Source of the DNA: a virus | Taxonomy: Duplodnaviria; Heunggongvirae; Uroviricota; Caudoviricetes | DNA length: 22,406 nt | Direction: 5' to 3' (one strand) | IMG/VR virus record: IMGVR_UViG_2537562020_000008 | Shown: in pieces, positions 1 to 22,406 of the stretch | Layout: the number at the start of each line of letters is the position of its first letter | Position numbering within the stretch: the stretch's first letter is position 1 | Program-made: the position numbers and the translations under genes | Notes under the pieces: generated by a model | What the model was told of the DNA's origin: nothing | Database searches by the model: none | Seen by the model: the letters and a program-made list of their open reading frames with translations, nothing else

Positions 1-179
1 CCGAACTGCATACGCTGCAGTTTCGCAACCAGCGCCTTCAGCCGGTTGATTTCGGAAGCATAAGCCGCCACCCGCTGTGAGAGCAGGCGGTTGTATTCGG
101 CCATCTGGCGGATGGTGTCCTGTTGCGTCTGCAACAGTGCCCGCAGGCGGGCATTCTCATGAGCAAGTGAGGTGTCCAT
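1..179 (-). CDS. IS66-family transposase (third ORF), N-terminal fragment only; gene runs off the window
   Basis: Reverse-complement translation from ATG at 179 gives MDTSLAHENARLRALLQTQQDTIRQMAEYNRLLSQRVAAYASEINRLKALVAKLQRMQFG, which matches my recollection of IS66 transposase N-termini (leucine-zipper-like). Confidence 0.75.
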   Translation of the reverse strand, partial: MDTSLAHENARLRALLQTQQDTIRQMAEYNRLLSQRVAAYASEINRLKALVAKLQRMQF

Positions 180-198
180 ATCCTCACTTTACAACGGG

Positions 199-546
199 TT
201 ATATGCGGATGCCAGCGCGTTCCGTTCGTTTCGGGTGCTTCCAGTTGATACCTTCAAGAAGCATGGATAACTGAGCCGGAGTAAGGTGAACCTTTCCATC
301 GCGGGTGACCGGCCAGACGAAGCGGCCCCGCTCCAGGCGTTTGGTGAAGAGGCACAGTCCGTCACTGTCAGCCCACAACACTTTTATCTGGTCACCCCGG
401 CGTCCGCGGAAGATGAACAGGTGTCCGGAGAACGGGTCATCCTTCAGGACGTTCTGAACTTTTGATGCCAGGCCGTTAAAGCCATTTCGCATATCGGTGA
501 TACCTGCAACCAGCCAGATACGCGAACCTGCAGGGAGAGATATCAT
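199..546 (-). CDS. IS66-family Orf2 (TnpB-like accessory protein)
   Basis: 115-aa ORF; the segment GITDMRNGFNGLASKVQNVLKDDPFSGHLFIFRGRRGDQIKVLWADSDGLCLFTKRLERGRFVWP is typical of IS66 Orf2; ATGA overlap with upstream orf1. Confidence 0.85.
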   Translation of the reverse strand: MISLPAGSRIWLVAGITDMRNGFNGLASKVQNVLKDDPFSGHLFIFRGRRGDQIKVLWADSDGLCLFTKRLERGRFVWPVTRDGKVHLTPAQLSMLLEGINWKHPKRTERAGIRI

Positions 547-1223
547 CAGTGGCTGCTCCCTTTTATTTCGCGGATAAGTGTCTGTAATAACGCCGGCGTC
601 AGTTTACCTTTAAGCCTGAGAGTTCCGGCCGGCAGAACCAGCTCACAACACAGACTGTCGGACGGTGTATTTATCTGCTCTGGTTCCTGTGCGGGGGCCG
701 GGATTTTATTATCCGGCTCCGGCGTTAACGTCACGGGAAGCAGTGCCGGCATATTTTTTCCGGAAGGCAGCAGGCCACCTTTCCGGTATTGATGGCGCCA
801 GTTGAAGAGCAGGTTATCGTTGATTCCGTTTTCCCGGGCGATCTGCGCCACACAGGCTCCGGGCTGCAGTGACTGCTCCACTAAGGCGATTTTAAACTCA
901 TAAGGGAAGTTGGGCCGCCGGGGACGTTTTTTTACCACGGGGGCTTCGGATATAACGGTGCTTTCAGGACGTACGACTGGTATCGTGGAAAATTGTCCGT
1001 AAAGGCAGGCATCAAGTTCCTGCTCCGACATGCCTGCGGGCAAAGGCCACGAAAGGCCAGCTCTCCGAAAGCGCACGAACATACTACAAACTGTTGATTT
1101 TGGTACACCCAGGCGACGCCCGGCCACAACCCGGGGTAAATGTTCTTCAAAGTGAAGACGTAAAGCTTCAGTGATCCAGGTCCGGTGTTTCATACGATAG
1201 TGTCCATTAAAAATGATGGACAT
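546..1223 (-). CDS. IS66-family Orf1 (TnpA-like accessory protein, HTH-containing)
   Basis: 225-aa ORF directly upstream of, and overlapping, IS66 Orf2; position and order fit IS66 architecture. True start may be the internal Met (MKHRTW...). Confidence 0.7.
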   Translation of the reverse strand: MSIIFNGHYRMKHRTWITEALRLHFEEHLPRVVAGRRLGVPKSTVCSMFVRFRRAGLSWPLPAGMSEQELDACLYGQFSTIPVVRPESTVISEAPVVKKRPRRPNFPYEFKIALVEQSLQPGACVAQIARENGINDNLLFNWRHQYRKGGLLPSGKNMPALLPVTLTPEPDNKIPAPAQEPEQINTPSDSLCCELVLPAGTLRLKGKLTPALLQTLIREIKGSSH

Positions 1224-1272
1224 TATTTTTGTAGAGCCGGAGGAAACAGACCAGACGGTTTAAATGAGCCGG

Positions 1273-1554
1273 TTACTGCCAAGCCGCAAACACCTGTCCC
1301 GGCTCATTTCCCAGTTCAGGCGATGGCGGCGGTTTTCCATCCCGTCTATCCGGAGGAAACAACACGATCTCCACTGAAGCAGGTGCCGACGTTGGTTTCG
1401 GCAGACGACGTAACTGCTCAACTATTGCTGCGCACGCCGCGCTCTGGAATTTTCGCCCCGCCGCGCTTATCAGGCTCTTACCAGCAAACGCCCCTTTGTT
1501 GGGGTGTCGCCAGTACGTGTTCACGCTGGGCGGAAAAGGCAGGATCAGCTTCAT
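1273..1554 (-). pseudogene. rusA: RusA-family Holliday-junction resolvase, apparently truncated at the C-terminus by the IS66-family insertion
   Basis: N-terminal MKLILPFPPSVNTYWR and ...FPPDRR resemble RusA (LPWPPSNNRYYR ... PDRRRRD). After DRR the sequence becomes a Pro/Gly-rich tail (DGKPPPSPELGNEPGQVFAAWQ) lying where the IS end is expected. Confidence 0.5.
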
Positions 1555-1877
1555 ACTTTCAGGTCCCTCTCATGTAACCAGTGGGTTGCACGCAGCCTTG
1601 CGTTTTCCTCACCGGCAAGCAGTGCGCGGATAATCCCGACCGCCTCGCTGTCGTCGTCCTTCCCCGCGGTATGAAGCGTTATCCCCCGGGCCACGCCACG
1701 CTTTATCGTGATGACGCCTTTTTTCTCCAGTGCGCGAAGATGCTCCACCGCTGCATTCACCGAACGGTATCCCAGCATGGTTGCCACCTCCTGATTGGTT
1801 GGCGGGAAGCCACGTTCTTTCTGATAAGAAATCAGCATATCCAGCACCTGCTGCTGGCATTGAGTTAACGTCGTCAT
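1551..1877 (-). CDS. LexA-like N-terminal DNA-binding domain protein (winged HTH), lacking the S24 peptidase domain
   Basis: 108 aa; TQCQQQVLDMLISYQKERGFPPTNQEVATMLGYRSVNAAVEHLRALEKKGVITI closely parallels the LexA N-terminal domain ([52 protein letters not shown]). ATGA-type overlaps with both neighbours. Confidence 0.6.
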   Translation of the reverse strand: MTTLTQCQQQVLDMLISYQKERGFPPTNQEVATMLGYRSVNAAVEHLRALEKKGVITIKRGVARGITLHTAGKDDDSEAVGIIRALLAGEENARLRATHWLHERDLKV

Positions 1878-2527
1878 GCCGCCATCTCCCTGACCAGTTT
1901 TTCCGCCTGCTGGCGAACCTGCGCCAGAAACGCCTCACCACATGCCTCAAGTTCATCGCGCCCGATGTAGCTGATTGCCGGTCCCTTCCAGGTCTTGTCA
2001 AAAACAGCAATAGCACCAGCGAAAAAAGCTCCTGTCGGTACCTGCTTCTCGTCTTTCGGGATAAACCAGACAGGCAGTTCAAAACCAATACGCCCGCGAA
2101 TAAAAGCAATATGATCTGCATCTTCCGGCCACCACACTTCGCTGGTGGCAGCTTTGATCAGGAAAACATAGCGCCCGCCCTTATCACGCATGGCACTGGC
2201 ATGTTTCATGATGTAACGCATGCCGGTGATGTATTGCCCCTCATGCTGACTGGCGCGGCTGTATGGGGGATTACCAAAGGCAGCACCTTTAAGCTCCGCA
2301 AGACGTTCTGACCAGTCATGCGCCAGCGCGTTGTCTTCCGCCGTGTAATACGCGGCACATTTGGCGTTATCACCGTCAGTGAACAGATCCAGAACAAACG
2401 GGCCAAACAGGGTGTTAATTCCCCAGAAAATGTTGTCCGGCGTGCGCCACTGATCGCCCACTTCCTTCAGTTCATGGGCTGGTTTGTTCCGCAGTTCCAC
2501 CAGCGCCTGGCAATATTTATTACTCAT
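1874..2527 (-). CDS. Phage-type DNA N-6-adenine methyltransferase (Dam family)
   Basis: Contains the NPPY catalytic motif (AAFGNPPYSR) in a context typical of phage Dam-like methyltransferases. Start taken at the ATG at 2527, which shares one nucleotide with the upstream gene stop (TAATG); a longer ORF to 2560 exists. Confidence 0.8.
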   Translation of the reverse strand: MSNKYCQALVELRNKPAHELKEVGDQWRTPDNIFWGINTLFGPFVLDLFTDGDNAKCAAYYTAEDNALAHDWSERLAELKGAAFGNPPYSRASQHEGQYITGMRYIMKHASAMRDKGGRYVFLIKAATSEVWWPEDADHIAFIRGRIGFELPVWFIPKDEKQVPTGAFFAGAIAVFDKTWKGPAISYIGRDELEACGEAFLAQVRQQAEKLVREMAA

Positions 2528-3021
2528 TAAGCCCCCACGTAATTCCCTGACAGATACCACTCTTCACCCGATGCAGCGCGCTTGCTGCTTTTCCGTAAGC
2601 ACCGCTCACGACGCGTCAGAAAATTGTTTCGTTCTGGCTGGGAGTGGCTTTCACGGAATGCCGCCATCCACACGGTTGCAGCACGACGGTATAAGCCCCT
2701 GGACTCCAGTTCTTCCGCCTGGCGGGTCAGGCACAAAATCACACGGGGATCGTTAGTGCCGACATAGAAATTGCGCACAGGTCTGGTTTCACGAACTGGT
2801 TGTGGTTCCGGTTCCTGCGCTCTCTCAGTCAGGCGCGGGAAATGTCTGCGTGTATCTCCTTCACAACGGTGAGCCACACGCCCACTCTGACGTAACTTGC
2901 TTGCTGACTGCAGAACGCGCTGCCGTGAGTAACCGGCAAAAGCATCCGCAATATCTCCGGAAGTACAGCCCGGATGGGCTTCAATGAATTTCTGAACGTC
3001 ATTCAAAAGACTCATGCTCAC
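2527..3021 (-). CDS. Prophage regulatory protein: N-terminal winged-helix-like region and C-terminal PerC-like motif (family uncertain)
   Basis: 164 aa; C-terminal AEELESRGLYRRAATVWMAAF recalls the PerC/Pch signature from memory. GTGA overlap with the upstream replication gene. Confidence 0.45.
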   Translation of the reverse strand: MSMSLLNDVQKFIEAHPGCTSGDIADAFAGYSRQRVLQSASKLRQSGRVAHRCEGDTRRHFPRLTERAQEPEPQPVRETRPVRNFYVGTNDPRVILCLTRQAEELESRGLYRRAATVWMAAFRESHSQPERNNFLTRRERCLRKSSKRAASGEEWYLSGNYVGA

Positions 3022-3959
3022 CCCCTGAATCCTGCCGGGATCTGGCTGTAGTCCACGTTGTCGTAACTGGCTTTGAAGTACGGGTCTTCGCGTTTTTCGG
3101 TGTACGTGCTGACGGACGGCGATAAGCGCAGGGAAAGCTCATCCCATTTTTCCCGCAGCTTCGACGGGCTGAGCACGTTACGGCACCAGAACGGATCGCG
3201 ACTGACGCGGCTGTACATCTCGCAGATTTGTTTATGAGTACGACCATCCTGCACACACATCAGGCGAATTTCGTTTGCCCAGGCTGTCCAGTTCGGTTCT
3301 TTGGGACGAACCACCTCGCCGTCACATTCGGCGGCCTGCTCGTACAGGGCGATGATTTTTTTCCAGAGCCACTGTGCGCAGGTCAAATCATCCTGCGTTC
3401 CCCACTGGCGCTTTTTAGGGCTGAATACAACCGCATCAGGATGGCGAGTTAAAAACTCCTGTTCAGCCGTCTGCGTGTCCGGTTGCGAAGCGTCCGGACG
3501 AGAAGTTTTTTTATCTGACGGATCATGTTTTGATTTTACTGACGGATCCCCGCCAGATTCTGACGGGTGAAAACCCGCTTTTTTGCCAGATTTCGACGCA
3601 TCAAATTTTGACGGGTCAGATTTTGATGCGTCAGATTTTGACGGGTCAGAATCTGACAGTTGAGAAAATGCCGCTGCCTGAAGCTTCGCAACGTTAAGCT
3701 GATAAACATTCGACGCATTGCGGTTACCCTGGCGACGCGCCTTACGCGTTAACCAGCCTTCTGCTTCCAGCCGTGCGATAGCCGTTCTGACGGTACTCAT
3801 CCCCGCGCCAATCTGACGGGCAATGGTTTCAATTGATGGCCAGCACACCCCTTCGTCATTACTGAAATCAGCCAGGCGGGCCATAATTGCCACGCTGGAT
3901 AATTTCATGCCTGACGCTGCGCAACCATCCCATACATAGCCGGTTAATTTAGTGCTCAT
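3018..3959 (-). CDS. Phage replication initiation protein (lambda O-like organiser: N-terminal HTH, repeat-rich linker, C-terminal domain)
   Basis: 313 aa; N-terminal HTH (WPSIETIARQIGAGMSTVRTAIARLEAEGWLTR); central repeats SDSDPSKSDASKSDPSKFDASKS encoded by the iteron DNA; sits downstream of cro and the CII-like gene as in lambdoid phages. Confidence 0.75.
   Translation of the reverse strand: MSTKLTGYVWDGCAASGMKLSSVAIMARLADFSNDEGVCWPSIETIARQIGAGMSTVRTAIARLEAEGWLTRKARRQGNRNASNVYQLNVAKLQAAAFSQLSDSDPSKSDASKSDPSKFDASKSGKKAGFHPSESGGDPSVKSKHDPSDKKTSRPDASQPDTQTAEQEFLTRHPDAVVFSPKKRQWGTQDDLTCAQWLWKKIIALYEQAAECDGEVVRPKEPNWTAWANEIRLMCVQDGRTHKQICEMYSRVSRDPFWCRNVLSPSKLREKWDELSLRLSPSVSTYTEKREDPYFKASYDNVDYSQIPAGFRG
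3513..3664. repeat. Iteron array (about 8 copies of a ~15-bp unit, core TGACGG/TGATGCG) inside the replication gene; putative phage origin
   Basis: Seen directly: attttgacgggtcag / attttgatgcgtcag / attttgacgggtcag / aatctgacagttgag in tandem at 3605..3664, with more degenerate copies at 3513..3604 and an A/T-rich stretch at about 3500..3512. Confidence 0.7.
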
Positions 3960-3968
3960 GACCGACCT

Positions 3969-4307
3969 CTATTTCCCTGAATTTACGACGAAACTGTTCG
4001 AGCGGACTGAAGCACTCATGCTCATAGCCTTCGCGGAGGTAGATAACCCGTTGTGTTTCCGGTTCCCAACGAATGACTCTGACGGGCACTCCGTAGTGAT
4101 CTTTGAACCAGCGGTTAACTTGTCGCAAAGGACTGTCTCCTTCTGCCGGTTGAAATCACCCACAGCCCACTCTGCAAAGCTGTGGGTTACAATTTCCCTG
4201 TCACCTGGTACATTTACTGCATAGCAATACTCCACCTTCGCTTTTCCACCCGGTACAGGAAGCGCAATCAGTTGCGAGCGACGGTAGTGTGTTGTTAAAC
4301 TGTTCAT
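3969..4307 (-). CDS. Hypothetical prophage protein (112 aa)
   Basis: ATGA overlap with the upstream CII-like gene supports translation. An alternative frame with a good RBS and TTG start near 4127 also exists, so the gene model is uncertain. Confidence 0.4.
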
Positions 4308-4855
4308 GCGTTAGTTTCTCCACAGTCACGACACGCCACGGCGCCCGGAGCTGCACACTCGCGGGCGTCATTACTTTCTGAAATGCAAAAGATTTTGTAG
4401 ACCAGTGCTGCATGCTCCTGCAGCTTCGAAATTGAGAGATATAGCTCGTCGTTAATTGCAGTTTTCTCATGCGGTTCCACTACACCGTCTTCGATTGCTG
4501 AACGAATCTGTTTTGAATAACTGCCGATCTGTTCAATGACCTCCAGCAGGCGTTGGTTGATATCGGCGTTGTCCACATCCTCGACATCAGGAAGAGACAC
4601 AAAGACGCCATTTGCAGACTGCGCCACAGCGTCAGCAATGAAGTGAGTTCCACCAGCACGTTGCAAAATCATTGCCCATCCCAGCGGGAAAATCTGATCG
4701 CCATCGGCACGAAGGCGGTTAAATAATGCGTTCTCTGTTACATCCAGCCAGTCAGCAGCTTCAGCGTACCCCCCCGGCAACGCTGCGATAGTTTTTCTGA
4801 CAGCTTTCACGTACCACTCAGGCTGTTTTTCTACTTTCCAGTGATGCTTACCCAC
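4304..4855 (-). CDS. Phage regulatory protein, CII-like (CP76 family) - tentative
   Basis: 183 aa immediately downstream of cro in the rightward operon; overall pattern ([35 protein letters not shown]...) resembles CP76-type CII regulators as I recall them. Confidence 0.5.
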
Positions 4856-5108
4856 GGTTCACCTCCTGTTCCTGTGGTTTAAACCCATTCTGGTTTTGGC
4901 TAGATTGAAAACGTGCCGGATAAAGAATCTGCATTTCGCTGACTTCACCCTTAAAAAAATTGGCTAAACGTTCTGCAAGCTCGATAGATGGAATCTGCTC
5001 CAGCCTCTCAATACGACTCAACGTCGCTGGATTGACTTGAACACCCGCAGCAACATGCTGCAAAGTGAAACCATGCGCCTTACGCACATTTCGTAATGGT
5101 GATTGCAT
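4848..5108 (-). CDS. cro: Cro-like HTH (XRE-family) repressor
   Basis: 86 aa; HTH motif GFTLQHVAAGVQVNPATLSRIERLEQIPSIELAERLANFF; divergent from the cI-like gene across an operator-rich 97-bp spacer. Confidence 0.8.
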   Translation of the reverse strand: MQSPLRNVRKAHGFTLQHVAAGVQVNPATLSRIERLEQIPSIELAERLANFFKGEVSEMQILYPARFQSSQNQNGFKPQEQEVNRG

Positions 5109-5205
5109 ACGCCCTCCAAATATTGCGCGTTATGCATGTTATTTCACGCAATTATTTTGCGCAAGTTGATTTGCTTATCACGCAATAAAGAAATGTAATA
5201 AACGC
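5109..5205. promoter_or_regulatory. Immunity-region operator/promoter region (OR-like) between cro and cI
   Basis: Seen directly: ttgcgcgttatgcat (5123..5137), cacgcaattattttgcg (5144..5160) and ttgcttatcacgcaa (5171..5185), sharing TTGC/GCAA half-sites. Confidence 0.7.
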
Positions 5206-5898
5206 ATGAACATAGGAAACCGAGTCAGACAACTTCGCCAAGCGAAGAACATGAAAATCGCCGATCTCGCTGAAGCGATAGGAGTAGATGCGGCGAACAT
5301 CTCGCGCTTAGAAACGGGTAAGCAAAAACAATTTACCGAACAAACACTGAGTAATATTGCCAAGAGCTTAGGTGTTGATATTGCTGATCTCTTTACCTCT
5401 GCCCACAAAAGTAATACTGTATATAAAAACAGTAATAATGAGGATGTTGCGCAGGTGAAGGATGTGTTCCGTATTGAAATGCTGGATATCAGTGCCAGTG
5501 CGGGAAATGGCCTTATCCAGGGCGGTGATGTCATTGATGTGATTCATGCCATCGAATACAGAACTGATAATGCTGTATCAATGTTCGGCGGACGACCAGC
5601 CAATCACATCAAAGTTATCAACGTTCGTGGGGACAGTATGTGTCCAACCATTGAGCCCGGAGATCTCATCTTCGTTGATGTCAGCATCAATCAGTTTGAT
5701 GGTGATGGTATATATGTCTTTGGTTTTGATGACAAAATATACGTTAAAAGACTTCAAATGATTCCTGACAAACTGCTGGTGATTTCTGATAACCAGATTT
5801 ACCGTGAATGGGGAATTACTAGCGAAAACGAACACCGATTCATGGTCTTTGGAAAGGTCTTAATCAGTCAGTCGCAAACCCTTAAGAGACATAATTAA
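5206..5898 (+). CDS. cI: cI-like prophage repressor (N-terminal XRE HTH + C-terminal LexA-like S24 peptidase domain)
   Basis: 230 aa; HTH (MKIADLAEAIGVDAANISRLETGK) and C-terminal S24-type region (VRGDSMCPTIEPGDLIFVD ... IYVKRL). Confidence 0.9.
   Translation: MNIGNRVRQLRQAKNMKIADLAEAIGVDAANISRLETGKQKQFTEQTLSNIAKSLGVDIADLFTSAHKSNTVYKNSNNEDVAQVKDVFRIEMLDISASAGNGLIQGGDVIDVIHAIEYRTDNAVSMFGGRPANHIKVINVRGDSMCPTIEPGDLIFVDVSINQFDGDGIYVFGFDDKIYVKRLQMIPDKLLVISDNQIYREWGITSENEHRFMVFGKVLISQSQTLKRHN
5415..5434. promoter_or_regulatory. Near-consensus SOS (LexA) box embedded in the cI coding sequence
   Basis: Seen directly: TACTGTATATAAAAACAGTA versus consensus TACTGTATATATATACAGTA; CTGT-N8-ACAG core intact. 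Confidence 0.5.
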
Positions 5899-5917
5899 CC
5901 TCAATATCCCATCCATC

Positions 5918-5942
5918 GGCCACCGAAAGGTGGCTTTTTATT
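5918..5942 (+). terminator. Rho-independent terminator downstream of cI
   Basis: GGCCACC-gaaa-GGTGGC hairpin followed by TTTTTATT, 20 nt after the cI stop. Confidence 0.75.
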
Positions 5943-5952
5943 ACCTATAAAT

Positions 5953-5989
5953 TTGCATATCTCGCAAATATCACTTGCATGTCTCGCAA
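5953..5989. promoter_or_regulatory. OL-like operator pair (two 15-bp TTGC-N7-GCAA sites, 22 bp apart)
   Basis: Seen directly: ttgcatatctcgcaa (5953..5967) and ttgcatgtctcgcaa (5975..5989), same half-sites as the cro/cI intergenic sites. Confidence 0.55.
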
Positions 5990-6175
5990 TTTAATTTTAT
6001 CTTTTGTTCCAGACCAACTACAGGATTACAACAAAATCTGGTTGCAACACGGTGCATGTGTCGTAAGCAGTCAGTAAATGTCAAAAACGAACAGGCAGGA
6101 CGCCCACGAAGTAGCCGCCTGGGGCATATGAAGTCCAGGATGATTCGTTGAGTCATGTTGTGCCACTAGGCACTC

Positions 6176-6472
6176 ATGTTAAAGCAGGTGTATGAAATGA
6201 AAGTCCAGATTTTAAACAATAACTGTGAAGTCGTTTGGTCATACGACATAGCCGCCCCTGTAGATCAGAGCGGCGATAGCTGGACCAATGGGAAACATCA
6301 GATTATGGCTGGAGTTGTGTTCTCTTTACGCCGTGCTTTGGAACAGGCTGAAGTATTTCCATCAGACCCTGAATGGAAATGGCCTTTTTCTATTTGTCCA
6401 AATTCGGAGAGCACATTTCAGAAAATTGGTCAGAAAGTCGCACTCGAAGAGCATCAGCCAACTGTTTCCTGA
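6176..6472 (+). CDS. Hypothetical moron protein (possible start at 6196, MKVQILNN...)
   Basis: ORF downstream of the OL-like sites at the position occupied by rexAB/sieB in lambdoid phages. Its 3' end overlaps the convergent ORF by ~80 bp, so one of the two may be mis-called. Confidence 0.35.
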   Translation: MLKQVYEMKVQILNNNCEVVWSYDIAAPVDQSGDSWTNGKHQIMAGVVFSLRRALEQAEVFPSDPEWKWPFSICPNSESTFQKIGQKVALEEHQPTVS

Positions 6473-6635
6473 TTTTTTCAGGTAACTCGTCGGCATCGCA
6501 GAAACAACAACGCTCGATCATGTTGAAAGCCGATTCGTAGAACTGTTTCTGCTGAGTGTCGCTGAGACAGGAAAAGAGCGACGTTACGATGATTTTATTA
6601 ATTGCATTATCAAGTTCTTTTTCATCAAAAGTCAT
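6390..6635 (-). CDS. Hypothetical small Cys-containing protein (81 aa)
   Basis: Good RBS (aaaaggaaaatcaaATG); contains CCFC; no family recognised. Confidence 0.45.
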   Translation of the reverse strand: MTFDEKELDNAINKIIVTSLFSCLSDTQQKQFYESAFNMIERCCFCDADELPEKIRKQLADALRVRLSDQFSEMCSPNLDK

Positions 6636-7072
6636 TTGATTTTCCTTTTATGTATACGGGCTTAAAAGGATACCACCGAGCCTGAAGTGGTGAAAAGACA
6701 GGCACATAACAGCTAAGTATTTTCAACCAAAGAGAATCCTTAGCGTTGTGGTGAATGCGGCTCAGCGCACGCGGGTTAAGGTTGAGGCTGACAGTCGACC
6801 TTCTGTGGATACCCACCCGTCTGGTGTGCAACCTTCGCCAGGCACCGGGAGGCACCCGGCACCACAACTTTATGCTGTGTGTAGTCCTGGCGGTACCAGT
6901 TTGTACCCTTGCTTCCGGCTGGTACCGTCCTTTTTACAAAACAGAGAAGAGCATCACCGGACGACGGGCTCATAACCCAATCCATCCGGGCGGCTGCCAC
7001 CGCAGGTGTTCTTCTCTGTTTTGTGGAGAAACTAATCGGCCTTGCAGGGTCGATATGATGAGGAGCAGCAAA

Positions 7073-7447
7073 ATGGCTAGCGAACGCAGTACTGATGTAC
7101 AGGCATTTATCGGGGAGCTGGACGGCGGCGTATTTGAAACCAAAATCGGCGCAGTTCTCAGTGAAGTCGCTTCCGGTGTGATGAACAGGAGGGACAGCTG
7201 ATAGAAACAGAAGCCACTGGAGCACCTCAAAAACACCATCATACACTAAATCAGTAAGTTGGCAGCATCACCCAAACTCTCATATGTTCGCCCGACTAAC
7301 CGCGGGAAAATTTCCGAAGAAGACACCACCGAAACGCCGATGTATGTCAATCGCGGTGGTCGCCTGACTATTCTGCAGGAAGACCAGGGACAATTACTGA
7401 CTCTTGCCGGTGAACCTGACGGAAAACTCCGCGCAGCAGGTCATTAA
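7073..7447 (+). pseudogene. Prophage gene split by a ~90-bp IS1-end remnant (5' part 7073..7182, 3' part 7273..7447)
   Basis: RBS gaggagcagcaaaATG at 7073; 5' fragment MASERSTDVQAFIGELDGGVFETKIGAVLSEVASGV stops inside the IS1-derived segment; 3' fragment KLSYVRPTNRGKISEED...GKLRAAGH resumes in the same frame after it. Confidence 0.4.
7183..7272 (-). mobile_element. IS1 left-end remnant (IRL plus ~65 bp; the rest of IS1 absent)
   Basis: Reverse complement reads GGTGATGCTGCCAACTTACTGATTTAGTGTATGATGGTGTTTTTGAGGTGCTCCAGTGGCTTCTGTTTCTATCAGCTGTCCCTCCTGTTCA, matching the IS1 terminus and start of insA as I recall it; similarity ends near 7183. Confidence 0.8.
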
Positions 7448-7512
7448 TATCGTTCTTAATTAACTGATTATTTATCTCATCACTGAATATCTTTATATAG
7501 TGAGGACTTATT

Positions 7513-8337
7513 ATGTCTCAGAACTTAGACGCAACCGCAATTAATCAAATCCATGCCCTTATTTCTGCTCAGGGTGTTAATGAAATTATCAGTAAGATTG
7601 GTGCCGATGCTGTGGCATTGCCTGAGAATTTCCGCATTCATGATCTGGAAAAATTTAATTTAAATCGCTTCCGTTTCCGTGGTGCGCTTTCCACTGCCAG
7701 CATCGATGACTTTACCCGTTATTCTAAAGATCTTGCAGATGAAGGCACCCGCTGCTTTATCGATGCTGATAATATGCGAGCCGTCAGTGTGCTTAACCTG
7801 GGTACTATTGATGAACCAGGTCACGCAGATAACACCGCCACTCTCAAACTGAAAAAGACAGCACCGTTCTCTGCCCTGTTGTCTGTTAACGGCGAGCGTA
7901 ACTCCCAGAAGTCACTGGCAGAATGGATTGAAGACTGGGCCGACTACCTTGTGGGCTTTGATGCTAATGGTGACGCCATTCAGGCAACAAAAGCGGCTGC
8001 GGCGGTCCGTAAAATCACGATTGAAGCAAACCAGACCGCTGATTTTGAAGACAATGACTTCAGCGGCAAACGCTCTCTGATGGAGTCTGTCGAAGCGAAG
8101 ACCAAAGACATTATGCCAGTGGCATTTGAATTTAAATGCATTCCGTTTGAAGGTCTGAAAGAACGTCCGTTTAAATTACGCCTCAGCATTATCACTGGCG
8201 ATCGTCCGGTACTGGTTCTGCGCATTATTCAGCTGGAGGCGGTGCAGGAAGAAATGGCTAACGAATTTCGTGATCTGCTTGTTGAGAAATTCAAGGACAG
8301 CAAAGTAGAAACCTTTATTGGTACTTTCACCGCCTGA
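7513..8337 (+). CDS. yfdQ: YfdQ-like prophage protein (DUF2303 family)
   Basis: 274 aa, the length of the CPS-53 prophage protein YfdQ, and followed by YfdR/S/T-like genes in the same order. Confidence 0.7.
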
Positions 8338-8465
8338 TTTCATTACTGCAAATGCCCCTGCGGGGGCATTTATGGAAACGTAATTAACTCAATAATCGCC
8401 TGATGGCGAGGGTTTTCTTTAACCAAAATTCAGCGCGGTGCAGCGCATATAAAGTGGAGAACAAA

Positions 8466-9002
8466 ATGTCATTTATTAAAACTTTTTCCGGGAAGCATTT
8501 TTATTATGACAAGATAAATAAAGACGACATCGTTATTAACGATATCGCGTTTTCCCTTTCAAATATCTGTCGCTTTGCCGGTCATCTTTCGCACTTCTAC
8601 AGCGTCGCCCAACATGCGGTTCTTTGCAGCCAGCTGGTGCCGCAGGAATTTGCTTTTGAAGCGTTAATGCATGATGCAACAGAAGCGTATTGCCAGGACA
8701 TTCCCGCACCACTGAAACGCCTTCTTCCTGACTATAAACGGATGGAAGAAAAAATAGACGCCGTAATCCGTGAGAAATACGGGTTACCTCCTGTTATGAG
8801 CACGCCAGTGAAATATGCCGATCTCATCATGCTGGCAACCGAACGCCGCGATCTCGGGCTTGATGATGGCTCTTTCTGGCCTGTACTGGAAGGTATCCCG
8901 GCAACAGAGATGTTCAACGTGATTCCACTGGCACCGGGCCATGCCTACGGGATGTTTATGGAACGCTTTAACGAGTTATCGGAGTTACGCAAATGCGCAT
9001 GA
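8466..9002 (+). CDS. yfdR: YfdR-like HD-domain protein (5'-deoxynucleotidase family)
   Basis: 178 aa from the ATG at 8466 (RBS GGAGAA); HD-like motif region (FAGHLSHFYSVAQHA ... ALMHDATEAY). The ORF track extends upstream to 8403. Confidence 0.7.
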   Translation: MSFIKTFSGKHFYYDKINKDDIVINDIAFSLSNICRFAGHLSHFYSVAQHAVLCSQLVPQEFAFEALMHDATEAYCQDIPAPLKRLLPDYKRMEEKIDAVIREKYGLPPVMSTPVKYADLIMLATERRDLGLDDGSFWPVLEGIPATEMFNVIPLAPGHAYGMFMERFNELSELRKCA

Positions 9003-9355
9003 ATGTTTTCGAAATGGAAGGGTTTCTTCGTGGGAGATGTGTACCGCGAGATCTGAAAGTAAATGAAACAGATGCTGAATACCTGGTGCGTAAATTCGAT
9101 GCGCTTGAAGCTAAATGTGCAGCACAGGAAAACAAAGTAATACCAGTGTCAACTGAACTGCCACCAGCAAATGAAAGTGTTTTGTTATTCGATGCTAACG
9201 GAGAAGGCTGGCTAATTGGCTGGCGTTCTCTCTGGTACACCTGGGGACAAAAAGAAACCGGAGAATGGCAGTGGACATTTCAGGTCGGGGACCTTGAAAA
9301 CGTCAATATCACTCACTGGGCAGTAATGCCAAAAGCACCGGAGGCTGGAGCATAA
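8993..9355 (+). CDS. yfdS: YfdS-like prophage protein
   Basis: 120 aa; overlaps the yfdR stop; Trp-rich C-terminus (WLIGWRSLWYTWGQKETGEWQW). Confidence 0.65.
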   Translation: MRMNVFEMEGFLRGRCVPRDLKVNETDAEYLVRKFDALEAKCAAQENKVIPVSTELPPANESVLLFDANGEGWLIGWRSLWYTWGQKETGEWQWTFQVGDLENVNITHWAVMPKAPEAGA

Positions 9356-9660
9356 TGACCACTTTTACCGACAAAGAACTGATTAAAGAAATTAAAGAGC
9401 GTATCAGCAGCCTTGACGTGCGAGACGATATTGAGCGCCGTGCTTATGAAATCGCACTCCTATCTCTGGAAGTAGAACCAGATGAACGCGAAGCTTATGA
9501 ATTATTCATGGAAAAGCGTTTCGGTGACTTAGTAGATCGTCGGAGAGCAAAAAACGGCGATAACGAATACATGGAATGGGATATGACTCTCGGTTGGATC
9601 GTCTGGCAGCAACGAGCTGGTATCCATTTTTCAACAATGTCACAGCAAGAGGTGAAATAA
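9355..9660 (+). CDS. yfdT: YfdT-like prophage protein
   Basis: 101 aa; start coupled to the yfdS stop. Confidence 0.65.
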   Translation: MTTFTDKELIKEIKERISSLDVRDDIERRAYEIALLSLEVEPDEREAYELFMEKRFGDLVDRRRAKNGDNEYMEWDMTLGWIVWQQRAGIHFSTMSQQEVK

Positions 9661-10010
9661 TGGAGCCATACAGCCTCACACTCGATGAGGCCTGTCATTT
9701 TCTCAAGATATCCAGACCGACTGCCATTAACTGGATACGCACAGGGCGTCTTCAGGCAACACGCAAAGATCCCACTAAGAATAAATCTCCTTACCTCACA
9801 ACACGACAAGCCTGCATTGCGGCTCTTCAGTCTCCGCTGCATACTGTCCAGGTGAGCGCGGGTGATGGCATAACAGAGGAAAGAAAATGTCACTCTTCCG
9901 CAGAGGTGAAATATGGTACGCCAGTTTCACATTGCCGAACGGTAAAAGATTTAAACAGTCTCTTGGAACAAAGGACAAAAGGCAGGCGACAGAACTCCAT
10001 GACAAGCTAA
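9660..10010 (+). CDS. xis: Excisionase (P22 Xis-like HTH)
   Basis: [40 protein letters not shown]... matches the P22-type Xis pattern; start shares a nucleotide with the yfdT stop (TAATG); 3' end overlaps the int start. Confidence 0.75.
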
Positions 10011-11050
10011 AGGCTGAAGCATGGCGGGTCAGCAAACTTGGTGAAATACCTGATATAACGTTCGAGGAAGCGTGTGTCAGGTGGCTTGAAGAGAAAGCAC
10101 ATAAAAAATCACTGGACGATGACAAAAGCCGGATCGGATTCTGGCTTCAACATTTCGCAGGAATGCAACTAAGAGACATTACTGAATCAAAAATTTATTC
10201 AGCAATGCAGAAAATGACGAACCGGCGTCATGAGGAAAACTGGAAACTCAGGGCAGAAGCATGCAGAAAAAAAGGGAAACCTGTTCCAGAATACACGCCA
10301 AAACCAGCGTCCGTTGCAACGAAGGCTACGCATCTTTCATTTATAAAGGCCCTACTAAGAGCCGCAGAGCGTGAATGGAAAATGCTGGATAAGGCACCAA
10401 TTATTAAAGTGCCTCAACCAAAGAATAAACGGATCCGCTGGCTGGAGCCCCATGAAGCACAAAGGCTGATTGATGAATGTCCGGAGCCATTAAAGTCTGT
10501 TGTTGAATTTGCACTGGCAACAGGCTTAAGACGCTCGAACATCATCAACCTTGAATGGCAACAAATAGATATGCAGCGCCGGGTGGCATGGATAAACCCG
10601 GAAGAGAGTAAATCAAACCGCGCAATCGGCGTTGCGCTGAATGATACTGCATGTCGCGTTTTGAAAAAACAAATCGGGAATCATCACCGTTGGGTATTTG
10701 TGTACAAGGAAAGCTGTACCAAACCAGACGGAACGAAAGCGCCAACAGTAAGGAAGATGCGGTATGACGCAAACACAGCCTGGAAAGCAGCGCTGAGACG
10801 GGCTGGTATTGATGATTTCAGATTTCACGACTTGAGACACACCTGGGCAAGTTGGCTGGTTCAAGCCGGAGTCCCGTTGTCAGTGTTACAGGAAATGGGA
10901 GGCTGGGAGTCTATCGAAATGGTTCGTCGATATGCTCACCTTGCACCTAATCACCTTACCGAACACGCACGGCAAATAGACTCGATCCTGAACCCATCGG
11001 TCCCAAATTCGTCCCAGTCAAAAAATAAGGAAGGTACTAATGATGTGTAA
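9887..11050 (+). CDS. int: Tyrosine integrase, P22-type
   Basis: 387 aa; [47 protein letters not shown]... and C-terminal [41 protein letters not shown] (catalytic R..HxxR..Y); abuts a tRNA-Thr 3' fragment. Confidence 0.9.
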
Positions 11051-11064
11051 CTTATTGATTTAAA

Positions 11065-11113
11065 TGGTGCCGATAATAGGAGTCGAACCTACGACCTTCG
11101 CATTACGAATGCG
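11065..11113 (-). other. att core: 3' 49 nt of a tRNA-Thr (thrW-type, anticodon CGT) gene; the 5' half of the tRNA is not present here
   Basis: Reverse complement CGCATTCGTAATGCGAAGGTCGTAGGTTCGACTCCTATTATCGGCACCA equals the anticodon-loop-to-CCA segment of tRNA-Thr(CGT) as recalled; the sequence 5' of it is not tRNA-like. Confidence 0.8.
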
Positions 11114-11201
11114 TAAATTGATCTTGTAAAATCAATACCTATCGAATTTAAATGGATTTTTTGCCACAATATTGCCACAGTTCGTTAGGAATCAGACAGA
11201 A

Positions 11202-12275
11202 ATGGCGACTATACGCAAACGTGGTAACTACCAATGGGAAGCTCAAATCCGTAAACGTGGTTTTCCCTCTCAAACCAAAACCTTTAACACCAAAGTAGAA
11301 GCAGAAGCTTGGGCCAAAATGATCGAGTCAGAAATGGCGAGAGGAGTTTGGCTTAGCCGCAGCGAAGCGGAATCTACGACATTGTATGAAGCCCTAACGC
11401 GATATGAAAAAGAGATTGTTCCCGACAAAAAAGGGGCAGTGCAAGACCGATCATTGGTGCGGATACTAAAAGGCACTCAGCTGGCGAAAAACTATATGGC
11501 CAGCATCAGGAGTGCCGATGTCGCCAAGCTGAGAGATGAATGGTTGAAAATCTATGCTCCTGCAACCGTTTTAAGGCGTTTGGCCTTACTTTCTCATGTA
11601 TTCAATGTTTCGCGGAAAGAATGGGGCATGGAGAGCCTGCTGAACCCCGTAGAGGCCATTCGTAAACCCCAACCCAAGAACTCCAGGACCAGACGCCTAG
11701 AAGCGCTGCCTGTAGTTTCTGAGAAAACCGGTGTTACGTCAGGAAAGCAAATAGCCAACGAGATCGAACATATCATCGCCGCAACACATTCATTAGTATT
11801 GCCAGCAATCATTCTTCTGGCGTTAGAGACAGCCATGCGCCGTAGCGAAATCGCAGAGCTTCGATGGCGCTTTATCGATCTTGATCGGCGAGTTGCACAT
11901 CTGCCGGATACTAAGAATGGTAATGCCCGCGATGTCCCTTTATCAACGAAAGCCATTACGATACTGTCCAGTCTCAAGGAACATTCTAAGCCAGCTGCTG
12001 ATAAGGTTTTTGATATGCGTGCAGACGCGATTACCCGAGCTTTTGACCGAGCTGTAAAACGAGCCAGAGAACGATACGAGAAAACAAACTCATTATGTGA
12101 TGAATCTTTCCTTAAAGATTTAAGATTTCATGACCTTCGACATGAAGCAACTTCTCGACTTGCTGAAATTTTCCCTATGCATGAACTAACCAAAATTACA
12201 GGACATAAAGATCCAAGAATGCTAATGCGGTATTATCATCCAAAAGCTGAAGATTTGGCGTTAAAGTTGAAATAA
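11202..12275 (+). CDS. Second tyrosine recombinase/integrase (island integrase; a longer ORF begins at 11172)
   Basis: RBS AGGAA before the ATG at 11202; C-terminal LRFHDLRHEATSRL ... LMRYYH catalytic signature. Confidence 0.8.
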   Translation: MATIRKRGNYQWEAQIRKRGFPSQTKTFNTKVEAEAWAKMIESEMARGVWLSRSEAESTTLYEALTRYEKEIVPDKKGAVQDRSLVRILKGTQLAKNYMASIRSADVAKLRDEWLKIYAPATVLRRLALLSHVFNVSRKEWGMESLLNPVEAIRKPQPKNSRTRRLEALPVVSEKTGVTSGKQIANEIEHIIAATHSLVLPAIILLALETAMRRSEIAELRWRFIDLDRRVAHLPDTKNGNARDVPLSTKAITILSSLKEHSKPAADKVFDMRADAITRAFDRAVKRARERYEKTNSLCDESFLKDLRFHDLRHEATSRLAEIFPMHELTKITGHKDPRMLMRYYHPKAEDLALKLK

Positions 12276-12284
12276 GGACGTTGT

Positions 12285-13061
12285 ATGGATTATAAAAATA
12301 AGTTAGTTGATGCATCACCAAAATTAAACAACCCTCAACTATTGGCTATAATATACTTAATACCTTTTGGATACTTGATTGTAGAAAACCCATTATGGCT
12401 AGAAAATATATACATTGCCGCTCCAATTTTCCTATCATCTATAGCTTTATTAACCAGTGTATACATAGGATATCGTGATTTATTAAATAAAGTATTTAAT
12501 AATGCAGTAGTTAAATGGGGCGTAACTGGCTTTACATATTCCGTATGCTTATGGATCGCAAAGTTTAAGCTTGACATAGCTTATGGTATAGTCCCAGAAA
12601 ACCTTAATTACTCGACATTAGCTTATGCTTTCATGCTCTCATTTCCAATAGGGGCAATGATTTGTGCAATTACAGTCTATATATACATATTTTTGCGAGA
12701 TGTATCCCCAGCAAAAATAGTAATATCCTCTATGATTTCAGTATATATTGGAAGCTTGGCTCAACATCATATACAGATGAACAATCTTCCTGAAAAAATA
12801 ATATTAATAGGACTTATAATTATGGTCCCCTATAACATGGTCAATTTAGCTAGTTCATTAGTTATTAAAAGGAAATTTAATTTTAATCGTTTAGTATCAG
12901 GCTTATCCCTTTTTGCTGTGTCAGTTGCTCTTTTTATTATTAGCATGACAGCAATGAAATACATTGAAAGATTTCAAGAAAAGTTTATTTTTCTCGATGC
13001 AAGAACATCTACGACATGTGGTAGCTCAGAAAGCAAATCTCTTTATATTGAAAAAAAATGA
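12285..13061 (+). CDS. Polytopic inner-membrane protein, unknown function
   Basis: 258 aa with several long hydrophobic segments; starts 10 nt after the integrase stop with an AAGGA RBS; AT-rich codon usage. Confidence 0.6.
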   Translation: MDYKNKLVDASPKLNNPQLLAIIYLIPFGYLIVENPLWLENIYIAAPIFLSSIALLTSVYIGYRDLLNKVFNNAVVKWGVTGFTYSVCLWIAKFKLDIAYGIVPENLNYSTLAYAFMLSFPIGAMICAITVYIYIFLRDVSPAKIVISSMISVYIGSLAQHHIQMNNLPEKIILIGLIIMVPYNMVNLASSLVIKRKFNFNRLVSGLSLFAVSVALFIISMTAMKYIERFQEKFIFLDARTSTTCGSSESKSLYIEKK

Positions 13062-13162
13062 AAATCAGTGTTATAAAATATCAGGAAATAAATTCTCGGA
13101 GTTAAGACTAACTCTTGTAGATAAAAACATCTTGAATATAAATAATAAAGGCACTTCAACTT

Positions 13163-13390
13163 ATGAACAAAAATAACCCTGCTAATTCATTTTCTATAGA
13201 AGCAAGGAAAGAAGCTTTTCGGAGAGCTGAAGCCAGTCTTTTTTTATCAAGTAAAGATCCCAAAGGCTCCTCATTTTTTAATGAAATAAAAACTAAGGTA
13301 ATCAATGGAGAGCTAACCTATGAAGAGGCAAAGAGAGAAGTATTAAATTATCACATTGAACAATCTAAAAATCAAAATAAAAGAGGCTAA
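13163..13390 (+). CDS. Small VbhA-like (Fic-antitoxin fold) protein - tentative; canonical inhibitory Glu motif not evident
   Basis: 75 aa; RRAEASLFLSS ... VINGELTYEEAKREVLNYH parallels VbhA (ARNALASQRLEG ... VVVGELETSDVIKDLMERI) by eye. Confidence 0.4.
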   Translation: MNKNNPANSFSIEARKEAFRRAEASLFLSSKDPKGSSFFNEIKTKVINGELTYEEAKREVLNYHIEQSKNQNKRG

Positions 13391-13406
13391 CATTTAGTTA
13401 GCCTCT
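13382..13406 (-). terminator. Hairpin terminator for the minus-strand 70-aa gene, overlapping the 3' end of the plus-strand small gene
   Basis: AGAGGCTAAC-attta-GTTAGCCTCT perfect 10-bp stem; a U-rich tract follows on the minus-strand transcript. Confidence 0.5.
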
Positions 13407-13411
13407 TCTCA

Positions 13412-13624
13412 CTAGTGAGCTATTTTATAGTCCCTTAATGCATTTTTAAGTAACTCCGTTTGCTCATCAGCATCATCATAATTATAAATTCCCGTAGCAG
13501 AATAATACTCTTCGATGCATAGAATATTTATCAATGGTTCACAAATCTCTTTAATAAAATCCTTGTTGTTATCGGCAAAAATAATTTTTATTCCTTCCAA
13601 AACAAAGCTATTATAATCAGCCAT
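13412..13624 (-). CDS. Hypothetical small acidic protein (70 aa)
   Basis: Strong RBS (AGGAGGTGGATAATG); acidic composition; no family recognised. Confidence 0.55.
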   Translation of the reverse strand: MADYNSFVLEGIKIIFADNNKDFIKEICEPLINILCIEEYYSATGIYNYDDADEQTELLKNALRDYKIAH

Positions 13625-13693
13625 TATCCACCTCCTTACAGGTGTTTAGTGGAAGCGTCAGTTAACGTTACCGCGCTAACTGACGCGCCTAAA

Positions 13694-15097
13694 TCAAGAT
13701 TTTTTACTGCCAGTTAAACTATCACCCTCAAACTCATCCTGTTCGTGGTTAGTCTGACGATCGGCTGTGTGTTTACGTATTTGATTCGCTATTTCCCCAC
13801 CAACGGTCTGTTGTCTTCGGATAGTATTAGTACTTCCCTTCATCATCTGATACTCCGAAGCTCCGTTAGACAGCCCGCTCGCCATGTGAGAAGCCATGCG
13901 GCCAGCTCGTGAGAATGATGAAGCAAACCCCTGGCTTCCTCCGCTGACGCTACCTGTATTACTCCCTGCAGAAGAACCACCGGAACCGCCTGATGGTTGT
14001 CCTCCAGAAGTATCTACGGAACCGGTATCTTCCCCTCCGCCAAATCCTCCACCTGAACCACCTTTATCACCAGAACCAGATTCTTCGGCCATCGCCGCTT
14101 GTGCAGATTCAAATGCTGCTTTTAGAGCGGAAGCACCACCACTGACTTGAGCTGTAGCACTTATTGCCATTGCCCCAGCGCCACTGATTGCAGTAGTAGC
14201 AGCGCCAGTAATCATACCTGCTCCAAAACCACCGATCCCTTGTAAGGACGCTCCTCCAACAACGCCTGATAACAACAACGGTAATTTATTCGTCAATACT
14301 AAAAGAATAATTGACGCCAGAAGTAAAACAATAAGACTATTAAGATCAGGAATATCATTTTTAATAATAGAAAAATACTGATCTATAAATGATTGCCCAA
14401 TCCCAATGATTAATGTCATCGTAAATAACTGAATACCAATCGATAATACTGTGCGTAAGTAATTTATTGCTATATCAGAAGTCCATTTCGAGCCACCAAA
14501 CCCAAGCAAAATAACTCCTGCATAACACAACACCCATGCAGAAACTAACATTATTAGCATATTTATCGCGATAAGCGCCATTACTACTAATACTATTATC
14601 GCGACGGTTATCATAATGGTCGAAATCATTGGAGACCAAATTGATGCTGCTGAACTGACCTTTGTTAATATCACAAATGCCATATCCACTATGCTGGAGG
14701 GTGAAATACCAGTACTTGTTCCTAAAGCATTTGCTGCAAGTTGTCTCATTGAGTTAATTATAGATTGTGATATGGCTGGGCCGTTGATTAAAAGATAATA
14801 AAAAAAACCAATCACGGCAAAAAAACGAACTATTTCTGCAAGTGCACTGATTAAACCTTCCCCTTGCATCGCCAACATACCAAATGTCCAAACCATACTT
14901 ATTAATACCAACCCCCAGAAGAGCCAATTTGCATAATCACCAATTACTAATGACCATGTGCTGGCTACTTGCTGAAACTTATCTAATAACGTATCAAGTA
15001 ATCCGCTACTATCTAATTGACCAGCATAAGCATTTACAGAAAACAAAAAAAACATTCCTAAAAAAGTGAGCTTGCTTACTATTCTCATAATTACCAT
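13694..15097 (-). CDS. trbL: TrbL/VirB6-like type IV secretion protein (polytopic, Gly/Ser-rich C-terminal tail)
   Basis: 467 aa; multiple TM segments then a low-complexity tail (GSGGGFGGGEDTGSVDTSGGQPSGGSGGSS); directly follows trbJ and a trbK-like ORF, as in P-type Tra2 clusters. Alternative start at 15088. Confidence 0.75.
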   Translation of the reverse strand: MVIMRIVSKLTFLGMFFLFSVNAYAGQLDSSGLLDTLLDKFQQVASTWSLVIGDYANWLFWGLVLISMVWTFGMLAMQGEGLISALAEIVRFFAVIGFFYYLLINGPAISQSIINSMRQLAANALGTSTGISPSSIVDMAFVILTKVSSAASIWSPMISTIMITVAIIVLVVMALIAINMLIMLVSAWVLCYAGVILLGFGGSKWTSDIAINYLRTVLSIGIQLFTMTLIIGIGQSFIDQYFSIIKNDIPDLNSLIVLLLASIILLVLTNKLPLLLSGVVGGASLQGIGGFGAGMITGAATTAISGAGAMAISATAQVSGGASALKAAFESAQAAMAEESGSGDKGGSGGGFGGGEDTGSVDTSGGQPSGGSGGSSAGSNTGSVSGGSQGFASSFSRAGRMASHMASGLSNGASEYQMMKGSTNTIRRQQTVGGEIANQIRKHTADRQTNHEQDEFEGDSLTGSKKS

Positions 15098-15264
15098 TCT
15101 CGCTTAGGGCTAGGATTGTTATTGCCACGCAGGGCACATTTATCGTAGTTATGTTCGTTCAATTTATTCTCTGGCGTCGATAAACAATCTTCATCTTTTT
15201 TATCGCAAGAGCATAGAATTAATGAAATTATTAGAATAAAAATGACCAAAAGTTTATCTTTCAT
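15091..15264 (-). CDS. trbK: TrbK-like small lipoprotein (entry exclusion), 57 aa; below the ORF-track size cutoff
   Basis: Own translation: MKDKLLVIFILIISLILCSCDKKDEDCLSTPENKLNEHNYDKCALRGNNNPSPKREW; signal peptide with lipobox-like LCSC; lies between trbJ and trbL. Confidence 0.5.
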   Translation of the reverse strand: MKDKLLVIFILIISLILCSCDKKDEDCLSTPENKLNEHNYDKCALRGNNNPSPKREW

Positions 15265-15275
15265 TCAGCTCTCCC

Positions 15276-16070
15276 TCACCAAATTCGCTTCGGGCTTGGT
15301 GTGTTCTCGCCAGCTAACGCTTTTTCATCAGCGACTATTTGTTGGGCTTCTTTATCAGCCTCAGCCTGTGCCAGTGTTGCTGCAGCGTTTTGCTGAGCTA
15401 CCAGAAGCGAGCGGATTTGCAGCAACTGGTTCGTTTGAGCACTGGCAAGCTGGTTAGCGGCCTGAATAGCTTCCATTTGCCCTTGTGCGCCGGTTGCCTG
15501 CGTTTGCAAATCTGCAAGGTTGTCAGCATCGCTTTGCAGTGTTTCCTGCTGTTCGTCAAGAGCCTTAAATACAGCGTCATTGGCCTTTTTACGTGCCTCA
15601 GAGCTGTTCTGTTCAGCTTTGCGCAGTGCGCTAATTTCATCCGCAGTACATTCAACATTACTGTTAAAGCACGGTGATGAGCGGTAGTAATTCACGTCCT
15701 GATAACGTTTCAGATATGAATCAAGACTCCCGGCCTGGTTTTTGTAGTAATTTAGGGTGTCCTGCGCCTGCAACAATTTGTTGATGGTCGAATTGGCCTG
15801 ATCCCAGATATAGGCTGCAGGTGCGACTGTATTTTTGAGCATGTTTTCATACTGCTGCAGCTGCGTCTGGTACTGCTGGATCTGTTTTGCCACAGCCTGA
15901 ACGTTGTTGACTGCGCTGATTGTGGTCTGCACCACATTAGTACCATCGATTACAGGGATACCGGCTGTCGCCGGTAATGCCATGATGGACGCCAGGAAGG
16001 AAGCAGCTAATGATTTTTTAGCTGCTAAAATCCCTCTCAGTGATGAAAATACTCGGAGCATTAACTTCAT
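15276..16070 (-). CDS. trbJ: TrbJ/VirB5-like type IV secretion protein
   Basis: Signal peptide then GIPVIDGTNVVQTTISAVNNVQAVAKQIQQYQTQLQQYENMLKNT, matching the TrbJ signature as recalled; Gln-rich coiled-coil C-terminus. Confidence 0.8.
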   Translation of the reverse strand: MKLMLRVFSSLRGILAAKKSLAASFLASIMALPATAGIPVIDGTNVVQTTISAVNNVQAVAKQIQQYQTQLQQYENMLKNTVAPAAYIWDQANSTINKLLQAQDTLNYYKNQAGSLDSYLKRYQDVNYYRSSPCFNSNVECTADEISALRKAEQNSSEARKKANDAVFKALDEQQETLQSDADNLADLQTQATGAQGQMEAIQAANQLASAQTNQLLQIRSLLVAQQNAAATLAQAEADKEAQQIVADEKALAGENTPSPKRIW

Positions 16071-16151
16071 TTGCCCACCTCAAATTTAACTGATTATTAA
16101 TATTGAAAACTCGTACTTTTAACAAATACAGATATTTAGGGAACCATAAAT

Positions 16152-16517
16152 TTATTTATTCAAGATTCTATCCATAATATTTCTTAGTTCTTGTCTGGTT
16201 GATTCTATTTTAGCAAGCAACGTTTTTATCAATGAGGGTGAAAAATCAACTGTGCGTGGATCGTTAGCTAACCACAGTTTAAGTAACCCACCAAGTCGAC
16301 CAAGATCAGCATTTACTCGGCTAAGCTCTACAACCTGTTCAATATCTACCATAGACTCAACCTGATAACCCATTGCTACTTTACGAATGAAACTCGCTAC
16401 ACTTAAGCCGGATGCTTCTGCATTATCCTGGATTTGCGCTTTTTCATCTGGCAAACAATAAACTTTAATTGGTGTACTATTTTTTCTAGTCTGAGAAACG
16501 GTCATATCATTCTCCAT
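16152..16517 (-). CDS. mobC: MobC-like relaxosome accessory protein (ribbon-helix-helix)
   Basis: 121 aa; RHH-like N-terminus (KVYCLPDEKAQIQDNAEASGLSVASFIRKVAMG) and DLGRLGGLLKLWL resembling the MobC-family conserved segment. Confidence 0.55.
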   Translation of the reverse strand: MENDMTVSQTRKNSTPIKVYCLPDEKAQIQDNAEASGLSVASFIRKVAMGYQVESMVDIEQVVELSRVNADLGRLGGLLKLWLANDPRTVDFSPSLIKTLLAKIESTRQELRNIMDRILNK

Positions 16518-16584
16518 ACAGGCGGTAGCCGATCAGCCTCGCAGAGCAGGACTCCGTTGAGCAGCTCAGCTGCGAATAAGGGAA

Positions 16585-16635
16585 GGTAAAGTAGAAGCAC
16601 CGTTTACGGTGGGCCTACTTTACATATCCTGCCCT
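16585..16635. other. oriT-like site: 9-bp inverted repeat around an inner palindrome, followed by a MOBP-type nick motif ATCCTGC
   Basis: Seen directly: GTAAAGTAG-aagcaccgtttacggtgggc-CTACTTTAC then acatATCCTGCcc at 16626..16632; lies ~70 bp upstream of mobC. Confidence 0.4.
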
Positions 16636-16787
16636 ACATTTGCCGTTGTGAATCTGTGTACGTATTGTGTATTTCTGTGTACTCAGTGTGTTTTCCTAAA
16701 GCATTTGTGCAGGATTAGTAGTGTAAAAATGTGCAGCATATGTGTTTATTGGAATGGAAATTATTTGAATGCCCCTAAGAGATATTT

Positions 16788-17081
16788 TTATTCTCGCGGC
16801 TTGGGTTTTGGCGGCCTGCCACGTTTCCTTTGACATCTATTTATCTCTTTCGCTATATCGTCATTTTCTGTCTTTGACTCAACAGATTTATCTATCCAGT
16901 CCTTAACATCTTCTCTACGCCAGAGAAGACGTTTATTACCGGGAAGACGGCATCTTGGTGGAAGACATTTTGGATTTCGCGTTGCATCACTGCGGATACT
17001 TTTTACAGTTTTCTTTAATGCAAAAGCCAACTCTTCAACGGTTATAAGTTCTGGCATAACTGATTTCATCGAAGAACCCAT
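16788..17081 (-). CDS. Excisionase/AlpA-like HTH DNA-binding protein with basic AT-hook-like tail
   Basis: 97 aa; LITVEELAFALKKTVKSIRSDATRNPKCLPPRCRLPGNKRLLWRREDVKDWI is an AlpA/Xis-type HTH pattern; C-terminal RKRGRPPKPKPRE. Confidence 0.55.
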   Translation of the reverse strand: MGSSMKSVMPELITVEELAFALKKTVKSIRSDATRNPKCLPPRCRLPGNKRLLWRREDVKDWIDKSVESKTENDDIAKEINRCQRKRGRPPKPKPRE

Positions 17082-17103
17082 CTCTCAGTAGAAATTTGAG
17101 GAT

Positions 17104-17131
17104 TTTAGCGGCTAAAATTTTAGCCGCTAAA
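17104..17131. promoter_or_regulatory. Perfect 28-bp palindrome just upstream of the excisionase-like gene (operator or bidirectional hairpin)
   Basis: Seen directly: TTTAGCGGCTAAAA|TTTTAGCCGCTAAA. Confidence 0.45.
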
Positions 17132-17382
17132 GTTTGCTAACCAACGTTATGAATTGAGAATAATTAAAACTTACTGGCAAAAAGAATAATGTCAACAGGG
17201 TTTTTATTCATCGGATTCTTACTCCATATGAAATTGGTTTTATTGACCGATTTCTGAATGACACTAAGGTTTTAATAATTCCTTTAATCTTTTTGGTTAT
17301 ATAAAAGGTTAAAGATCAGGTTAGAGAGGTGTGGAAAAGCGATATATTCACTTGTTTACTATGACAATTTTAAATTATATCC

Positions 17383-17448
17383 GTACCTCAAATGTCATGA
17401 AAGCGTACCTCATATGTCATAAAGGCGTACCTCATATGTCATATAATA
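17383..17448. repeat. Three tandem copies of a 22-bp unit (GTACCTCATATGTCAT core)
   Basis: Seen directly: gtacctcaaatgtcatgaaagc / gtacctcatatgtcataaaggc / gtacctcatatgtcatataata. Confidence 0.85.
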
Positions 17449-17528
17449 AAAAATAAGCAAACAAGTTATACACAATATTATTAACAGAATCTGTGGATAA
17501 ATACACAGATTATACATGATAAAATAGA

Positions 17529-17734
17529 TTGTTTAGCTAAACTAAATAACAATAAATAAAATGAAACAAAATGTAAATAACAGGGGGGGTGTAGGTGACT
17601 TATAAATTTGGTTAGCTAACCTTTATAAGAAACACTGTTTGTAAATGATTCATTTCTGACAACGGATATATCGAATTTGAGTAAGAAAAACACTTCAACT
17701 AACCTTACTCTCTGATTTGTTTAGCTAAACAAAT
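17529..17734. promoter_or_regulatory. Three palindromes with a shared TTAGCTAA core upstream of the HigA-like gene (putative operators)
   Basis: Seen directly: ttgtttagctaaac (17529..17542), ggttagctaacc (17610..17621), atttgtttagctaaacaaat (17715..17734, perfect 20 bp). Confidence 0.5.
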
Positions 17735-17775
17735 TACTGTAAGGAATCCGATGACGTTAAAAAAAAGGGGGGGAT

Positions 17776-18033
17776 ATGAGGACAATAAATGCTGCACCTT
17801 CAACTGTCGGAGAGATTTTATACGAAGAATTCTTGAAACCATTGGATATGCCTCCCGCAAGACTTGCTGAACTGATGGATACATCATATGAAAAAATTTG
17901 GGAAATAATTAAAAATGAGCGAAATATAACTCTTGAAGAAGCTATTCAACTCTCGATAATTTTCAATACAGATGCATCTTTTTGGGTGAAACTGCAAGAG
18001 CTACATGAGGCATGGTTTAATAAACAAAAGTAA
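17776..18033 (+). CDS. HigA-like HTH (XRE-family antitoxin-type) regulator, no cognate toxin ORF detected
   Basis: 85 aa; VGEILYEEFLKPLDMPPARLAELMDTSYEKIWEIIKNERNITLEEAIQLSIIFNTDASFWVKLQ matches the HigA/VapI pattern; preceded by an A8G7 homopolymer pair. Confidence 0.65.
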   Translation: MRTINAAPSTVGEILYEEFLKPLDMPPARLAELMDTSYEKIWEIIKNERNITLEEAIQLSIIFNTDASFWVKLQELHEAWFNKQK

Positions 18034-18233
18034 GGTTATTCAATTAGATTACTTAGTACTAATACATAATTTGCTTTGAATAATACTCATACATTTCTAA
18101 CGACTTATTAAAGCGATAATATACTCGGACGACTGAGGATTAAAAAATCCGATCCTTGATGATGGGAACCTGCCATGACTAGGTAAGTCATTTTAGCAGT
18201 GGTACAGGCGACATTAAAAGCCGATATAAAGAA

Positions 18234-18266
18234 GCCCGACTGGTAAGATCGGGCCTTTTTATTTTT
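18234..18266 (+). terminator. Rho-independent terminator
   Basis: GCCCGA-ctggtaaga-TCGGGC hairpin followed by CTTTTTATTTTT. Confidence 0.6.
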
Positions 18267-18688
18267 CCACTCTGGCCTGAATAGAACATCCTACATTAGA
18301 CGTTAAGATCTTACATCTAATTATCCGAAACTACTAATGGATGCGTAGTTGCATTTGACCTGACCGCCCATTTGCGGGTTACTCTACCATCGCCAATAAA
18401 GTCCGGCTACTCGAATTCGGAAGTATTAGGCTATAGGTCATAAACCTGAATAACTGCTATGTGCTGAAGCGGATAAAGCTGACATCATTATGCACCAATC
18501 AACTCGGTGTAAGTCAGCTAGTTGGTGATGGAGTGACTTGTCAATAGTTGTAGCCCCTACCAGTGCATCGGAGATTCTTGAGTGTAACCTTAGTTGCATT
18601 AATCAGAAGTAAAGGAAACGTACTATGAAAATCAGTACTCTTAATCAAGAGATCCCCCGTTCTCTCACGGAAAAGGGGGATTGAATTT

Positions 18689-19951
18689 TCAAATTTTCTT
18701 TTTAGCGATAAAAATACAGTAAAAATATAAGGTTTTGATAATGTGATTAATGCTGTGCACCTCGCGAAATAATAGTAATAGCTTCCTCATAAAAGACATG
18801 AAACTAAGTTCGTTGTATTTAGTGCGTTCCATTCCTTCCTTAGCGAAATAGTAGGTTATCATCTGAATTGACTCTTTATATTCATATTTATAATGTGCAA
18901 TGCCATTTCGCAGCTTGTTGTCTAAAGCATTGAGATCAACTATATAAAAGCTATCATCCAATCCGCTTATTTTCGTGCCTAAATCAACGTTTGCATATTC
19001 GTTGAGACTAGAAAAACCTTTAATTAAATCGCCTTTTTTATTTAGTCTTACTGAATCGTCAAAAATATTATGATCTCCGCGTTTTAATAAGTTATTCAAT
19101 CCGGCCACAATTATTAATTGCCGAGAGAATACTTCAGATAAGTCTTTGTAAAAATTGTTACAGTCATCAAATTCGGCAGTTGAAACTCGAGCAGGAATCA
19201 TTGATAAATCTACGTTTTTATCATAATCATAGTAAAGCGCTGGGCGTGAAGGGAGTTCAAAGTCAAGCATTTTGGGATATAGGCTTAAACAATCGAAATG
19301 CAAACTTTTCAGAAACCCACTTCCAATAATATCATCTAAAAATTTATTTAGCTGTTTTGGATGATTTTTCTGAATATAATGAAGAAATTGTGGCATTTTT
19401 TCACTAATTTCAGCATTATGTGCATGTATTGTAAAGGGAAATGACATTGCAGAGGTTGCTGTATAAAGTGCGGAAAGGATATCTTGTATTTTTAGCGAAC
19501 GAGGTTTTTTCAGAGTAGGTAATTCTTTCATTAGGTTACTGAAAGTATTGTAATTTCCTTGTTTGTATTGAGTAATGAGTCGCTGGAGCTTATCGCGATG
19601 TTTATAAATATAATTCATTCCATTTAGATGTGCGTTCAGCATTAAGTATTTTTCATGACCTATTGCACTTGTTATTTTTAAGAATGCTGTTTTTCCTTTT
19701 TCGTATTTTCCAAAGCCTACGGGAAAATCTAAATGCAAATCGATGAATGGATTTGTTGTGCCAAAGTCATTGCTTTCTACAGTTTCCGCACCGTTAAATA
19801 CAGGCTCTCCCTCCCCAAGAGTAAACGATATATTATTCTCACAATTTGGACATGCAAATTGGAACGGTTGTATGTCTCGATTAGACATACCTATTCTTGT
19901 ATCAATGACCGTGTCACATACAAGGCATTTAAATTGCTGTAAAAAATTCAT
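18689..19951 (-). CDS. Uncharacterised 420-aa protein: N-terminal CxxC...CxxC zinc ribbon and C-terminal R-N-x3-H (HEPN-type) motif
   Basis: C9/C12 and C34/C37 (CLVC ... CPNC); RNGIAH at aa 348..353; strongly AT-rich codon usage; no family recognised. Confidence 0.6.
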   Translation of the reverse strand: MNFLQQFKCLVCDTVIDTRIGMSNRDIQPFQFACPNCENNISFTLGEGEPVFNGAETVESNDFGTTNPFIDLHLDFPVGFGKYEKGKTAFLKITSAIGHEKYLMLNAHLNGMNYIYKHRDKLQRLITQYKQGNYNTFSNLMKELPTLKKPRSLKIQDILSALYTATSAMSFPFTIHAHNAEISEKMPQFLHYIQKNHPKQLNKFLDDIIGSGFLKSLHFDCLSLYPKMLDFELPSRPALYYDYDKNVDLSMIPARVSTAEFDDCNNFYKDLSEVFSRQLIIVAGLNNLLKRGDHNIFDDSVRLNKKGDLIKGFSSLNEYANVDLGTKISGLDDSFYIVDLNALDNKLRNGIAHYKYEYKESIQMITYYFAKEGMERTKYNELSFMSFMRKLLLLFREVHSINHIIKTLYFYCIFIAKKKI

Positions 19952-20198
19952 AAATATTTTATTAATCCTATAAATTATAAGTTAAGTATTAGTCTTTTAT
20001 CTACAAACCAAAGCCACTTTACTACTTTACCTAACTGCACTTTAAACAATCATAAGTTCTTTTTTTTTAAAAAGGTAGTCCAAAGATACCAATTTATTCA
20101 ATATCAACGAGAATTCGAGACTCCTATGTGAGTAAAAAACTATGAGCTTCATGCCATGCTTTCAATAAATGTCTTCAGTTACCCATAAATTTACTGGA

Positions 20199-20726
20199 TT
20201 AACAATTTGTAGTCTTTCCGACCAAATTACCGCGCGCAGTGTGACCCCATACTTTAGAGGTCACCTTATCTCTTTCCACTAGTTGTTTACGGTGCATCAA
20301 ATCGGCAAGCAGTATTGAAACAAAGAACATGAATTTTGTTTTGGGAGTATTAGGAACATCTTTGGGTCCAAGCCAAGGTAGCTGCTCCAGTTGATTTTGT
20401 ATTTTGGGTGTTGCGAAGCTAACACCATTCCAACTATGCCCAAAAGCATTTCTAATGCTACGCAGTGTGTTTAGTTCTTTGTATTCGTGTTCCATTATCA
20501 GTCCTAACGCATATGCTAAGCCTGTTCTAGCAGCAAAAGATGATAAAGGCGCTGTTGCACCATTCAGTAGACCTTTAGCTACTTTGTCATTTAACAGGTG
20601 AGCCTGGATGATCTCGGATAACCACTCATCGAAAATGGATGCTGCTATTAGAACAGAGCCACGATCTGATTCTTTATTTAGTTCGGACAAAAATTGACCG
20701 AGTTCAATTTGGGTTTTATCACTCAC
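20199..20726 (-). CDS. Uncharacterised 175-aa alpha-helical protein with R-N-x3-H (HEPN-type) motif; by-eye resemblance to MtlR/DUF4145-like domains
   Basis: RNAFGH at aa 92..97 in ...LAYALGLIMEHEYKELNTLRSIRNAFGHSW; by-eye resemblance to the MtlR helical domain. Confidence 0.55.
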   Translation of the reverse strand: MSDKTQIELGQFLSELNKESDRGSVLIAASIFDEWLSEIIQAHLLNDKVAKGLLNGATAPLSSFAARTGLAYALGLIMEHEYKELNTLRSIRNAFGHSWNGVSFATPKIQNQLEQLPWLGPKDVPNTPKTKFMFFVSILLADLMHRKQLVERDKVTSKVWGHTARGNLVGKTTNC

Positions 20727-21214
20727 AGACTCTGGAACTCCTTTCTCAAAAATTCAACATGAGGACGCTTCGGTCGCACATCAATCTTAACCATTAGATT
20801 ATGAAATTGTGTTAGGTCTGGGTCAAACTATGAACAAAAACAGAAAAAATTATTGTGACGTTATTTAGGGGGACCTACAATGACACATTTTAAACAATTA
20901 CTTTAATATCAATAAATTGGATCGTATTACTGTGTTCCTATTATTGGTTTAGCTCAGCTTGTCGCTCACAGCGGACCTTCAGCTCGATAGCAAGTCCGCT
21001 CCGTTGGAGTGCCAGATGCGCTCTAAATTTGATGGCTAGTATTGAAGAGATACTTGGGCATCATGGTTATGGTGTAAATACCGTCTGTGATACCCGCAGA
21101 GGTGCTAGGTTTAGGCACTGAGAAGGATACATTGAACATGAATTCAGAGTGATGTAACACAAGTCATAGAAAATTAGTGATTTATATTGAAAAGGGGGTT
21201 ATTTTATTAAAGCA

Positions 21215-21234
21215 AGGCCGCCTTTAGGCAGCCT
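21215..21234 (-). terminator. Putative terminator hairpin for the 225-aa gene
   Basis: On the minus-strand RNA: AGGCUGCC-UAAA-GGCGGCCU (one G-U pair) followed by a U-rich tract; 6 nt after the stop codon. Confidence 0.4.
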
Positions 21235-21240
21235 CTTATT

Positions 21241-21918
21241 TTACATGTAGATATTCATTAAACTGTCAAATAGTCTTTTGGTTAACTCTTTTTCCGCTCG
21301 TGCTTCGATTTGAGCCATACCATTTCGGAAGAGTTTTAATTTACCGCTAAATTCTTGGTCATGAATAGTACATGTCAATCGATCAAGTCTCATTTTTTTG
21401 TGAATAAGCTCATCTTTGAAATATTTTTTAAGATCGCTGGTACTATTAATTTGCATCTTGGCAAGAGCAAATTCAGCAACTTGAATTTGAGATACATCTA
21501 GTTGCACTATATTAAGTGTCAACTCTGTGTTTAAAGAACTGAACCATATGAACGGGTCAATCTCAATCTCTTCTAAGCTGGTACCAAGACCAAGGTTTTT
21601 TACCAGTGCCTGAGCAAATGGTTTAAGTGTTCTCGGTGGATTATCAATAAGTAAAACTGGGGTGTATTGTTCGTCAAAACTGAAAGATGTTACTCTATAT
21701 TCAATGCGTTCAACAGCGGTACTGTTGCCGTATAGATTACTTATTCTATCTTCGCTAATTATCTTTTCGATGAAGCGAGCGTGAAAATGAGATGTTCGTG
21801 ATTTATCAAATATAAACCCTTTCCCTTTCTCTTCAGTAAAAGGATCACGCATGAGTTTTTCAACTGTTTCACTAGTAGTGAAACGATTGTTGAGTTTAAT
21901 CCATTTAAATTTTTTCAT
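21241..21918 (-). CDS. Hypothetical protein (225 aa), unknown function
   Basis: Long ORF with AT-rich codon usage; 4-nt gap to the upstream small ORF suggests an operon; no family recognised. Confidence 0.55.
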   Translation of the reverse strand: MKKFKWIKLNNRFTTSETVEKLMRDPFTEEKGKGFIFDKSRTSHFHARFIEKIISEDRISNLYGNSTAVERIEYRVTSFSFDEQYTPVLLIDNPPRTLKPFAQALVKNLGLGTSLEEIEIDPFIWFSSLNTELTLNIVQLDVSQIQVAEFALAKMQINSTSDLKKYFKDELIHKKMRLDRLTCTIHDQEFSGKLKLFRNGMAQIEARAEKELTKRLFDSLMNIYM

Positions 21919-21922
21919 GCTC

Positions 21923-22120
21923 TTACACCTTTTTACCCGTCACGATATTATAGGCGTCTGCTGCTGACTGTTCAATTAGTAGGCTGATTTTCTTCTTTTC
22001 AACTTCATTTGCTGCACGAATAGTAACATTGTATCCACTACCTTTTTGGTTATTGATTCCTTTAATTTGATAGGAAAAATCAGAGCAATTTTCTGAATCC
22101 TTAAAGAAAGCTTCAACCAA
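21923..22120 (-). CDS. Hypothetical small protein, possibly 5'-truncated by the adjacent IS1
   Basis: Reading frame stays open into the IS1 terminus; the first candidate start is a TTG right at the IS1 boundary. Confidence 0.35.
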   Translation of the reverse strand: MVEAFFKDSENCSDFSYQIKGINNQKGSGYNVTIRAANEVEKKKISLLIEQSAADAYNIVTGKKV

Positions 22121-22125
22121 AATCC

Positions 22126-22406
22126 GGTAGTGACTCCAACTTACTGATAGTGTTTTATGTTCAGATAATGCCCGATGACCTTGTCATGCAGCTCCACCGA
22201 TTTTGAGAACGACAGTGACTTCCGTCCCAGCCTTGCCAGATGTTGTCTCAGATTCAGATTATGTCGCTCAATGCGCTGAGTGTAACGCTTGCTGATAACG
22301 TGCAGCTTTCCCTTCAGGCGTGATTCATACAGCGGCCAGCCATCCGTCATCCATACCACGACCTCAAAGGCCGACAGCAGGCTCAGAAGACGCGCCAGTG
22401 TGGCCA
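22126..22406 (-). mobile_element. IS1 (right-end inverted repeat at 22126..22148; element continues beyond window end)
   Basis: Terminus GGTAGTGACTCCAACTTACTGAT matches the IS1 IR as recalled, followed by insB coding sequence. Confidence 0.9.
22141..22406 (-). CDS. insB: IS1 transposase InsB, C-terminal part (5' end outside window)
   Basis: ...[71 protein letters not shown] matches the IS1 InsB C-terminus. Confidence 0.9.

Follow-up and report, generated by a model that had tools for sequence, protein, structure and literature searches.

Gene Block yfdQ-yfdR-yfdS-yfdT in a Defective Prophage of the SfV Type, with a Conserved Folded RNA in the yfdQ–yfdR Spacer

Judged by its sequence, the block at positions 7513–9660 of the window (the whole stretch of Caudoviricetes DNA analyzed here, 22 406 nt) is the already catalogued gene group yfdQ-yfdR-yfdS-yfdT, carried by a defective prophage of the SfV/CPS-53 type. 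The cassette as such is real but not new: its members are named genes of Escherichia coli K-12 and also occur in several sequenced phages. Their most likely role, which we favor with modest confidence, is an anti-host one exerted after derepression, in which the DnaA-binding protein YfdR, aided by YfdQ and by YfdS or YfdT, would stop initiation at oriC. One new item of this analysis is a conserved folded RNA that fills the spacer between yfdQ and yfdR. The features of the region are collected in Table 1.

Table 1. Features of the yfdQRST block and its surroundings (positions in the window).
Feature	Position	Strand	Remarks
cI-type repressor	5206–5898	+	part of the presumed OL/PL region (5206–5989)
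Intrinsic terminator of cI	5918–5942	+	within 5206–5989
Two operator-like repeats	5953–5967, 5975–5989	+	TTGCATRTCTCGCAA; resemble repeats in the cI–cro spacer
Terminator-like hairpin	6889–6935	+	GGCGGTACCAG...CTGGTACCGTC followed by CTTTTT; conserved
Hairpin HP0	7035–7054	+	loop TTGCAG
yfdP pseudogene	7073–7447	+	a 91-nt fragment of the IS1 left end (7182–7272) stands in place of about 75 nt in the middle
yfdQ	7513–8337	+	274 aa, DUF2303/YfdQ family; ORF, PF10065, phrog_210
Structured intercistronic RNA	8338–8465	+	HP1 8350–8371, HP2 8396–8409, HP3 8433–8446, then Shine–Dalgarno GGAG at 8456
yfdR	8466–9002	+	178 aa, predicted HD-domain phosphohydrolase; orthologue of the DnaA-binding K-12 protein; phrog_318
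yfdS	8993–9355	+	120 aa, C-terminal DUF551; PF04448, phrog_583
yfdT	9355–9660	+	101 aa; no Pfam family; phrog_660
xis	9660–10010	+	HTH_17 excisionase of the SfV type, 116 aa; 114/116 residues as in SfV Xis
int	9887–11050	+	tyrosine integrase of the SfV type, 387 aa, specific for thrW; 382/387 residues as in SfV Int
Partial thrW tRNA-Thr (3' half)	11065–11113	−	prophage att junction

Identity and Spread of the Four Genes

A preliminary description of this DNA had matched the four genes to yfdQRST by size and order, and the open reading frames bear this out far beyond chance. The homology comparison that it called for shows the proteins to be near-identical to those of K-12 rather than just similar, with 271/274, 176/178, 115/120, and 96/101 identical residues for YfdQ, YfdR, YfdS, and YfdT (95–99%), in the same order and orientation. 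Against orf31, orf30, orf29, and orf28 of Shigella phage SfV the values are 273/274, 173/178, 120/120, and 100/101 (97–100%); SfV orf29–31 have been named as homologues before (PMC4776307). The yfdQRST region shares 99% nucleotide identity with SfV, and this level holds for the SfV segment orf32-orf28-xis-int (also present in SfIV) over window positions 7273–11 100. The region was found in 556 of 5426 complete E. coli genomes (about 10%).

The corresponding cluster of K-12, yfdP-Q-R-S-T of CPS-53/KplE1 (b2359–b2363), also shares the length of the Q–R spacer (127–128 nt; positions 2 474 857–2 474 983 in K-12) and the overlapping R/S/T junctions. In K-12, however, the genes run on to ypdJ and torI, and the integrase gene intS is found at the opposite end, next to argW, whereas here an SfV-type xis-int pair directly follows yfdT, with a copy of the thrW att site. 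The yfdP gene, broken in this prophage, is undamaged in K-12, and the region upstream of yfdP differs. SfV, for its part, is complete as a phage; its gtrA/B/V genes lie downstream of int, and its cI region is different. The window lacks gtr and late genes, differs from SfV in its immunity region, and bears an IS1 scar in yfdP.

Translational coupling had been proposed for all four genes. It agrees with the overlaps of 10 nt between yfdR and yfdS and of 1 nt (TAATG) between yfdS and yfdT, and the series continues with a 1-nt overlap (TAATG) between yfdT and xis. It does not extend to yfdQ and yfdR, which are separated by the 128-nt structured spacer, so that the block is not an operon in which every junction overlaps or abuts.

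The assignment of YfdQ to DUF2303 (PF10065) is unequivocal (307.9 bits, the cut-off being 26.6, over profile positions 2–269 of 269). The family comprises 1834 clusters at 50% identity, almost all of them single-domain proteins of about 270 aa. No fold relative of known function was found for YfdQ; the PDB entry 9O7M contains a YfdQ homologue as 36 chains, and a literature search found no paper describing this entry. YfdS matches DUF551 (PF04448) marginally, with 22.2 bits against a gathering score of 22.0 over residues 50–117. The NCBIfam profile search gave no match for YfdQ, YfdS, or YfdT, and a sequence search of the PDB gave none for YfdS, YfdT, or YfdP. With regard to the redundancy of YfdS and YfdT, the two proteins show no BLASTP similarity and have no PHROG family in common.

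A Composite Block

In a collection with one genome per species, which provided 80 yfdQ loci, yfdP directly adjoins yfdQ on the upstream side in all 79 informative cases. On the other side, yfdR comes directly next in 54 of the 80 loci and is absent within 6 kb of yfdQ in 21, while yfdS was found in six loci and yfdT in four. Conversely, SfII-type phages carry yfdR-S-T without yfdP-Q, and the YfdP–YfdQ pair is also present in Salmonella, Stx, Pseudomonas, Vibrio, and Xanthomonas phages. The yfdQRST genes are not one evolutionary unit but a composite block: yfdP-yfdQ and the structured RNA belong together as a conserved module, yfdR often stands next to it but is separable, and yfdS and yfdT are lineage-specific additions. 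The P-Q-R cluster itself has been recognized as common among lambdoid early-left operons (PMC12315714). The yfdP-yfdQ pair is very widespread, and its function is a question worth pursuing.

A Structured RNA between yfdQ and yfdR

The Q–R spacer has a fold z-score of −3.2 and, besides its three hairpins, contains two conserved single-stranded stretches. In an alignment of 29 sequences from different species, 94.9% of the cells were paired, compared with 41–55% in slid controls. Ten pairs were altered on both sides, and the observed values were reached by none of 500 shuffles. A covariance model built on the spacer located a single copy per locus, directly 3' of yfdQ; additional matches on the minus strand merely reflected the palindromic HP1. 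The RNA is also present in phages without yfdPQ. It ends at the Shine–Dalgarno sequence of whichever gene comes next and is kept with or without yfdPQ upstream and yfdR downstream, and it marks a junction at which modules are exchanged.

Comparison with 4227 Rfam models gave no match at gathering score in the spacer, all matches being at chance level (E > 1). For comparison, the put RNA of phage HK022 measures about 70 nt and has two long stems; one copy is found immediately downstream of PL and another after PR (PMC9378689). Like put, the spacer RNA is cis-encoded and structured and belongs to the early-left transcript of lambdoid phages without an N homologue, and antitermination of the put type has been suggested for phages of the ST64B/LLS type. 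The spacer RNA differs in having three short hairpins with conserved single-stranded linkers, in occurring once per locus, and in being located after a terminator-like hairpin rather than just downstream of PL. No second copy that could act as a nutR/putR-like partner was found in the window and 188 further loci (89 + 100 loci searched), and the model gave nothing significant in HK022 and in distant DUF2303 phages. The spacer RNA thus lacks the set of features of a put-type RNA (about 70 nt, two long stem-loops, copies after PL and PR) and is set apart from put by description.

We tentatively propose, as a reading that is plausible while falling somewhat short of probable, that the spacer belongs to a class of structured RNAs, so far undescribed, that enterobacterial lambdoid phages and prophages carry in their early-left transcripts, and that yfdP-yfdQ is a module inserted in the leader. 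Such an RNA might serve read-through of the upstream terminator, RNA processing, or control of the downstream gene, or might give rise to a DicF-like processed small RNA. If it controls read-through or translation in lambdoid phages lacking N, it would bear on how their early-left operons are regulated.

A Probable Role in Inhibiting Initiation at oriC

The statement in the preliminary description that the function of the four genes as a unit is not established is outdated, because both a block of oriC initiation by multicopy genes and the binding of YfdR to DnaA have been published. In K-12, multicopy yfdQ and yfdR together with yfdS or yfdT suppress over-initiation (Noguchi & Katayama 2016, PMC4776307). 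[quoted passage not shown] In subsequent papers YfdR is regarded as an inhibitor of initiation encoded by a prophage (PMC12122000; bioRxiv 2026.05.06.723188). Because of the 95–99% identity, the K-12 results would be expected to apply to the present copy, in whose YfdR 2 of 178 residues are not those of K-12 (F29/V29, E170/D170). The anti-host function suspected at the outset is consistent with this literature.

In the mechanism that we consider, the block, which is an accessory early-left part of a defective SfV-like prophage integrated at thrW and orthologous to yfdQRST of CPS-53/KplE1, would be expressed upon derepression. YfdR would then bind DnaA domain I at the Phe46 surface, which DiaA and DnaB also use, and in concert with YfdQ and YfdS or YfdT it would prevent new rounds of initiation at oriC. 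For the phage life cycle, this may mean that host replication capacity is freed for the phage or that host cycling is stopped, as by the action of lambda P on DnaA. The position of the block between the cI/OL-like operators and xis-int supports this role. Lambda P, which binds DnaA domain III, follows the same proposed logic of a small DnaA-binding protein that blocks initiation, and SirA of Bacillus subtilis binds domain I on the same surface (Phe49, equivalent to E. coli Phe46; PMC4776307). YfdR, which is unrelated to both in sequence, differs from them in being an HD-domain protein and in needing partner genes for its effect in vivo.

Several points speak against an anti-initiation role. 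The functional data all come from multicopy or overexpression experiments, and deletion of yfdQRST in K-12 left initiation and hydroxyurea resistance unchanged, the authors themselves conceding a possible artefact (PMC4776307). The competition of YfdR with DiaA and DnaB is no more than moderate, DnaA binding alone leaves the conserved catalytic residues of YfdR unexplained, and the four genes do not travel together, as the locus counts above show. In this window, expression is also uncertain: yfdP is broken, a terminator-like hairpin lies ahead, and late genes are missing. The natural role of such a phage-borne inhibitor targeting DnaA is a question worth pursuing.

YfdR and Alternative Functions

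The HD-domain protein expected in the cassette is indeed YfdR, which carries the H...HD...D motif of metal-dependent phosphohydrolases. Residues H50, H69-D70, E73, D78, and D119 are kept in 45–46 of 46 distinct homologues, down to 52% identity, and are under purifying selection; the predicted enzymatic activity of YfdR is therefore probably of importance too. With its HD fold and metal/catalytic motif it resembles YfbR and the HD-domain protein Atu1052, its closest solved relative (PDB 2GZ4, E = 4.5e-14). The more specific label of a 5'-deoxynucleotidase fares less well: it agrees with the RefSeq name (5'-deoxynucleotidase YfdR) and the conserved HD residues, but the protein falls short of the curated YfbR models, scoring 23.9 against 25.9 for Pfam PF12917 and 19.8 against 122 for the NCBIfam equivalog NF003009. 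An upstream ATG at 8403, offered by the mechanical reading frame, was rejected as the start of yfdR since neither the extension nor the ATG is conserved; 8466 was taken instead.

It is conceivable, though unlikely, that the main activity of YfdR is that of a phosphohydrolase, with dNMPs or a signaling nucleotide as its substrate, which would reshape pools or disarm a nucleotide-based defense; DnaA binding would then be secondary or an overexpression artefact. The near-invariant HD set would be accounted for, and the family matched by YfdR, phrog_318, is named deoxyribonucleoside 5' monophosphate phosphatase. Phage T5 employs a 5'-deoxyribonucleotidase early in infection. The missed YfbR cut-offs argue against it, as does the nucleotide affinity of YfdR, which Zimmerman 2008, as cited in PMC4776307, puts much below that of YfbR; its activity is likewise reported there as far weaker. 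A PADLOC scan of the four proteins matched no defense-system model at E ≤ 0.1, and YfdR has no known substrate or defense target. The earlier idea of altered dNMP pools or an anti-defense function is left unsupported here, though the kept catalytic residues make it conceivable, and it would not explain why YfdQ and YfdS or YfdT are needed for the phenotype. The need for YfdQ also bears on an account we consider rather improbable, in which yfdP-yfdQ is the functional core and a DNA-associated one (protection, repair, or an accessory of replication or recombination), YfdQ is a large oligomer, and R, S, and T are unrelated neighbors. The constant pairing of the two genes across diverse phages, their frequent location beside RecT, exonuclease, or SSB genes, the 36 chains of 9O7M, and the listing of a yfdPQ operon in K-12 databases all fit such a core. 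Yet the replication phenotype needed yfdQ but not yfdP (PMC4776307), and this ties YfdQ functionally to YfdR. In addition, Casjens and co-workers regard recombination proteins as unlikely, as complete Rec modules co-occur (PMC12315714).

The genes may, finally, have been domesticated for the benefit of the host, slowed initiation raising tolerance to oxidative, acid, or replication stress and thus favoring their retention in cryptic prophages. The block is intact in remnants such as this prophage and CPS-53, deletions of CPS-53, yfdQ, and yfdS have been reported to be H2O2-sensitive, and multicopy yfdQRST raises hydroxyurea resistance (PMC4776307). The reported phenotypes are weak, however, and the deletion result for hydroxyurea quoted above points the other way. 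Since functional phages (SfV, SfIV, mEp460, and Stx2c phages) carry the same genes at 99% identity, their conservation needs no host benefit, and we regard this explanation as very unlikely.

Surroundings of the Block

Placement in a PL operon, as originally suggested, is plausible. The block lies on the same strand as the cI gene and downstream of it, of a terminator, and of operator-like repeats; on the other hand, the hairpin at 6889–6935 and the broken yfdP intervene. The OL/PL region is presumed to be at 5206–5989, where we infer the promoter. Ahead of yfdP, positions 6889–7054 form a leader-like noncoding stretch, labeled in RefSeq as a frameshifted hypothetical protein. It is homologous to an untranslated leader found ahead of the RNA element in phages that have no yfdPQ. 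The break in yfdP was seen by alignment with E1648, K-12, and SfV. An IS source of the multi-copy BLAST hits was confirmed, but what is present is a 91-nt IS1 end, 100% identical over its length, and not a full IS1. The junction between yfdP and IS1 is absent from every complete E. coli genome in the collection; positions 7259–7288 across it (TTGGCA-18-TATGTT) are a candidate hybrid promoter that might drive yfdQRST-xis-int.

On the other flank, the proposed location in the early-left region just upstream of xis-int proved correct. The xis gene is unrelated to torI of K-12. The prophage is a remnant without late genes, and at its left side an IS66 element (1–1250) truncates rusA. At the right end, ARAGORN found no tRNA, and the Rfam tRNA score of 11 065–11 113 (22.3 bits) is under the gathering score of 29. 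This segment is identical to the thrW 3' half beside int in strain S1-INA-02-B, and in other E. coli genomes int directly adjoins tRNA-Thr.

Identity and Organization of the yfdQRST Block

The preliminary description had recognized, by size and order, a YfdQRST-like cassette, and this is confirmed at both the protein and the DNA level. In direct comparison, YfdQ, YfdR, YfdS and YfdT of the Escherichia coli K-12 cryptic prophage CPS-53 match the window proteins at 271/274, 176/178, 115/120 and 96/101 residues, and orf31, orf30, orf29 and orf28 of the Shigella phage SfV at 273/274, 173/178, 120/120 and 100/101; the DNA of SfV and SfIV is 99% identical to window 7273–11100. Among 5,426 complete E. 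coli genomes, 556 have a region that spans 80% or more of window 7200–11100, in which RefSeq names the genes yfdQ, yfdR (5'-deoxynucleotidase), yfdS and yfdT. Given these identities and names, the block is yfdQRST proper and more than a look-alike. The window Xis and Int are likewise of the SfV type (114/116 and 382/387 identical residues), whereas they are unrelated to K-12 TorI and IntS.

Translational coupling, originally proposed for all four genes, holds for yfdR/yfdS, with an overlap of 10 nt, and for yfdS/yfdT, as well as for yfdT/xis, each of the latter two pairs having one base in common (TAATG). It does not extend to yfdQ/yfdR, which are separated by a 128-nt spacer (8338–8465). An ATG at 8403, considered as the yfdR start, was ruled out because it is not kept in other species.

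Features of the window (positions in nt)
Feature	Position	Strand	Remarks
IS66-family genes	1–1250 (tnpA/tnpB 199–1223)	−	truncated rusA abutting
LexA-like gene, dam, yfdN (PerC), O-like replication gene, CII-like ymfL, cro		−	left to right, between IS66 and cI
cI-type repressor	5206–5898	+	
terminator	5918–5942		clean; after cI
two repeats TTGCATRTCTCGCAA	5953–5989		just after cI terminator; resemble cI–cro spacer repeats
terminator-like hairpin	6889–6935		conserved; followed by CTTTTT
HP0 hairpin	7035–7054		loop TTGCAG
yfdP pseudogene	7073–7447		directly upstream of yfdQ
yfdQ	7513–8337	+	ORF, 274 aa
HP1	8350–8371		AAATGCCCC-TGCG-GGGGCATTT
HP2	8396–8409		
HP3	8433–8446		GCGC-GGTGCA-GCGC
yfdR	8466–9002	+	ORF, 178 aa from internal ATG; 199 aa if begun at 8403
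yfdS	8993–9355	+	ORF, 120 aa
yfdT	9355–9660	+	ORF, 101 aa
xis (excisionase)	9660–10010	+	ORF, 3' of yfdT
int (tyrosine integrase)	9887–11050	+	ORF after xis
second integrase	11172–12275		downstream of att copy; first gene of low-GC island
PtaRNA1	13618–13690	+	Rfam match
traJ-II RNA	16535–16634	−	Rfam match

The Encoded Proteins

YfdQ is a DUF2303 protein over its full length (Pfam profile search), a family of 1,834 clusters at 50% identity whose members are nearly always single-domain proteins of about 270 aa. A PDB sequence search returned one homologue, the "YfdQ Protein" 9O7M (274 aa, 36 chains, E 1.6e-44), which originates from a 43-kb Xanthomonas/Xylella phage group; no paper on this structure was found in a literature search. 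The HD-domain protein expected in the cassette is indeed YfdR, whose nearest solved relative is Atu1052 (2GZ4) and which does not reach the curated cut-offs set for the YfbR models. Of 46 distinct homologues, with identities as low as 52%, 45–46 keep the catalytic residues H50, H69-D70, E73, D78 and D119. YfdS shows a marginal match to DUF551, YfdT matched no Pfam family, and comparison of the two detected no similarity. A PADLOC scan of all four proteins gave no match. The YfdP homologues encoded upstream (115–124 aa) belong to no Pfam family.

Composition of the Cassette Across Genomes

The five proteins were placed by tblastn in 80 loci from a one-genome-per-species collection and in 80 near-identical viral contigs. 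In 79 of the 80 genome loci, the gene immediately 5' of yfdQ encodes a YfdP homologue, and the remaining locus is cut short at a contig end; the two genes overlap by up to 24 nt or stand up to 65 nt apart. Over the comparison loci L089–L168, L005–L008 and L290, every informative YfdQ/DUF2303 gene has this upstream neighbor. This adjacency spans Enterobacterales to Vibrio, Pseudomonas, Marinobacter and Xanthomonas phages with a variable gene after yfdQ, and is also present in ST64B and in one Stx2, one Pseudomonas, one Vibrio and one Xanthomonas phage, whose downstream genes differ. YfdR follows YfdQ after 51–143 nt in 54 genome loci; in 5 others a gene intervenes and the distance is 0.6–1.2 kb, and in 21 YfdR was not found by tblastn within 6 kb of YfdQ. 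YfdS and YfdT occur in 6/80 and 4/80 genome loci, respectively, and SfII-type phages carry R-S-T-xis-int without P-Q. Since P and Q are adjacent in nearly all loci, R is often present, S and T are rare and R-S-T can stand alone, the cassette is composite: a tight P-Q pair, with R as a frequent neighbor in Enterobacterales and S and T as lineage-specific additions.

Function

The preliminary description held that the function of the unit was not established, a statement that published multicopy data have overtaken. [quoted passage not shown] According to the same study, extra copies inhibit initiation in the wild type as well as in dnaAcos, seqA, DARS and diaA strains, and increase hydroxyurea resistance; in vitro, an excess of YfdQRST in extracts inhibits replication from oriC. 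YfdR was pulled from extracts by DnaA, and purified YfdR binds DnaA in a Phe46-dependent manner, in moderate competition with DiaA and DnaB. Deletion of yfdQRST had no phenotypic effect, and the paper acknowledges that the overexpression results could be misleading; it names SfV orf29–31 as homologues and suggests that the ancestral phage used the genes in the manner of lambda P (PMC4776307). YfdR has since been cited as a prophage-encoded initiation inhibitor in replication papers (PMC12122000; bioRxiv 2026.05.06.723188). A 2025 survey reported the yfdP/yfdQ/HD-phosphatase cluster as common in lambdoid early-left operons, with no known function for P and Q (PMC12315714).

The best-supported mechanism, and the one towards which we lean as the natural function, is that YfdR would bind DnaA and thereby inhibit host replication initiation, assisted by YfdQ and either YfdS or YfdT. 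The composite makeup of the cassette does not contradict the genetic cooperation of Q and R, but it sits uneasily with a strict four-protein machine. Because its HD active site is conserved, YfdR may also act on nucleotides. The tight yfdP-yfdQ pair, together with the large solved assembly 9O7M, suggests a separate, not yet recognized function. Expression of yfdQRST in the window is doubtful, because the prophage has decayed and the yfdP gene ahead of the block is broken. Overall, the identification is correct and the discovery ordinary, the genes being named, widespread and partly characterized.

A Structured RNA in the yfdQ-yfdR Spacer

The sole element here that may be new is the spacer RNA between yfdQ and yfdR (folding z = −3.2), which matched nothing in an Rfam search and is 126–143 nt long throughout Enterobacteriaceae. 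Its three hairpins (HP1–HP3) are separated by the conserved single-stranded stretches GAAGCGTAAT and GGGATTCGTGCAACCAAAA, and a conserved GGAG precedes the next start codon. In 29 sequences aligned without bias by MAFFT, 94.9% of cells are paired, compared with 41–55% when partners are slid by 1–3 columns; 10 of 19 pairs have double-sided changes, and the observed values were reached by 0 of 500 shuffles. U-G pairs are frequent (12/29 at one HP1 pair), which fits a structure in the mRNA strand and not in its complement. An alignment of 82 distinct sequences (97.3% of cells paired, 146 double-change cells) leans towards structure because it was fitted to the model.

The covariance model finds exactly one such RNA per locus, always beginning at the yfdQ stop codon where yfdQ is present, including loci whose next gene is not yfdR. 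It also matches K-12 (NC_000913.3 2,474,857–2,474,983), SfV and ST64B, and the RNA lies at 7063–7196 and 4826–4966 of comparison loci L001 and L005. The exact 24-nt spacer motif occurs in at least 120 viral contigs, 69 of which lack YfdQ (37 of these with at least 2.5 kb on each side). In contigs without yfdPQ, the complete element ends a long untranslated early-left leader: contig L170 carries cI, a terminator, a strong TTGACC-17-GATACT promoter and about 600 nt free of ORFs, followed by a terminator-like hairpin, HP0, HP1–3 and the first gene. Among the matches listed, the product of this first gene is YfdR-like in 57 loci; in 52 others it has 130 aa, and in 7 it has 84 aa.

The terminator-like hairpin and the HP0 of these leaders have homologous counterparts in window 6889–7054, just 5' of yfdP. 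This stretch, labeled by RefSeq as a frameshifted hypothetical protein, looks like a non-coding leader, and the simplest reading is that yfdP-yfdQ sits as an insertion between HP0 and HP1. For such N-less phages, a put-like mechanism of antitermination has been suggested in the literature; the spacer RNA does not resemble HK022 put. It may control read-through, processing or translation, or it may itself be processed into a small RNA.

Prophage Context and Flanking Island

Over its full length, the window matches the chromosomes of several related E. coli isolates, recovered from human diarrheal stool, at 99.6% identity. Its prophage part contains no late genes, with Q, lysis and morphogenesis genes missing on the IS66 side, and is therefore a remnant like CPS-53. 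Location of the cassette in a PL operon, as previously proposed, is plausible: 15-nt TTGCNTATCNCGCAA-like repeats in the cI–cro spacer (5109–5205) and, twice, after the cI terminator are candidate OR and OL operators of an immunity type other than the one in SfV, and an OL/PL region at 5953–5989 can reasonably be inferred. Further downstream, the 3' ends of orf33 (6176–6472, +, phrog_3195) and of a convergent 81-aa ORF (6390–6635, −, phrog_3311, "ECs1072 family") have 83 nt in common, and SfV has both ORFs in conserved form.

In yfdP, a 91-nt IS1 left-end fragment (7182–7272) replaces about 75 nt, a junction found in none of the collection's complete E. coli genomes. The IS1 end and yfdP sequence together form a sigma-70-like match (TTGGCA-18-TATGTT, 7259–7288) directed at yfdQ, one of only four such matches in window 5000–11300.

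The int gene is followed by 49 nt that duplicate only the 3' half of thrW (tRNA-Thr; 11065–11113), and then by foreign sequence. RefSeq annotates a 112-nt "tRNA-Ser" in this stretch (11065–11175) in strain E1648; ARAGORN found no tRNA there, and the Rfam tRNA score of the partial copy is 22.3 against a threshold of 29. The stretch is probably an att scar between two tandemly integrated islands. The second island (11172–22406) is of low GC content (32–40%) and carries trbL, trbJ, traJ and VbhA-like and HigA-like antitoxin genes.

Follow-up and report, generated by a model that had tools for sequence, protein, structure and literature searches.

What history could leave a single 3' piece of a tRNA gene between two different tyrosine integrase genes? 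The question is raised by the middle part of the 22,406-nt stretch of DNA analyzed here (the window), where the order is int1, a 49-nt tRNA piece and int2. Most probably (we estimate the probability at about 0.9) this is the seam of a tandem array formed by two independent integrative elements in thrW, the tRNA-Thr(CGT) gene of E. coli. This reading is based on the anatomy of the locus, the position of intact thrW in a near-identical genome, the separate occurrence of the elements and a precise presence/absence difference. Stacking at a tRNA gene is a well-known and ordinary route by which such elements pile up.

Organization of the junction

The features of the window are listed below.

1-1240, minus strand: end of an IS66-family element with tnpB (199-546) and tnpA (546-1223), from the list of open reading frames and E8 annotation
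1273-9660: early-region remnant of an SfIV/CPS-53-like lambdoid prophage, from E8 annotation transferred by alignment
9576-10010, plus strand: probable prophage excisionase gene (xis), which runs into the start of int1
9887-11050, plus strand: int1, P22/Sf-type thrW-specific tyrosine integrase, 387 aa (Pfam PF00589 Phage_integrase, E=3e-48)
11051-11064: 14-bp spacer, start of the phage P' arm; base 11064 is also the 50th base of the island repeat
11065-11113, minus strand: 49-nt 3' piece of tRNA-Thr(CGT), positions 28-76 of the tRNA
11114-11201: island arm upstream of int2, identical in FAM21845
11202-12275, plus strand: int2, tyrosine integrase of a 13.6-kb island, 357 aa (Pfam PF00589, E=1.5e-26)
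12276-22124: island body, from Pfam, NCBIfam, Rfam, PADLOC and E8 annotation
22125-22406: IS1-like element inside Hp2 of the island, absent at that position in E8

The TAA stop codon of int1 (11048-11050) is separated by the 14-bp spacer from the 49-nt string TGGTGCCGATAATAGGAGTCGAACCTACGACCTTCGCATTACGAATGCG, which occurs once in the window and in 0 of 100 shuffled sequences. The string is an exact match to positions 28-76 of K-12 thrW and shows the same identity with the intact tRNA-Thr genes of strains E8, FAM21845 and E1433; with base 11064 included (11064-11113), the identity to thrW extends to 50 nt. The placement of a P22-type int gene 14 bp before a 49-nt tRNA-Thr(CGT) segment, made in the preliminary description of this DNA, is thus accurate, and the match is not shortened on exact alignment. 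Beyond position 11113 the sequence continues as TAAATTGATC..., whereas the 5' half of the tRNA would read CTGCTCTACC...; the other neighbor of the piece is indeed the second integrase gene, which starts with ATG 11202 at a distance of 88 bp. It also heads an AT-rich island as had been noted: the GC content is 32-45% to the right of the seam and 46-55% in most of the left part, where it dips to 42-43% at 5.0-6.5 kb.

Read on the opposite strand, 11065-11110 agrees base for base with the P22/Sf att core of 46 nt given in the literature, ATTCGTAATGCG...GGCACCA (PMC3636060). The earlier designation of the whole 49-nt segment as the classic P22 att core holds for these 46 nucleotides but not for the extra three bases (CGC), which are part of the island's own 49-nt repeat. 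The left flank corresponds to attP of phage SfIV up to the end of the 46-nt core and the right flank to the island arm of FAM21845. In the spacer, 13 of 14 bases agree with SfIV attP and all 14 with the thrW-int1 junction of E1433. In comparison with SfIV attP, the P arm is replaced in the window by the island arm, which makes the site a junction and not an attP.

No tRNA gene was found in the window by ARAGORN, relaxed settings included. The Rfam tRNA model scores 22.3 bits at the seam, which is under its gathering score of 29 bits, and we attribute most of this score to the genuine thrW 3' part. The PGAP annotation in RefSeq puts a 112-nt 'tRNA-Ser' at the seam in E8, FAM21845 and MB19, as well as under most other matches of the island. 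A functional tRNA at this place was rejected because both ARAGORN and the Rfam gathering threshold fail to support it. The RefSeq 'tRNA-Ser' is thus no gene, which matters for annotation; the region can be divided reliably into separate elements at the partial tRNA copy.

Proposed order of insertions

Read in the sense of the tRNA (minus strand of the window), the array would consist of proA, intact thrW and the mobilisable island of 13.6 kb, which has int2 at the end away from thrW, followed by the 49/50-nt copy of the tRNA 3' part, int1 and the SfIV-like prophage truncated by IS66. Each attP would hold the 3' part of thrW, 46 nt in the phage and 49-50 nt in the island. Recombination by the element's own integrase would rebuild the tRNA at one end and leave the partial copy at the other, and a second element could then use either of them. 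Because either copy can be entered after such rebuilding, the segment 11065-11113 serves twice: for the prophage it is the tRNA-proximal att (attL), for the island the tRNA-distal one (attR). The phage P' arm and int1 lie to the left of the piece, and the island arm with the upstream region of int2 to the right. We infer that the prophage was probably the earlier arrival and that the island inserted afterwards into the rebuilt thrW, with a crossover that would lie within the anticodon stem-loop. Dating of the insertions by polymorphisms of the repeat copies was discarded: all copies in the E8 lineage are identical and hence carry no signal on the order of insertion.

Int1 and the prophage remnant

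Over all 387 residues Int1 is 99.7% identical to SfIV Int, about 99% to those of SfII, SfI and SfV, and 90% to those of P22-like phages. The reading frame 9576-10010 has a weak match to an NCBIfam excisionase domain (E=1.7e-5, under the curated cut-off), and its counterpart is annotated as excisionase or xis in SfIV, SfII, SfI and SfV. The integration module agrees with that of SfIV in int1, the probable xis that overlaps it, the spacer of 14 bp and the 46-nt core; the P' arm departs from SfIV attP by a single mismatch within the spacer and another at the 3' end of int1. The gtr genes, usual neighbors of attP in the P22/SfIV module, are absent here.

The remnant itself (1273-9660) comprises a partial RusA gene, a methyltransferase gene, yfdN, replication genes, genes of cro-like and cI-like regulators and yfdP to yfdT, with Pfam matches to DUF2303 (YfdQ) and a YfdR-like family. 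It is truncated at the RusA gene by the IS66-family element; E8 has tnpB and tnpA annotated at the same positions, followed by the partial RusA gene. What is present is thus not a complete, excision-competent prophage with both att arms. The distal att that the prophage has in E8 is not directly oriented; the P arm lies inverted beyond the IS. The prophage is now unable to excise normally because its distal part has been rearranged by IS66. In place of a direct copy, an inverted intact SfIV-type attP in E8 adjoins a truncated third integrase gene and IS66, an arrangement pointing to an older phage-phage tandem later rearranged by IS66.

Near-identical genomes

Positions 1-22125 of the window align with the genome of E. 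coli E8 at 99.6% identity, and the junction region 9500-12700 at 100%. The differences amount to 63 mismatches and 18 indels, plus the IS1 insertion at 22125; the IS1-like segment 22125-22406 matches IS1 copies in FAM21845 at 91% and in E1433 at 98.6%. The order in E8 is prophage remnant, int1, core, int2, island, intact tRNA-Thr, proA. The intact gene (L001 35184-35259) is found 13.6 kb farther right, where the int2 island ends, and adjoins proA; this position is past the end of the window. An intact thrW beyond the window end had been predicted from the window; its position is read here from near-identical genomes and not from the window's own.

In E1433 the identical IS66-truncated remnant, with the same protein accessions, lies directly on intact thrW. 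The flanks of E1433 and E8 are 99.96-99.97% identical, and the overlap between their alignments is precisely the 50-nt repeat. Compared with E8, the thrW locus of E1433 lacks precisely the island of 13,618 bp and one copy of the repeat. This difference may reflect either gain of the island or its precise loss. The relatives listed for the E8/E1433 lineage include a strain of serotype O6:H16.

Occurrence of each element alone

The island is seen apart from the phage in FAM21845, where thrW lies on one side and a CP4-6-like element on the other, and in STO_Bone1B, where it is the distal element adjoining yagP, behind another island. A reverse type of order thus exists as well: the left end of the island abuts the 46-nt core without an annotated tRNA in at least seven genomes; in STO_Bone1B, the one inspected among these, the junction carries the 46-nt core only. 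Conversely, int1 lies directly on intact thrW in 60 of the 60 genomes listed for a thrW+int1 query, out of 1327 that cover at least 80% of the query. The int1-core-int2 junction was found in 14 complete genomes. The two of them that were inspected contain different prophages (yfd-type in E8 and lambda/SfV-like in MB19), and TUM10008 has a divergent variant of the island. Since each element is found without the other, they are two independent elements and not a fusion. Of the two origins suggested in the preliminary description, successive insertion is thus supported, both by this separate occurrence and by the 13,618-bp difference, while a fused composite is not. A tandem array is further indicated by two integrase-bearing elements with a partial tRNA between them, each having repeat boundaries where it occurs alone; the intact tRNA at one end is seen in the near-identical genomes only.

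Int2 and its upstream arm

Int1 and Int2 were previously called unrelated, which is an overstatement: with 30% identical residues over 244 aa (E=3e-18), they are distant members of the same superfamily. The placing of Int2 as a relative of IntF from CP4-6 was rejected, as its identity to the K-12 protein is only 25%, in the catalytic domain. Among 5426 complete E. coli genomes, 93-106 have int2, as one copy on the chromosome. A plasmid origin was considered and rejected, there being no close plasmid match; the best one is a partial match of 80% on a Pantoea megaplasmid.

The island arm contains an AT-rich inverted repeat, TTGATCTTGTAAAATCAA, at 11121-11138, followed by a pair of TGCCACA repeats (11162-11168 and 11173-11179) at a distance of 11 bp. 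The same TGCCACA pair is located at the opposite end of the island (L001 35085-35102), and in seven genera int2 homologues have it upstream in conserved or co-varying form. Judging from sequence, the inverted repeat and the TGCCACA repeats are probably arm or operator sites of Int2. It is possible that the TGCCACA repeats bind Int2 and that the integrase is currently active. In Enterobacter and Pantoea the int2 homologues are also preceded by a 49-nt piece of tRNA-Thr, the Pantoea piece being that species' own version; for a Pseudomonas homologue an apparent tRNA-Thr(CGT) 3' fragment was seen by eye farther upstream.

Island body

The island encodes a hypothetical protein, a VbhA-like antitoxin, PtaRNA1, TrbL, TrbJ and TraJ with a traJ-II leader, as well as HigA, a 420-aa unknown protein, an MtlR-family regulator, Hp3 and the start of Hp2. 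TrbL was identified by Pfam, TraJ by NCBIfam, the traJ-II and PtaRNA1 RNAs by Rfam and Hp1-Hp3, which form a 3HP-type defence system, by PADLOC. TrbJ is taken from E8 annotation only, its reading frame being without a Pfam match. Besides traJ, trbJ and trbL, no transfer genes were found in the 13.6-kb island, and a full secretion system is absent.

This gene content resembles that of PIMEs, integrative mobilisable elements of Pseudomonadota that integrate beside guaA (bioRxiv 10.64898/2026.01.12.698999). Like the island, they are small chromosomal elements which possess an integrase, traJ, trbJ and trbL without a full secretion system, and a large accessory region with anti-phage cargo. In contrast to their integration by guaA, the island lies in thrW in all E. 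coli genomes inspected. The search of the PIME authors also used an alpA regulator and a repA replicase as core components (bioRxiv 10.64898/2026.01.12.698999). No AlpA or replicase match was obtained when the annotated island proteins were scanned with Pfam and six of them with NCBIfam, the latter result taking the int2 matches to be integrase models. An unrecognised analogue of alpA or repA may be present, for example the 420-aa protein. We do not file the island as a PIME, as it departs from them in these two core genes and in the guaA site.

A literature search found no description of the int2 island at thrW. It would be tempting to regard it as a tRNA-targeting family of mobilisable elements that has gone undescribed and is still active, PIME-like without alpA and repA, with an integrase abutting the distal att and a conserved double-TGCCACA operator. 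Since int2 is co-oriented downstream of the prophage int with no predicted terminator, induction of the prophage could moreover switch on excision of the island. We consider this extended proposal unlikely. What can be said is that the 13.6-kb island, found in about 2% of complete E. coli genomes, combines a 3HP-type defence with PIME-like transfer genes.

Alternative explanations

The two integrase genes have the same direction and are 151 bp apart, and neither a consensus terminator nor a sigma-70 promoter is predicted between them, so that neither read-through nor insulation can be strongly argued. This arrangement would suit a fused composite, a single element with both integrases that integrates and excises as a unit via the outer att copies. 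Recurrence of the junction in 14 genomes is also in its favor, and other tandem arrays are known to excise jointly from their outer sites. Nevertheless, such fusion is highly improbable: each part stands alone at thrW in other genomes, the junction joins different prophages and island variants, the prophage has been truncated to a remnant with an inverted or lost distal arm, and E8 differs from E1433 by the island alone with exact repeat boundaries. The same co-orientation, short distance and lack of a predicted terminator and of a consensus sigma-70 promoter for int2, along with the anti-phage cargo, could instead indicate a satellite which aims at the attL of the prophage, with int2 switched on by read-through of the int operon and mobility tied to phage induction. 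This is very unlikely, since the island has genes of conjugation type (traJ, trbJ, trbL and the traJ-II leader) and none of phage type, its neighbors in other genomes include non-phage elements, and the conserved repeats immediately upstream of int2 point to its own regulation. Related elements, furthermore, are induced by IncP plasmids and not by phages (bioRxiv 10.64898/2026.01.12.698999).

It could also be supposed that the junction arose in assembly, as 49-50-nt repeats can mislead assemblers and numerous small indels separate the window from E8, or by chance homologous recombination between tRNA copies at unrelated loci. The probability of this is practically negligible, considering that 14 complete genomes from independent sequencing share the junction, that both flanks are exactly as the two attP sites predict and that the gene order (proA, thrW ... 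yagP, paoD) is that of the native thrW locus.

Comparison with known systems at thrW

The tandem array of two independent elements has an experimental precedent at the same gene, where SfI integrates in tandem at attL of SfX, both being serotype-converting phages of Shigella (PMC3306764). Both cases involve thrW, the 46-nt core and an integrase of the same kind (SfI Int is about 99% identical to Int1); in the SfI/SfX tandem, and presumably here, the second element enters the tRNA rebuilt at attL of the first, and in both a partial tRNA copy is left between them. There, however, both elements are phages with the same integrase type, whereas the locus described here combines a decayed prophage remnant with a non-phage island that has a 49-50-nt repeat and an integrase of 30% identity.

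The topology of CP4-6 in K-12 is the same: intact thrW is followed by an island whose intF starts beside the distal 49-nt repeat, and the 3' end of a P22-family integrase gene lies 14 nt past the repeat, as at the seam. The differences are the distant integrase (IntF as against Int2), the reduction of the phage-type integrase gene to about 70 nt and the other cargo of CP4-6. The present locus is a clean natural case of a tRNA gene gathering elements successively, of little import beyond annotation. At least three or four distant lineages of tyrosine integrases target the anticodon-to-3' segment of thrW, namely those of P22/Sf, IntF and Int2 type and the one to which the STO_Bone1B island integrase belongs.

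Organization of the int1-int2 seam

The seam between the two elements is formed by three features of the window:

9887–11050 (+), int1, tyrosine-integrase gene of the left element (prophage), 387 aa (Pfam Phage_integrase, E=3e-48)
11065–11113 (−), tRNA piece, exact 49-nt match, reverse complement of tRNA-Thr(CGT) positions 28–76
11202 (ATG)–12275 (+), int2, tyrosine-integrase gene of the right element (island), 357 aa (Pfam Phage_integrase, E=1.5e-26)

In agreement with the preliminary description, the 3' fragment of tRNA-Thr lies between two tyrosine integrases and begins 14 bp after the end of int1 (stop codon 11048–11050). Its 49-nt identity to the tRNA gene (thrW) is not shortened by exact alignment and reaches 50 nt if base 11064 is added. 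The piece is present in a single copy in the window and was absent from all 100 shuffles. The sequence after position 11113 departs from the tRNA, confirming that the 5' half does not follow, and ARAGORN detects no tRNA over the window. The DNA headed by int2 is indeed AT-rich (32–45% GC to the right of the gene, vs mostly 46–55% in the left part with a dip to 42–43% at 5.0–6.5 kb). The sole correction concerns the integrases, which had been called unrelated: int1 and int2 share 30% identity over 244 aa (E=3e-18).

In the RefSeq (PGAP) annotation of the E. coli strains E8, FAM21845 and MB19, as well as under most other matches of the island, the seam carries a 112-nt "tRNA-Ser" (window 11065–11176, minus strand). 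This gene is composed of the thrW 3' piece and island-arm DNA; ARAGORN finds nothing there and the Rfam tRNA model gives 22.3 bits against a threshold of 29 bits. Most likely, it is a false gene call.

Genomic context

Positions 1–22125 of the window align to E. coli E8 at 99.6% identity. In the orientation of the window, the annotated order in E8 is an IS66 element, the prophage early region (RusA', methylase, yfdN, replication genes, cro-like and cI-like regulators, yfdP to yfdT, xis), int1, the tRNA piece, int2, 13.6 kb with trbL, trbJ, traJ, higA, an MtlR-family gene and three unnamed genes, intact tRNA-Thr, and proA with proB. The intact thrW, predicted to lie outside the window, is therefore located at the far end of the int2 island, past the right end of the window. 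The differences from E8 are an IS1-like insertion at 22125 and small indels, with 18 gap openings over 22 kb. The gene following int2 (12285–13176), a single 296-aa ORF in E8, is split in the window into 12285–13061 and 12964–13176. The split ORF and the gap openings may reflect assembly indel errors as much as real pseudogenes.

Independence of the two elements

Megablast of window 9500–12700 against 5426 complete E. coli genomes revealed the complete int1-core-int2 junction in 14 of them (5 at 100% identity). The two integrases could in principle be parts of a single fused element, the other possibility raised in the preliminary description, but their parts are found separately. In strain E1433, the same IS66-truncated prophage remnant, with proteins of identical accession, is joined directly to intact thrW. 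Compared with E8, its two flanks show 99.955% and 99.968% identity, and the only stretch shared by the two flank alignments is the 50-nt repeat; E8 thus differs from E1433 by 13,618 bp, i.e. the island plus one repeat. The island also occurs with no phage neighbour: in FAM21845 its neighbours are thrW and a CP4-6-like element, and in STO_Bone1B it takes the distal position, between the 46-nt repeat of another island and yagP. In at least 7 genomes (STO_Bone1B being the one inspected) the left end of the island abuts the 46-nt core only, with no tRNA annotated; evidently, the elements stack in more than one order. Conversely, int1 stands directly on intact thrW in 60 of 60 genomes among the matches listed, and a thrW+int1 query is covered to at least 80% in 1327 genomes. 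The two junction genomes inspected (of 14) differ in their prophage: E8 holds a remnant of the yfd type and MB19 a lambda/SfV-like prophage. TUM10008 has a divergent island variant. These differences suggest that the junction has formed repeatedly. Separate occurrence and varied pairings make a single fused element unlikely. Prophage and island are independent elements, and successive insertion of the two at one tRNA is supported.

Origin of the array

The attP of each element contains the 3' part of thrW. When the element integrates, the tRNA is rebuilt on one side and a partial copy remains on the other, and either of these copies can be used by an element arriving later. The piece at 11065–11113 is both the tRNA-side att of the prophage and the distal att of the island. 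The crossover of tRNA-targeting integrases is expected in the anticodon stem-loop. Both repeats (phage core and island repeat) begin in this stem-loop, and by analogy the crossover would be expected there here too. The decayed prophage is common to E8 and E1433, which differ by the island only; in the simplest history of this pair, the phage was in place before the island, which inserted into the rebuilt thrW afterwards. The alternative is that E1433 lost the island precisely, instead of E8 having gained it. Entry of the island into the rebuilt thrW would parallel the laboratory integration of SfI into attL of SfX in thrW (PMC3306764).

The left element

The int1 product shares 99.7% identity with the SfIV integrase (a Shigella phage), ~99% with the SfII, SfI and SfV enzymes and 90% with integrases of P22-like phages. 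These phages enter thrW downstream of proA via the 46-nt core ATTCGTAATGCGAAGGTCGTAGGTTCGACTCCTATTATCGGCACCA (PMC3636060). The window is nearly identical to SfIV attP through the 14-bp spacer and the core, apart from single mismatches in the 3' end of int1 and in the spacer. Beyond the core the sequences diverge: SfIV continues with the phage P arm and the window with CGC plus the island arm. The prophage is truncated at RusA by IS66, and the left element is a prophage remnant. A fragment of 91–95 bp inside it (7182–7276) is 99–100% identical to IS1 copies in FAM21845.

A third, inverted core copy is present in E8 to the left of the window (8254–8299 of the E8 locus L001). It belongs to an intact SfIV-type attP (in the region L001 8254–9099), where P arm and core are joined to the 3' terminal part of a third, truncated integrase with 57% amino acid identity to int1. 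Its neighbours are IS66, avs2, pinE and tail-fibre remnants. In our reading, this is an old tandem junction between two phages that was subsequently inverted at IS66.

The right element

Together with its upstream arm, int2 is found as a single copy, in every case chromosomal, in 93–106 of the 5426 E. coli genomes; a search for plasmid counterparts gave none close. No description of the island was found in the literature. TrbL was identified by Pfam and TraJ by an NCBIfam equivalog (E=8e-48), while TrbJ is known from the E8 annotation, as are genes of VbhA-like and HigA antitoxins. Other features are:

13618–13690 (+), PtaRNA1, antisense antitoxin RNA (Rfam, 48.6 bits)
16535–16634 (−), traJ-II leader RNA, directly upstream of traJ (Rfam, 93 bits)
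21241–21918 (−) and 21923–22124 (L001 31740–34484), Hp-type genes (PADLOC)

PtaRNA1 adjoins a 70-aa ORF (13412–13624, minus strand), which may encode its toxin partner. The end of the island nearest thrW holds three genes matching PADLOC Hp1, Hp2 and Hp3 (E=5e-176, 2e-158 and 3e-80); judging by this naming, we take the set to be the "3HP" anti-phage defence system. Hp2 is broken by the IS1-like element at 22125 in the genome of the window, and FAM21845 has different genes in this cargo slot, for an S8 peptidase and an AAA ATPase.

The gene set (integrase, traJ/trbJ/trbL, defence cargo) resembles that of Pseudomonadota integrative mobilisable elements (PIMEs), which carry int, alpA, repA, traJ/trbJ/trbL and defence cargo and are induced by IncP plasmids (2026 preprint). 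However, neither an alpA nor a repA homologue was detected in the island, and PIMEs integrate next to guaA rather than at thrW. We therefore call the island PIME-like, not a member.

Attachment sites of the island

The repeat shared by the island and thrW (49–50 nt) exceeds the phage core by three bases (CGC) on the anticodon-stem side. Two TGCCACA repeats 11 bp apart (window 11162–11179) lie 23–40 nt upstream of the int2 ATG, and the same pair, with equal spacing and orientation, is found at the other island end (L001 35085–35102). Among the int2 homologues fetched from other genera (loci L008–L020, checked for repeats upstream of int), the double TGCCACA repeat is kept in Enterobacter, Pantoea, Yersinia and Thiobacillus. 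Both copies co-vary, being GTCCCA twice in Pseudomonas and GTCCAAAT twice in a Moraxellaceae genome. Such joint change suggests that a protein binds here, the repeats being most likely arm sites of Int2 or operator sites.

In Enterobacter and Pantoea the homologue is again preceded by a 49-nt tRNA-Thr piece, which in Pantoea has the genus's own tRNA version and is therefore host-derived att DNA. In Candidatus Pantoea haifensis (L009 2860–5674) the piece, the int2 homologue and intact tRNA-Thr fit within ~2.8 kb, making this element minimal. The Thiobacillus homologue is preceded by a tRNA-Ala(CGC)-like 3' piece (judged by eye) and the Moraxellaceae one has intact tRNA-Ala(CGC) upstream (ARAGORN). 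It therefore seems that this family of integrases has moved between tRNAs whose anticodon stem-loops are similar.

Comparison with known arrays

Tandem integration at thrW is documented experimentally (PMC3306764), and thrW is listed among the E. coli integration hotspots (PMC7545054). The window seam is a textbook tandem array, in which only the particular pairing of elements is new. What novelty remains concerns the PIME-like island, with its specificity for thrW, and a speculative link by transcription running from int1 into int2, proposed because no consensus terminator or promoter is present in the interval between them.

The same order exists in E. coli K-12, where thrW is followed by CP4-6, with intF abutting the distal 49-nt repeat, and then by a P22-family integrase gene of which the 3' end is left. 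There the topology is decayed and the integrase gene is reduced to ~70 nt. The feature table lists nothing at this remnant. The distal end of CP4-6 (36707–36830 of the K-12 locus L005) is 91% identical over 115 nt, core included, to the 3' end of an int3-type integrase. Thus K-12 carries a decayed two-integrase seam.

Follow-up and report, generated by a model that had tools for sequence, protein, structure and literature searches.

The window, that is, the whole stretch of 22,406 nucleotides from IMG/VR record IMGVR_UViG_2537562020_000008, carries three small genes at the integrase end of a thrW island, and our leading reading, held tentatively and at somewhat short of even confidence, is that they belong to two independent units. 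Unit 1 on the plus strand would be an envelope exclusion or immunity operon, and Unit 2 on the minus strand a type I toxin-antitoxin (TA) locus. The three ORFs given in a preliminary description of this DNA were recovered at the same coordinates, together with four further elements, as follows.

12285 to 13061, plus strand: membrane-protein ORF of 258 aa, a frameshift-truncated allele; the full protein, of 296 aa, is a 7-TM inner-membrane protein whose family is uncharacterised
13051 to 13058, plus strand: A8 homopolymer, one A more than the A7 of the intact allele
13062 to 13176, plus strand: out-of-frame remnant of the 7-TM gene, its last ~38 codons including the invariant Cys262
13163 to 13390, plus strand: VbhA-homologous gene, 75 aa, without the inhibitory Glu (SLFLSS); product basic, pI 9.6
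13379 to 13409, minus strand: intrinsic-terminator-like hairpin with its T-tail on the minus strand, overlapping the 3' end of the VbhA-like gene
13412 to 13624, minus strand: orf70, encoding an acidic protein of 70 aa (pI 4.27); it closes the trbJ-trbK-trbL string and is the candidate toxin gene of a type I TA locus of PtaRNA1 type
13618 to 13690, plus strand: PtaRNA1-like antisense RNA (Rfam RF01811), complementary to the SD and ATG of orf70

The stop codon of int ends at 12275 and the membrane-protein ORF starts at 12285, leaving a 9-nt gap that contains TAAGGA, in line with the earlier proposal that this gene is probably co-transcribed with int. The GC content of the three-gene block was ~30%, compared with 41-49% for int, trbL, and trbJ, and all three genes were under purifying selection (dN/dS 0.2-0.65). 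The strong ribosome-binding site reported before the 70-aa gene was also found, with AAGGAGGTG preceding orf70. Folding of 13379-13409 gives a hairpin of 11-13 pairs (z = -4.7). It had been described as a terminator shared by the convergent genes; the hairpin is present, but the T-rich tail is found on the minus strand only, and the structure is thus intrinsic-terminator-like for, and probably ends, the trbJKL-orf70 transcript.

The surrounding genes were as follows.

11064 to 11113: 50-nt perfect repeat of the 3' portion of tRNA-Thr (thrW), left att end, identical to positions 25583-25632 inside thrW in locus L001
11202 to 12275, plus strand: tyrosine integrase, 357 aa from its ATG (Pfam Phage_integrase, 1.6e-26; PGAP 'site-specific integrase')
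13694 to 15097, minus strand: trbL, P-type VirB6-like (NCBIfam TrbL_P, 1.7e-80)
15091 to 15264, minus strand: lipoprotein-like ORF of 57 aa in the position of trbK (entry exclusion)
15276 to 16070, minus strand: trbJ, whose product shares 94% identity with TrbJ from enterobacterial IncP plasmids of ~45-63 kb
16152 to 16517, minus strand: traJ, encoding an oriT-binding protein (NCBIfam TraJ, 8.4e-48)
16535 to 16634, minus strand: IncP-type traJ leader/oriT region (Rfam traJ-II RF01760, 93.1 bits)

An IncP-type oriT/traJ and a trbJ-trbK-trbL set are thus present without a full T4SS. The nic-like sequence TATCCTGC lies at 16625-16632, and in the IncP plasmid pMCR16_P053 a TrbK gene of the same size as the 57-aa ORF (174 nt) is located between trbJ and trbL. 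The element is a thrW-integrated, IncP-type mobilizable E. coli island of the StmGI_0323 family. StmGI_0323 of Salmonella Typhimurium is likewise inserted in thrW and matches in content, with an integrase, a membrane protein, hypotheticals, the 70-aa ORF, TrbL, the 57-aa ORF, TrbJ, TraJ, and HigA (PMC5575072). The island also resembles PIMEs, which have the same traJ/trbJ/trbK/trbL set hijacking IncP plasmids and a large defence cargo. Neither alpA nor repA, which serve as PIME search criteria, was annotated in the island of E. coli E8, and no xis-like gene was annotated there either; without alpA or repA, the island falls outside the PIME search definition. The three genes are not discussed in the StmGI_0323 paper or the PIME paper. 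For the integrase, an alternative TTG start is possible at 11172.

The position behind int behaved as a variable slot in related islands. Its content was replaced or partly missing there, while the gap from int to the next gene measured 9-17 nt in all slot variants. In E. coli CT282, a Shedu gene was inserted between the VbhA-like gene and orf70, at the intergenic point where the hairpin lies. The earlier suggestion that these genes occupy a cargo slot therefore holds, as related islands carry alternative genes, one of them with the Shedu insertion, and both the integrase-proximal slot and the Shedu insertion point can be mined for further accessory systems. By the word-indexed protein search, close relatives only were found for all three proteins. 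PADLOC and PHROGs gave no functional assignment, the PHROGs matches being near-identical families of unknown function only.

A location directly after int, at 9-17 nt in every variant, also raises the idea that the operon serves the life cycle of the island, for example with the small basic protein (pI 9.6) as its recombination directionality factor, or with a membrane protein that senses the helper T4SS and triggers excision. The island has no annotated alpA- or xis-like gene, and excision of related PIMEs requires the presence of an IncP helper (bioRxiv 10.64898/2026.01.12.698999). However, the replaced or partly missing slot content fits cargo better than core machinery, and homologs of the 7-TM protein occur at prophage moron sites without any island context. 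DNA binding is not known for the VbhA fold. We regard a life-cycle role as improbable.

Unit 2 was recognised through its RNA. The plus strand at 13618-13690 matched Rfam RF01811 over the full model (positions 1-72 of 72) and scored 48.6 bits, barely over the gathering score of 47 (E 4.8e-7). The match covers the ATG of orf70 (13622-13624) and its SD, GGAGGTGG, with the conserved CAU of the model aligned to the ATG, and a perfect TATAAT at 13612-13617 precedes the RNA. A PtaRNA1-like RNA was detected at the same place in six related loci at 36.9-47.9 bits (47.9 in L018, 36.9-45.7 in the other five); the seven copies were nearly invariant, showed no compensatory changes, and are too similar for a covariation test. 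The locus resembles the PtaRNA1/XCV2162 loci in its full-length covariance-model match, in the antisense position over the SD and start of a ~70-aa ORF, and in its location downstream of trbJ-trbK-trbL on a transferable element. Annotated ptaRNA1-family toxins are found downstream of trbJ-trbK-trbL in other elements as well (PMC11278526, PMC10651708). Unlike these toxins, the orf70 protein was not recognised by the NCBIfam model: orf70 and six homologs gave no match in NCBIfam, including the ptaRNA1-toxin model, or in Pfam, even at E <= 10. Neither orf70 nor the PtaRNA1-like stretch had a BLAST match in 72,556 plasmids. In their arrangement, orf70 and the PtaRNA1-like RNA have the layout of a type I TA locus. 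We infer that orf70 is toxic; the antisense RNA would mask its SD and start codon, and Unit 2 would stabilize the island.

In slot variants A, B, and C alike, an orf70 homolog has kept its place next to trbL. Because it does so whatever fills the slot, and because it has its own antisense RNA, orf70 is best seen as belonging to the transfer backbone, where it forms a type I TA-like unit of its own. The preliminary description had instead treated the three genes as one cargo module with a shared terminator and a joint action, possibly in immunity. The genes are indeed adjacent and AT-rich, and are found together in hosts that include E. coli, Dickeya, and further Enterobacterales. However, E. 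coli M1 and Lonsdalea have lost orf70 but retain int together with the 7-TM and VbhA-like genes, and in CT282 the Shedu gene separates orf70 from the other two. A single module is already contradicted by these comparisons of sequence, and we give it hardly any weight.

In Unit 1, the window has A8 at 13051-13058 where E. coli E8 has A7, resulting in a premature TGA at 13059-13061. Among the relatives found, 27 of 33 were 293-296 aa long and the shorter ones were mostly labelled partial, whereas the exact 258-aa product was recorded in two contig groups only. The 258-aa ORF, previously treated as the native protein, is thus a frameshift truncation of a protein of 295-296 aa. The lost tail of the 7-TM protein had a dN/dS of 0.14-0.17. 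In the intact E8 allele, the stop codon of the 7-TM gene (13174-13176 in the window) overlaps the ATG of the VbhA-like gene by 14 nt, and in the 86%-identity type the overlap is 11 nt. This arrangement suggests that the VbhA-like gene is translationally coupled to the 7-TM gene in intact alleles. Since the additional A removes both Cys262 and the coupling, Unit 1 is probably crippled in the window. Programmed frameshifting or phase variation at the A7/A8 tract was considered and set aside; two natural states only are documented.

The intact membrane protein has seven predicted TM helices followed by a C-terminal domain with two invariant cysteines. An AF2 model built from a deeper alignment (pLDDT 77.9) showed seven long helices and then three strands; with a shallow alignment, the model had reached a pLDDT of only 39.6 and was not usable. 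Loop charges point to an N-in/C-out topology. The residues W78, I102, Y109, D238, C245, and C262 are invariant in the family, and conserved residues cluster on the predicted periplasmic face, in a Y-G-I-x-P-E-N-L-N-Y loop and in the C-terminal mini-domain. This beta mini-domain of ~65 aa, predicted to be periplasmic, contains the invariant Asp and the invariant Cys pair, and Cys245 and Cys262 probably form a disulfide. The predicted topology leaves only ~35 residues facing the cytoplasm.

The 7-TM family is tiny, with 18 representatives among 1.8 billion proteins, and no relative of the membrane protein was found in Pfam, NCBIfam, PADLOC, PDB, or BFVD. It is restricted to MGEs, unannotated, and so far confined to Enterobacterales and a few Betaproteobacteria. 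Divergent homologs were lone genes between gpV and gpS of P2-like prophages, at the orf30 moron site described previously (PMC6823313). A lone homolog adjoins int in E. coli 99COLEC, and another lies near a TIR-domain gene on a Pantoea megaplasmid; neither is accompanied by a VbhA-like gene. A 7-TM gene without a VbhA-like gene was observed at four loci (L009, L010, L016, and L013). From these contexts, the membrane protein appears to work without partners elsewhere. The genome scan for 7-TM homologs returned close relatives only; for the distant homologs P0077, P0082, P0084, P0089, P0093, and P0094, no context was found in viral or metagenome contigs, and P0078 had no match in phage records.

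In these positions, the 7-TM proteins resemble superinfection-exclusion and lysogenic-conversion proteins, which are likewise lone polytopic inner-membrane proteins at moron or att-proximal cargo positions of temperate elements. T4 Imm, P22 SieA, and HK97 gp15 are examples of such inner-membrane proteins. The predicted periplasmic location of the conserved surface was counted as a further likeness to prophage exclusion proteins, although the 7-TM protein has no sequence or fold similarity to Imm, SieA, or gp15. An exclusion role is our best guess from location and topology only.

We turn to the second gene of Unit 1, whose 75-aa product reads ...AEASLFLSSKDP...VINGELTYEEAKREVL. Its link to VbhA was found by tblastn against plasmids. 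In BLASTP, the protein matched two plasmid VbhAs over its whole length with E values of 6e-21 (41% identity) and 4e-18 (40% identity), bearing out the resemblance noted earlier from the helical pattern. The matched plasmid VbhAs carry SLRLEG, and the gene of one of them overlaps a 337-aa Fic+KfrB ORF by 4 nt. One plasmid VbhA could be aligned to the solved VbhA 3SHG_B through the motif, albeit weakly (E 0.65). The HMM comparison proposed in the preliminary description stayed below threshold. With Pfam PF18495 (VbhA), close relatives, which were scored in place of the window protein, reached 13-14 bits against a gathering score of 25.9, and even the Fic-linked plasmid VbhA stayed below threshold at 21 bits; the homology was significant by BLASTP. 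When the 75-aa protein was compared with PDB sequences, whether as a single sequence or as a profile, the matches did not rise above chance level. Like the VbhA/FicA class I antitoxins, the protein is small and helical and can be aligned with them end to end; the AEAS...L and GE(L/I)T(Y/F)EE blocks are common to both, and PGAP labels it 'antitoxin VbhA family protein'. The 75-aa protein is a genuine homolog of VbhA. A SHOCT-like domain (PF22746) was rejected as an assignment, with 13-21.5 bits against a threshold of 27 over ~19 residues of a generic G-x-(L/I)-T-x-E-E helix.

VbhA antitoxins carry SxxxE(G/N), whereas the island proteins read SLFLS(S/G/N) and the Glu is gone. As had been noted, the inhibitory position in the window is SLFLSS; the Glu was replaced by Ser in all nine island copies, with SLFLSG in four relatives and SLYLSN in T28R. 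By contrast, all 79 metagenomic sequences related to the canonical plasmid form retain E-G. Canonical inhibition of a Fic enzyme is thus impossible for the protein that PGAP names an antitoxin. The reported lack of a Fic partner was also borne out. All six reading frames of the window are free of the HxFx(D/E)GNxR motif, and the annotation of the 26.6-kb locus in E. coli E8, which is near-identical, includes no Fic gene. Being an orphan is not unusual, however: a Fic motif lay within 3 kb of only 5 of 80 canonical VbhA relatives, and most intact-motif members of the clade likewise appear to have no adjacent Fic gene. Compared with VbhA-VbhT of Bartonella and vbhA-fic(KfrB) of the IncP-type plasmid pJJ1886_4, the gene order also differs. 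Canonical vbhA is upstream of its toxin gene, and the island gene is downstream of, and coupled to, membrane-protein genes. It also follows a ~24%-identical 314-aa membrane-protein type (L018) and, in T28R, an unrelated 465-aa TM/coiled-coil protein.

The presence of canonical antitoxins on IncP plasmids raises the possibility that the VbhA-like protein acts on the Fic-KfrB protein of helper plasmids, where it could be a decoy, compete with the cognate antitoxin, or work as a sensor, with no part for the membrane protein; the island would use it to shield its host against a Fic effector associated with conjugation, or to manipulate that effector. Several IncP plasmids whose TrbJ is 94% identical to that of the island carry canonical vbhA, and in pJJ1886_4, an IncP-type plasmid found via its vbhA, this gene overlaps the Fic+KfrB ORF. 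Bartonella VbhT is translocated into recipient cells during conjugation (PMC5675462). However, the Glu needed for canonical inhibition is Ser in all island copies, and plasmid VbhA is only ~40% identical to the island protein, compared with 94% for TrbJ, so the gene was not captured recently. Nor does this reading explain why tight linkage to membrane-protein genes is conserved, and a role against helper Fic-KfrB seems doubtful to us.

It is also conceivable, though on balance unlikely, that Unit 1 is itself a TA or abortive-infection pair, in which the 7-TM protein would be a toxin that depolarizes the membrane, with the VbhA-derived protein as its protein antitoxin, and the pair would stabilize the island or kill infected cells. 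The overlap and coupling of the two genes in intact alleles, the descent of the small partner from an antitoxin, and the AT-rich, mobile nature of the module would all fit, as would the VbhA-like gene following another membrane-anchored protein in T28R. The gene inactivated in the window is the membrane gene and not the small gene, which is the usual fate of toxin genes. Nevertheless, the 7-TM gene occurs without a VbhA-like gene in P2-like prophages, E. coli 99COLEC, and the Pantoea plasmid, unexpected for an obligate toxin, and in a type II TA system the toxin would never be found without its antitoxin gene, as 7-TM is in L009, L010, L016, and L013. Furthermore, a toxin-first order is the reverse of vbhA-vbhT, and the conserved 7-TM residues face the periplasm with no obvious pore.

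Taken together, we favor the two-unit reading. The island would be built for mobilization by IncP plasmids through int, the oriT with traJ, and trbJ-trbK-trbL, and Unit 1 would be an accessory operon in the variable slot, read through from int. The 7-TM protein may be an envelope exclusion or immunity factor of the lysogenic-conversion type, directed against incoming DNA, phage, or conjugation-delivered proteins. The VbhA fold, having changed from SLRLEG to SLFLS[S/G/N] and lost its Glu, would no longer inhibit a Fic enzyme and may have become a small cytoplasmic protein that partners or regulates the membrane protein. In 99COLEC the VbhA-like gene is missing, and in T28R it stands with a different protein, which weakens the case for a specific contact between the two proteins; the ~35 cytoplasmic residues of the 7-TM protein would offer little docking surface.

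These results have consequences for annotation. The membrane gene of the window contig should be recorded as a frameshift allele, and the 'hypothetical' 70-aa gene as the target of a PtaRNA1-type antisense RNA. A bolder reading, rather unlikely in its entirety, is that an exapted VbhA clade lost its Glu and took on the part of cytoplasmic partner to membrane effectors that are otherwise unrelated, including the unrecognised 7-TM family with its disulfide-bonded periplasmic domain. Located in the integrase-proximal slot of IncP-parasitizing islands, this would be a new envelope exclusion or defence system, possibly tuned to helper Fic-KfrB or T4SS. Should our main inference hold, it would be a tangible example of an antitoxin fold put to new use apart from its toxin, and would give a functional handle on an unannotated, MGE-restricted family of membrane proteins.

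The 22,406-nt window corresponds to one complete contig, AQCZ01000128.1, from a draft assembly of the E. coli genome. All three open reading frames (ORFs) claimed in the preliminary description were found as described, in a block of ~30% GC flanked by integrase, trbL, and trbJ genes of 41–49% GC. The membrane ORF begins 9 nt after the integrase stop codon.

12285–13061, + strand: membrane ORF, 258 aa
13163–13390, + strand: VbhA-like ORF, 75 aa
13412–13624, - strand: orf70, 70 aa

In pairwise comparisons with orthologs from E. coli and Dickeya, dN/dS was 0.2 for the membrane gene, 0.28–0.65 for the 75-aa gene, and 0.26–0.6 for orf70, indicating that all three are real coding genes. The observations of the preliminary description were confirmed, and its interpretation proved partly right.

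The 258-aa membrane protein, previously taken as the native product, results from a frameshift. The window carries A8 at 13051–13058 where the near-identical locus of E. coli E8 has A7, which creates a TGA at 13059–13061. Most relatives (27 of 33) are 293–296 aa long, the shorter ones being mostly labelled partial, and the exact 258-aa product is recorded in two contig groups only. Strong constraint acts on the 38 codons that are lost (dN/dS 0.14–0.17), and one of two invariant cysteines is among them; in the intact allele, the reading frame closes only after a 14-nt overlap with the 75-aa gene, including the ATG of the latter (11 nt in an 86%-identity type). Because the tail is constrained, the cysteine is lost, and the overlap is broken, the window allele is probably non-functional and translational coupling is gone. 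The A7 and A8 states of the run are two natural alleles, in frame and out of frame; slippage is conceivable there and might represent phase variation or, if transcriptional, restore some full-length product.

Searched exhaustively with HMMER, 1.8 billion representatives yielded only 18 relatives of the membrane protein at E ≤ 0.001, from Enterobacterales plus Advenella and Kingella, every one annotated as hypothetical. The AlphaFold2 model from an alignment including these relatives (pLDDT 77.9) comprised seven long helices, predicted to be transmembrane (TM), followed by three short strands; from loop charges, the N-terminus was assigned to the cytoplasm and the last ~65 residues to the periplasm. 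Six residues are invariant (W78, I102, Y109, D238, C245, and C262); in the predicted topology, all except W78 lie on the periplasmic side, which fits a disulfide-bonded periplasmic mini-domain. Two divergent 7-TM members (32–35% identity) stand by themselves in P2-like prophages, where they occupy the classical orf30 moron site between gpV and gpS (PMC6823313). A 309-aa member stands alone directly behind the integrase of a related island at thrW (a tRNA-Thr gene) in E. coli 99COLEC, and a second 309-aa member is found close to a TIR-domain gene on a megaplasmid of Pantoea. The 7-TM protein thus resembles mobile-element accessory cargo in its behaviour, and its occurrence alone indicates that it can act without a small partner. 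These solitary genes also weaken the alternative of a membrane toxin paired with a VbhA-like antitoxin, which we consider unlikely.

The resemblance of the 75-aa protein to VbhA was borne out by BLASTP, which aligned its whole length with plasmid VbhAs carrying SLRLEG (40–41% identity; E = 6e-21 and 4e-18), but only in part by the Pfam VbhA model, which reached 13–14 bits on close relatives and did not match the window protein itself. PDB sequence searches with this protein gave no match, and tblastn against plasmids returned 90 records. One of the VbhAs aligned by BLASTP is encoded on the IncP-type plasmid pJJ1886_4, where vbhA overlaps by 4 nt the following ORF.

L011 (pJJ1886_4) 3147–4160: continuous Fic+KfrB ORF, 337 aa (Fic 4.8e-12, KfrB 3.4e-17)

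The gene table of this plasmid lists only its C-terminal 117 aa as a "KfrB domain-containing protein," and annotation of the Fic toxin in such IncP plasmids may be incomplete. This bona fide, Fic-linked VbhA, which aligns weakly through the motif with the solved Bartonella VbhA, also falls under the Pfam cut-off (21 bits). As described previously, the inhibitory position in the window reads SLFLSS, and no Fic motif was found in any frame. SLFLSS, SLFLSG, or SLYLSN occurred in nine of nine island copies examined, whereas metagenomic relatives of the canonical form kept E-G without exception (79 of 79); the clade is therefore defined by a derived trait, the loss of the inhibitory Glu. The orphan state also stood, but by itself it is not unusual: of 80 canonical relatives, just 5 lay within 3 kb of a Fic motif; a HigA-like HTH domain was fused to 43, and the remaining 32 were orphans of short length. 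The HTH fusions (L032–L034 and 40 other metagenome loci), close relatives of plasmid VbhA, are ~180 aa long and keep SLRLEG. The VbhA-like protein might instead act on the Fic-KfrB toxin of a helper plasmid, given that the island TrbJ is 94% identical to that of 45–63 kb enterobacterial IncP plasmids, several of which carry canonical vbhA, that vbhA overlaps the Fic-KfrB ORF on pJJ1886_4, and that VbhT is an effector delivered by conjugation (PMC5675462); with the Glu missing, however, we regard this as improbable.

The position after the integrase is a variable slot.

Window, E8, and Dickeya: 296-aa 7-TM gene (size of the intact form; frameshifted in the window) and VbhA-like gene
CT282: same pair, then a Shedu gene before orf70
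L018 (a related island): 314-aa 7-TM gene (~24% identical) and VbhA-like gene
99COLEC: 309-aa 7-TM gene alone
T28R: unrelated 465-aa protein, then a 62-aa VbhA-like ORF

The 465-aa protein of E. coli T28R combines TM helices at its N-terminus with a coiled coil, making its PGAP label, "phage tail tape measure protein," doubtful. The unannotated 62-aa ORF (L015 4096–4284; SLYLSN) lies 4 nt behind it. These variants indicate that Glu-less VbhA is linked there to membrane-anchored proteins, without one specific partner. In E. coli CT282, the Shedu (SduA) defence gene (L014 5492–6712) is inserted precisely where the VbhA-like gene and orf70 converge, marking the convergent intergenic hairpin as a cargo insertion point.

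An orf70 homolog of 70–75 aa adjoins trbL in all three slot variants, and in E. coli M1 and Lonsdalea it is gone together with the trb region while the int, 7-TM, and VbhA-like genes are kept. orf70 is a separate unit, and the single three-gene cargo module proposed earlier is very improbable. The hairpin thought to be a shared terminator exists (13379–13409), but its T-tail is on the minus strand alone, so it terminates the trbJKL-orf70 transcript.

13618–13690, + strand: full-length match to PtaRNA1 (RF01811, type I antitoxin RNA), Rfam 48.6 bits (gathering score, 47), E = 4.8e-7

The conserved CAU of the model aligned on the orf70 start codon, the first hairpin spanned the SD sequence, and a perfect TATAAT ends at 13617. 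Six further island variants had this element at the corresponding position (36.9–47.9 bits), the 73-nt stretch being almost invariant, so that there is no covariation to assess. Toxins annotated as ptaRNA1-family are encoded downstream of trbJ-trbK-trbL in other elements (PMC11278526, PMC10651708). Yet orf70 did not match the NCBIfam toxin model, and neither it nor the RNA matched plasmids by BLAST; we therefore file the locus as PtaRNA1-like, predicted to work as PtaRNA1 loci do, while membership of orf70 in the protein family is unproven. On the opposite strand, 13617–13687 (-) weakly matched the R1162-like plasmid antisense RNA family (26.5 bits; gathering score, 55), probably reflecting the hairpin shared with the PtaRNA1 match.

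The genes reside on an island delimited by thrW repeats.

11064–11113: att repeat, 50 nt identical to the 3' portion of tRNA-Thr (thrW)
15091–15264, - strand: lipoprotein-like ORF, 57 aa, in the trbK position between trbJ and trbL; N-terminus with LILCSC
16535–16634, - strand: IncP-type traJ leader/oriT upstream of traJ (Rfam traJ-II RNA, 93 bits)

In E8, intact thrW lies ~13.5 kb rightward of the repeat. The order between repeats is integrase, the three genes, trbL, the 57-aa ORF, trbJ, traJ, traJ leader/oriT, and variable cargo. An IncP nic-like TATCCTGC is at 16625–16632, preceded by the inverted repeat GTAAAGTAG...CTACTTTAC. The 57-aa ORF matches IncP plasmid TrbK, an entry-exclusion lipoprotein, in size and position, indicating that the island has an exclusion gene of its own. 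Among 5,426 complete genomes of E. coli, 124 matched the region (at least 80% covered in 46, always chromosomal), and the same island was described in Salmonella as StmGI_0323 (PMC5575072). Although similar to the IncP-dependent PIME elements, the island has neither alpA nor repA, which they carry. A separate orphan HigA-family gene lies at ~17775–18032. Near the thrW end, a 225-aa ORF (21241–21918, -) matched PADLOC model PDLC03006 "Hp3" (E 3.4e-80) and, with neighbouring hypotheticals and a PD-(D/E)XK nuclease encoded in E8 just past the contig end, looks like defence-type cargo. To the left of the att repeat, in tandem, lies a second mobile element (199–11050), a CPS-53/KpLE1-like prophage remnant that carries yfdN-yfdT-type genes and an integrase of its own (9887–11050); the IS66-family accessory genes tnpA (546–1223) and tnpB (199–546) lie at the far left, with the transposase gene tnpC past the contig end. 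In many E. coli genomes, PGAP annotates a 112-nt "tRNA-Ser" (~11065–11176, -) over the att repeat; ARAGORN found no tRNA in the window, and the annotation seems to be spurious, or to denote a pseudo-tRNA, arising from the tRNA-Thr fragment of 50 nt.

We tentatively favour, short of calling it probable, a composite model in which the 7-TM protein would provide lysogenic-conversion-type exclusion or immunity at the periplasmic face, Glu-less VbhA would be its cytoplasmic partner or regulator, as for the 465-aa protein, and orf70 with the PtaRNA1-like RNA would stabilize the island; a role in the island life cycle has little likelihood. Already known are the island family, VbhA as a family name, and PtaRNA1. 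Two elements are new: a conserved clade of Glu-less VbhA proteins coupled to membrane proteins, and an uncharacterised 7-TM family that is confined to mobile elements.

Follow-up and report, generated by a model that had tools for sequence, protein, structure and literature searches.

What is a set of conjugation genes doing in a stretch of DNA that carries no relaxase to use them? Positions 13,694 to 16,635 of the 22,406-nt window (the whole stretch of DNA that was analysed) were read in the initial annotation as the remnant of a conjugation module, possibly a decayed ICE or IME, and the features on which that reading was built are present at their coordinates far beyond chance (Table 1). We consider it probable that a 13.6-kb integrative mobilizable element occupies thrW and that the segment is its transfer module, still intact; the element would be of the type of the Salmonella island StmGI_0323 and would work like the GIsul2 and PIME elements. 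This island most likely borrows IncP plasmids for its spread.

Transfer genes and origin of transfer

The trbJ and trbL labels were confirmed by curated equivalog models, TrbJ scoring 381.8 bits against a cut-off of 286 (NF010452) and TrbL 270.6 bits against 128.85 (TIGR02783 TrbL_P), with a further 103 bits to Pfam TrbL. The 57-aa gene between them gave no TrbK match with Pfam or NCBIfam HMMs. Its product has the length of the plasmid TrbK and carries the lipobox Cys, two further Cys, one Ser and the terminal Trp that IncP TrbKs have and that are invariant across six TrbK proteins, and its tail, PSPKREW, is that of an IncP-1 beta TrbK. Its identity to the TrbK from the plasmid clade with the near-identical oriT is a mere 26%, and a tblastn search of 72,556 plasmids returned no match. 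The open reading frame is intact in every island variant examined, in line with the proposal that an entry-exclusion-type gene has been retained, and by its sequence features the gene is a candidate entry-exclusion gene of an island-specific type. The expectation that so small a gene would be missed by annotation held for four related islands, in which it is absent from RefSeq; in a fifth it is annotated as 'hypothetical'.

The gene at first labelled mobC is traJ, its product scoring 161.8 bits (cut-off 134) with NF010451 and 81 bits with Pfam NikA-like, and being 63% identical to the plasmid TraJ. A MobC identity was rejected insofar as only NikA-like (Pfam) and the TraJ, MobA and MbpA ribbon-helix-helix families (NCBIfam) matched.

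Upstream of traJ lies an IncP-type oriT matching the Rfam traJ-II motif, which corresponds to the RP4 oriT (PMC6206304). The ATCCTGC nick motif was found at 16626-16632 as described; the inverted repeat is also present, and is larger than the 9 bp first reported. The nick region, ACATATCCTG/CCC at 16622-16634 (slash, nick position), fits the consensus YATCCTG/Y, and the nick is predicted between 16631 and 16632 on the + strand. Enterobacterial IncP plasmids of 41-72 kb have an oriT approximately 92-95% identical to that of the island, with no difference in the nick region or the right repeat arm; the oriT of strain 1409 has compensatory changes in both arms.

The reported absence of a relaxase, a coupling protein and ATPases was borne out: none was found among the island ORFs that were profile-scanned or by tblastn with the plasmid TraI, and no pseudogene fragments of such genes were found. 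The backbone gave no Rep family match, and tblastn with HS RepA and the plasmid TrfA returned nothing. A TrfA-family gene is present in a Pseudomonas-group relative.

Table 1. Features of the thrW island in the window.
Feature	Position	Strand	Evidence or remark
Left island boundary	11064..11113		50-bp copy of thrW (tRNA-Thr) 3' end
Tyrosine integrase of island	11172..12275	+	Pfam Phage_integrase 93.6 bits; phrog_1 integrase
Backbone membrane-protein gene	12285..13061	+	phrog_26661; compared with strain E1316 island
VbhA-family antitoxin-like gene	13163..13390	+	RefSeq annotation; BLASTP
70-aa ORF	13412..13624	-	Position relative to Rfam PtaRNA1; conserved in variants
PtaRNA1 antisense RNA (plasmid-transferred antitoxin RNA)	13618..13690	+	Rfam RF01811 48.6 bits, gathering score 47
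trbL (VirB6 family)	13694..15088/15097	-	TIGR02783 TrbL_P; Pfam TrbL
trbK-like lipoprotein gene, 57 aa	15091..15264	-	Position, lipobox, Cys pattern, C-terminal motif
trbJ (VirB5 family)	15276..16070	-	NF010452 equivalog
KorB-operator-like site in trbJ 5' end	16017..16029		One mismatch in this copy
traJ (ribbon-helix-helix oriT-binding relaxosome accessory protein)	16152..16517	-	NF010451; Pfam NikA-like
IncP-type oriT	16535..16634	-	Rfam RF01760 traJ-II 93.1 bits, gathering score 40
oriT inverted-repeat arms	16579-16603 and 16606-16630		Inverted-repeat search
97-aa excisionase/AlpA-fold DNA-binding protein	16788..17081	-	phrog_66 E=3.4e-6; AlphaFold fold
Two exact KorB operators (O_B, TTTAGCSGCTAAA)	17104..17131		23-50 bp upstream of 97-aa gene
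Miniature oriV-like region	17290..17500		GGTTAAAGATC repeats, iterons, A+T-rich stretch, DnaA boxes
Three 22-bp TrfA-type iterons	17382-17447		Within miniature oriV-like region
DnaA boxes	17467-17475; complement of 17492-17500		TTATACACA; TTATCCACA
KorA operators (O_A, GTTTAGCTAAAC)	17531-17542, 17719-17730 (exact)		Variant GGTTAGCTAACC at 17610-17621
Orphan HigA/XRE-type HTH gene	17776..18033	+	51% identity to plasmid HigA antitoxin
Variable cargo	18689..22128	-	420-aa protein, MtlR/HEPN-like protein, Hp3, Hp2

An island at thrW and its conservation

The island measures 13,619 bp, and 50 nt of the thrW 3' end are repeated exactly, in direct orientation, on its two sides; the start-to-start distance was measured in the near-identical island of strain E1316. 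The right copy lies within an intact thrW approximately 13.6 kb rightward, beyond the window. At the left boundary the Rfam tRNA model gave a partial, sub-threshold match (11072-11139), and ARAGORN detected no tRNA. The island integrase is 92-99% conserved among thrW-type islands of E. coli and Enterobacter. For the 97-aa protein, the AlphaFold model (pLDDT 80-86 for residues 11-60) had as top folds BldC, the RdfS excisionase, phage Xis and the GIsul2 excisionase (PDB 8c3t), with Foldseek E values of only 0.04-0.1; there was no Pfam Phage_AlpA match, and HTH_17 matched only at E=0.22. From the modelled fold, the protein is a candidate recombination directionality factor and regulator. Some sources name its homologues AlpA. 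Of the readings in the initial annotation, that of an integrative mobilizable element is supported.

Backbone genes on either side of the module complete the island. The membrane protein has 258 aa here versus 296 in relatives through a frameshift (A8 for A7, ending at 13051), and its phrog_26661 match covers profile positions 1-258 of 296. The VbhA-like product is 40% identical to that of an IncP plasmid gene (plasmid 8153-8350, BLASTP), and PtaRNA1 overlaps in antisense the 5' leader of the 70-aa ORF, a candidate type I toxin gene from this arrangement. The HigA/XRE-type gene is the last conserved backbone gene, beyond which the variable cargo starts: here a 420-aa ORF with no known fold, the MtlR/HEPN-like gene, and Hp3 and Hp2, which belong to the three-gene PADLOC candidate system Hp1-Hp2-Hp3. 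The Hp2 gene is broken by an IS1 at 22129; Hp1 falls outside the window. Across variants the backbone is constant and the cargo variable, different cargo, including CBASS and an ABC-three-component system, occupying the same position.

Among 5,426 complete E. coli genomes, 200 carry the module at a coverage of at least 80%, with identities of 84-100%. The four-gene set and oriT recur intact, also in Enterobacter, Shigella, Dickeya, Erwinia, Phytobacter and others; the thrW backbone is likewise found in Enterobacter species, at least eight further genera have related modules, and near-identical island copies are found in several genera. Every variant examined has all four module ORFs intact. 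Comparison of the variants gave dN/dS values of 0.06-0.2 for traJ, trbJ and trbL and 0.2-0.34 for trbK, with synonymous divergence reaching saturation among those compared. The transfer module evolves under purifying selection (dN/dS ~0.1). This selection, the wide occurrence of the intact module, and the att repeats with the island's own integrase lead us to reject the description of the element as decayed and support its mobilisation in trans.

Identity to the plasmid changes abruptly along trbJ-trbL, being 89-98% over 15985-15356, 41-68% over 15355-14123 and 82-90% over 14122-13853, and we take these sharp mosaic breakpoints as a sign of contact with helpers. The divergent part is a private cassette, 26-57% identical to the helper, which comprises the TrbJ tail (last 19 residues, 42%), TrbK and the island-specific N-terminal membrane domain of TrbL (57%; best plasmid match in PLSDB, 59%), with flanking trbJ and trbL parts at 85-96% (TrbJ core, 96%; TrbL residues 311-410, 85%). 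The last 19 residues of TrbJ resemble the TrbK tail. This private cassette appears to be a new observation.

Probable helper plasmids and helper-type sites

Over trbJ to trbL the island is approximately 92% identical to 111 IncP plasmids, 109 of them predicted conjugative. An oriT 90-95% identical to that of the island is found in 54 plasmids, enterobacterial in all matches listed, and among the matches listed classical IncP-1 plasmids are 74-78% identical over oriT. The clade with the near-identical oriT is enterobacterial IncP, MOBP and MPF_T, and the annotation of the IncP plasmid includes TraI, Trb type IV secretion genes, TrfA, a KorA-like TrfB protein and a ParB/KorB protein. Use of the island oriT in trans by a MOBP/IncP helper, as first suggested, is to be expected, with the qualification that the likely helper is this specific enterobacterial clade, not any IncP plasmid. 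Island and plasmid differ in gene order, since in the island traJ lies directly beside trbJ and the oriV-like region directly beside oriT.

Three iterons of the TrfA type, two operators for KorB and two to three for KorA accompany oriT in the island (operator sequences from PMC2680271). The two exact O_B sites compare with 0.07 expected by chance, and the IncP plasmid carries 14; the variants examined retain at least one exact O_B upstream of the 97-aa gene, and where this copy has the one-mismatch KorB-like site within trbJ, the plasmid and other islands have an exact one. All three KorA sites are identical in four of four aligned thrW-type variants while their flanks diverge. A promoter search of the KorA/KorB operator region found only two weak promoter-like sites. 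The oriV-like region is homologous to the plasmid oriV beside trfA and is conserved among variants as low as 77% identity, the iterons of this copy departing from the plasmid consensus at two positions (GTACC versus GCCCC). A thrW lineage that has no replicase and carries miniature helper cis sites conserved across variants appears to be new.

Known relatives, proposed mechanism and alternatives

The element type is already known, from StmGI_0323 in Salmonella (2017), GIsul2 and the PIME family (2026 preprint). StmGI_0323, catalogued in Salmonella Typhimurium (Sci Rep 2017, PMC5575072), shares the thrW insertion site, the tandem arrangement with a prophage and the ordered products HigA, 97-aa, TraJ (121 aa), TrbJ (264 aa), 57-aa, TrbL, 70-aa, membrane protein and recombinase; the match rests on the site and on product sizes and order in Table 4 of that paper, not on alignment. 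Its cargo gene sizes match those of the E. coli AH50 variant and differ from the cargo here (420-aa protein, MtlR-like protein, PADLOC Hp1-3 candidate system). That paper gives no oriT, helper or mechanism for StmGI_0323.

PIMEs (PIME1 at guaA, PIME4 layout; bioRxiv 10.64898/2026.01.12.698999) share with the thrW island an integrase, traJ, trbJ-trbK-trbL, an IncP-like oriT, a large defence cargo and helpers of the IncP group, and their AlpA-type regulator may have its counterpart in the 97-aa protein; the traJ-trbL module of the E. coli HS guaA island has approximately 84% nucleotide identity to that of the thrW island, and, like PIME4, the thrW island has its core genes in the orientation opposite to that of the integrase. 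By the definition of Perta et al. 2026, the thrW island has the integrase, trbJ and trbL, the IncP-like oriT and the large immune-system region, but lacks repA, the replicase gene that is a defining core component. It also differs in its integrase and att site and in that its 97-aa candidate regulator has no Phage_AlpA match, and its helper-type iterons and KorA/KorB operators are unmentioned in the preprint, which reports low sequence similarity between PIMEs, GIsul2 and IncP island groups. GIsul2 and the 'IncP island' of Burkholderia/Brucella are likewise small and, beyond TrbJ/TrbK/TrbL homologues, encode little or nothing else for transfer; IncP plasmids have been proposed as their helpers, and remodelling of the MPF_T pore as their escape from exclusion (PMC5704250). 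Unlike the thrW island, GIsul2 has repA/repC and resistance genes and inserts at guaA, and the IncP island encodes a TraI and a TraK of its own. SGI1 and MGI work similarly on IncC plasmids, having no relaxase, an oriT, helper-regulator sites and exclusion-changing mating-pore subunits, and SGI1 also hijacks the helper partition system (PMC5704250; PMC10954446). These are unrelated in sequence, use the MPF_F subunits TraN, TraG and TraH, and respond to an activator (AcaCD), whereas the thrW sites are those of repressors. IncP-1 plasmids (RK2/RP4 type) and enterobacterial relatives such as pIso00199_02 are the source of the oriT, traJ, trbJKL, TrfA iterons and KorA/KorB operators, of which the island keeps only three Trb genes, traJ and cis sites, in a non-plasmid order and inserted by its own integrase.

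On the mechanism that we propose, the island would excise once such an IncP plasmid is in the cell, TraJ from the island or the helper would bind the repeat arm nearest the nick, and the helper TraI would nick at ATCCTG/C. The strand would be exported by the helper coupling protein and type IV secretion system, the alpA-like side entering the recipient first, where the integrase would insert the island at the thrW 3' end. Island TrbJ, the TrbK-like protein and TrbL may substitute for their helper counterparts in the mating channel, giving a pore with a private exclusion type that would let the island enter helper-carrying cells, as proposed for GIsul2 and shown for SGI1 (PMC5704250). The helper initiator might replicate the excised circle via the iterons, or be titrated by them, and the operators could couple island expression, perhaps partition, to the helper global regulators. 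Against these steps of excision, nicking, transfer, replication and exclusion, as predicted for the thrW island type, stand the facts that KorA and KorB are repressors, that three iterons are perhaps too few for an origin, that TrbK matches no HMM, and that this copy has a backbone frameshift and an IS1 in its cargo. PIME1 elements require IncP plasmids for excision and transfer, but the only TraJ-only relative tested, PIME1 EcRHB23-C07, was excised with pB10 and pKJK5 and not mobilised (bioRxiv 10.64898/2026.01.12.698999).

Could the genes and sites be functionless leavings, whether from a decayed ICE or from an IncP plasmid that had integrated? The absence of relaxase, coupling protein, ATPase and replicase, the damage at 13051 and by IS1, and the description of StmGI_0323 as simply 'of plasmid origin' (PMC5575072) fit this, but dN/dS of 0.06-0.34 at saturated synonymous divergence, four intact ORFs throughout, the non-colinear gene order, operators and iterons kept exactly while flanks diverge, exact att repeats with an integrase, and near-identical copies across genera make it very improbable. 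We also regard as unlikely a module that mainly protects the host, in which trbK with trbJ and trbL would exclude or interfere with incoming IncP plasmids or plasmid-dependent phages and self-transfer would be secondary. The conserved TrbK-type lipoprotein, the defence cargo and the reduced helper amplification caused by PIME1 (bioRxiv 10.64898/2026.01.12.698999) agree with such a role, and by analogy with RK2 biology iterons and KorB sites in trans could lower helper copy number. However, the 26% identity of island TrbK to that of the plasmid clade sharing its oriT makes cross-exclusion of that clade doubtful, exclusion would need neither an oriT with an intact nick region nor a dedicated TraJ, and, as relayed in PMC5704250, TrbK alone suffices for RP4 exclusion, which leaves trbJ and trbL unexplained.

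There is a modest chance that the island is mobilizable but that trbJKL leave exclusion unchanged, acting as spare parts that complement or boost helper transfer, or serving, for example, pilus assembly in certain hosts. For a PIME and its helper, cross-complementation of the relaxase is on record (bioRxiv 10.64898/2026.01.12.698999), the near-identity of the TrbJ core fits interchangeable parts, and SGI1 homologues are dispensable for mobilisation (PMC5704250). Yet the cassette is sharply divergent from all plasmids and conserved among islands, the pattern expected of a separate specificity rather than of spare parts.

The reading that we prefer, a mobilizable island with its own pore specificity, can be extended, tentatively, to the possibility that the thrW lineage is a replicase-less 'plasmid satellite' with all four classes of helper cis site miniaturised: oriT, TrfA iterons (oriV), KorA operators and KorB operators (centromere). 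The island would then be a target of the helper relaxase, initiator, global repressors and partition proteins alike, and the TrbJ tail, TrbK and the TrbL N-domain would co-vary, with TrbK mimicking the TrbJ tail. If this is true, islands of the thrW kind would sense their helper through KorA and KorB, a signal that has long been sought, and the VirB5-VirB6 stalk would be identified as the target of IncP entry exclusion.

Setting and gene content of the thrW island

The window derives from a chromosome of Escherichia coli, adjoining thrW and proA. Several complete E. coli genomes match positions 11100-22128 at 99.8-100% identity, and the annotated neighbourhood was taken from strain E1316. The left half, from 1 to ~11050, is a CPS-53-like lambdoid prophage with homologues of yfdP-yfdT and with IS66-family genes at its extreme left, while the trb/oriT module sits in a separate element to the right of it. 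This element is delimited by an exact 50-nt direct repeat of the thrW 3’ end, one copy lying at the left junction and the other in intact thrW, 13,619 bp onward. Prophage and island stand in tandem, at the distal thrW repeat, as has likewise been reported for an island and a prophage in Salmonella Typhimurium (StmGI_0323, PMC5575072). RefSeq annotates a 112-nt "tRNA-Ser" at the left junction in several genomes (13966-14077 in L001, the near-identical island of strain E1316). ARAGORN found no tRNA there and the Rfam score was only 22 bits; we rejected this tRNA, which consists of the 50-bp piece of thrW joined to island sequence and is probably an annotation artefact.

Features of the window, in order
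Feature	Position	Strand	Evidence or remark
CPS-53-like prophage	1-11113
cI-type repressor	5206-5898		prophage
Prophage integrase	9887-11050
thrW repeat, left copy	11064-11113		50 nt, exact
RefSeq "tRNA-Ser"	11065-11176		rejected
Integrase	11172-12275		first island gene
Membrane-protein gene			after integrase; A8 run at 13044-13051
VbhA-like gene	13163-13390		after membrane-protein gene
70-aa ORF + antisense PtaRNA1	13412-13690		Rfam 48.6 bits
trbL	13694-15097	-	TrbL_P equivalog model, 270.6 bits (cut-off 128.85)
trbK-like 57-aa ORF	15091-15264		position and alignment; tail 15091-15150
trbJ	15276-16070		NF010452, 381.8 bits (cut-off 286); tail 15276-15330
traJ	16152-16517		NF010451, 161.8 bits (cut-off 134); Pfam NikA-like
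oriT, traJ-II match	16535-16634		Rfam 93.1 bits (gathering score 40)
oriT inverted repeat arms	16579-16603, 16606-16630		imperfect
ATCCTGC nick motif	16626-16632
97-aa protein gene			beyond oriT
Non-coding region			700 bp, between 97-aa protein gene and HigA-like gene
KorB operators	17104-17116, 17119-17131		exact
Iterons	17382-17447		three of 22 bp
KorA operators	17531-17542, 17719-17730		exact
KorA operator variant	17610-17621		conserved
HigA-like HTH gene	17776-18033		then cargo, then thrW
420-aa cargo ORF	18689-19951
IS1-family element	22129-22406		family read from end sequence

The initial annotation had described trbJ, trbK, trbL and mobC genes beside an oriT-like site. Its trbJ and trbL labels hold, as both proteins pass curated equivalog cut-offs, whereas its "mobC" is IncP TraJ, with no MobC match. 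The 57-aa ORF between trbJ and trbL is recognised by no family model, and its trbK label stands on position, on a length equal to that of the TrbK of related plasmids, and on conserved residues: a lipobox cysteine, two more cysteines, one serine and a terminal tryptophan are invariant across six aligned TrbKs, and its PSPKREW tail is that of an IncP-1 beta TrbK. Three IncP-typed plasmids were compared besides, two of them conjugative IncP-1 plasmids. The gene is often left unannotated, as had been foreseen. No relaxase, coupling protein or ATPase is encoded among the island genes, also as described, nor is a replicase. The 97-aa protein beyond oriT has a predicted excisionase/AlpA-type winged-helix fold, with BldC, the RdfS excisionase, phage Xis and the GIsul2 excisionase as best fold matches; PDB sequence searches with it and with TraJ gave no match.

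The 420-aa ORF was considered as an island replicase and rejected. Variants sharing the backbone lack it, it belongs to no known family, and a confident AlphaFold model of it (pLDDT 87) resembles no PDB fold significantly, so we regard it as cargo. Related proteins are widespread in Gammaproteobacteria (359 matches), without a Pfam domain; the family shows a beta domain with CxxC...CxxC at the N-terminus and a HEPN-type motif (Rx4H), R-N-x-I-A-H, that is invariant. The ORF may encode a new protein for defence or abortive infection. At the right, identity to the E1316 island ends with position 22128. Next comes the terminal inverted repeat of an element assigned to the IS1 family from its end sequence, and this element breaks the Hp2 gene of a three-gene PADLOC candidate defence system, Hp1-Hp2-Hp3.

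Several backbone genes deserve comment. The A8 run (A7 in strain E1316) cuts a conserved 296-aa membrane protein to 258 aa; it could reflect either a genuine frameshift or a mistake in sequencing the homopolymer. Directly downstream of trbL, the leader of the conserved 70-aa ORF is overlapped by the PtaRNA1 antisense RNA, whose score is barely over the gathering score of 47; the pair resembles a stabilisation module of the type I toxin-antitoxin kind, and in the AH50 variant a stop codon interrupts the ORF. The HigA and VbhA-family proteins are orphan homologues (51% and 40% identical) of helper-plasmid genes annotated as antitoxins, HigA being paired on the plasmid with a RelE/ParE toxin; they might neutralise plasmid addiction or serve as an island repressor.

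Distribution and conservation of the transfer module

The island had been read as a remnant, a decayed ICE or IME. This reading is rejected by the distribution and conservation of the module. Of 5,426 complete E. coli genomes, 200 contain the trbL-to-oriT segment with coverage of at least 80% and an identity of 84-100%. Other E. coli strains have the complete thrW-type backbone at 97%, 94% and 77% identity, and the cargo they carry is wholly different (among it CBASS, an ABC-three-component system and a transporter); the backbone is also found at thrW in two Enterobacter species. A guaA-integrated type of island (E. coli HS, Shigella, Dickeya, Erwinia, Phytobacter) shares the module at ~84-87% identity. 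The traJ, trbJ, trbK-like and trbL genes are intact in each variant examined, and dN/dS between variants is low (0.06-0.2 for traJ, trbJ and trbL; 0.2-0.34 for trbK). The island is a real, well-supported feature. A 26.6-kb P. aeruginosa plasmid (L009, NZ_CP121188.1), typed mobilizable by MOB-suite, has traJ-traI-trbJ-trbK-trbL and no further T4SS genes listed in the stretch examined, a layout which indicates that the hitchhiker module also exists in plasmid form.

StmGI_0323 occupies the same thrW site with the same ordered products, and its description went no further than a plasmid origin (PMC5575072). The mechanistic kin of the thrW island are GIsul2, the IncP island and the PIMEs, a preprint family of IncP-dependent islands (bioRxiv 10.64898/2026.01.12.698999). 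A replicase is a core criterion for PIMEs and the island has none, so it probably works like a PIME without being a strict member; PIME4 has a similar layout, with its core genes opposite to the integrase.

oriT and the cis-acting sites of a candidate helper

The proposed oriT was confirmed by the nick motif, by the inverted repeat ahead of it and by the Rfam traJ-II match, a motif that corresponds to the RP4 oriT in a published comparison (PMC6206304). Over about 150 bp, oriT matches the traJ-traK intergenic region in an enterobacterial IncP plasmid clade (pIso00199_02 / pJJ1886_4 type) at ~92-95% identity, the right repeat arm and nick region being identical. This oriT is 90-95% identical in 54 plasmids, and classical IncP-1 plasmids among the matches listed reach 74-78%. 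The near-identity to one clade names it as a candidate helper for relaxase-less islands. The nick region reads ATATCCTG in the window island (16622-16634) and the plasmids, and ATGTCCTG in guaA-type islands and strain 1409 (L003 ~14940, L015, L006 ~12530); strain 1409 has compensatory changes in both repeat arms. The guaA relative PIME1 EcRHB23-C07 was not mobilised in tests with pB10 or pKJK5 (bioRxiv 10.64898/2026.01.12.698999), a failure on which the ATGTCCTG variant might bear.

The non-coding region contains further sites of the helper type. Two exact KorB operators occur where 0.07 are expected by chance, together with exact KorA operators and three iterons, for which the chance expectation is none; the operator sequences are as published for RK2 (PMC2680271). 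The plasmid has 14 exact KorB and 4 exact KorA operators, and an oriV adjoining trfA with ~seven iterons of the same 22-bp period; homology to this oriV reaches across GGTTAAAGATC repeats and a DnaA box. Among island variants, operators and iterons stay exact while flanking sequence diverges, and in the more divergent ones some iterons equal the plasmid consensus. Scanning 16450-17800 for promoters yielded fewer sites than the same scan on shuffled sequence. In a more distant Pseudomonas-group relative, a TrfA-family gene comes after an alpA-like one, from which we infer that the enterobacterial thrW lineage has probably lost its replicase and relies on helper TrfA. Most guaA-type islands from genome contigs (L015-L021) lack a homologue of the HS-type RepA; they retain iteron-like sites, one or two each, and immediately upstream of traJ an exact KorB operator, usually with a second after the integrase, so the KorB link may be general to the island family. 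KorA, KorB and operators go unmentioned in the PIME preprint, which states the helper signal to be unknown (bioRxiv 10.64898/2026.01.12.698999).

A divergent trbJ-trbK-trbL cassette

The island trbJ-trbL region matches 111 plasmids, with IncP, MOBP and MPF_T typing, at ~92% identity; matching IncP plasmids measure 41-94 kb and come from Escherichia, Klebsiella, Salmonella and Enterobacter. TraJ is only 63% identical to plasmid TraJ. Along trbJ-trbK-trbL, nucleotide identity to the plasmid shifts abruptly, from 89-98% (15985-15356) to 41-68% (15355-14123) and back to 82-90% (14122-13853). At the protein level, the TrbJ core is 96% identical, its last 19 residues 42%, TrbK 26%, TrbL residues 1-310 57% and residues 311-410 85%. 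An island-type TrbK is encoded by none of the PLSDB plasmids (tblastn, 72,556 plasmids), and the best PLSDB match to the TrbL N-domain is 59%. The cassette of TrbJ tail, TrbK and TrbL N-domain is conserved between islands.

VirB5 and VirB6 form the T4SS stalk in the R388 structure. Divergence of the cassette from plasmids, together with its conservation between islands, is the pattern expected of a private exclusion or stalk specificity retained despite recombination with helpers. This pattern fits the pore reshaping proposed for GIsul2 and the IncP island and shown for SGI1 (PMC5704250). The C-terminal tails of TrbJ and TrbK are alike and change together (L003, L006-L009 and the enterobacterial IncP plasmid L002): TPSPKRIW and NPSPKREW in the island, TKSPAQSW and TKSPEKKW in the enterobacterial plasmid, ASPARTW and PSPKREW in IncP-1 beta, and NWLEL within both tails in a P. 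aeruginosa plasmid. TrbK may mimic the VirB5 tail.

The helper operators and iterons, the private exclusion cassette and the named candidate helper clade are apparently unreported before. Sensing and exploitation of the helper may run through the conserved operators for KorA and KorB and the TrfA-type iterons. Near-identity of oriT points to a specific enterobacterial IncP clade as the candidate helper, and the cassette gives a way to approach the target of IncP entry exclusion. Islands of this sort spread anti-phage defence genes among Enterobacterales on IncP plasmids, a biology that has newly been opened up.

Follow-up and report, generated by a model that had tools for sequence, protein, structure and literature searches.

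A thrW-integrated island of Escherichia coli carries a predicted helper-dependent origin and Kor operators of IncP-1 type without the genes for their cognate proteins

The window analysed here is a stretch of 22,406 nucleotides of the Escherichia coli chromosome, and the 2 kb of it that were tested are 100% identical to strain E1316. From position 11066 to beyond the right end of the window (22406) it consists of an island inserted at the tRNA-Thr gene thrW, beside proA. The other end of the island, at thrW, lies beyond the window, and no tRNA gene was found within the window by ARAGORN. We note that a 112-nt 'tRNA-Ser' annotated beside the integrase in RefSeq relatives is not a gene, and corresponds to the duplicated 3' end of thrW. 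The features of the island up to and flanking the region of interest are listed below, with homologues on pEC187_3 (NZ_CP061111.1), an IncP-1-like plasmid of E. coli.

11066-11114, minus strand: att at the left island end, where the last ~50 nt of thrW are repeated in direct orientation, as seen on alignment with the thrW gene from an E. coli locus of 100% identity
11172-12275, plus strand: island tyrosine integrase (Pfam PF00589)
13694-15097, minus strand: trbL, homologue of pEC187_3 TrbL
15091-15264, minus strand: ORF for a trbK-like 57-aa lipoprotein
15276-16070, minus strand: trbJ, homologue of pEC187_3 TrbJ
16017-16029: O_B-like sequence TTTAGCTGCTAAA inside the 5' end of trbJ; pEC187_3 trbJ has an O_B at the equivalent position
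16152-16517, minus strand: traJ, encoding an oriT-binding relaxosome protein (NikA-like, RP4-type; Pfam PF21983) with 70% amino acid identity to pEC187_3 TraJ
16579-16634: IncP-type oriT (Rfam traJ-II RF01760, 93 bits), with an inverted repeat (16579-16603/16606-16630) and the nick-region motif ATCCTGC (16626-16632)
16788-17081, minus strand: 97-aa DNA-binding protein with a Xis/AlpA (MerR-like winged-helix) fold, assigned by predicted structure and fold search; its C-terminal tail reads KRGRPxK
17776-18033, plus strand: orphan HigA-family HTH protein (TIGR02607, E = 2e-18), divergent from the 97-aa gene

The 694-bp spacer between the 97-aa gene and the HigA-like gene (17082-17775) holds all of the sites described below, and cargo genes lie beyond the HigA-like gene. 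Sister islands at thrW have differing defence cargo, including Hachiman, retron and ABC-three-component systems. Of the features that characterise IncP-dependent integrative mobilizable elements (IMEs), the island has the integrase, an alpA-type regulator, trbJ and trbL, traJ and an IncP-like oriT, the last homologous to the plasmid traJ-oriT region. A replicase gene (repA/repC or trfA-family) with an oriV belonging to the island itself is absent. A free plasmid form was sought in PLSDB, where no record covered at least 80% of the query. The element is best read as a rep-less integrative mobilizable island of the IncP-dependent IME type.

The 97-aa protein has no significant family in Pfam or NCBIfam, with HTH_17 sub-threshold at E = 0.22. 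Its AlphaFold model, made with 15 homologues, is a small winged helix with pLDDT of 82-87 over residues 11-60, and the best Foldseek matches of this model were BldC, the RdfS excisionase and Pukovnik Xis (at weak E-values of 0.04-0.1, with a probability of ~0.99). Because of these fold matches, the label 'AlpA/Xis-like' given to this neighbour in a preliminary description of the DNA is reasonable at the level of predicted fold. Homologues of the protein are common in Beta- and Gammaproteobacteria, with 45-58% identity. When plasmids were searched by tblastn only three records matched (Pseudomonas, Polaromonas), none of them among the IncP-like plasmids that carry the 16-mer repeat core described below.

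Within the spacer the following sites and candidate sites were recognised, from left to right.

17104-17116: KorB operator O_B copy a, TTTAGCGGCTAAA, exact IncP-1 O_B consensus, kept in all island variants examined
17119-17131: KorB operator O_B copy b, TTTAGCCGCTAAA, exact O_B match, 15 bp centre-to-centre from copy a
17168-17195, minus strand: candidate promoter P2 of the 97-aa gene, read from the sequence, with -35 TTGACA (17190-17195), a 16-nt spacer and -10 TAAGTT (17168-17173)
17293-17340: A+T-rich block in which GGTTA occurs three times, spaced by 12 bp, with GGTTAGAGAGGTGTGGAAAAG after the last; a candidate DNA-unwinding element, homologous to the repeats left of the iterons in plasmid oriV
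17382-17397, 17404-17419 and 17426-17441, minus strand: three TrfA-type iterons with 16-bp cores TGACAT(T/A)TGAGGTACG at a 22-bp period, cores identical to pEC187_3 oriV
17466-17474, plus strand, and 17492-17500, minus strand: inverted DnaA boxes, TTATACACA with one mismatch and TTATCCACA perfect
17531-17542: KorA operator O_A copy 1, GTTTAGCTAAAC, exact match, 11 of 12 columns invariant across variants
17549-17577, minus strand: candidate promoter P1 from a consensus scan (TTTACA and TATTGT, 17 nt apart), directed at the predicted origin and the 97-aa gene
17610-17621: O_A-like palindrome GGTTAGCTAACC, two mismatches to O_A, kept in E. coli and Enterobacter variants
17664-17675, minus strand: invariant block TTCGATATATCC, 12 of 12 columns invariant in eight variants
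17719-17730: KorA operator O_A copy 2, GTTTAGCTAAAC, exact match, 46 bp upstream of the HigA-like gene

The preliminary description had drawn attention to a perfect 28-bp palindrome and three 22-bp direct repeats in this region, placing both correctly, and both are far beyond chance expectation. The palindrome, TTTAGCGGCTAAAATTTTAGCCGCTAAA at 17104-17131, lies 22 bp upstream of the minus-strand ATG (17081) of the 97-aa ORF, and only ~8e-5 perfect palindromes of this length would be expected in 22.4 kb (uniform bases; 22,400 x 4^-14). It is composed of TTTAGCGGCTAAA-AT-TTTAGCCGCTAAA, that is, of two abutting perfect O_B, the IncP-1 consensus being the 13-bp palindrome TTTAGC(G/C)GCTAAA (PMC2680271, PMC11790492, PMC3614916). 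In other variants of the island the central bases of the two O_B are non-complementary (C and C in L007, L008 and L011), or one copy has a single mismatch. Each 13-mer is still consensus or near-consensus where the long palindrome is broken in these ways, and compensatory changes are absent. Loss of the long palindrome with retention of each 13-mer indicates selection on two operators rather than on a long palindrome or an RNA hairpin. RNA transcribed from the palindrome would form a stable hairpin of 12 bp (MFE of -24.9 kcal/mol and z = -4.5 for the 88-nt leader that includes it), and the leader folding analysis found no U-tract 3' of this hairpin. At the level of sequence, the identity of the palindrome as two abutting operators for the ParB-family protein KorB is secure. 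As korB and incC are absent from the window and the sister islands, binding of KorB to the O_B pair would be in trans.

The three tandem copies (17382-17403, 17404-17425 and 17426-17447; TRF score 103) are 82-86% identical to the first, and present the direct repeat TGACAnnTGAGGnnC three times at the 22-23 bp period of an IncP-1 oriV. The RK2 iteron is TGACACTTGAGGGGC, with a spacing of 22-23 bp (PMC3614916, PMC3273809). The 16-bp core TGACATATGAGGTACG, on the minus strand, had three matches with at most one mismatch; 0.09 matches would be expected even with three mismatches allowed, and none of 100 shuffled sequences contained three. In sensitive blastn searches the spacer matched IncP-1-like conjugative plasmids of Enterobacteriaceae of 41-74 kb, at four to six places each. 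On pEC187_3 these matches lie between a klcA-like antirestriction gene and trfA, the position of oriV. The array there consists of seven iterons spaced by 22 bp with two more beside trfA (7+2), and their cores are identical to those of the island. A second plasmid, p14EC001a (NZ_CP024128.1), has iterons of the GGGGC type, as does RK2. The homology extends to the left flank of the island iterons, which could be aligned with pEC187_3 (78% by blastn of 17307-17440 against the plasmid). Both DnaA boxes and an A+T-rich repeat region flank the island iterons, and the plasmid oriV carries TTATCCACA and TGTGGATAA on the side of its iterons that matches the DnaA boxes of the island. The complement of a full oriV is larger, with 7+2 iterons in pEC187_3 and five in experimental fragments of RK2. 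The island origin can be considered shortened, since it has three iterons rather than 7+2 and fewer GGTTA repeats than the plasmid, and since the G+C-rich segment of the pEC187_3 origin is absent beside the A+T-rich block of the island. The iterons, the GGTTA block and the two DnaA boxes are therefore best read as a predicted origin, a shortened IncP-type oriV without trfA.

These identities bear on what the two repeated features had been taken for. The repeats had been proposed to be integrase arm-type sites or sites for a recombination directionality factor (RDF), or alternatively iterons, and it is the latter suggestion that was borne out, the core being identical to that of plasmid oriV iterons. 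The same 16-mer forms the 7+2 array beside trfA on plasmids without the 97-aa protein or the island integrase, and so is not specific to elements encoding an integrase or RDF; further, the repeats are not near a crossover core, but ~6.3 kb from the nearer island end. The palindrome does not fit an RDF or arm-type site either, consisting of two KorB operators whose sequence is present 12 times on pEC187_3. Of the proposal that this was the attachment or regulatory region of the island, the regulatory part stands; the attachment part does not, with the att repeat at 11066-11114, ~6 kb away. The O_A palindromes, the O_A-like variant and the DnaA boxes had not been part of that description.

The IncP-1 O_A consensus is the 12-bp palindrome GTTTAGCTAAAC (PMC2680271, PMC11790492). 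The O_A sites of the island and the O_A-like variant lie 90-290 bp to the right of the iterons. Between the predicted origin and the divergent HigA-like gene, the two perfect O_A, probably joined by other operator-like blocks, overlie candidate promoters. The consensus scan for promoters gave three matches against 8.0 in shuffled sequences, fewer than chance, and the candidate promoters P1 and P2 are weak consensus matches. The TTGACA of P2 is kept in all eight aligned variants, Serratia included, and the O_B pair would lie at ~+30 to +58 downstream of the predicted P2 start, in the predicted leader. The block TTATTTACATTTTGTTTCATTTT of P1 is conserved in all variants, and O_A copy 1 is at ~+1 to +12 of this candidate. 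A weak rightward candidate promoter, TTGCTA/GAGAAT, assigned by hand, abuts O_B copy b. At korAp and trfAp, O_A overlaps the promoter -10 with O_B ~32-33 bp away, and the trfA promoter of pEC187_3 has the layout O_B, TTGACT, 17 nt and TAAACT inside O_A. In the island layout, O_A copy 1 falls at ~+1 of a single weak candidate promoter, and the distance to the O_B pair is 400-600 bp. It is possible that the invariant block TTCGATATATCC is a site resembling a TrbA operator: similar motifs, TTCGTTATATC, occur on pEC187_3 both between or near traK and traJ (the traK-traJ region) and around the promoter of trbB, two promoter regions of TrbA type.

The plasmid pEC187_3 encodes TrfA, KorA, IncC, KorB and TrbA, and carries 12 O_B (9 perfect) and two O_A, among which the abutting arrangement of the island's O_B pair (15 bp centre-to-centre) was not seen. 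None of TrfA, KorA, KorB, IncC, TrbA and TraI was found by tblastn in the window or in the sister islands L004, L007 and L013, and TrfA was not detected in L018 or L019. With the plasmid proteins as queries against the window and the three sister islands, the only matches were TraJ (58-76% identity), TrbJ (75-89%) and TrbL (51-61%). At the nucleotide level the homology to pEC187_3 comprises four segments, trbJ (88%), trbL (69%), traJ-oriT (67%) and oriV (78-90%), juxtaposed in an order absent from the plasmid. Among the E. coli genomes of the collection the spacer matched 134 records in 134 genomes, never two in one genome, and co-residence with a helper was thus not observed with this query, which is blind to plasmids of the GGGGC type. 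A 2-kb query matched 159 records in 158 genomes, and one genome may therefore hold both island and helper.

E. coli variants whose spacer identity is as low as ~70-78% keep the order of O_B pair, TTGACA promoter, GGTTA block, three iterons, DnaA box and O_A, as do islands of two Enterobacter species and of Serratia marcescens. The sites are selectively conserved across these genera: among eight aligned variants their mean identity is 0.88-1.00, compared with 0.70 between the iterons and 0.78 over the remainder of the spacer, a pattern to be read as a footprint and not a formal test, given that the eight are related sequences. The GGTTA-repeat block, with 25 of 33 columns invariant in eight island variants, and the DnaA boxes are among the best-conserved parts of the spacer. 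The iterons of the islands are of the GGTACG type, as in pEC187_3, of the GGGGC type, as in p14EC001a and RK2, or mixed. In one island, L009, four iterons and their flank are nearly identical to the p14EC001a oriV, which argues for exchange of iterons with helper plasmids. These comparisons indicate that iteron type tracks helper lineages, and that the iterons of some variants have switched to match another helper lineage.

Beyond these genera the survey covered 80 related loci. In about 35 of them, in other taxa, a gene of the TrfA family (PF07042) directly follows the homologue of the 97-aa gene, as seen in Betaproteobacteria. The Burkholderia TrfA-family protein is 28% identical to plasmid TrfA. 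In Thiobacillus a tandem array (23 bp x 4.7) follows trfA, and an array comparable to this one was not detected in the Burkholderia locus. Iteron triplets of IncP type were found only in the enterobacterial trfA-less islands, and in none of the 78 loci outside Enterobacter. Perfect O_B are more widespread across the island superfamily, with 45 sites in 26 of the 80 loci (984 kb) against ~0.03 expected. It is likely that an ancestral island with a trfA-type replicon lost this gene in the Enterobacterales lineage, where a helper origin was gained.

Taken together, the segment 17082-17775 is probably a compact set of cis-acting sites from IncP-1-type conjugative plasmids, carried by a thrW mobilizable island without the cognate proteins and making up a helper-dependent origin and Kor-operator module. 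As the sites are present and their cognate proteins are not encoded, the island appears to be built for replication and regulation by a visiting helper plasmid. What the sites are can be taken as secure from their sequence, and there are strong grounds to expect that they are used by helper proteins. We infer protein binding, TrfA-dependent replication and the direction of regulation, which could proceed as follows. In a cell with an IncP-1-like helper such as pEC187_3, TrfA would bind the three iterons and, with DnaA, open the A+T-rich block. The excised island would thereby be replicated, and so maintained or amplified without a replicase of its own. Helper KorB would load at the O_B pair and, with KorA at O_A, tie the promoters of the 97-aa gene and the HigA-like gene to the kor circuit. 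For RK2 the mechanism is a CTP-dependent KorB clamp that is locked by KorA (PMC11790492), and in the island a CTP-dependent sliding clamp of KorB might similarly be held fast by KorA at the O_A, 400-600 bp from the O_B pair, with silencing of the promoters at those sites. Alternatively, the O_B pair may serve as a borrowed centromere for partition by IncC/KorB. The island TraJ, oriT and TrbJ-K-L would exploit the relaxase and mating apparatus of the helper. Since KorA and KorB repress, a plasmid-like pattern may be expected, in which the control genes of the island would burst in a Kor-free cell, such as a fresh recipient, and would be damped after a helper had become established. Simple repression by helper KorA/KorB does not explain the helper-induced excision reported for PIMEs. 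We tentatively propose a broader reading, whose chances we put at slightly below even, in which the island is a rep-less integrated satellite of IncP-1 plasmids whose own trfA-family replicon was replaced by a helper oriV, and which borrows TrfA as initiator, KorA as global repressor and, at the double O_B, KorB as clamp or centromere. On this reading, IncP-dependent IMEs (PIME, GIsul2 and the IncP island) could detect their helper, and keep in step with it, by means of Kor operators, which occur in 26 of 80 related loci.

The same sites could instead act against the helper, with the iterons titrating or handcuffing TrfA and the O_B competing for KorB/IncC. An IncP plasmid entering the cell would then be reduced in copy number or made unstable, the island acting as an incompatibility or anti-plasmid determinant. 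We regard this as rather unlikely, although there are precedents: iterons in trans inhibit RK2 replication by handcuffing (PMC5397158), the parS mimics of SGI1 destabilise its IncC helper, and a replicating PIME lowers amplification of pB10 (bioRxiv 10.64898/2026.01.12.698999). The defence systems in the cargo of sister islands would also fit such a role, that of a defence-carrying island. However, incompatibility alone needs only iterons, yet the GGTTA block and DnaA boxes are kept and well conserved, and a single chromosomal copy of three iterons would be a weak titrator. The antagonistic effect is in any case compatible with a helper-dependent origin and Kor-operator module, as both effects could stem from replication of the excised island.

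It is improbable that the sites are functionless relics left by a former IncP-1 plasmid after its insertion at thrW and subsequent decay. Four segments homologous to pEC187_3 in an island that lacks most plasmid genes are what such an event might leave behind, but the order of the segments is not found on the plasmid, and they lie within an integrase-bounded element with tRNA-derived direct repeats. Decay is also difficult to reconcile with intact ORFs for traJ, trbJ, the trbK-like protein and trbL, with iteron types that have been exchanged to match other plasmids, or with a layout that persists in diverged lineages of three genera with its sites conserved above background. We consider it very improbable that the island's own proteins are the readers, whether its excisionase-type protein or integrase at the repeats or its HTH proteins at the palindromes as operators, or that the palindrome functions as a 5'-leader RNA hairpin. 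The 97-aa protein does have a Xis/BldC-like fold, and such proteins bind direct repeats, just as HigA-type proteins bind palindromes; but the same sequences serve as oriV iterons and as 12 O_B on plasmids without island proteins, and the sites are ~6 kb from the att repeat. The predicted 12-bp hairpin and the leader z of -4.5 favour an RNA element, against which stand the variants that break the long palindrome without compensatory change and the missing U-tract. The reading of the spacer as plasmid-derived cis-acting sites for helper proteins accounts best for these observations.

Among the broad-host-range vectors that carry resistance genes, IncP-1 plasmids are of major importance. According to a recent preprint they are required by a large family of chromosomal islands, many of them rich in phage-defence systems, and the present locus offers a concrete and testable answer to how a helper could be sensed in one lineage, having exact TrfA, KorB and KorA sites and none of the genes. 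If the sites work, this would be an integrative element whose replication initiator is outsourced to its helper, and silencing by KorA and the KorB sliding clamp would have in it a target that occurs naturally on a chromosome. Such islands escape any search in which a replicase is a requirement. From the sites one would also expect incompatibility effects on the helper, a point of relevance to strategies for plasmid curing.

Among known systems, the oriV and kor regulon of IncP-1 plasmids (RK2/RP4, pEC187_3 and p14EC001a) share with the island the O_B and O_A sequences, the iteron core and its 22-bp period, the side of the iterons on which the DnaA boxes lie, a homologous A+T-rich repeat flank, an O_B in the 5' end of trbJ and an IncP-type oriT with traJ. 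Unlike these plasmids the island is chromosomal, bounded by an integrase and tRNA repeats, and without trfA, korA, korB, incC and trbA, and it departs from pEC187_3 in its three iterons in place of 7+2, its lack of a G+C-rich origin segment, its abutting O_B and its reshuffled segments. GIsul2, the IncP island (Brucella, Burkholderia) and PIME resemble it in having an integrase, an alpA-type regulator, traJ with an IncP-like oriT and trbJ-trbK-trbL, as well as a large cargo of defence genes and a predicted IncP helper. In contrast to the island, which encodes no replicase and has the iterons of the helper instead, these elements encode their own (repA/repC) and have their own oriV. The two characterised PIME1 elements integrate at guaA rather than thrW. 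For these, excision, replication and transfer induced by IncP have been shown in a January 2026 preprint, in which the search for PIMEs required a replicase, the inducer or helper-sensing mechanism is called unknown, and KorA, KorB, TrfA and Kor operators are unmentioned (bioRxiv 10.64898/2026.01.12.698999). GIsul2 and the IncP island have been reviewed (PMC5704250), with no mention there of oriV or iterons. In the literature searched, whose coverage is incomplete, we came across no description of an integrative element with Kor operators or with iterons of helper type. The closest functional parallel is SGI1 with its IncC helper, likewise a chromosomal mobilizable island with two copies of the ParB-binding site of its helper (parS mimics), which replicates only with the helper and replaces parts of the helper mating apparatus. 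SGI1 has its own rep and oriV under the control of the helper activator AcaCD, whereas in the present island the initiator itself would be borrowed, and the borrowed regulators KorA and KorB are repressors. IncP-dependent IMEs are thus already known, and the rep-less form described here, with a helper-type origin and Kor operators, is best regarded as a new variation on them.

In one variant of the E. coli island (L009), four GGGGC-type iterons replace the three of GGTACG type (L009 1790-1890), and these iterons and their flanks are nearly identical to the oriV of p14EC001a, an enterobacterial IncP-1-like plasmid and candidate helper (L006 4950-5110), which suggests that island and helper origins have recombined. 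Betaproteobacterial islands carry a TrfA-family gene of their own after the gene for a homologue of this island's 97-aa Xis/AlpA-fold protein (L015 5863-8060; L016 10001-11380). The L015 element, from Burkholderia sp. Cy-637, is located directly after dnaA-dnaN-gyrB and has a perfect KorB operator (O_B) where its traJ-like gene ends, and in Thiobacillus (L016) trfA is followed by a 23-bp x 4.7 array.

The cargo of the island includes three genes, in the same slot as the defence systems of sister islands, whose products gave weak family matches or none:
18689-19951 (-), 420-aa protein whose N-terminal part has two CxxC pairs (zinc-ribbon-like)
20199-20726 (-), MtlR-like 175-aa protein
21241-21918 (-), 225-aa protein
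The island is broken by an IS1 copy from approximately 22141. At the left end of the island, RefSeq relatives have 112 nt annotated as 'tRNA-Ser', flanked by two integrase genes (window 11051-11171; L001, a comparison locus, 14967-15078). This stretch is the 3' ~50 nt of thrW, duplicated in the island (the att repeat), and ARAGORN called no tRNA there (window 11051-11171); the 'tRNA-Ser' is probably an annotation artefact. The adjoining prophage-like region has yfdP-T/ymfL-type genes and an integrase (9887-11050), and also contains 4.3 tandem copies of a 15-bp unit, CAGATTTTGACGGGT (3587-3650), which have no relation to the island.

Directly downstream of trbL there is a match to an antisense antitoxin RNA family:
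13618-13690 (+), PtaRNA1 (Rfam RF01811), 48.6 bits, barely exceeding the gathering score
This match abuts and faces an ORF of 70 aa (13412-13624, -) at the ORF's 5' end; the ORF could encode its toxin partner.

Several features of the transfer region resemble features of IncP-1-like plasmids:
16653-16695, TGTGT-rich tandem repeat, 21-bp x 2.1, directly beside the oriT motif
16017-16029, O_B-like site TTTAGCTGCTAAA with T at its centre, within the 5' end of trbJ
15091-15264 (-), 57-aa ORF between trbJ and trbL, with a weak NCBIfam lipoprotein signal below cutoff
The Rfam traJ-II RNA motif (RF01760, 93 bits; 16535-16634) coincides with the inverted repeat and the nick motif ATCCTGC of the IncP-type oriT, upstream of traJ; this 'RNA' family may in reality be DNA oriT. 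The neighbouring TGTGT-rich repeat resembles the TGTGTATTT repeats of the plasmid traK-traJ spacer. The 57-aa ORF shares size and position with trbK, the entry-exclusion gene of pEC187_3, at a divergence too great for tblastn. The equivalent position in trbJ of pEC187_3 holds a perfect O_B. Finally, TTCGATATATCC (17664-17675) is unchanged in all eight island variants, Serratia included. It is similar to TTCGTTATATC motifs that pEC187_3 has in its trbB promoter region and its traK-traJ region, and may be a TrbA operator.

Follow-up and report, generated by a model that had tools for sequence, protein, structure and literature searches.

The region 17082-17775 of the window (the whole stretch of 22,406 nucleotides analysed here) is probably the helper-plasmid interface of a mobilizable island that is derived from, and dependent on, IncP-1-like conjugative plasmids. 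This island is of the integrative mobilizable kind and lies next to thrW. Two of its palindromes are predicted KorA operators, being exact copies of the IncP-1 operator GTTTAGCTAAAC, and a third is a symmetric variant; two tandem sites are exact KorB operators (TTTAGCSGCTAAA), also as predicted sites. The presence of letter-perfect operators for the helper's two global repressors beside helper-type iterons provides a concrete, directly testable hypothesis, and suggests that an interface between plasmid and island, and not a degenerate toxin-antitoxin locus, can underlie a "solo antitoxin behind palindromes". Such mobilizable islands are widespread among Enterobacteriaceae and carry much of the anti-phage defence repertoire.

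The island beside thrW

The genes and sites that frame the region are:

11172-12275: integrase
16624-16636, plus strand: oriT nick-like sequence ATATCCTGCCC, just upstream of traJ
16788-17081, minus strand: 97-aa ORF that leads the leftward operon, followed by traJ, trbJ, the trbK-like gene and trbL
17776-18033, plus strand: higA, a solo HigA-family HTH gene (85 aa, pI 4.8)
18234-18266, plus strand: intrinsic terminator, GCCCGA...TCGGGC and then a T-run, which ends a conserved 3' region of about 230 nt

The island lies between the integrase and tRNA-Thr/proA, and holds int, the oriT nick-like site, traJ and trbJ-K-L, with defence cargo that varies after them. TrbJ, which is 88-94% identical to the TrbJ of IncP-like plasmids, and TrbL are present, and a position-equivalent 57-aa lipoprotein stands for TrbK. 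The oriT nick-like site overlaps the 5' end of an Rfam traJ-II motif (16535-16634, minus strand). In RP4 the nic core reads ATCCTG|C, and the 41-kb plasmid pTA13-3 has ACATGTCCTGCCCGG at the equivalent position. The 97-aa ORF has no match in Pfam or NCBIfam and is weakly AlpA/excisionase-like, with pairwise similarity to the AlpA of GIsul2 (E 0.029). The island has features that characterize integrative mobilizable elements of the IncP-island/GIsul2/PIME type, namely an integrase at a tRNA gene, a helper-like oriT, trbJ-K-L, the lack of a complete T4SS and a large accessory region. No homologues of KorA, KorB, IncC, TrfA, TrbA, TraI or HigB were found in the window, no korA is annotated in the full island of strain E1316, and the island has neither a relaxase nor an annotated replicase. 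Since korA, korB, trfA and a relaxase are missing, the sites described below would be usable only in trans, by a co-resident IncP-like plasmid.

The conserved backbone is found in about 300 complete E. coli genomes and extends to about 18360-18470, where the variable cargo starts. The cargo is interchangeable (Shedu, pPIWI, IteS, methylase/GmrSD and others) and higA is fixed, a conserved gene of the island backbone. Because the cargo is swapped while higA stays, a dedicated link from HigA to the HEPN-motif genes on its right, proposed in the first-pass annotation, is unlikely. Measured from the higA ATG, the KorB operators (OB) lie at about -672/-657, the iterons at -393 to -349, a DnaA box at -284 and the KorA operators (OA) at -245/-166/-57, and this site order and spacing recur in Enterobacter, Erwinia, Pseudescherichia and additional contigs.

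Predicted KorA and KorB operators beside a reduced IncP-type oriV

In the intergenic region of 700 bp between the 97-aa ORF and higA the following sites were identified:

17104-17131: predicted OB pair, TTTAGCGGCTAAA at 17104-17116 (OB1) and TTTAGCCGCTAAA at 17119-17131 (OB2)
17132-17142: degenerate OA-like sequence GTTTGCTAACC, directly after the OB pair
17168-17195, minus strand: candidate leftward promoter, TTGACA-N16-TAAGTT, read by eye and not reported by the consensus scan
17270-17381: oriV-homologous segment with GGTTAAA-type A+T-rich repeats and a DnaA-box-like TGTGGAAAA at 17330-17338
17382-17447, minus strand: three phased 22-bp iterons, ATGACAT(A/T)TGAGGTACG
17466-17474, plus strand: DnaA box TTATACACA, one mismatch
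17492-17500, minus strand: consensus DnaA box TTATCCACA
17531-17542: OA1, predicted KorA operator, exact GTTTAGCTAAAC
17610-17621: OA2, GGTTAGCTAACC, symmetric KorA-operator variant with two mismatches
17715-17734: OA3, exact KorA operator at 17719-17730 inside the perfect 20-mer ATTTGTTTAGCTAAACAAAT

The IncP-1 KorA operator consensus is the 12-bp symmetric sequence 5'-GTTTAGCTAAAC-3' (PMC2665229, PMC2680271), and that of the KorB operator is the 13-bp TTTAGC(C/G)GCTAAA (PMC2680271). The exact OA 12-mer occurs twice in the window against 0.00 expected from 100 shuffles, its core TTAGCTAA four times against 0.6, and the exact OB twice against 0.01. The palindromes that had been noticed from the sequence alone are thus present, non-random and conserved; the positions first given for OA2 and OA3 stand, and OA1 begins at 17531 and not at 17529. 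Among 16 distinct relatives OA1 is invariant in 12/12 columns and OB1 in 12/13, and OB2 and OA3 have single mismatches in some lineages. The conservation of OA2 and OA3 is no higher than that of some adjoining sequence, the intergenic region being 91% conserved overall. Most related loci that were checked have OA2 at -166, with no such site found in L038/L039 and L060, and by our reading of the 18-bp numbering (PMC2665229) OA2 would keep the four contacted bases of each half-site. The two OB sites together form a 28-bp perfect palindrome.

The placement of these sites resembles that of operators in IncP promoters. OA1 overlaps a -10-like TAAACT hexamer (17538-17543), as at IncP korAp and trfAp, and OA2 has a -35-like GTGACT 16 nt upstream of a -10-like TAACCT. 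In all, TAAACT, TAACCT and TAAACA overlap the three OA sites, with TGAC-, TGAT- and TTAC-type hexamers 16 nt upstream. In pTA13-3 exact OA sites are found at korAp and trfAp in a TTGACx-N17-TAAACT layout, and the recognition helix of the pTA13-3 KorA, RGAVSQAV, matches that of the solved RP4 KorA. By comparison with this plasmid, OA1 may lie in a promoter of the same layout, although the consensus promoter scan flags none of the three and the candidates are weak. On the other side, transcription from the candidate promoter at 17168-17195 would cross the OB pair and enter the 97-aa/traJ operon.

The first-pass annotation took the TTAGCTAA palindromes to be targets of HigA itself. The corresponding explanation is that of an autoregulated orphan HigA, phase-variable through slippage in the A8G7 tract, which binds its own operators and controls the HEPN-type genes to the right. 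Members of the HigA family bind palindromes as HTH dimers, and OA3 lies 57 nt upstream of the higA start codon, both of which are consistent with this idea. However, the palindromes are exact KorA operators and co-occur with exact KorB operators and TrfA iterons, and the cargo adjoining higA is interchangeable. Furthermore, OA1 and OA2 are unchanged in front of an alternative HigA allele, found in other islands, that is only 47% identical and has a different recognition helix, which argues that they are not allele-matched HigA operators. A copy of OA3 with one mismatch (GTTTAGCTATAC) also persists in the islands with this allele, amid otherwise diverged sequence. We consider the own-operator explanation very improbable. 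An 11-nt perfect inverted repeat (17208-17218/17744-17754) was also considered as a regulator site and rejected, since covariation was not seen in other alleles and its occurrence is close to chance level.

The middle of the region resembles a cut-down IncP origin. The segment 17270-17381 is 77-80% identical to the oriV of pTA13-3-type plasmids, and the homology reaches about 75-110 bp beyond the iterons. The three iterons are identical to TrfA iterons of enterobacterial IncP-like plasmids and match those beside trfA in pTA13-3, and some islands instead have GGGGC-type iterons like those of pVNCEc117, so that the iteron type switches between GGTAC and GGGGC among islands in parallel with two plasmid groups. 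There are three iterons in the island of the window and four in some islands, versus 6-7 in the plasmids. The minimal oriV of RK2 has five. The oriV-like region has one perfect and two 1-mismatch DnaA boxes; TTATCCACA is the sole perfect box in the window and holds its position of -284 relative to the higA ATG in different genera. This box lies inside the repeat ATCTGTG-N8-CACAGAT, which is present as first described, one nucleotide to the left (17489-17510 and not 17490-17511), next to the plasmid iterons. The hallmarks of an IncP-type oriV that are present are therefore the phased TrfA-type iterons, DnaA boxes and A+T-rich repeats; a full iteron set, the G+C-rich block of the plasmid oriV and trfA in cis were not found in the island. 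The 22-bp iterons had also suggested an IncX/R6K-type origin, and this was rejected since trfA, korA/incC/korB and trb/tra genes mark the matching plasmids as IncP-like.

The reduced state of the origin raises the question of whether the locus is simply a decaying remnant of an integrated IncP-like plasmid, with operators, iterons and a toxin-less higA that have no present function. The presence of three iterons only, the lack of the G+C-rich part of oriV, trfA, korA, korB, a relaxase and higB, the single mismatches in OB2 and OA3 in some lineages, and the IS1 copies scattered through these islands would all fit such a fossil. On the other hand, at least 16 distinct sequences from several genera have this architecture with their ORFs intact, and the exact HigA protein is found in 2082 indexed blocks of an assembly collection. 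The parallel switch of iteron type is also difficult to explain by decay, and related islands that share this traJ/trbJ/trbL set do function as mobilizable elements dependent on IncP. Decay is therefore an unlikely explanation, if somewhat less so than autoregulation by HigA.

The HigA-family gene and its purine tract

ORF 17776-18033 scores 65.9 bits (E 2e-18) against the NCBIfam HigA model TIGR02607, for which the cut-off is 47.7, which bears out the HigA pattern first noticed in this HTH gene. Its closest relatives of solved structure are YbaQ (2EBY) and P. aeruginosa HigA (7CSV/6JPI), and also GraA. With the HigA of the higBA pair adjoining the oriV of the IncP plasmid pVNCEc117 it shares 51% identity; the plasmid antitoxin has 102 aa versus 85 aa in the island, and higA lies on the opposite side of oriV in the island. 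No higBA is found in pTA13-3, the plasmid with the matching iterons. In a scan of species-representative genomes with the HigA protein, a single close locus was found.

The absence of a nearby HigB-like toxin, also stated at first reading, held up in the ORF list, in Pfam and in a tblastn search of the window with the plasmid HigB, which gave no match. Within 17082-17775 no plus-strand ORF of 40 aa or more was found except a 41-aa ORF over the iterons, and the small ORFs flanking higA have no Pfam match. A higB remnant upstream of higA was looked for and rejected, as none was found. The partner toxin is absent from every related locus examined, and the region upstream of higA is the same in all of them. 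The likeness of the island gene to HigBA type II toxin-antitoxin modules and orphan HigA-like regulators is that it passes the HigA family model; it differs from HigBA modules in having no partner toxin and an upstream region that holds the predicted operators of another protein. Downstream, a structured small RNA in 18034-18275 was considered and rejected, since only the terminator hairpin was found, with weak covariation (3/38 pairs) and no above-threshold Rfam match.

Two homopolymer features were identified in front of the gene:

17583-17589, plus strand: first G7 run, unconserved (1/7 columns invariant)
17759-17773, plus strand: A8G7 purine tract, A8 at 17759-17766 and G7 at 17767-17773, followed by AT and the ATG at 17776

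The A8G7 tract had been described as lying directly before the start codon at the position of the ribosome-binding site, and it does. To judge from its letters and position, it is an A-rich leader and G-rich Shine-Dalgarno sequence of higA, outside the coding frame; in other higA alleles the tract reads AAGGAGGGGGG, a plain Shine-Dalgarno sequence. At least seven tract states (T2A8G7, T3A8G6, T2A9G6, T3A7G8, T2A7G7, T3A8G8 and CT2A8G8) were found in assemblies whose HigA protein is the same or 99% identical, and all states observed retain a purine-rich Shine-Dalgarno sequence 2-6 nt from the start codon. Of the 11 complete genomes in the window's clade, ten are identical over the 151 bases of 17700-17850, and the remaining one differs by a substitution alone, at equal length. 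The expected variation in homopolymer length is therefore seen across lineages but not, as any indel, among the 11 clade genomes.

This variation among relatives that encode the same protein speaks for an autoregulated, phase-variable HigA, and three of the tract states in addition fuse an upstream ATG with its own Shine-Dalgarno sequence (17751) in frame, giving forms of 93-94 aa. However, the tract is outside the ORF, every state keeps its purine-rich Shine-Dalgarno sequence, and tract length is constant within the clade. ATG 17751 (Shine-Dalgarno TAAGGA), with A8G7 as a frameshift, was considered as the native higA start and rejected, because its distance to the real start is 24, 25, 26 or 27 nt depending on the allele, one allele has TAG in place of this ATG and the TAAGGA is missing in most. 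Programmed -1 ribosomal frameshifting on A AAA AAA G was also rejected, as the shift needed is +1. Because the tract differs between lineages, is of constant length within the window's clade and lies outside the coding frame, phase variation by A8G7, and with it the phase-variable initiation suggested at first reading, is unproven; the tract resembles a hotspot for mutation more than a demonstrated ON/OFF switch. It shares with the contingency loci of Neisseria, Haemophilus and Campylobacter a mutable A/G homopolymer by the start codon with several length states. It differs from them in that the island tracts are short (A8, G7), lie in neither an ORF nor a promoter spacer and are stable in length within the clade, and in that an ON/OFF frame logic is inapplicable to the real start. 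The other G7 run was correctly noted as present, although it lies at 17583-17589 and not at 17584-17590; elsewhere it is a G4 or an interrupted purine run (other alleles) or a G6 or G8 (close relatives). These two are the only G runs of at least seven in the whole 22.4-kb window, and both are in the intergenic region of 30% GC.

Helper plasmids and related islands

Our preferred reading is that the region acts as an interface with a helper plasmid, laid out as a cut-down IncP oriV with the OB pair on the traJ side and three OA sites on the higA side. KorA of the helper would bind OA1-OA3 and shut off rightward promoters into higA, and KorB at the OB pair would repress the leftward 97-aa/traJ/trbJKL operon, cooperating with KorA at a distance. 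TrfA of the helper would act on the iterons, and may either replicate the excised island or be titrated by it. The higA gene, divergent from the AlpA-like gene, is most likely the second regulator of the island, like luxR in PIME1 elements, and the level of HigA would report the presence of the helper. Alternatively or in addition, HigA may be an anti-addiction antitoxin against the HigB carried by related IncP plasmids.

A more specific proposal is that the operator cluster senses the helper, in that KorA and KorB of an arriving or lost IncP plasmid would switch the higA and traJ operons. In one version KorA would hold higA off while the plasmid is present; higA would come on after plasmid loss, and the toxin-less island HigA would then neutralise lingering plasmid HigB, a timed anti-addiction. 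In a second version HigA would be the island repressor, and its shut-off by KorA would trigger excision. Both KorA and KorB repress, and induction by a helper would therefore take a further, inverting step, which is hypothetical. We regard helper sensing as possible but doubtful. If true, either version would supply the helper-sensing mechanism that is listed as unknown for PIMEs (bioRxiv 10.64898/2026.01.12.698999).

The sites may also act on the helper and not on the genes of the island, a view that is compatible with the interface reading. The OB pair would then be a centromere by which IncC/KorB of the helper segregates the excised island, and the OA, OB and iteron sites would titrate KorA, KorB and TrfA, so that the helper is derepressed or destabilised. 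KorB operators also function as centromere sites. KorB belongs to the ParB family of partition proteins (PMC5577506, PMC13584720), SGI1 is reported to hijack the parABS system of its IncC helper in this way (PMC10954446), and a replicating PIME lowers the copy number of pB10 (bioRxiv 10.64898/2026.01.12.698999). The density of sites, with five operators and three iterons within 630 bp, is also in line with titration. The position of the OB pair in the traJ-operon leader and of OA3 just before higA nevertheless looks regulatory, and action on the helper seems to us about as tentative as helper sensing.

One of the closest known systems is the IncP-1 KorA-OA/KorB-OB network of RK2/RP4, with which the island shares the exact OA and the exact OB, each twice, the overlap of OA sites with putative, TAAACT-like -10 hexamers, and the location of OB and OA within a few hundred bp of each other. 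KorB-KorA cooperation acts over a few hundred bp (PMC2665229, PMC2680271, PMC11790492). In contrast to the plasmid network, the island is chromosomal and encodes neither KorA nor KorB, its three OA sites are clustered in 200 bp versus two exact sites in the whole of pTA13-3, its OB sites stand in tandem within the leader of an operon, and the target is a HigA homologue and not kor/trf/kil.

A comparable relationship is that of SGI1 with its IncC helpers. SGI1 senses an activator, AcaCD, whereas the thrW island has sites for repressors, and the plasmid family and proteins differ. The two have in common a chromosomal island without the full transfer machinery, sites for helper-encoded proteins, replacement mating-pore subunits and an incompatibility-like relation to the helper (PMC5704250, PMC10954446).

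The gene set is essentially that of StmGI_0323 of S. Typhimurium, also at thrW, which has HigA, a 97-aa ORF, TraJ, TrbJ, a 57-aa ORF, TrbL, a 70-aa ORF and a recombinase (PMC5575072). With GIsul2, the IncP island and PIMEs, the island of the window has in common trbJ-K-L, a helper-like oriT and a large cargo of defence or resistance genes (PMC5704250; bioRxiv 10.64898/2026.01.12.698999). PIMEs have been excised and mobilised experimentally by the IncP plasmid pB10, both regulators flanking the regulatory region are essential in a representative PIME, and a replicase gene was one PIME search criterion (bioRxiv 10.64898/2026.01.12.698999). The island differs from PIMEs in having no replicase (repA/repC) and helper-type TrfA iterons instead; a replicase is present in GIsul2 and in the guaA island of E. 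coli HS, and the island of the window integrates at thrW rather than guaA. We found no mention of KorA/KorB operators in the published accounts consulted on StmGI_0323, GIsul2, the IncP island and PIMEs. In our analysis, both the E. coli HS guaA island and GIsul2 have exact OB sites and an OA-like site.

KorA and KorB operators upstream of higA

The window is E. coli chromosomal DNA: a lambdoid prophage fills positions 1 to about 11100, and a genomic island starts at 11172 and extends rightward. Judged from its sequence, the region upstream of the island's HigA-like gene (higA) is probably the interface through which a mobilizable, IncP-dependent island interacts with its helper plasmid.

Features upstream of higA (negative numbers are distances from the higA ATG)
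17104-17131: OB pair, about -672 and -657
Iterons, -393 to -349
17489-17510: inverted repeat ATCTGTG-N8-CACAGAT
DnaA box, -284
17531-17542: OA1, 12-bp palindrome GTTTAGCTAAAC, -245
17583-17589: first G7 run
17610-17621: OA2, palindrome GGTTAGCTAACC, -166
17715-17734: OA3, perfect 20-mer ATTTGTTTAGCTAAACAAAT, -57
17759-17773: A8G7, 2 bases before the higA ATG
17776-18033: higA ORF, 85 aa

All features named in the first-pass annotation are present in the sequence, three of them with coordinates shifted by 1-2 bases, and its palindromes and homopolymers are more than chance. TTAGCTAA occurs four times in the window (0.6 expected) and the exact 12-mer GTTTAGCTAAAC twice, against none in 100 shuffles, while the only two G runs of at least seven in the 22.4-kb window both lie inside this spacer (30% GC). 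KorA is a global repressor of IncP-1 plasmids with a consensus operator, OA (PMC2665229, PMC2680271), and GTTTAGCTAAAC is identical to OA in every letter. OA2 deviates from OA at two symmetric positions; as we read the 18-bp numbering of PMC2665229, the bases contacted by KorA are retained. At 17104-17131 two exact KorB operators, TTTAGCGGCTAAA and TTTAGCCGCTAAA, stand in tandem and together make up a perfect palindrome of 28 bp; 0.01 exact copies would be expected. In the 41-kb plasmid pTA13-3, whose IncP-type backbone is complete (korA/incC/korB, trfA, trb and tra genes), both korAp and trfAp have exact OA sites, arranged as TTGACx-N17-TAAACT, and the recognition helix of its KorA is the same as in the solved RP4 KorA. 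The island has no homologues of KorA, IncC, KorB, TrfA, TrbA or TraI.

The comparison covered 16 non-identical spacer sequences, taken from loci of E. coli, Enterobacter, Erwinia and Pseudescherichia and from several additional contigs. Among these loci the sites keep their order and their distances to the higA ATG; OA1 shows no variation and OB1 hardly any. Conservation of the sites alone is not decisive, because the entire spacer is 91% conserved. In islands with a 47%-identical higA allele, whose recognition helix is different, OA1 and OA2 are kept exactly and OA3 is kept with one mismatch amid diverged sequence. This argues that the sites would serve KorA rather than an allele-specific HigA, to which they had been assigned as its own operators. 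In two loci with the alternative HigA allele, of 104 aa (L021 2530-2550, and L022), divergence from the window starts at about 17690 and ATTTGTTTAGCTA is retained. Megablast homology therefore stops within OA3 (window 17690-17730), and this operator may mark a module-exchange junction.

Iterons and related islands

Three 22-bp phased repeats, with the reverse complement ATGACAT(A/T)TGAGGTACG, lie between the KorB and KorA operators and match the iterons beside trfA of pTA13-3. ATCTGTG-N8-CACAGAT encloses a perfect DnaA box, the only one in the window. DNA similarity to plasmid oriV extends about 75-110 bp left of the iterons, across a DnaA-like box and GGTTAAA repeats, and the island TrbJ is 88-94% identical to TrbJ of the pTA13-3 plasmid group and ~60% identical to that of a broader IncP-type set. 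Some islands have GGGGC-type iterons, resembling those of a second plasmid group typified by pVNCEc117, and the OA sites of these islands are unchanged. The two island iteron types, GAGGTAC and GAGGGGC, match pTA13-3-type and pVNCEc117-type plasmids (window 17382-17447; loci L026, L031 and L040), and a fourth iteron is present in L026 and L031. In the oriV of pVNCEc117 itself (L037 3735-3770) two sequences resembling OA half-sites, GTTTAGCTAcc and tGTTTAGCTGta, with an A11 run between them, stand just before the DnaA box; operator-like sequences and a homopolymer beside the DnaA box may be ancestral to the pVNCEc117-type oriV.

For islands of similar architecture, namely GIsul2, the "IncP island" and the PIMEs, mobilisation by IncP plasmids has been proposed or demonstrated (PMC5704250; bioRxiv 10.64898/2026.01.12.698999), and an identical gene list has been reported descriptively for StmGI_0323 at thrW of Salmonella Typhimurium (PMC5575072). 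The present island differs from known elements of its kind in lacking its own replicase, in place of which it carries iterons and operators of helper type; these offer a testable mechanism for helper sensing. No paper in the literature searched connects KorA or KorB operators with genomic islands. Exact KorB operators also occur in the guaA island of E. coli HS, together with an OA-like site that has one mismatch, and GIsul2 has an exact KorB operator and the TTAGCTAA core. In these two loci (L045 and L046, respectively) the KorB operators lie within the 5' end of trbJ and in front of traJ, and single RK2-type iterons are also present. The HS island further contains a HigA-like gene (45% identical), with a PIN-domain gene after it.

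The higA gene and its leader

In a family profile search the higA product scored 65.9 bits against TIGR02607 (cut-off 47.7); among solved structures its best matches are YbaQ and P. aeruginosa HigA. No suitable ORF for a HigB partner was found upstream of higA, small ORFs near it have no Pfam match, and tblastn of the window with plasmid HigB gave no match, so that its description as a HigA-family gene without a toxin stands. In pVNCEc117, an IncP plasmid of the group with the closest TrbJ, higB-higA directly adjoins oriV, and its HigA is 51% identical to that of the island. Two readings, which we do not rank, fit higA. One is that of a regulator: higA is divergent from an AlpA-like ORF with a control region between them, and in PIME1 elements the equivalent position is occupied by a luxR-family regulator, both regulators being essential for excision of a representative element (bioRxiv 10.64898/2026.01.12.698999). 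The other is that of an anti-addiction antitoxin, and antitoxins without a toxin recur among IncP-type islands. The KorA operators ahead of higA would turn it off with the plasmid present and on in its absence, which would suit either reading.

The A8G7 tract had been proposed to overlap the ribosome-binding site and to vary in phase. Since it takes the form AAAAAAAAGGAGGGGGGATG or GAAAAAAAGGGGGAGATATG in other alleles, the tract is the A-rich leader and Shine-Dalgarno (SD) of higA, in agreement with the first proposal. Seven tract states (T2A8G7, T3A8G6, T2A9G6, T3A7G8, T2A7G7, T3A8G8 and CT2A8G8) occur in assemblies whose protein is the same or 99% identical. The stretch 17700-17850 is identical in 10 of 11 complete E. 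coli genomes of the clade to which the window belongs, and equal in length in the eleventh. The tract is therefore a mutational hotspot. Invariant length was the proposal's own criterion for refutation, and by it phase variation is not refuted, but there is no sign of rapid ON/OFF switching and the tract lies outside the reading frame. The first G run is G4, G6, G7 or G8, and as G7 it is not conserved outside the window's clade. Upstream of the start, an ATG at 17751 is preceded by a good SD in the allele of the window, and three tract states put this ATG in frame with higA, giving 93-94-aa database forms. We rejected it as the native start, since its offset is 24, 25, 26 or 27 nt among alleles and one has TAG there.

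Island backbone and cargo

Parts of the island backbone are matched in about 300 complete E. coli genomes, and the right end in complete genomes is tRNA-Thr (thrW) beside proA. The island comprises, in order, an integrase, a PtaRNA1 type I toxin-antitoxin locus, trbL, a 57-aa lipoprotein in the trbK position, trbJ, traJ preceded by a traJ-II motif, the oriT nick-like ATATCCTGCCC, a 97-aa ORF, the 700-bp spacer, higA, a terminator-bearing conserved 3' region and cargo. Among genomes having the higA region, backbone conservation ends at ~18360-18470. The variable cargo past that point includes Shedu, pPIWI, DUF4365, IteS, AbiJ-related and methylase/GmrSD types in other genomes, and in the window a 420-aa protein, a HEPN/MtlR-like protein, PADLOC Hp3 and an Hp2 cut by IS1. 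Control of the adjacent HEPN genes by HigA is unlikely because the cargo is exchangeable. From the first-pass annotation we thus retain the solo HigA, the real operators and the tract over the ribosome-binding site, but not the palindrome assignment, the homopolymer reading or the neighbour-gene link.

Several further observations concern the backbone. RefSeq places a 112-nt 'tRNA-Ser' between the prophage and island integrases (window 11066-11177, L001 12066-12177), and ARAGORN found no tRNA in the whole window. The PtaRNA1 antisense RNA (13618-13690, plus strand; 48.6 bits, Rfam gathering score 47) adjoins a 70-aa ORF (13412-13624, minus strand), and the two look like a type I toxin-antitoxin pair, as annotated in GIsul2. 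The 57-aa lipoprotein in the entry exclusion (trbK) position (15091-15264) has no detectable similarity to pTA13-3 TrbK, despite the 88%-identical flanking TrbJ. This is reminiscent of SGI1, in which pore subunits are swapped to evade exclusion. The Rfam traJ-II RNA motif (93 bits; 16535-16636) overlaps ATATCCTGCCC and may represent conserved oriT DNA, instead of or besides an RNA leader. In three contigs encoding protein P0005 (L041-L043, positions 1690-2010) no traJ was called and the gap from trbJ to a 93-aa ORF is only 320 bp; traJ may be absent from some members of the island family. The ~230 nt 3' of higA, to the terminator at 18234-18266, are conserved across alleles, as are ~100-200 bp further, before the cargo; this region (18034-18470), with weak covariation and no Rfam family, might be a 3' UTR or else a landing pad where recombination exchanges the cargo. 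Within the cargo, Hp3 (225 aa; E = 3e-80) and a C-terminal Hp2 remnant of 65 aa lie in 21241-22406. Hp2 is truncated by the IS1 copy at the window's right end, and strain E1316 has an intact Hp2 and a PD-(D/E)XK gene.

Follow-up and report, generated by a model that had tools for sequence, protein, structure and literature searches.

Two neighbouring HEPN-type immunity candidates, probably independent of each other, in a genomic island of Escherichia coli

Towards one end of the window (the whole stretch of DNA analysed here, 22,406 nt), two AT-rich open reading frames are situated on the minus strand, at 20199..20726 (175 aa) and 18689..19951 (420 aa), and each product carries an R-N-x3-H motif; hence the question of whether the locus encodes one two-gene defence module, as the initial annotation proposed, or two separate genes, and whether the products are HEPN RNases. 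The GC content is 0.32–0.39 over positions 17000–22000, compared with 0.45–0.57 over 1–11500, and the gene pair is surrounded by an integrase, TrbL/TrbJ/TraJ remnants and IS1, which bears out the AT-rich island with conjugation remnants that had been described. The host region of the pair is an E. coli genomic island. The pair lies in a small defence islet, probably a portion of a degenerate integrative element that occupies the E. coli thrW/proA locus, and the islet adjoins an Rst_3HP system inactivated by IS1. The genes concerned are the following:

20199..20726, minus strand: 175-aa solo HEPN gene with a GTG start, MtlR fold, HepS-like; RefSeq 'MltR family transcriptional regulator'
18689..19951, minus strand: 420-aa gene with zinc-ribbon, helical and HEPN-like parts; annotated as hypothetical protein; phrog_13366
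21241..21918, minus strand: Rst_3HP Hp3 (PADLOC, 3.4e-80), outside the cassette described below
21923..22120, minus strand: last 65 codons of Rst_3HP Hp2 (PADLOC, 1.4e-26, profile positions 290–353 of 359), outside the cassette

IS1 interrupts Hp2 from about 22129, a junction seen only in strain E1739; in strain E8, the Hp1-Hp2-Hp3 set is uninterrupted. A HigA toxin-antitoxin gene is also found among the neighbours in the present island, and a downstream 53-aa ORF (18438..18599) shows no conservation at the coding level.

RNAFGH at residues 92–97 of the 175-aa protein, RNGIAH at residues 348–353 of the 420-aa protein, and C9, C12, C34 and C37 of the latter are located in the translations exactly as first annotated. 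In composition-preserving shuffles, R-N-x3-H arises by chance at 1.1% (175 aa) and 3.0% (420 aa), near the rough prior estimate of 2%. The motif alone is weak evidence, because a chance R-N-x3-H is also present in 1 of the 31 other window ORFs that reach 100 aa (RNKPAH, methyltransferase ORF 1874..2560); what decides is its conservation in homologues. Among 14 homologues of the 175-aa protein down to 29% identity (alignment A4), R92, N93 and H97 are invariant; among 81 homologues of the 420-aa protein down to 33% identity (A3), R348, N349, H353 and all four cysteines are invariant, so that the motif residues proposed at the outset are conserved in both families. Paralogy of the two proteins is rejected, as no homology is detectable between them: hhalign of one family against the other covers just 21 columns surrounding the motif, with a probability of 1.7%.

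The predicted catalytic motif of the 175-aa protein closes a helix:

20436..20453, minus strand: RNAFGH, residues 92–97, predicted HEPN catalytic motif at the end of helix 79–97

The resemblance of this protein to MtlR/DUF4145 domains, noted earlier from its sequence, is upheld by a Pfam MtlR (PF05068) match that exceeds the gathering score and by an MtlR fold, MtlR/YggD (PF05068; PDB 6kcr, 3brj, 3c8g) being its best match in both fold and sequence. The MtlR family belongs to the DUF4145-like branch of the HEPN superfamily (Anantharaman et al. 2013, PMC3710099), and the 175-aa protein would be a solo HEPN protein of this branch. With MtlR itself as the top structural and sequence match, the protein could instead be a non-catalytic MtlR/MltR-type regulator of a neighbour (e.g., the 420-aa gene) or an RNA/HPr binder. 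E. coli MtlR, a regulator, also has R-x4-H at the aligned position, so motif retention is not proof of catalysis, and many MtlR-family members are considered inactive by Anantharaman et al. (PMC3710099), although the same authors predict some members as active RNases. However, the protein scores 30.6 bits with the NCBIfam MltR subfamily model PRK11001, against a cut-off of 149, and the gene is situated in a prophage or defence islet context, with no mannitol operon around it. In addition, its R-N-x3-H with the typical polar N, characteristic of catalytic HEPN domains, is invariant here, whereas the motif has been lost at the aligned site in Vibrio MtlR, and HepS, of the same fold class, requires its His for defence (PMC13043305). 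The regulator explanation is thus quite improbable, and the RefSeq name is probably an over-annotation.

The catalytic reading is consistent with a likeness to HepS (STM14_3211, 'HEPN Solo'; PDB 9oij/9oik) of the Gifsy-1 prophage of Salmonella Typhimurium 14028, a self-sufficient, non-toxic anticodon nuclease that forms a tetramer and cleaves tRNA anticodons upon activation by a siphovirus tail-tip protein (PMC13043305). For HepS, 393 PSI-BLAST homologues are given, and the criteria applied in the same study are a stand-alone protein of at most 250 aa, a HEPN fold and RX4-6H (PMC13043305); the 175-aa protein shows all three of these features. With the PDB-aligned fragment as the HepS sequence, the A4 profile matches the HepS chain weakly (E 0.076), and hhalign between the 175-aa family and HepS spans 93 columns (E 0.0011, probability 20%) and pairs the catalytic motifs with each other, AYALG...IRNxFxH aligning with AVALG...IRNKYAH of HepS, including its catalytic R100/H105. 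Like HepS, the 175-aa family is frequent in prophages, and no conserved partner gene is found in the neighbourhoods of the surveyed relatives, which are located in prophages or phages, beside DUF4238 and ParDE, or beside an IS. On these alignments the protein resembles a remote relative of HepS. It would most likely work in a HepS-like manner, as an oligomer that is inactive at rest and is switched on by directly recognising a phage protein produced in infection; the activated protein would then cut tRNA or other RNA via R92/N93/H97, leading to a translation stop and an aborted infection.

The 420-aa protein matches no Pfam, PADLOC or NCBIfam family over its full length, and its structural model has a pLDDT of 91.4 and a pTM of 0.91. 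Its parts are arranged as follows:

19814..19951, minus strand: Cys4 zinc ribbon, residues 1–46 (C9/C12/C34/C37), modelled as two beta-hairpins bearing the CxxC knuckles
19217..19696, minus strand: middle helical domain, residues 86–245 (helices 89–240 in the model), the most variable part of the family
18707..19180, minus strand: C-terminal HEPN-like domain, residues 258–415 (helices 258–291, 345–353 and 384–415)
19121..19150, minus strand: YKDLSEVFSR, residues 268–277, E-x3-R in the helix preceding the catalytic helix
18893..18910, minus strand: RNGIAH, residues 348–353, predicted catalytic motif closing helix 345–353

Within the protein, invariant positions are densest in the zinc ribbon (11 of 46), where they include, besides the cysteines, R19, G21, S23-N24-R25 and Q28-P29, and Pfam zinc-ribbon matches for the N-terminus are sub-threshold. 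The middle helical domain, with a mean entropy of 1.92 bits compared with 1.1 for the HEPN helices, is a candidate for sensing or for setting specificity; conservation in the protein is strongest in the zinc ribbon and the three proposed core helices. In HEPN domains, the catalytic motif ends a helix and has a polar residue after the R, and helix 2 typically carries an Ex3[KR] motif (PMC3710099). In the C-terminal domain, helix 258–291 is followed by an insert, helix 345–353, a beta insert (356–383) and helix 384–415; hence RNGIAH ends its helix and precedes an insert and a long helix, and E273/R277 provide the Ex3[KR] in helix 258–291. Within YKDLSEVFSR, K269, D270 and E273 are invariant and R277 is near-invariant (at least 90% of sequences), while the motif reads RN[GAS][ILV]AH in every full-length family member (48 loci). 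At 15–20% identity, 48 distant relatives (A5) all keep R and H and nearly all keep N; the Cys4 likewise persists, and a near-invariant E is found that presumably corresponds to E273.

In the searches, Pfam matches of the C-terminal domain of the 420-aa protein are to HEPN families only, all sub-threshold; the domain alone matches HEPN pEK499_p136 at E 0.01 (16 bits, cut-off 26.6), and among distant members Abi_2 and pEK499_p136 are each matched once (E about 0.004). No curated HEPN family matches the full-length protein at E ≤ 1, a PDB sequence search with the family profiles A1 and A5 returns just helical-repeat noise, and Foldseek with the full model finds nothing in the PDB at E ≤ 0.001. 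PADLOC matches of distant members to PDC-S12 and E1-E2/E2 probably stem from a C-terminal SEC-C motif (4 members) and not from the core, because equal member counts suggest so. The 420-aa protein might be no HEPN enzyme at all, its conserved R-N-x3-H, E-x3-R and zinc ribbon serving nucleic-acid binding or regulation within a new fold, which is considered very improbable. It is instead proposed to be a three-part sensor-effector, in which a Cys4 zinc ribbon and a variable helical domain precede a C-terminal HEPN-like RNase domain (E273, R348, N349, H353).

Such an architecture recalls RAZR (PD-T7-4), a ring-activated zinc-finger RNase (PMC13017515), which was compared by its published description. 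Both are encoded by a single gene with no partner or antitoxin, with an N-terminal Cys4 zinc ribbon (C9, C12, C34 and C37 in the 420-aa protein) and a C-terminal divergent HEPN domain that is recognisable mainly by structure and the conserved R and H. There are also marked differences. RAZR has a mass of about 25 kDa and a linker of 14 residues, whereas a helical domain of roughly 160 aa separates ribbon and HEPN domain here; the RAZR HEPN domain is a DUF4145 with catalytic R146/H154, whereas the 420-aa protein has R-N-x3-H and no DUF4145 match; and the zinc finger is the most variable, specificity-setting region of RAZR, whereas the ribbon is the most conserved region of the 420-aa protein. 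The 2023 PADLOC library includes PD-T7-4; the 420-aa protein matches no PADLOC family at E ≤ 1, the PD-T7-4 model included, and PD-T7-4 is absent among the matches of distant members. The 420-aa protein would most likely be RAZR-like and dormant alone, its N-terminal part engaging an infection signal upon which two HEPN domains form a composite active site, leading to RNA cleavage and growth arrest. It is also possible, though unlikely, that the family is a new, widespread immune sensor unlike RAZR, in which the invariant ribbon (R19, S23-N24-R25, Q28-P29) reads a conserved non-protein signal such as a nucleic-acid structure or host factor, the hypervariable middle tunes specificity, and activation unleashes the HEPN RNase.

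Whether the two genes act together is addressed by a copy of the pair in a lambdoid prophage (L053), an element unrelated to the present island (L001), and by the surrounding non-coding DNA:

18468..20857, minus strand: 2.4-kb cassette of both genes with upstream, intergenic and downstream DNA, recurring in L053
20798..20826, minus strand: weak promoter-like TTGACC-17-CATAAT upstream of the 175-aa gene, within the conserved cassette
19952..20198, minus strand: AT-rich 247-bp spacer between the genes, 73% identical to L053
20003..19974, minus strand: promoter-like TAGATA-18-TATAAT inside the spacer
18653..18674, minus strand: terminator-like hairpin directly after the stop codon of the 420-aa gene

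By blastn, L053 7866–10279 is 82.6% identical to window positions 20857–18468. By segment, the identity is 77% upstream, 89% in the 175-aa gene, 73% in the spacer, 86% in the 420-aa gene and 70% downstream, falling to about 45% (random level) in the outer flanks, and the hairpin region is kept. Synonymous to non-synonymous codon differences are 34:18 (175-aa gene) and 123:33 (420-aa gene), which suggests purifying selection on both genes. TTGACC-17-CATAAT has 10 of 12 matches, with such sites no more frequent in the region than in shuffles; the spacer contains no hairpin terminator, no repeats and no Rfam match. An extended Rst_3HP system is rejected as an identity of the cassette, since the L053 copy adjoins Hachiman and an AbiJ-like gene without 3HP and no neighbour is conserved in 48 loci.

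An obligate HEPN-HEPN module, with a sensor plus an effector, a heteromeric HEPN site or one protein restraining the other, would fit the shared strand, the spacer with a terminator-like hairpin only after the second gene, the recurrence of the pair with its flanking non-coding DNA as a block in an unrelated prophage, and the purifying selection on both genes. However, of about 60 loci with the 420-aa family and 9 with the 175-aa family, just L001 and L053 have both; near relatives of each gene (86–90% aa identity) are found without the other, and in one E. coli strain the 175-aa gene is naturally lost while the 420-aa gene is intact. The pair is thus not conserved across genomes, and the single module originally put forward is rejected by the neighbourhood survey, the uncoupled close relatives and the tolerated natural deletion; as an obligate arrangement it is improbable. 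Because the cassette moved whole between unrelated elements without a hairpin terminator between the genes, some functional coupling in the present lineage is conceivable, and a co-transferred, cooperating HEPN defence pair of the HepS-like and 420-aa genes would be a rarer possibility. Two independent single-gene HEPN-type immunity candidates, side by side by chance and with HepS-like and RAZR-like mechanisms, form the reading considered reasonably probable, in which RNase activity, oligomerisation, the nature of the trigger and an anti-phage phenotype are predicted.

The same contexts could also reflect toxin-type addiction or competition between elements, by which the proteins would stabilise an island or prophage or exclude rivals and not confer immunity as such. 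Both families are situated on prophages, integrative elements, a plasmid (L013) and possibly in integron-like contexts, and toxin-antitoxin neighbours are frequent (HigA here, ParDE at other loci). However, no antitoxin gene is conserved alongside, the surveyed neighbours include no MNT partner of the kind usual for HEPN toxin-antitoxin pairs, and the solo HEPN analogues that have been characterised are non-toxic before a phage protein triggers them; addiction is accordingly given a slight chance. Tandem repeats and Rfam families, sought over 18300–21300, are both missing, and an RNA antitoxin or regulatory RNA in the cassette is rejected on this ground; with no conserved neighbour either, membership in HEPN-MNT or type III toxin-antitoxin systems is likewise rejected.

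Both families are found in accessory loci of prophages or in defence islands (3HP, Hachiman, AbiJ-like, Gabija, GmrSD, DUF4238), and a defence function is suggested for both. The 420-aa family comprises at least 460 clusters at 50% identity in alpha-, beta- and gammaproteobacteria; a search of 50,697 phage-genome records gives no match to the protein, though phrog_13366 exists. It adjoins Rst_3HP here and Hachiman and an AbiJ-like gene in L053, occupies prophage accessory slots, has Gabija directly upstream in Cellvibrio and lies in a GmrSD/methylase island in Vibrio. A descriptive survey of 134 neighbour proteins contains three GajB, two LmuB, five integrases and four resolvases.

The term 'undescribed' in the initial annotation holds in part: the 420-aa family itself appears unnamed, whereas for each of the two architectures a single-protein HEPN system acting by abortive infection was published in 2026, HepS (PMC13043305) and RAZR/PD-T7-4 (PMC13017515), the former with the 175-aa protein as a remote relative. 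DARNA/PD-T7-3 (bioRxiv 10.64898/2026.02.22.705581), HEC-08 (bioRxiv 10.1101/2024.01.29.577857), ApeA, AbiJ and AbiD/F similarly combine a HEPN RNase and a sensor domain in one polypeptide that is dormant until triggered and acts by abortive infection. Their PADLOC/Pfam models match neither protein, and DARNA and HEC-08 carry the HEPN domain N-terminally, followed by a Pds5-like or zinc-finger C-terminus. The accessions WP_001395316 and WP_021570025 are in no paper found, the accessions and signature peptides are absent from the portions of the DefensePredictor supplements that were available, and two 2026 NAR papers contain nothing relevant to either protein.

Solo HEPN proteins in which the sensing of infection and killing are combined (HepS, RAZR, DARNA) are a class that has only newly emerged. 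Proteins automatically annotated as 'MltR family transcriptional regulator' would include probable phage-defence RNases, an annotation error that merits correction, and the present pair cautions that adjacency in a defence islet does not equal an operon-level system. The 420-aa family, without an entry in Pfam, NCBIfam or the 2023 PADLOC library, modelled at high confidence and repeatedly located beside Gabija, Hachiman, 3HP and type IV restriction genes, is a well-defined candidate for cheap validation. Its conserved ribbon and variable middle domain may offer a contrast with RAZR for studying how HEPN effectors are activated.

Both AT-rich neighbouring genes that the initial annotation had proposed as one undescribed HEPN abortive-infection or defence module were confirmed as open reading frames on the minus strand, together with the positions of their R-N-x3-H motifs and the four cysteines:

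20199..20726, minus strand: gene of the 175-aa protein, with a GTG start, AAGGAG upstream and RNAFGH at residues 92-97
18689..19951, minus strand: gene of the 420-aa protein, with RNGIAH at residues 348-353 and Cys at 9, 12, 34 and 37

The GC content of the two-gene region is 0.32-0.39, compared with 0.45-0.57 in the prophage to its left, bearing out the low GC noted earlier. In composition-preserving shuffles, an R-N-x3-H motif arises by chance in 1.1% (175-aa protein) and 3.0% (420-aa protein) of cases, and one unrelated ORF in the window likewise carries the motif by chance; hence, the motif count alone is little proof. The observations in the initial annotation stand, but its interpretation does so only in part: the HEPN-type reading is retained, whereas the one-system reading is not.

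The 175-aa protein lies above the Pfam MtlR cut-off (27.8 bits versus 25.2) and, with 30.6 bits, falls short of the cut-off of 149 for the NCBIfam MltR subfamily. A search of 5.8 billion proteins yielded just 15 homologues, across which AYALG, R92, N93, and H97 are invariant. The comparison scores of the 175-aa protein were as follows:

MtlR (6kcr, 3brj): 13.8, 13.6
YggD (3c8g): 12.3
HepS (9oik): 10.9
classical HEPN toxins: about 8

HepS, the 'HEPN Solo' abortive-infection protein of the Gifsy-1 prophage, is a tetramer without a partner gene, inactive at rest, which is switched on by siphovirus tail-tip proteins and then cleaves tRNA anticodon loops (PMC13043305). Its AVALG...IRNKYAH (catalytic R100 and H105) is in register with AYALG...IRNaFaH in the profile of the 175-aa family, with weak scores between profile and HepS (E 0.076; by hhalign, E 0.0011 and probability 20% over 93 columns). 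HepS itself has a sub-threshold DUF4145 match, and MtlR has been placed in the DUF4145-like HEPN branch, with some members predicted to be active RNases (Anantharaman et al., PMC3710099). We conclude that the 175-aa protein is probably a HepS-like solo HEPN protein, a remote new member of the HepS/MtlR-type kind. In E. coli strain E8, the 175-aa and 420-aa genes are annotated 'MltR family transcriptional regulator' and 'hypothetical protein', respectively; the regulator name given by RefSeq is probably wrong.

In Pantoea, a relative of the 175-aa gene lies at the end of a prophage, and in Methyloferula one lies next to an IS; another has DUF4238 and ParDE as neighbours in a chromosomal islet, and in the Klebsiella siphovirus Kp4856-1 a relative separates the tape-measure gene from the distal tail genes. 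In the latter (OK490410.1, 3929-4477), the gene overlaps the stop of the tape-measure gene and encodes a 182-aa protein with ESDKG...AYRLGLI...LRNEFAH; its place among siphovirus tail genes is notable because tail-tip proteins trigger HepS. The closest stand-alone relative (90% aa; locus L065, 7001-8594) precedes a DUF4238 gene by 86 bp and adjoins ParDE; its chromosomal slot has a HemN-like radical-SAM gene on one side and acetyltransferase/MFS genes on the other. Rst_DUF4238 is among the known defence systems that consist of a single gene.

The 420-aa protein has no Pfam, PADLOC, or NCBIfam family match, and its sole family match is phrog_13366, of unknown function. Two word-indexed searches returned 359 and 556 clusters at 90% identity, and an exhaustive search (E <= 0.001) returned 460 representatives at 50% identity, mostly of 400-450 aa; the family occurs in gamma-, beta-, and alphaproteobacteria. 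In 81 family sequences, down to 33% identity, C9, C12, C34, and C37, as well as R19, G21, S23, N24, R25, Q28, P29, K269, D270, E273, R348, N349, and H353, are invariant, and every full-length member at 48 loci carries RN[GAS][ILV]AH. Even in relatives at 15-20% identity, the second Cys pair, R, and H are invariant, and the first Cys pair, N, and one E nearly so.

The structure model of the 420-aa protein is confident (pLDDT 91.4, pTM 0.91). The N-terminal zinc ribbon consists of two β-hairpins, with more strands up to residue 81, followed by a helical domain (residues 89-240) and a C-terminal part with helices 258-291, 345-353 (RNGIAH at its end), and 384-415, the first two separated by an insert and the last two by a three-strand insert. 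HEPN domains are defined by Rx4-6H ending helix 3, a polar residue after R, and Ex3[KR] in helix 2 (PMC3710099). In its sequence features, the 420-aa protein fits this definition, with R-N-x3-H at a helix end, a polar residue after R, E273-x3-R277, and inserts between the core helices also present; we propose that helices 258-291 and 345-353 correspond to HEPN helices 2 and 3. Conservation within the family is highest in the ribbon and the three proposed HEPN helices and lowest in the middle helical domain. The only Pfam matches of the isolated C-terminal domain and of distant members, all sub-threshold, are to the HEPN families pEK499_p136 and Abi_2. Taken together, sequence and model make it quite likely that the 420-aa protein is a HEPN protein.

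The closest architecture is that of RAZR (PD-T7-4), a single-gene system with an N-terminal Cys4 ribbon and a C-terminal divergent HEPN domain, which is non-toxic alone and is activated by assembly around phage ring proteins (PMC13017515). However, most membership tests place the 420-aa protein outside RAZR: it is twice the size, has an extra domain, lacks a DUF4145 or PD-T7-4 model match, and has a conserved ribbon where that of RAZR is hypervariable.

The 420-aa gene adjoins Rst_3HP in the window, and Hachiman and an AbiJ-like gene in a metagenomic lambdoid prophage (L053). Other family members are located directly after Gabija GajA/GajB with ParE/Phd close by (Cellvibrio), in an island with GmrSD, a methylase, and serine recombinases (Vibrio), between integrase and tail genes of a prophage (Providencia), in a small integrative element at mutS, and in a Rac-like prophage. 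In a descriptive count of the 134 nearest neighbours at the 48 loci, PADLOC and Pfam identified GajB (3), LmuB (2), reverse transcriptases, 5 integrases, and 4 resolvases. In Yersinia kristensenii (L062, 2985-6360), a 77%-identical gene copy is followed by paired genes for an AAA ATPase and a Peptidase_S8 protein, possibly a further pair of the defence type.

The proposal of one module is not upheld by these neighbourhoods. At the 48 genome loci, the 420-aa gene has no conserved neighbour, and neither tblastn nor HMM searches detected the 175-aa family at any of them. The present island and L053 are the only retrieved loci that contain both families, and even very close relatives occur one without the other: P0122 (175-aa family, 90% aa) is paired with DUF4238, P0003 (420-aa family, 86% aa) stands alone in a Rac-like prophage, flanked by replication and nin genes, and P0005, P0006, and P0007 (420-aa family, 73-78% aa) lack the 175-aa gene. 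In L053, the 2.4-kb cassette (window 20857..18468) recurs with 82.6% nucleotide identity between random flanks, with the Hachiman system and AbiJ-like gene on one side and lom/J on the other; thus, the two genes have been transferred together on at least one occasion. No hairpin terminator is present between the two genes, and promoter-like sites precede each, in a number not above chance. In our reading, the genes are two autonomous single-gene units, sometimes co-transferred. The 220 bp downstream of the 420-aa gene (18468-18688) are 70% conserved with the L053 copy, including several 12-25-nt blocks beyond the terminator hairpin; a 53-aa ORF at 18438..18599 is not conserved as coding sequence in this comparison.

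The 2.6-kb region is found at >=99% identity in 12 of 5426 complete E. coli genomes, chromosomal in every case. The order in strain E8 is proA, tRNA-Thr, Hp1 (a PD-(D/E)XK nuclease), Hp2, Hp3, the 175-aa and 420-aa genes, orphan HigA, TraJ, TrbJ, TrbL, VbhA, integrase, and a CPS-53-like prophage. To the right of the pair, PADLOC identified Rst_3HP (Hp3, 3.4e-80; last 65 residues of Hp2, 1.4e-26):

21241-22406: Rst_3HP remnant and IS1, with Hp3 intact, only the last 65 codons of Hp2 left, and IS1 from ~22129

Hp1-Hp2-Hp3 are uninterrupted beside tRNA-Thr in strain E8, and the IS1 junction in Hp2 occurs in strain E1739 only (1 of the 5426 genomes). The orphan HigA antitoxin gene is situated at 17776-18033, plus strand (TIGR02607, 65.9 bits), with no HigB-like ORF upstream in the window or the RefSeq annotation. 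Rfam matches to PtaRNA1, a type I antitoxin antisense RNA (13618-13690, plus strand; 48.6 bits), beside the trbL remnant, and to traJ-II RNA (16535-16634, minus strand; 93 bits), upstream of traJ, indicate that the conjugation remnant retains its regulatory RNAs. A 112-nt 'tRNA-Ser' given by RefSeq at the equivalent E8 locus (~11067-11178, between the prophage and island integrases) is probably a tRNA fragment or attachment-site remnant, since ARAGORN detected no tRNA anywhere in the window.

Neither protein was found in the searchable literature. With its zinc ribbon and HEPN-type domain in a single protein, the 420-aa gene product stands for a widespread and apparently unnamed variant of that kind. 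The defence and RNase roles of both proteins are predicted by analogy with HepS, RAZR, and DARNA (PD-T7-3): each would most likely be an RNase that stays dormant until triggered by a phage-derived signal, and the ensuing RNA cleavage would lead to abortive infection.

Follow-up and report, generated by a model that had tools for sequence, protein, structure and literature searches.

A three-gene system whose proteins have no clear domains protects against phage P1 (Rousset et al., 2022; PMC9122126). The term "3HP" is absent from the main text of that paper, where the system is identified through the protein sequences in Table S2A; the name Rst_3HP occurs in the DefenseFinder paper. Searches for "3HP" returned survey papers only, and the literature searched contains no published mechanism for it. 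Mechanistic clues come from elsewhere. The GAPS4 nuclease docks on a two-subunit ring of GAPS4b, and DNA breaks act as the trigger (Mahata et al., bioRxiv 10.1101/2025.09.07.674715). RdgC forms ring dimers with non-specific DNA binding, RexA is an RdgC-like DNA binder of the Rex exclusion system, and Iml3-Chl4 is a heterodimer of two RdgC-like folds that contacts DNA; all are non-specific DNA binders forming dimers or heterodimers (PMC11077077). Here, we describe a stretch of 22,406 nucleotides (hereafter the window) that ends in a 3HP locus broken by an insertion sequence.

A preliminary description of this DNA had recognised a 225-aa ORF preceded by a small ORF abutting IS1, and had taken them for an uncharacterised two-gene operon, neither member of which resembled a known family. 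The arrangement itself is as described: both ORFs lie on the minus strand, and the four nucleotides GAGC separate the TAA stop (21923-21925) of the first from the ATG (21918) of the second. Their supposed lack of relatives does not hold, since the 225-aa product matches the PADLOC model Hp3 over its full length (E 3.4e-80, profile positions 1-223 of 227) and the small ORF corresponds to positions 287-353 in the Hp2 profile, which has 359 positions (E 1.1e-27). The models Hp1, Hp2 and Hp3 are those of the 3HP (Rst_3HP) system in the naming of DefenseFinder and PADLOC. Scans of Pfam and NCBIfam with Hp3, the product of the small ORF, Hp2 and Hp1 gave nothing above threshold. The two ORFs are thus the distal part of a three-gene operon that is catalogued as an anti-phage system.

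The intact form of the locus was recovered from homologous loci lacking IS1, as the preliminary description had envisaged. When positions 20900-22406 were compared by megablast with complete E. coli genomes, seven chromosomes matched 20900-22128 at 99.8-99.9% and then continued without IS1; in the pairwise alignment to an IS1-free locus, identity ends exactly at 22125. Strains PM22 (L001; intact operon at NZ_CP074019 882050-884794) and E8 (L002) encode on one strand a 333-aa "PD-(D/E)XK nuclease domain-containing protein" and two hypothetical proteins of 353 and 225 aa, followed by an MltR-family protein of 175 aa and a hypothetical protein of 420 aa. The first three match the PADLOC models Hp1 (5.1e-176, positions 1-333 of 333), Hp2 (1.6e-158) and Hp3 (E value as above). 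Intact copies would be labelled as such by standard defence-system finders. The third protein of Table S2A (Rousset et al., 2022) is 52% identical to the 225-aa protein of the window (E 5e-88), and between the second and the intact protein of 353 aa the identity is 65% (E 1e-170); an anti-phage role of the E. coli homologue is suggested by this 52-65% identity to tested proteins. The "two-gene operon" is therefore a disrupted copy of a three-gene system that is known and has been validated by experiment. The features of the window are collected in Table 1.

Table 1. Features of the 3HP locus, the adjoining IS1 and the rest of the window.
Feature	Position	Strand	Remarks
hp3, intact third 3HP gene, 225 aa	21241-21918	-	ATG start; PADLOC Hp3 match
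Terminator-like hairpin just past the hp3 stop	21214-21235	-	9-bp GC-rich stem, 4-nt loop, then UGCUUUAAUAAAAU
Shine-Dalgarno-like motif AAGGTG	21926-21931	-	7 nt 5' of the hp3 ATG, within the last hp2 codons; read from the sequence
Promoter-like site TTGAAC-17-TATAAT	21947-21975	-	10/12 consensus matches; inside the hp2 remnant; -10 ends about 29 nt before the hp3 ATG
hp2 remnant (3' part), stop and codons 288-353 of 353	21923-22125	-	pseudogene fragment; alignment to the intact locus ends at 22125; PADLOC Hp2
65-aa ORF, TTG start	21923-22120	-	lies within the hp2 remnant
One copy of the 9-bp IS1 target-site duplication	22117-22125		GGATTTTGG on the minus strand
Right end of IS1: terminal inverted repeat and 3' part of insB	22126-22406	-	contig stops inside the element; Pfam domain DDE_Tnp_IS1 on the cut ORF
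420-aa protein beside 175-aa MtlR/HEPN-like protein	18689-19951 and 20199-20726	-	N-terminal CxxC...CxxC zinc ribbon in the former; Pfam MtlR 2.7e-6 in the latter
traJ-II RNA, upstream of NikA-like traJ gene	16535-16634	-	Rfam 93 bits, above gathering score
PtaRNA1, plasmid-transferred antisense antitoxin RNA	13618-13690	+	next to trbL; Rfam 48.6 bits, above gathering score
Two tandem tyrosine integrase genes	9887-11050 and 11172-12275	+	
ORFs with transposase HTH domain (HTH_Tnp_1)	199-1223	-	left contig end

The 65-aa ORF is a gene fragment, not a gene: it is the C-terminal 19% of Hp2, and an outcome in which it is complete and unrelated to the IS1 junction is contradicted by the IS1-free loci, where it forms the 3' end of the 353-aa gene. 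The intact protein ends in ...GIGDRILVEAFFKDSEN...TGKKV, which identifies the TTG "start" of the small ORF as the internal codon for Leu-289 and the remnant as residues 288-353; this TTG falls within the target-site duplication of IS1. The frame does stay open into the IS1 inverted repeat, as had been noticed, for about 21 codons upstream of the TTG at 22120, of which about 19 are inside IS1. There is no start codon in this extension, so that the first start is the TTG itself, the nearest GGAG lying 13 nt upstream of it. A TTG without a usable Shine-Dalgarno sequence makes translation unlikely, and by these signals the hp2 remnant is probably untranslated. A toxin-antitoxin reading of the ORF pair was dropped because the small ORF is a gene fragment. 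A homologue search with the 69-aa remnant gave fragments only, and the full Hp2 of PM22 was used instead. Among intact loci Hp2 comes in two allelic lengths: the 353-aa allele (L003 and L012, 8935-9996) ends, like that of the window, 4 nt short of hp3. A longer allele of 359 aa (L004-L011, 8935-10014) overlaps the hp3 start by 14 nt.

How did hp2 become separated from its 5' part? From position 22126 the window reads as the IS1 inverted repeat GGTAGTGACTCC..., and for 22126-22406 there are thousands of matches with the annotation "IS1 family transposase". The exact 65-aa ORF occurs in seven contigs from five assemblies, one of which (L016, AQCZ01000128.1, GCA_000354315.2) is identical to the window; the window is thus a draft contig broken in the IS1 repeat. 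A sister contig (L013, GCA_000356705.1) spans the element and carries, in order, Hp1 (333 aa), a 290-aa ORF, insA, insB, the 65-aa ORF and Hp3. On the 5' side of IS1, tblastn found Hp1 and Hp2 residues 1-289 to be 100% identical to the intact alleles, and on the other side Hp3 shows zero substitutions. Positions 9228-9995 of this contig are a complete 768-bp IS1 with terminal inverted repeats and with insA and insB, whose products have the Pfam domains InsA and InsB. The 9-bp sequence GGATTTTGG stands at either side of the element and occurs as a single copy in the IS1-free locus; the junction is identical to that of the window. The N-terminal fragment of Hp2, made up of residues 1-289 plus one Gly, ends in ...GDRILG followed by a stop within the left end of IS1. 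This is a simple transposition with 9-bp duplication that split hp2 without deletion; that hp1 and the 5' part of hp2 also lie beyond IS1 in the assembly of the window is inferred from the sister assembly. The proposal that IS1 had truncated the upstream ORF at its 5' end is thus right, the gene having 353 aa in IS1-free loci, whereas its start was not removed but lies, in the sister contig, 289 codons beyond IS1. Directly 5' of hp3 the window has no full-length Hp2, the gene being split at codon 289, and it ends inside IS1; a gene for Hp1 precedes hp2 in the sister contig, on the far side of IS1, and likewise in every IS1-free locus.

The split allele appears to be young. The exact Hp3 occurs in 1470 index blocks of the collection, with an intact trio in all ten places listed, against seven contigs and five assemblies for the split allele, which makes the latter rare and lineage-specific; the exact IS1 junction has no match in species-representative genomes. 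The insertion is probably recent, and an Hp3 without substitutions fits this. Its effect on Hp2 can be read from the predicted structure (359-aa model), in which the N-terminal fragment lacks residues 290-353 and, with them, the final beta-strands of the RdgC-like body and its long C-terminal helix. On the basis of this model the system was most likely inactivated by the split of hp2, a loss of function that we infer because no published test was found that each of the three genes is required. The strain carrying IS1 would then most likely hold an inactivated defence system with hp3 intact but orphaned.

Can hp3 still be expressed? IS1 is polar on downstream genes, and it is probably polar here on transcription of hp3 from the operon promoter. 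The 3' end of insB lies on the minus strand at the junction, which is the right end of IS1, so that the element is transcribed in the same direction as both ORFs. An outward promoter supplied by IS1 had been considered possible in the preliminary description. A consensus scan shows no promoter-like site across the junction, and within IS1 a single match faces outward, a weak one (9/12) at 22286-22258. The strongest candidate for driving hp3 is the TTGAAC-17-TATAAT site, a putative IS1-independent promoter judged from its sequence; the scan found 14 promoter-like matches, a number inflated by the AT-richness of the DNA. Both hexamers are retained in diverged loci, which says little about promoter function because they encode conserved Ile-Glu and Tyr-Asn. 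At its other end the operon is probably closed by the hairpin past the hp3 stop (minimum free energy -15.7 kcal/mol, z-score -2.85 against shuffles), which a consensus terminator scan missed because its T-run is weak.

The three genes travel together. A locus search with a close Hp3 alignment gave three loci only. Homologues of Hp1 and Hp2 invariably precede that of Hp3 (44-73% identity) in Serratia, Photorhabdus and Xenorhabdus; in a Klebsiella P2-like phage, the trio lies at the P2 hotspot, flanked by the portal and replication genes. All three genes are thus found in every locus examined (E. coli, Serratia, Photorhabdus, Xenorhabdus and the P2-like phage). The genes for the MtlR-like and 420-aa proteins are absent from the Serratia, Photorhabdus and Xenorhabdus 3HP loci. 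Hence the trio is a conserved unit, and the two neighbours previously noted for their HEPN motif are a separate module of the island. A profile search of 1.84 billion representatives yielded 693 Hp3-family clusters, nearly all of about 225 aa, and no Pfam domain was found in the nine distant Hp3 relatives scanned. One distant relative (P0150; L023, 1537-4415, a metagenome contig) lies downstream of a PDDEXK_GAPS4 gene and of short genes of 214 and 151 aa, which shows that the link of Hp3 to a GAPS4-type nuclease reaches far beyond enterobacteria; another (P0092; L022) sits in a context with fragmented gene calls. The 214- and 151-aa genes together have about the size of Hp2 and may be a naturally split middle component. 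Decay is also seen elsewhere: Hp1 of Xenorhabdus bovienii T228 (L020, 3917-4905) appears as two overlapping tblastn pieces in different frames, which suggests a frameshifted hp1 and thus another decayed 3HP copy.

The E. coli operon sits on an integrative island of roughly 14 kb that adjoins tRNA-Thr (thrW) and proA. In IS1-free loci, the 420-aa gene is followed by remnants of traJ, trbJ and trbL and by an integrase; at the opposite end, about 700 bp from the nuclease gene, comes tRNA-Thr, and then proA. The traJ-II RNA and PtaRNA1 matches in the window indicate that the island carries remnants of an IncP-like transfer region. The AT-richness of this region had been noted correctly, GC being 0.32-0.38 beyond about 17 kb, compared with 0.55 at the window's left end. 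The 175-aa and 420-aa genes adjoin 3HP in every copy of the thrW island, even in those without conjugation-gene remnants (L010, L011), and are absent from the 3HP loci of Serratia, Photorhabdus, Xenorhabdus and the P2-like phage. Neither protein has a PADLOC match, and the pair may be a separate, uncatalogued defence or toxin-antitoxin pair. Positions 1-9000 of the window are a lambdoid prophage segment with a CI-like repressor, a CII-like regulator, a replication HTH protein, a Dam methylase and DUF2303. This segment directly adjoins the 3HP-island integrase, an arrangement suggesting that two elements integrated in tandem at thrW, and the HTH_Tnp_1 ORFs suggest that the left contig end, too, may adjoin an insertion sequence.

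What might the three proteins do? Structure prediction (monomer models) assigns an RdgC/Iml3(CENP-L)-Chl4-like DNA-binding fold to both Hp2 and Hp3: in predicted Hp2 a SAP/HeH-like helical module at the N-terminus precedes the RdgC-like body, and predicted Hp3 consists of such a body alone. By sequence, Hp3 gave a weak match to Pfam CENP-L (E 0.071), later understood as a fold-level likeness; a Pfam RdgC match was found neither for Hp3 or Hp2 nor for the nine distant Hp3 relatives, so that the RdgC assignment concerns fold and not sequence family. PF26110 is precomputed on some Hp2 homologues. Profile-profile comparison of Hp2 with Hp3 showed no similarity (hhalign probability 0.35%), and for this reason the two are not callable as paralogues on sequence. 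The Hp1 of intact relatives carries the precomputed Pfam domain PF26115, PDDEXK_GAPS4, for which the local Pfam copy gave no match, and its motifs HPSD (47-50) and DLK (69-71) are invariant in four Hp1 sequences. A GAPS4a-type nuclease with an N-terminal HGxD-SxK-like motif is thus present in intact relatives, outside the window.

These predictions suggest a model in which Hp2 and Hp3 together would enclose DNA in a clasp or ring that resembles Iml3-Chl4 or RdgC. The clasp would sense phage DNA, its ends or recombination intermediates, and would then position or release Hp1, a GAPS4a-type PD-(D/E)XK nuclease (HPSD...DLK), to degrade DNA. The clasp is drawn from predicted folds, given the lack of Hp2-Hp3 profile similarity and of a Pfam RdgC match. 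By structural prediction and by analogy, a DNA-clasping Hp2-Hp3 pair may thus control the Hp1 nuclease, a function probably inactivated in the strain of the window. We put at roughly 0.85 the probability that the locus is the downstream end of the 3HP operon hp1-hp2-hp3 on an approximately 14-kb island, with IS1 in hp2 codon 289 and a DNA clasp that would control a nuclease as its mechanism. A more specific formulation is tentative, and we hold it to be somewhat doubtful: 3HP would be a three-component relative of GAPS4, in which a heterodimeric clasp of the same-fold proteins Hp2 and Hp3 gates Hp1, and the orphan Hp3 may act alone from the internal promoter.

Three other readings have been weighed against that of an IS1-disrupted 3HP operon. 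The 4-nt spacing and the shared strand are what would speak for an independent two-gene operon of unknown function, the first gene having simply lost its 5' end. Set against them are the intact form, always a trio with an upstream nuclease gene from E. coli, Serratia, Photorhabdus and Xenorhabdus to the P2-like phage, the size of the small ORF, 19% of a 353-aa protein, and the cataloguing of the trio in PADLOC as Hp1, Hp2 and Hp3; this reading is refuted by the IS1-free loci, the PADLOC matches and the sister contig, and next to no credence is left for it. Slightly more, though still very little, can be given to the idea that the split system defends after all, either because Hp2 residues 1-289 plus Gly reassemble with the 65-aa C-terminal fragment or because the N-terminal fragment suffices. 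The sister contig encodes the two fragments and has an intact hp1, split proteins sometimes complement each other, and the middle component of a distant relative appears as genes of 214 and 151 aa; yet the remnant has only a TTG start with no usable Shine-Dalgarno sequence, IS1 stands between the operon promoter and hp3, and the lost segment (residues about 287-348) holds strands and the long C-terminal helix of an RdgC-like body predicted with high confidence.

An orphan Hp3 that functions alone is a less far-fetched possibility than a working split system, and we nevertheless consider it improbable. Hp3 would be made from the TTGAAC-17-TATAAT site or by read-through from IS1, and as an RdgC/RexA-like protein it could modulate recombination or hamper phage, in the way that RexA is able to act in the absence of RexB. 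The gene is 100% intact and has a Shine-Dalgarno-like motif, a promoter-like site lies 29 nt upstream, IS1 is co-directional, and RexA is active independently of RexB, with orphan RexA homologues known to exist (PMC11077077). Perfect identity is, however, equally expected from a recent insertion without selection; the split allele is limited to seven contigs in five assemblies against 1470 Hp3 blocks; promoter matches are inflated in AT-rich DNA, where 14 were found, and the hexamers overlap conserved codons. Moreover, every clearly readable Hp3 context adjoins a GAPS4-type nuclease gene, the gene calls of L022 being fragmented. An IS1-disrupted 3HP operon thus accounts best for the locus, and in annotation the 65-aa ORF should become a pseudogene fragment and the locus an IS1-disrupted 3HP system rather than a new operon.

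Compared with described cases of insertional gene disruption by IS1, the event shows nothing unusual: a 768-bp element with inverted repeats, insA and insB, and a 9-bp duplication are the same here. It cleanly illustrates the probable knock-out, by a mobile element, of a defence system borne by a genomic island. As the system itself is already known, the only added value lies in the fold-based hypothesis and the link to GAPS4, which offer a testable mechanism for the validated 3HP system. With regard to RdgC, lambda RexA and Iml3-Chl4 (CENP-L/N), identity is only 9-14% and Hp2 and Hp3 have no Pfam RdgC match; Hp3 has 225 aa against 303 aa for RdgC, and dimerisation and DNA binding of Hp2 and Hp3 are hypothetical. 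The likeness to GAPS4 is that Hp1 has a Pfam domain named after GAPS4a and that its HPSD...DLK resembles HGxD-SxK of GAPS4a; in both systems a nuclease is accompanied by a non-enzymatic partner or partners predicted to encircle or clasp DNA. 3HP differs in having two partner genes, Hp2 and Hp3, in place of the single GAPS4b with its homodimeric ring, and therefore departs from the two-component architecture of GAPS4.

The closest relative remains 3HP itself (Rousset et al., 2022; PADLOC PDLC03004-03006). The validated system sits in the P2-prophage hotspot, whereas that described here is on a thrW-integrated island with IncP-like trbJ, trbL and traJ remnants; further differences are that IS1 interrupts hp2 in the window and that hp1 lies off the contig. 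The three families and their order, hp1-hp2-hp3, are the same in both, and the intact alleles match over their full length.
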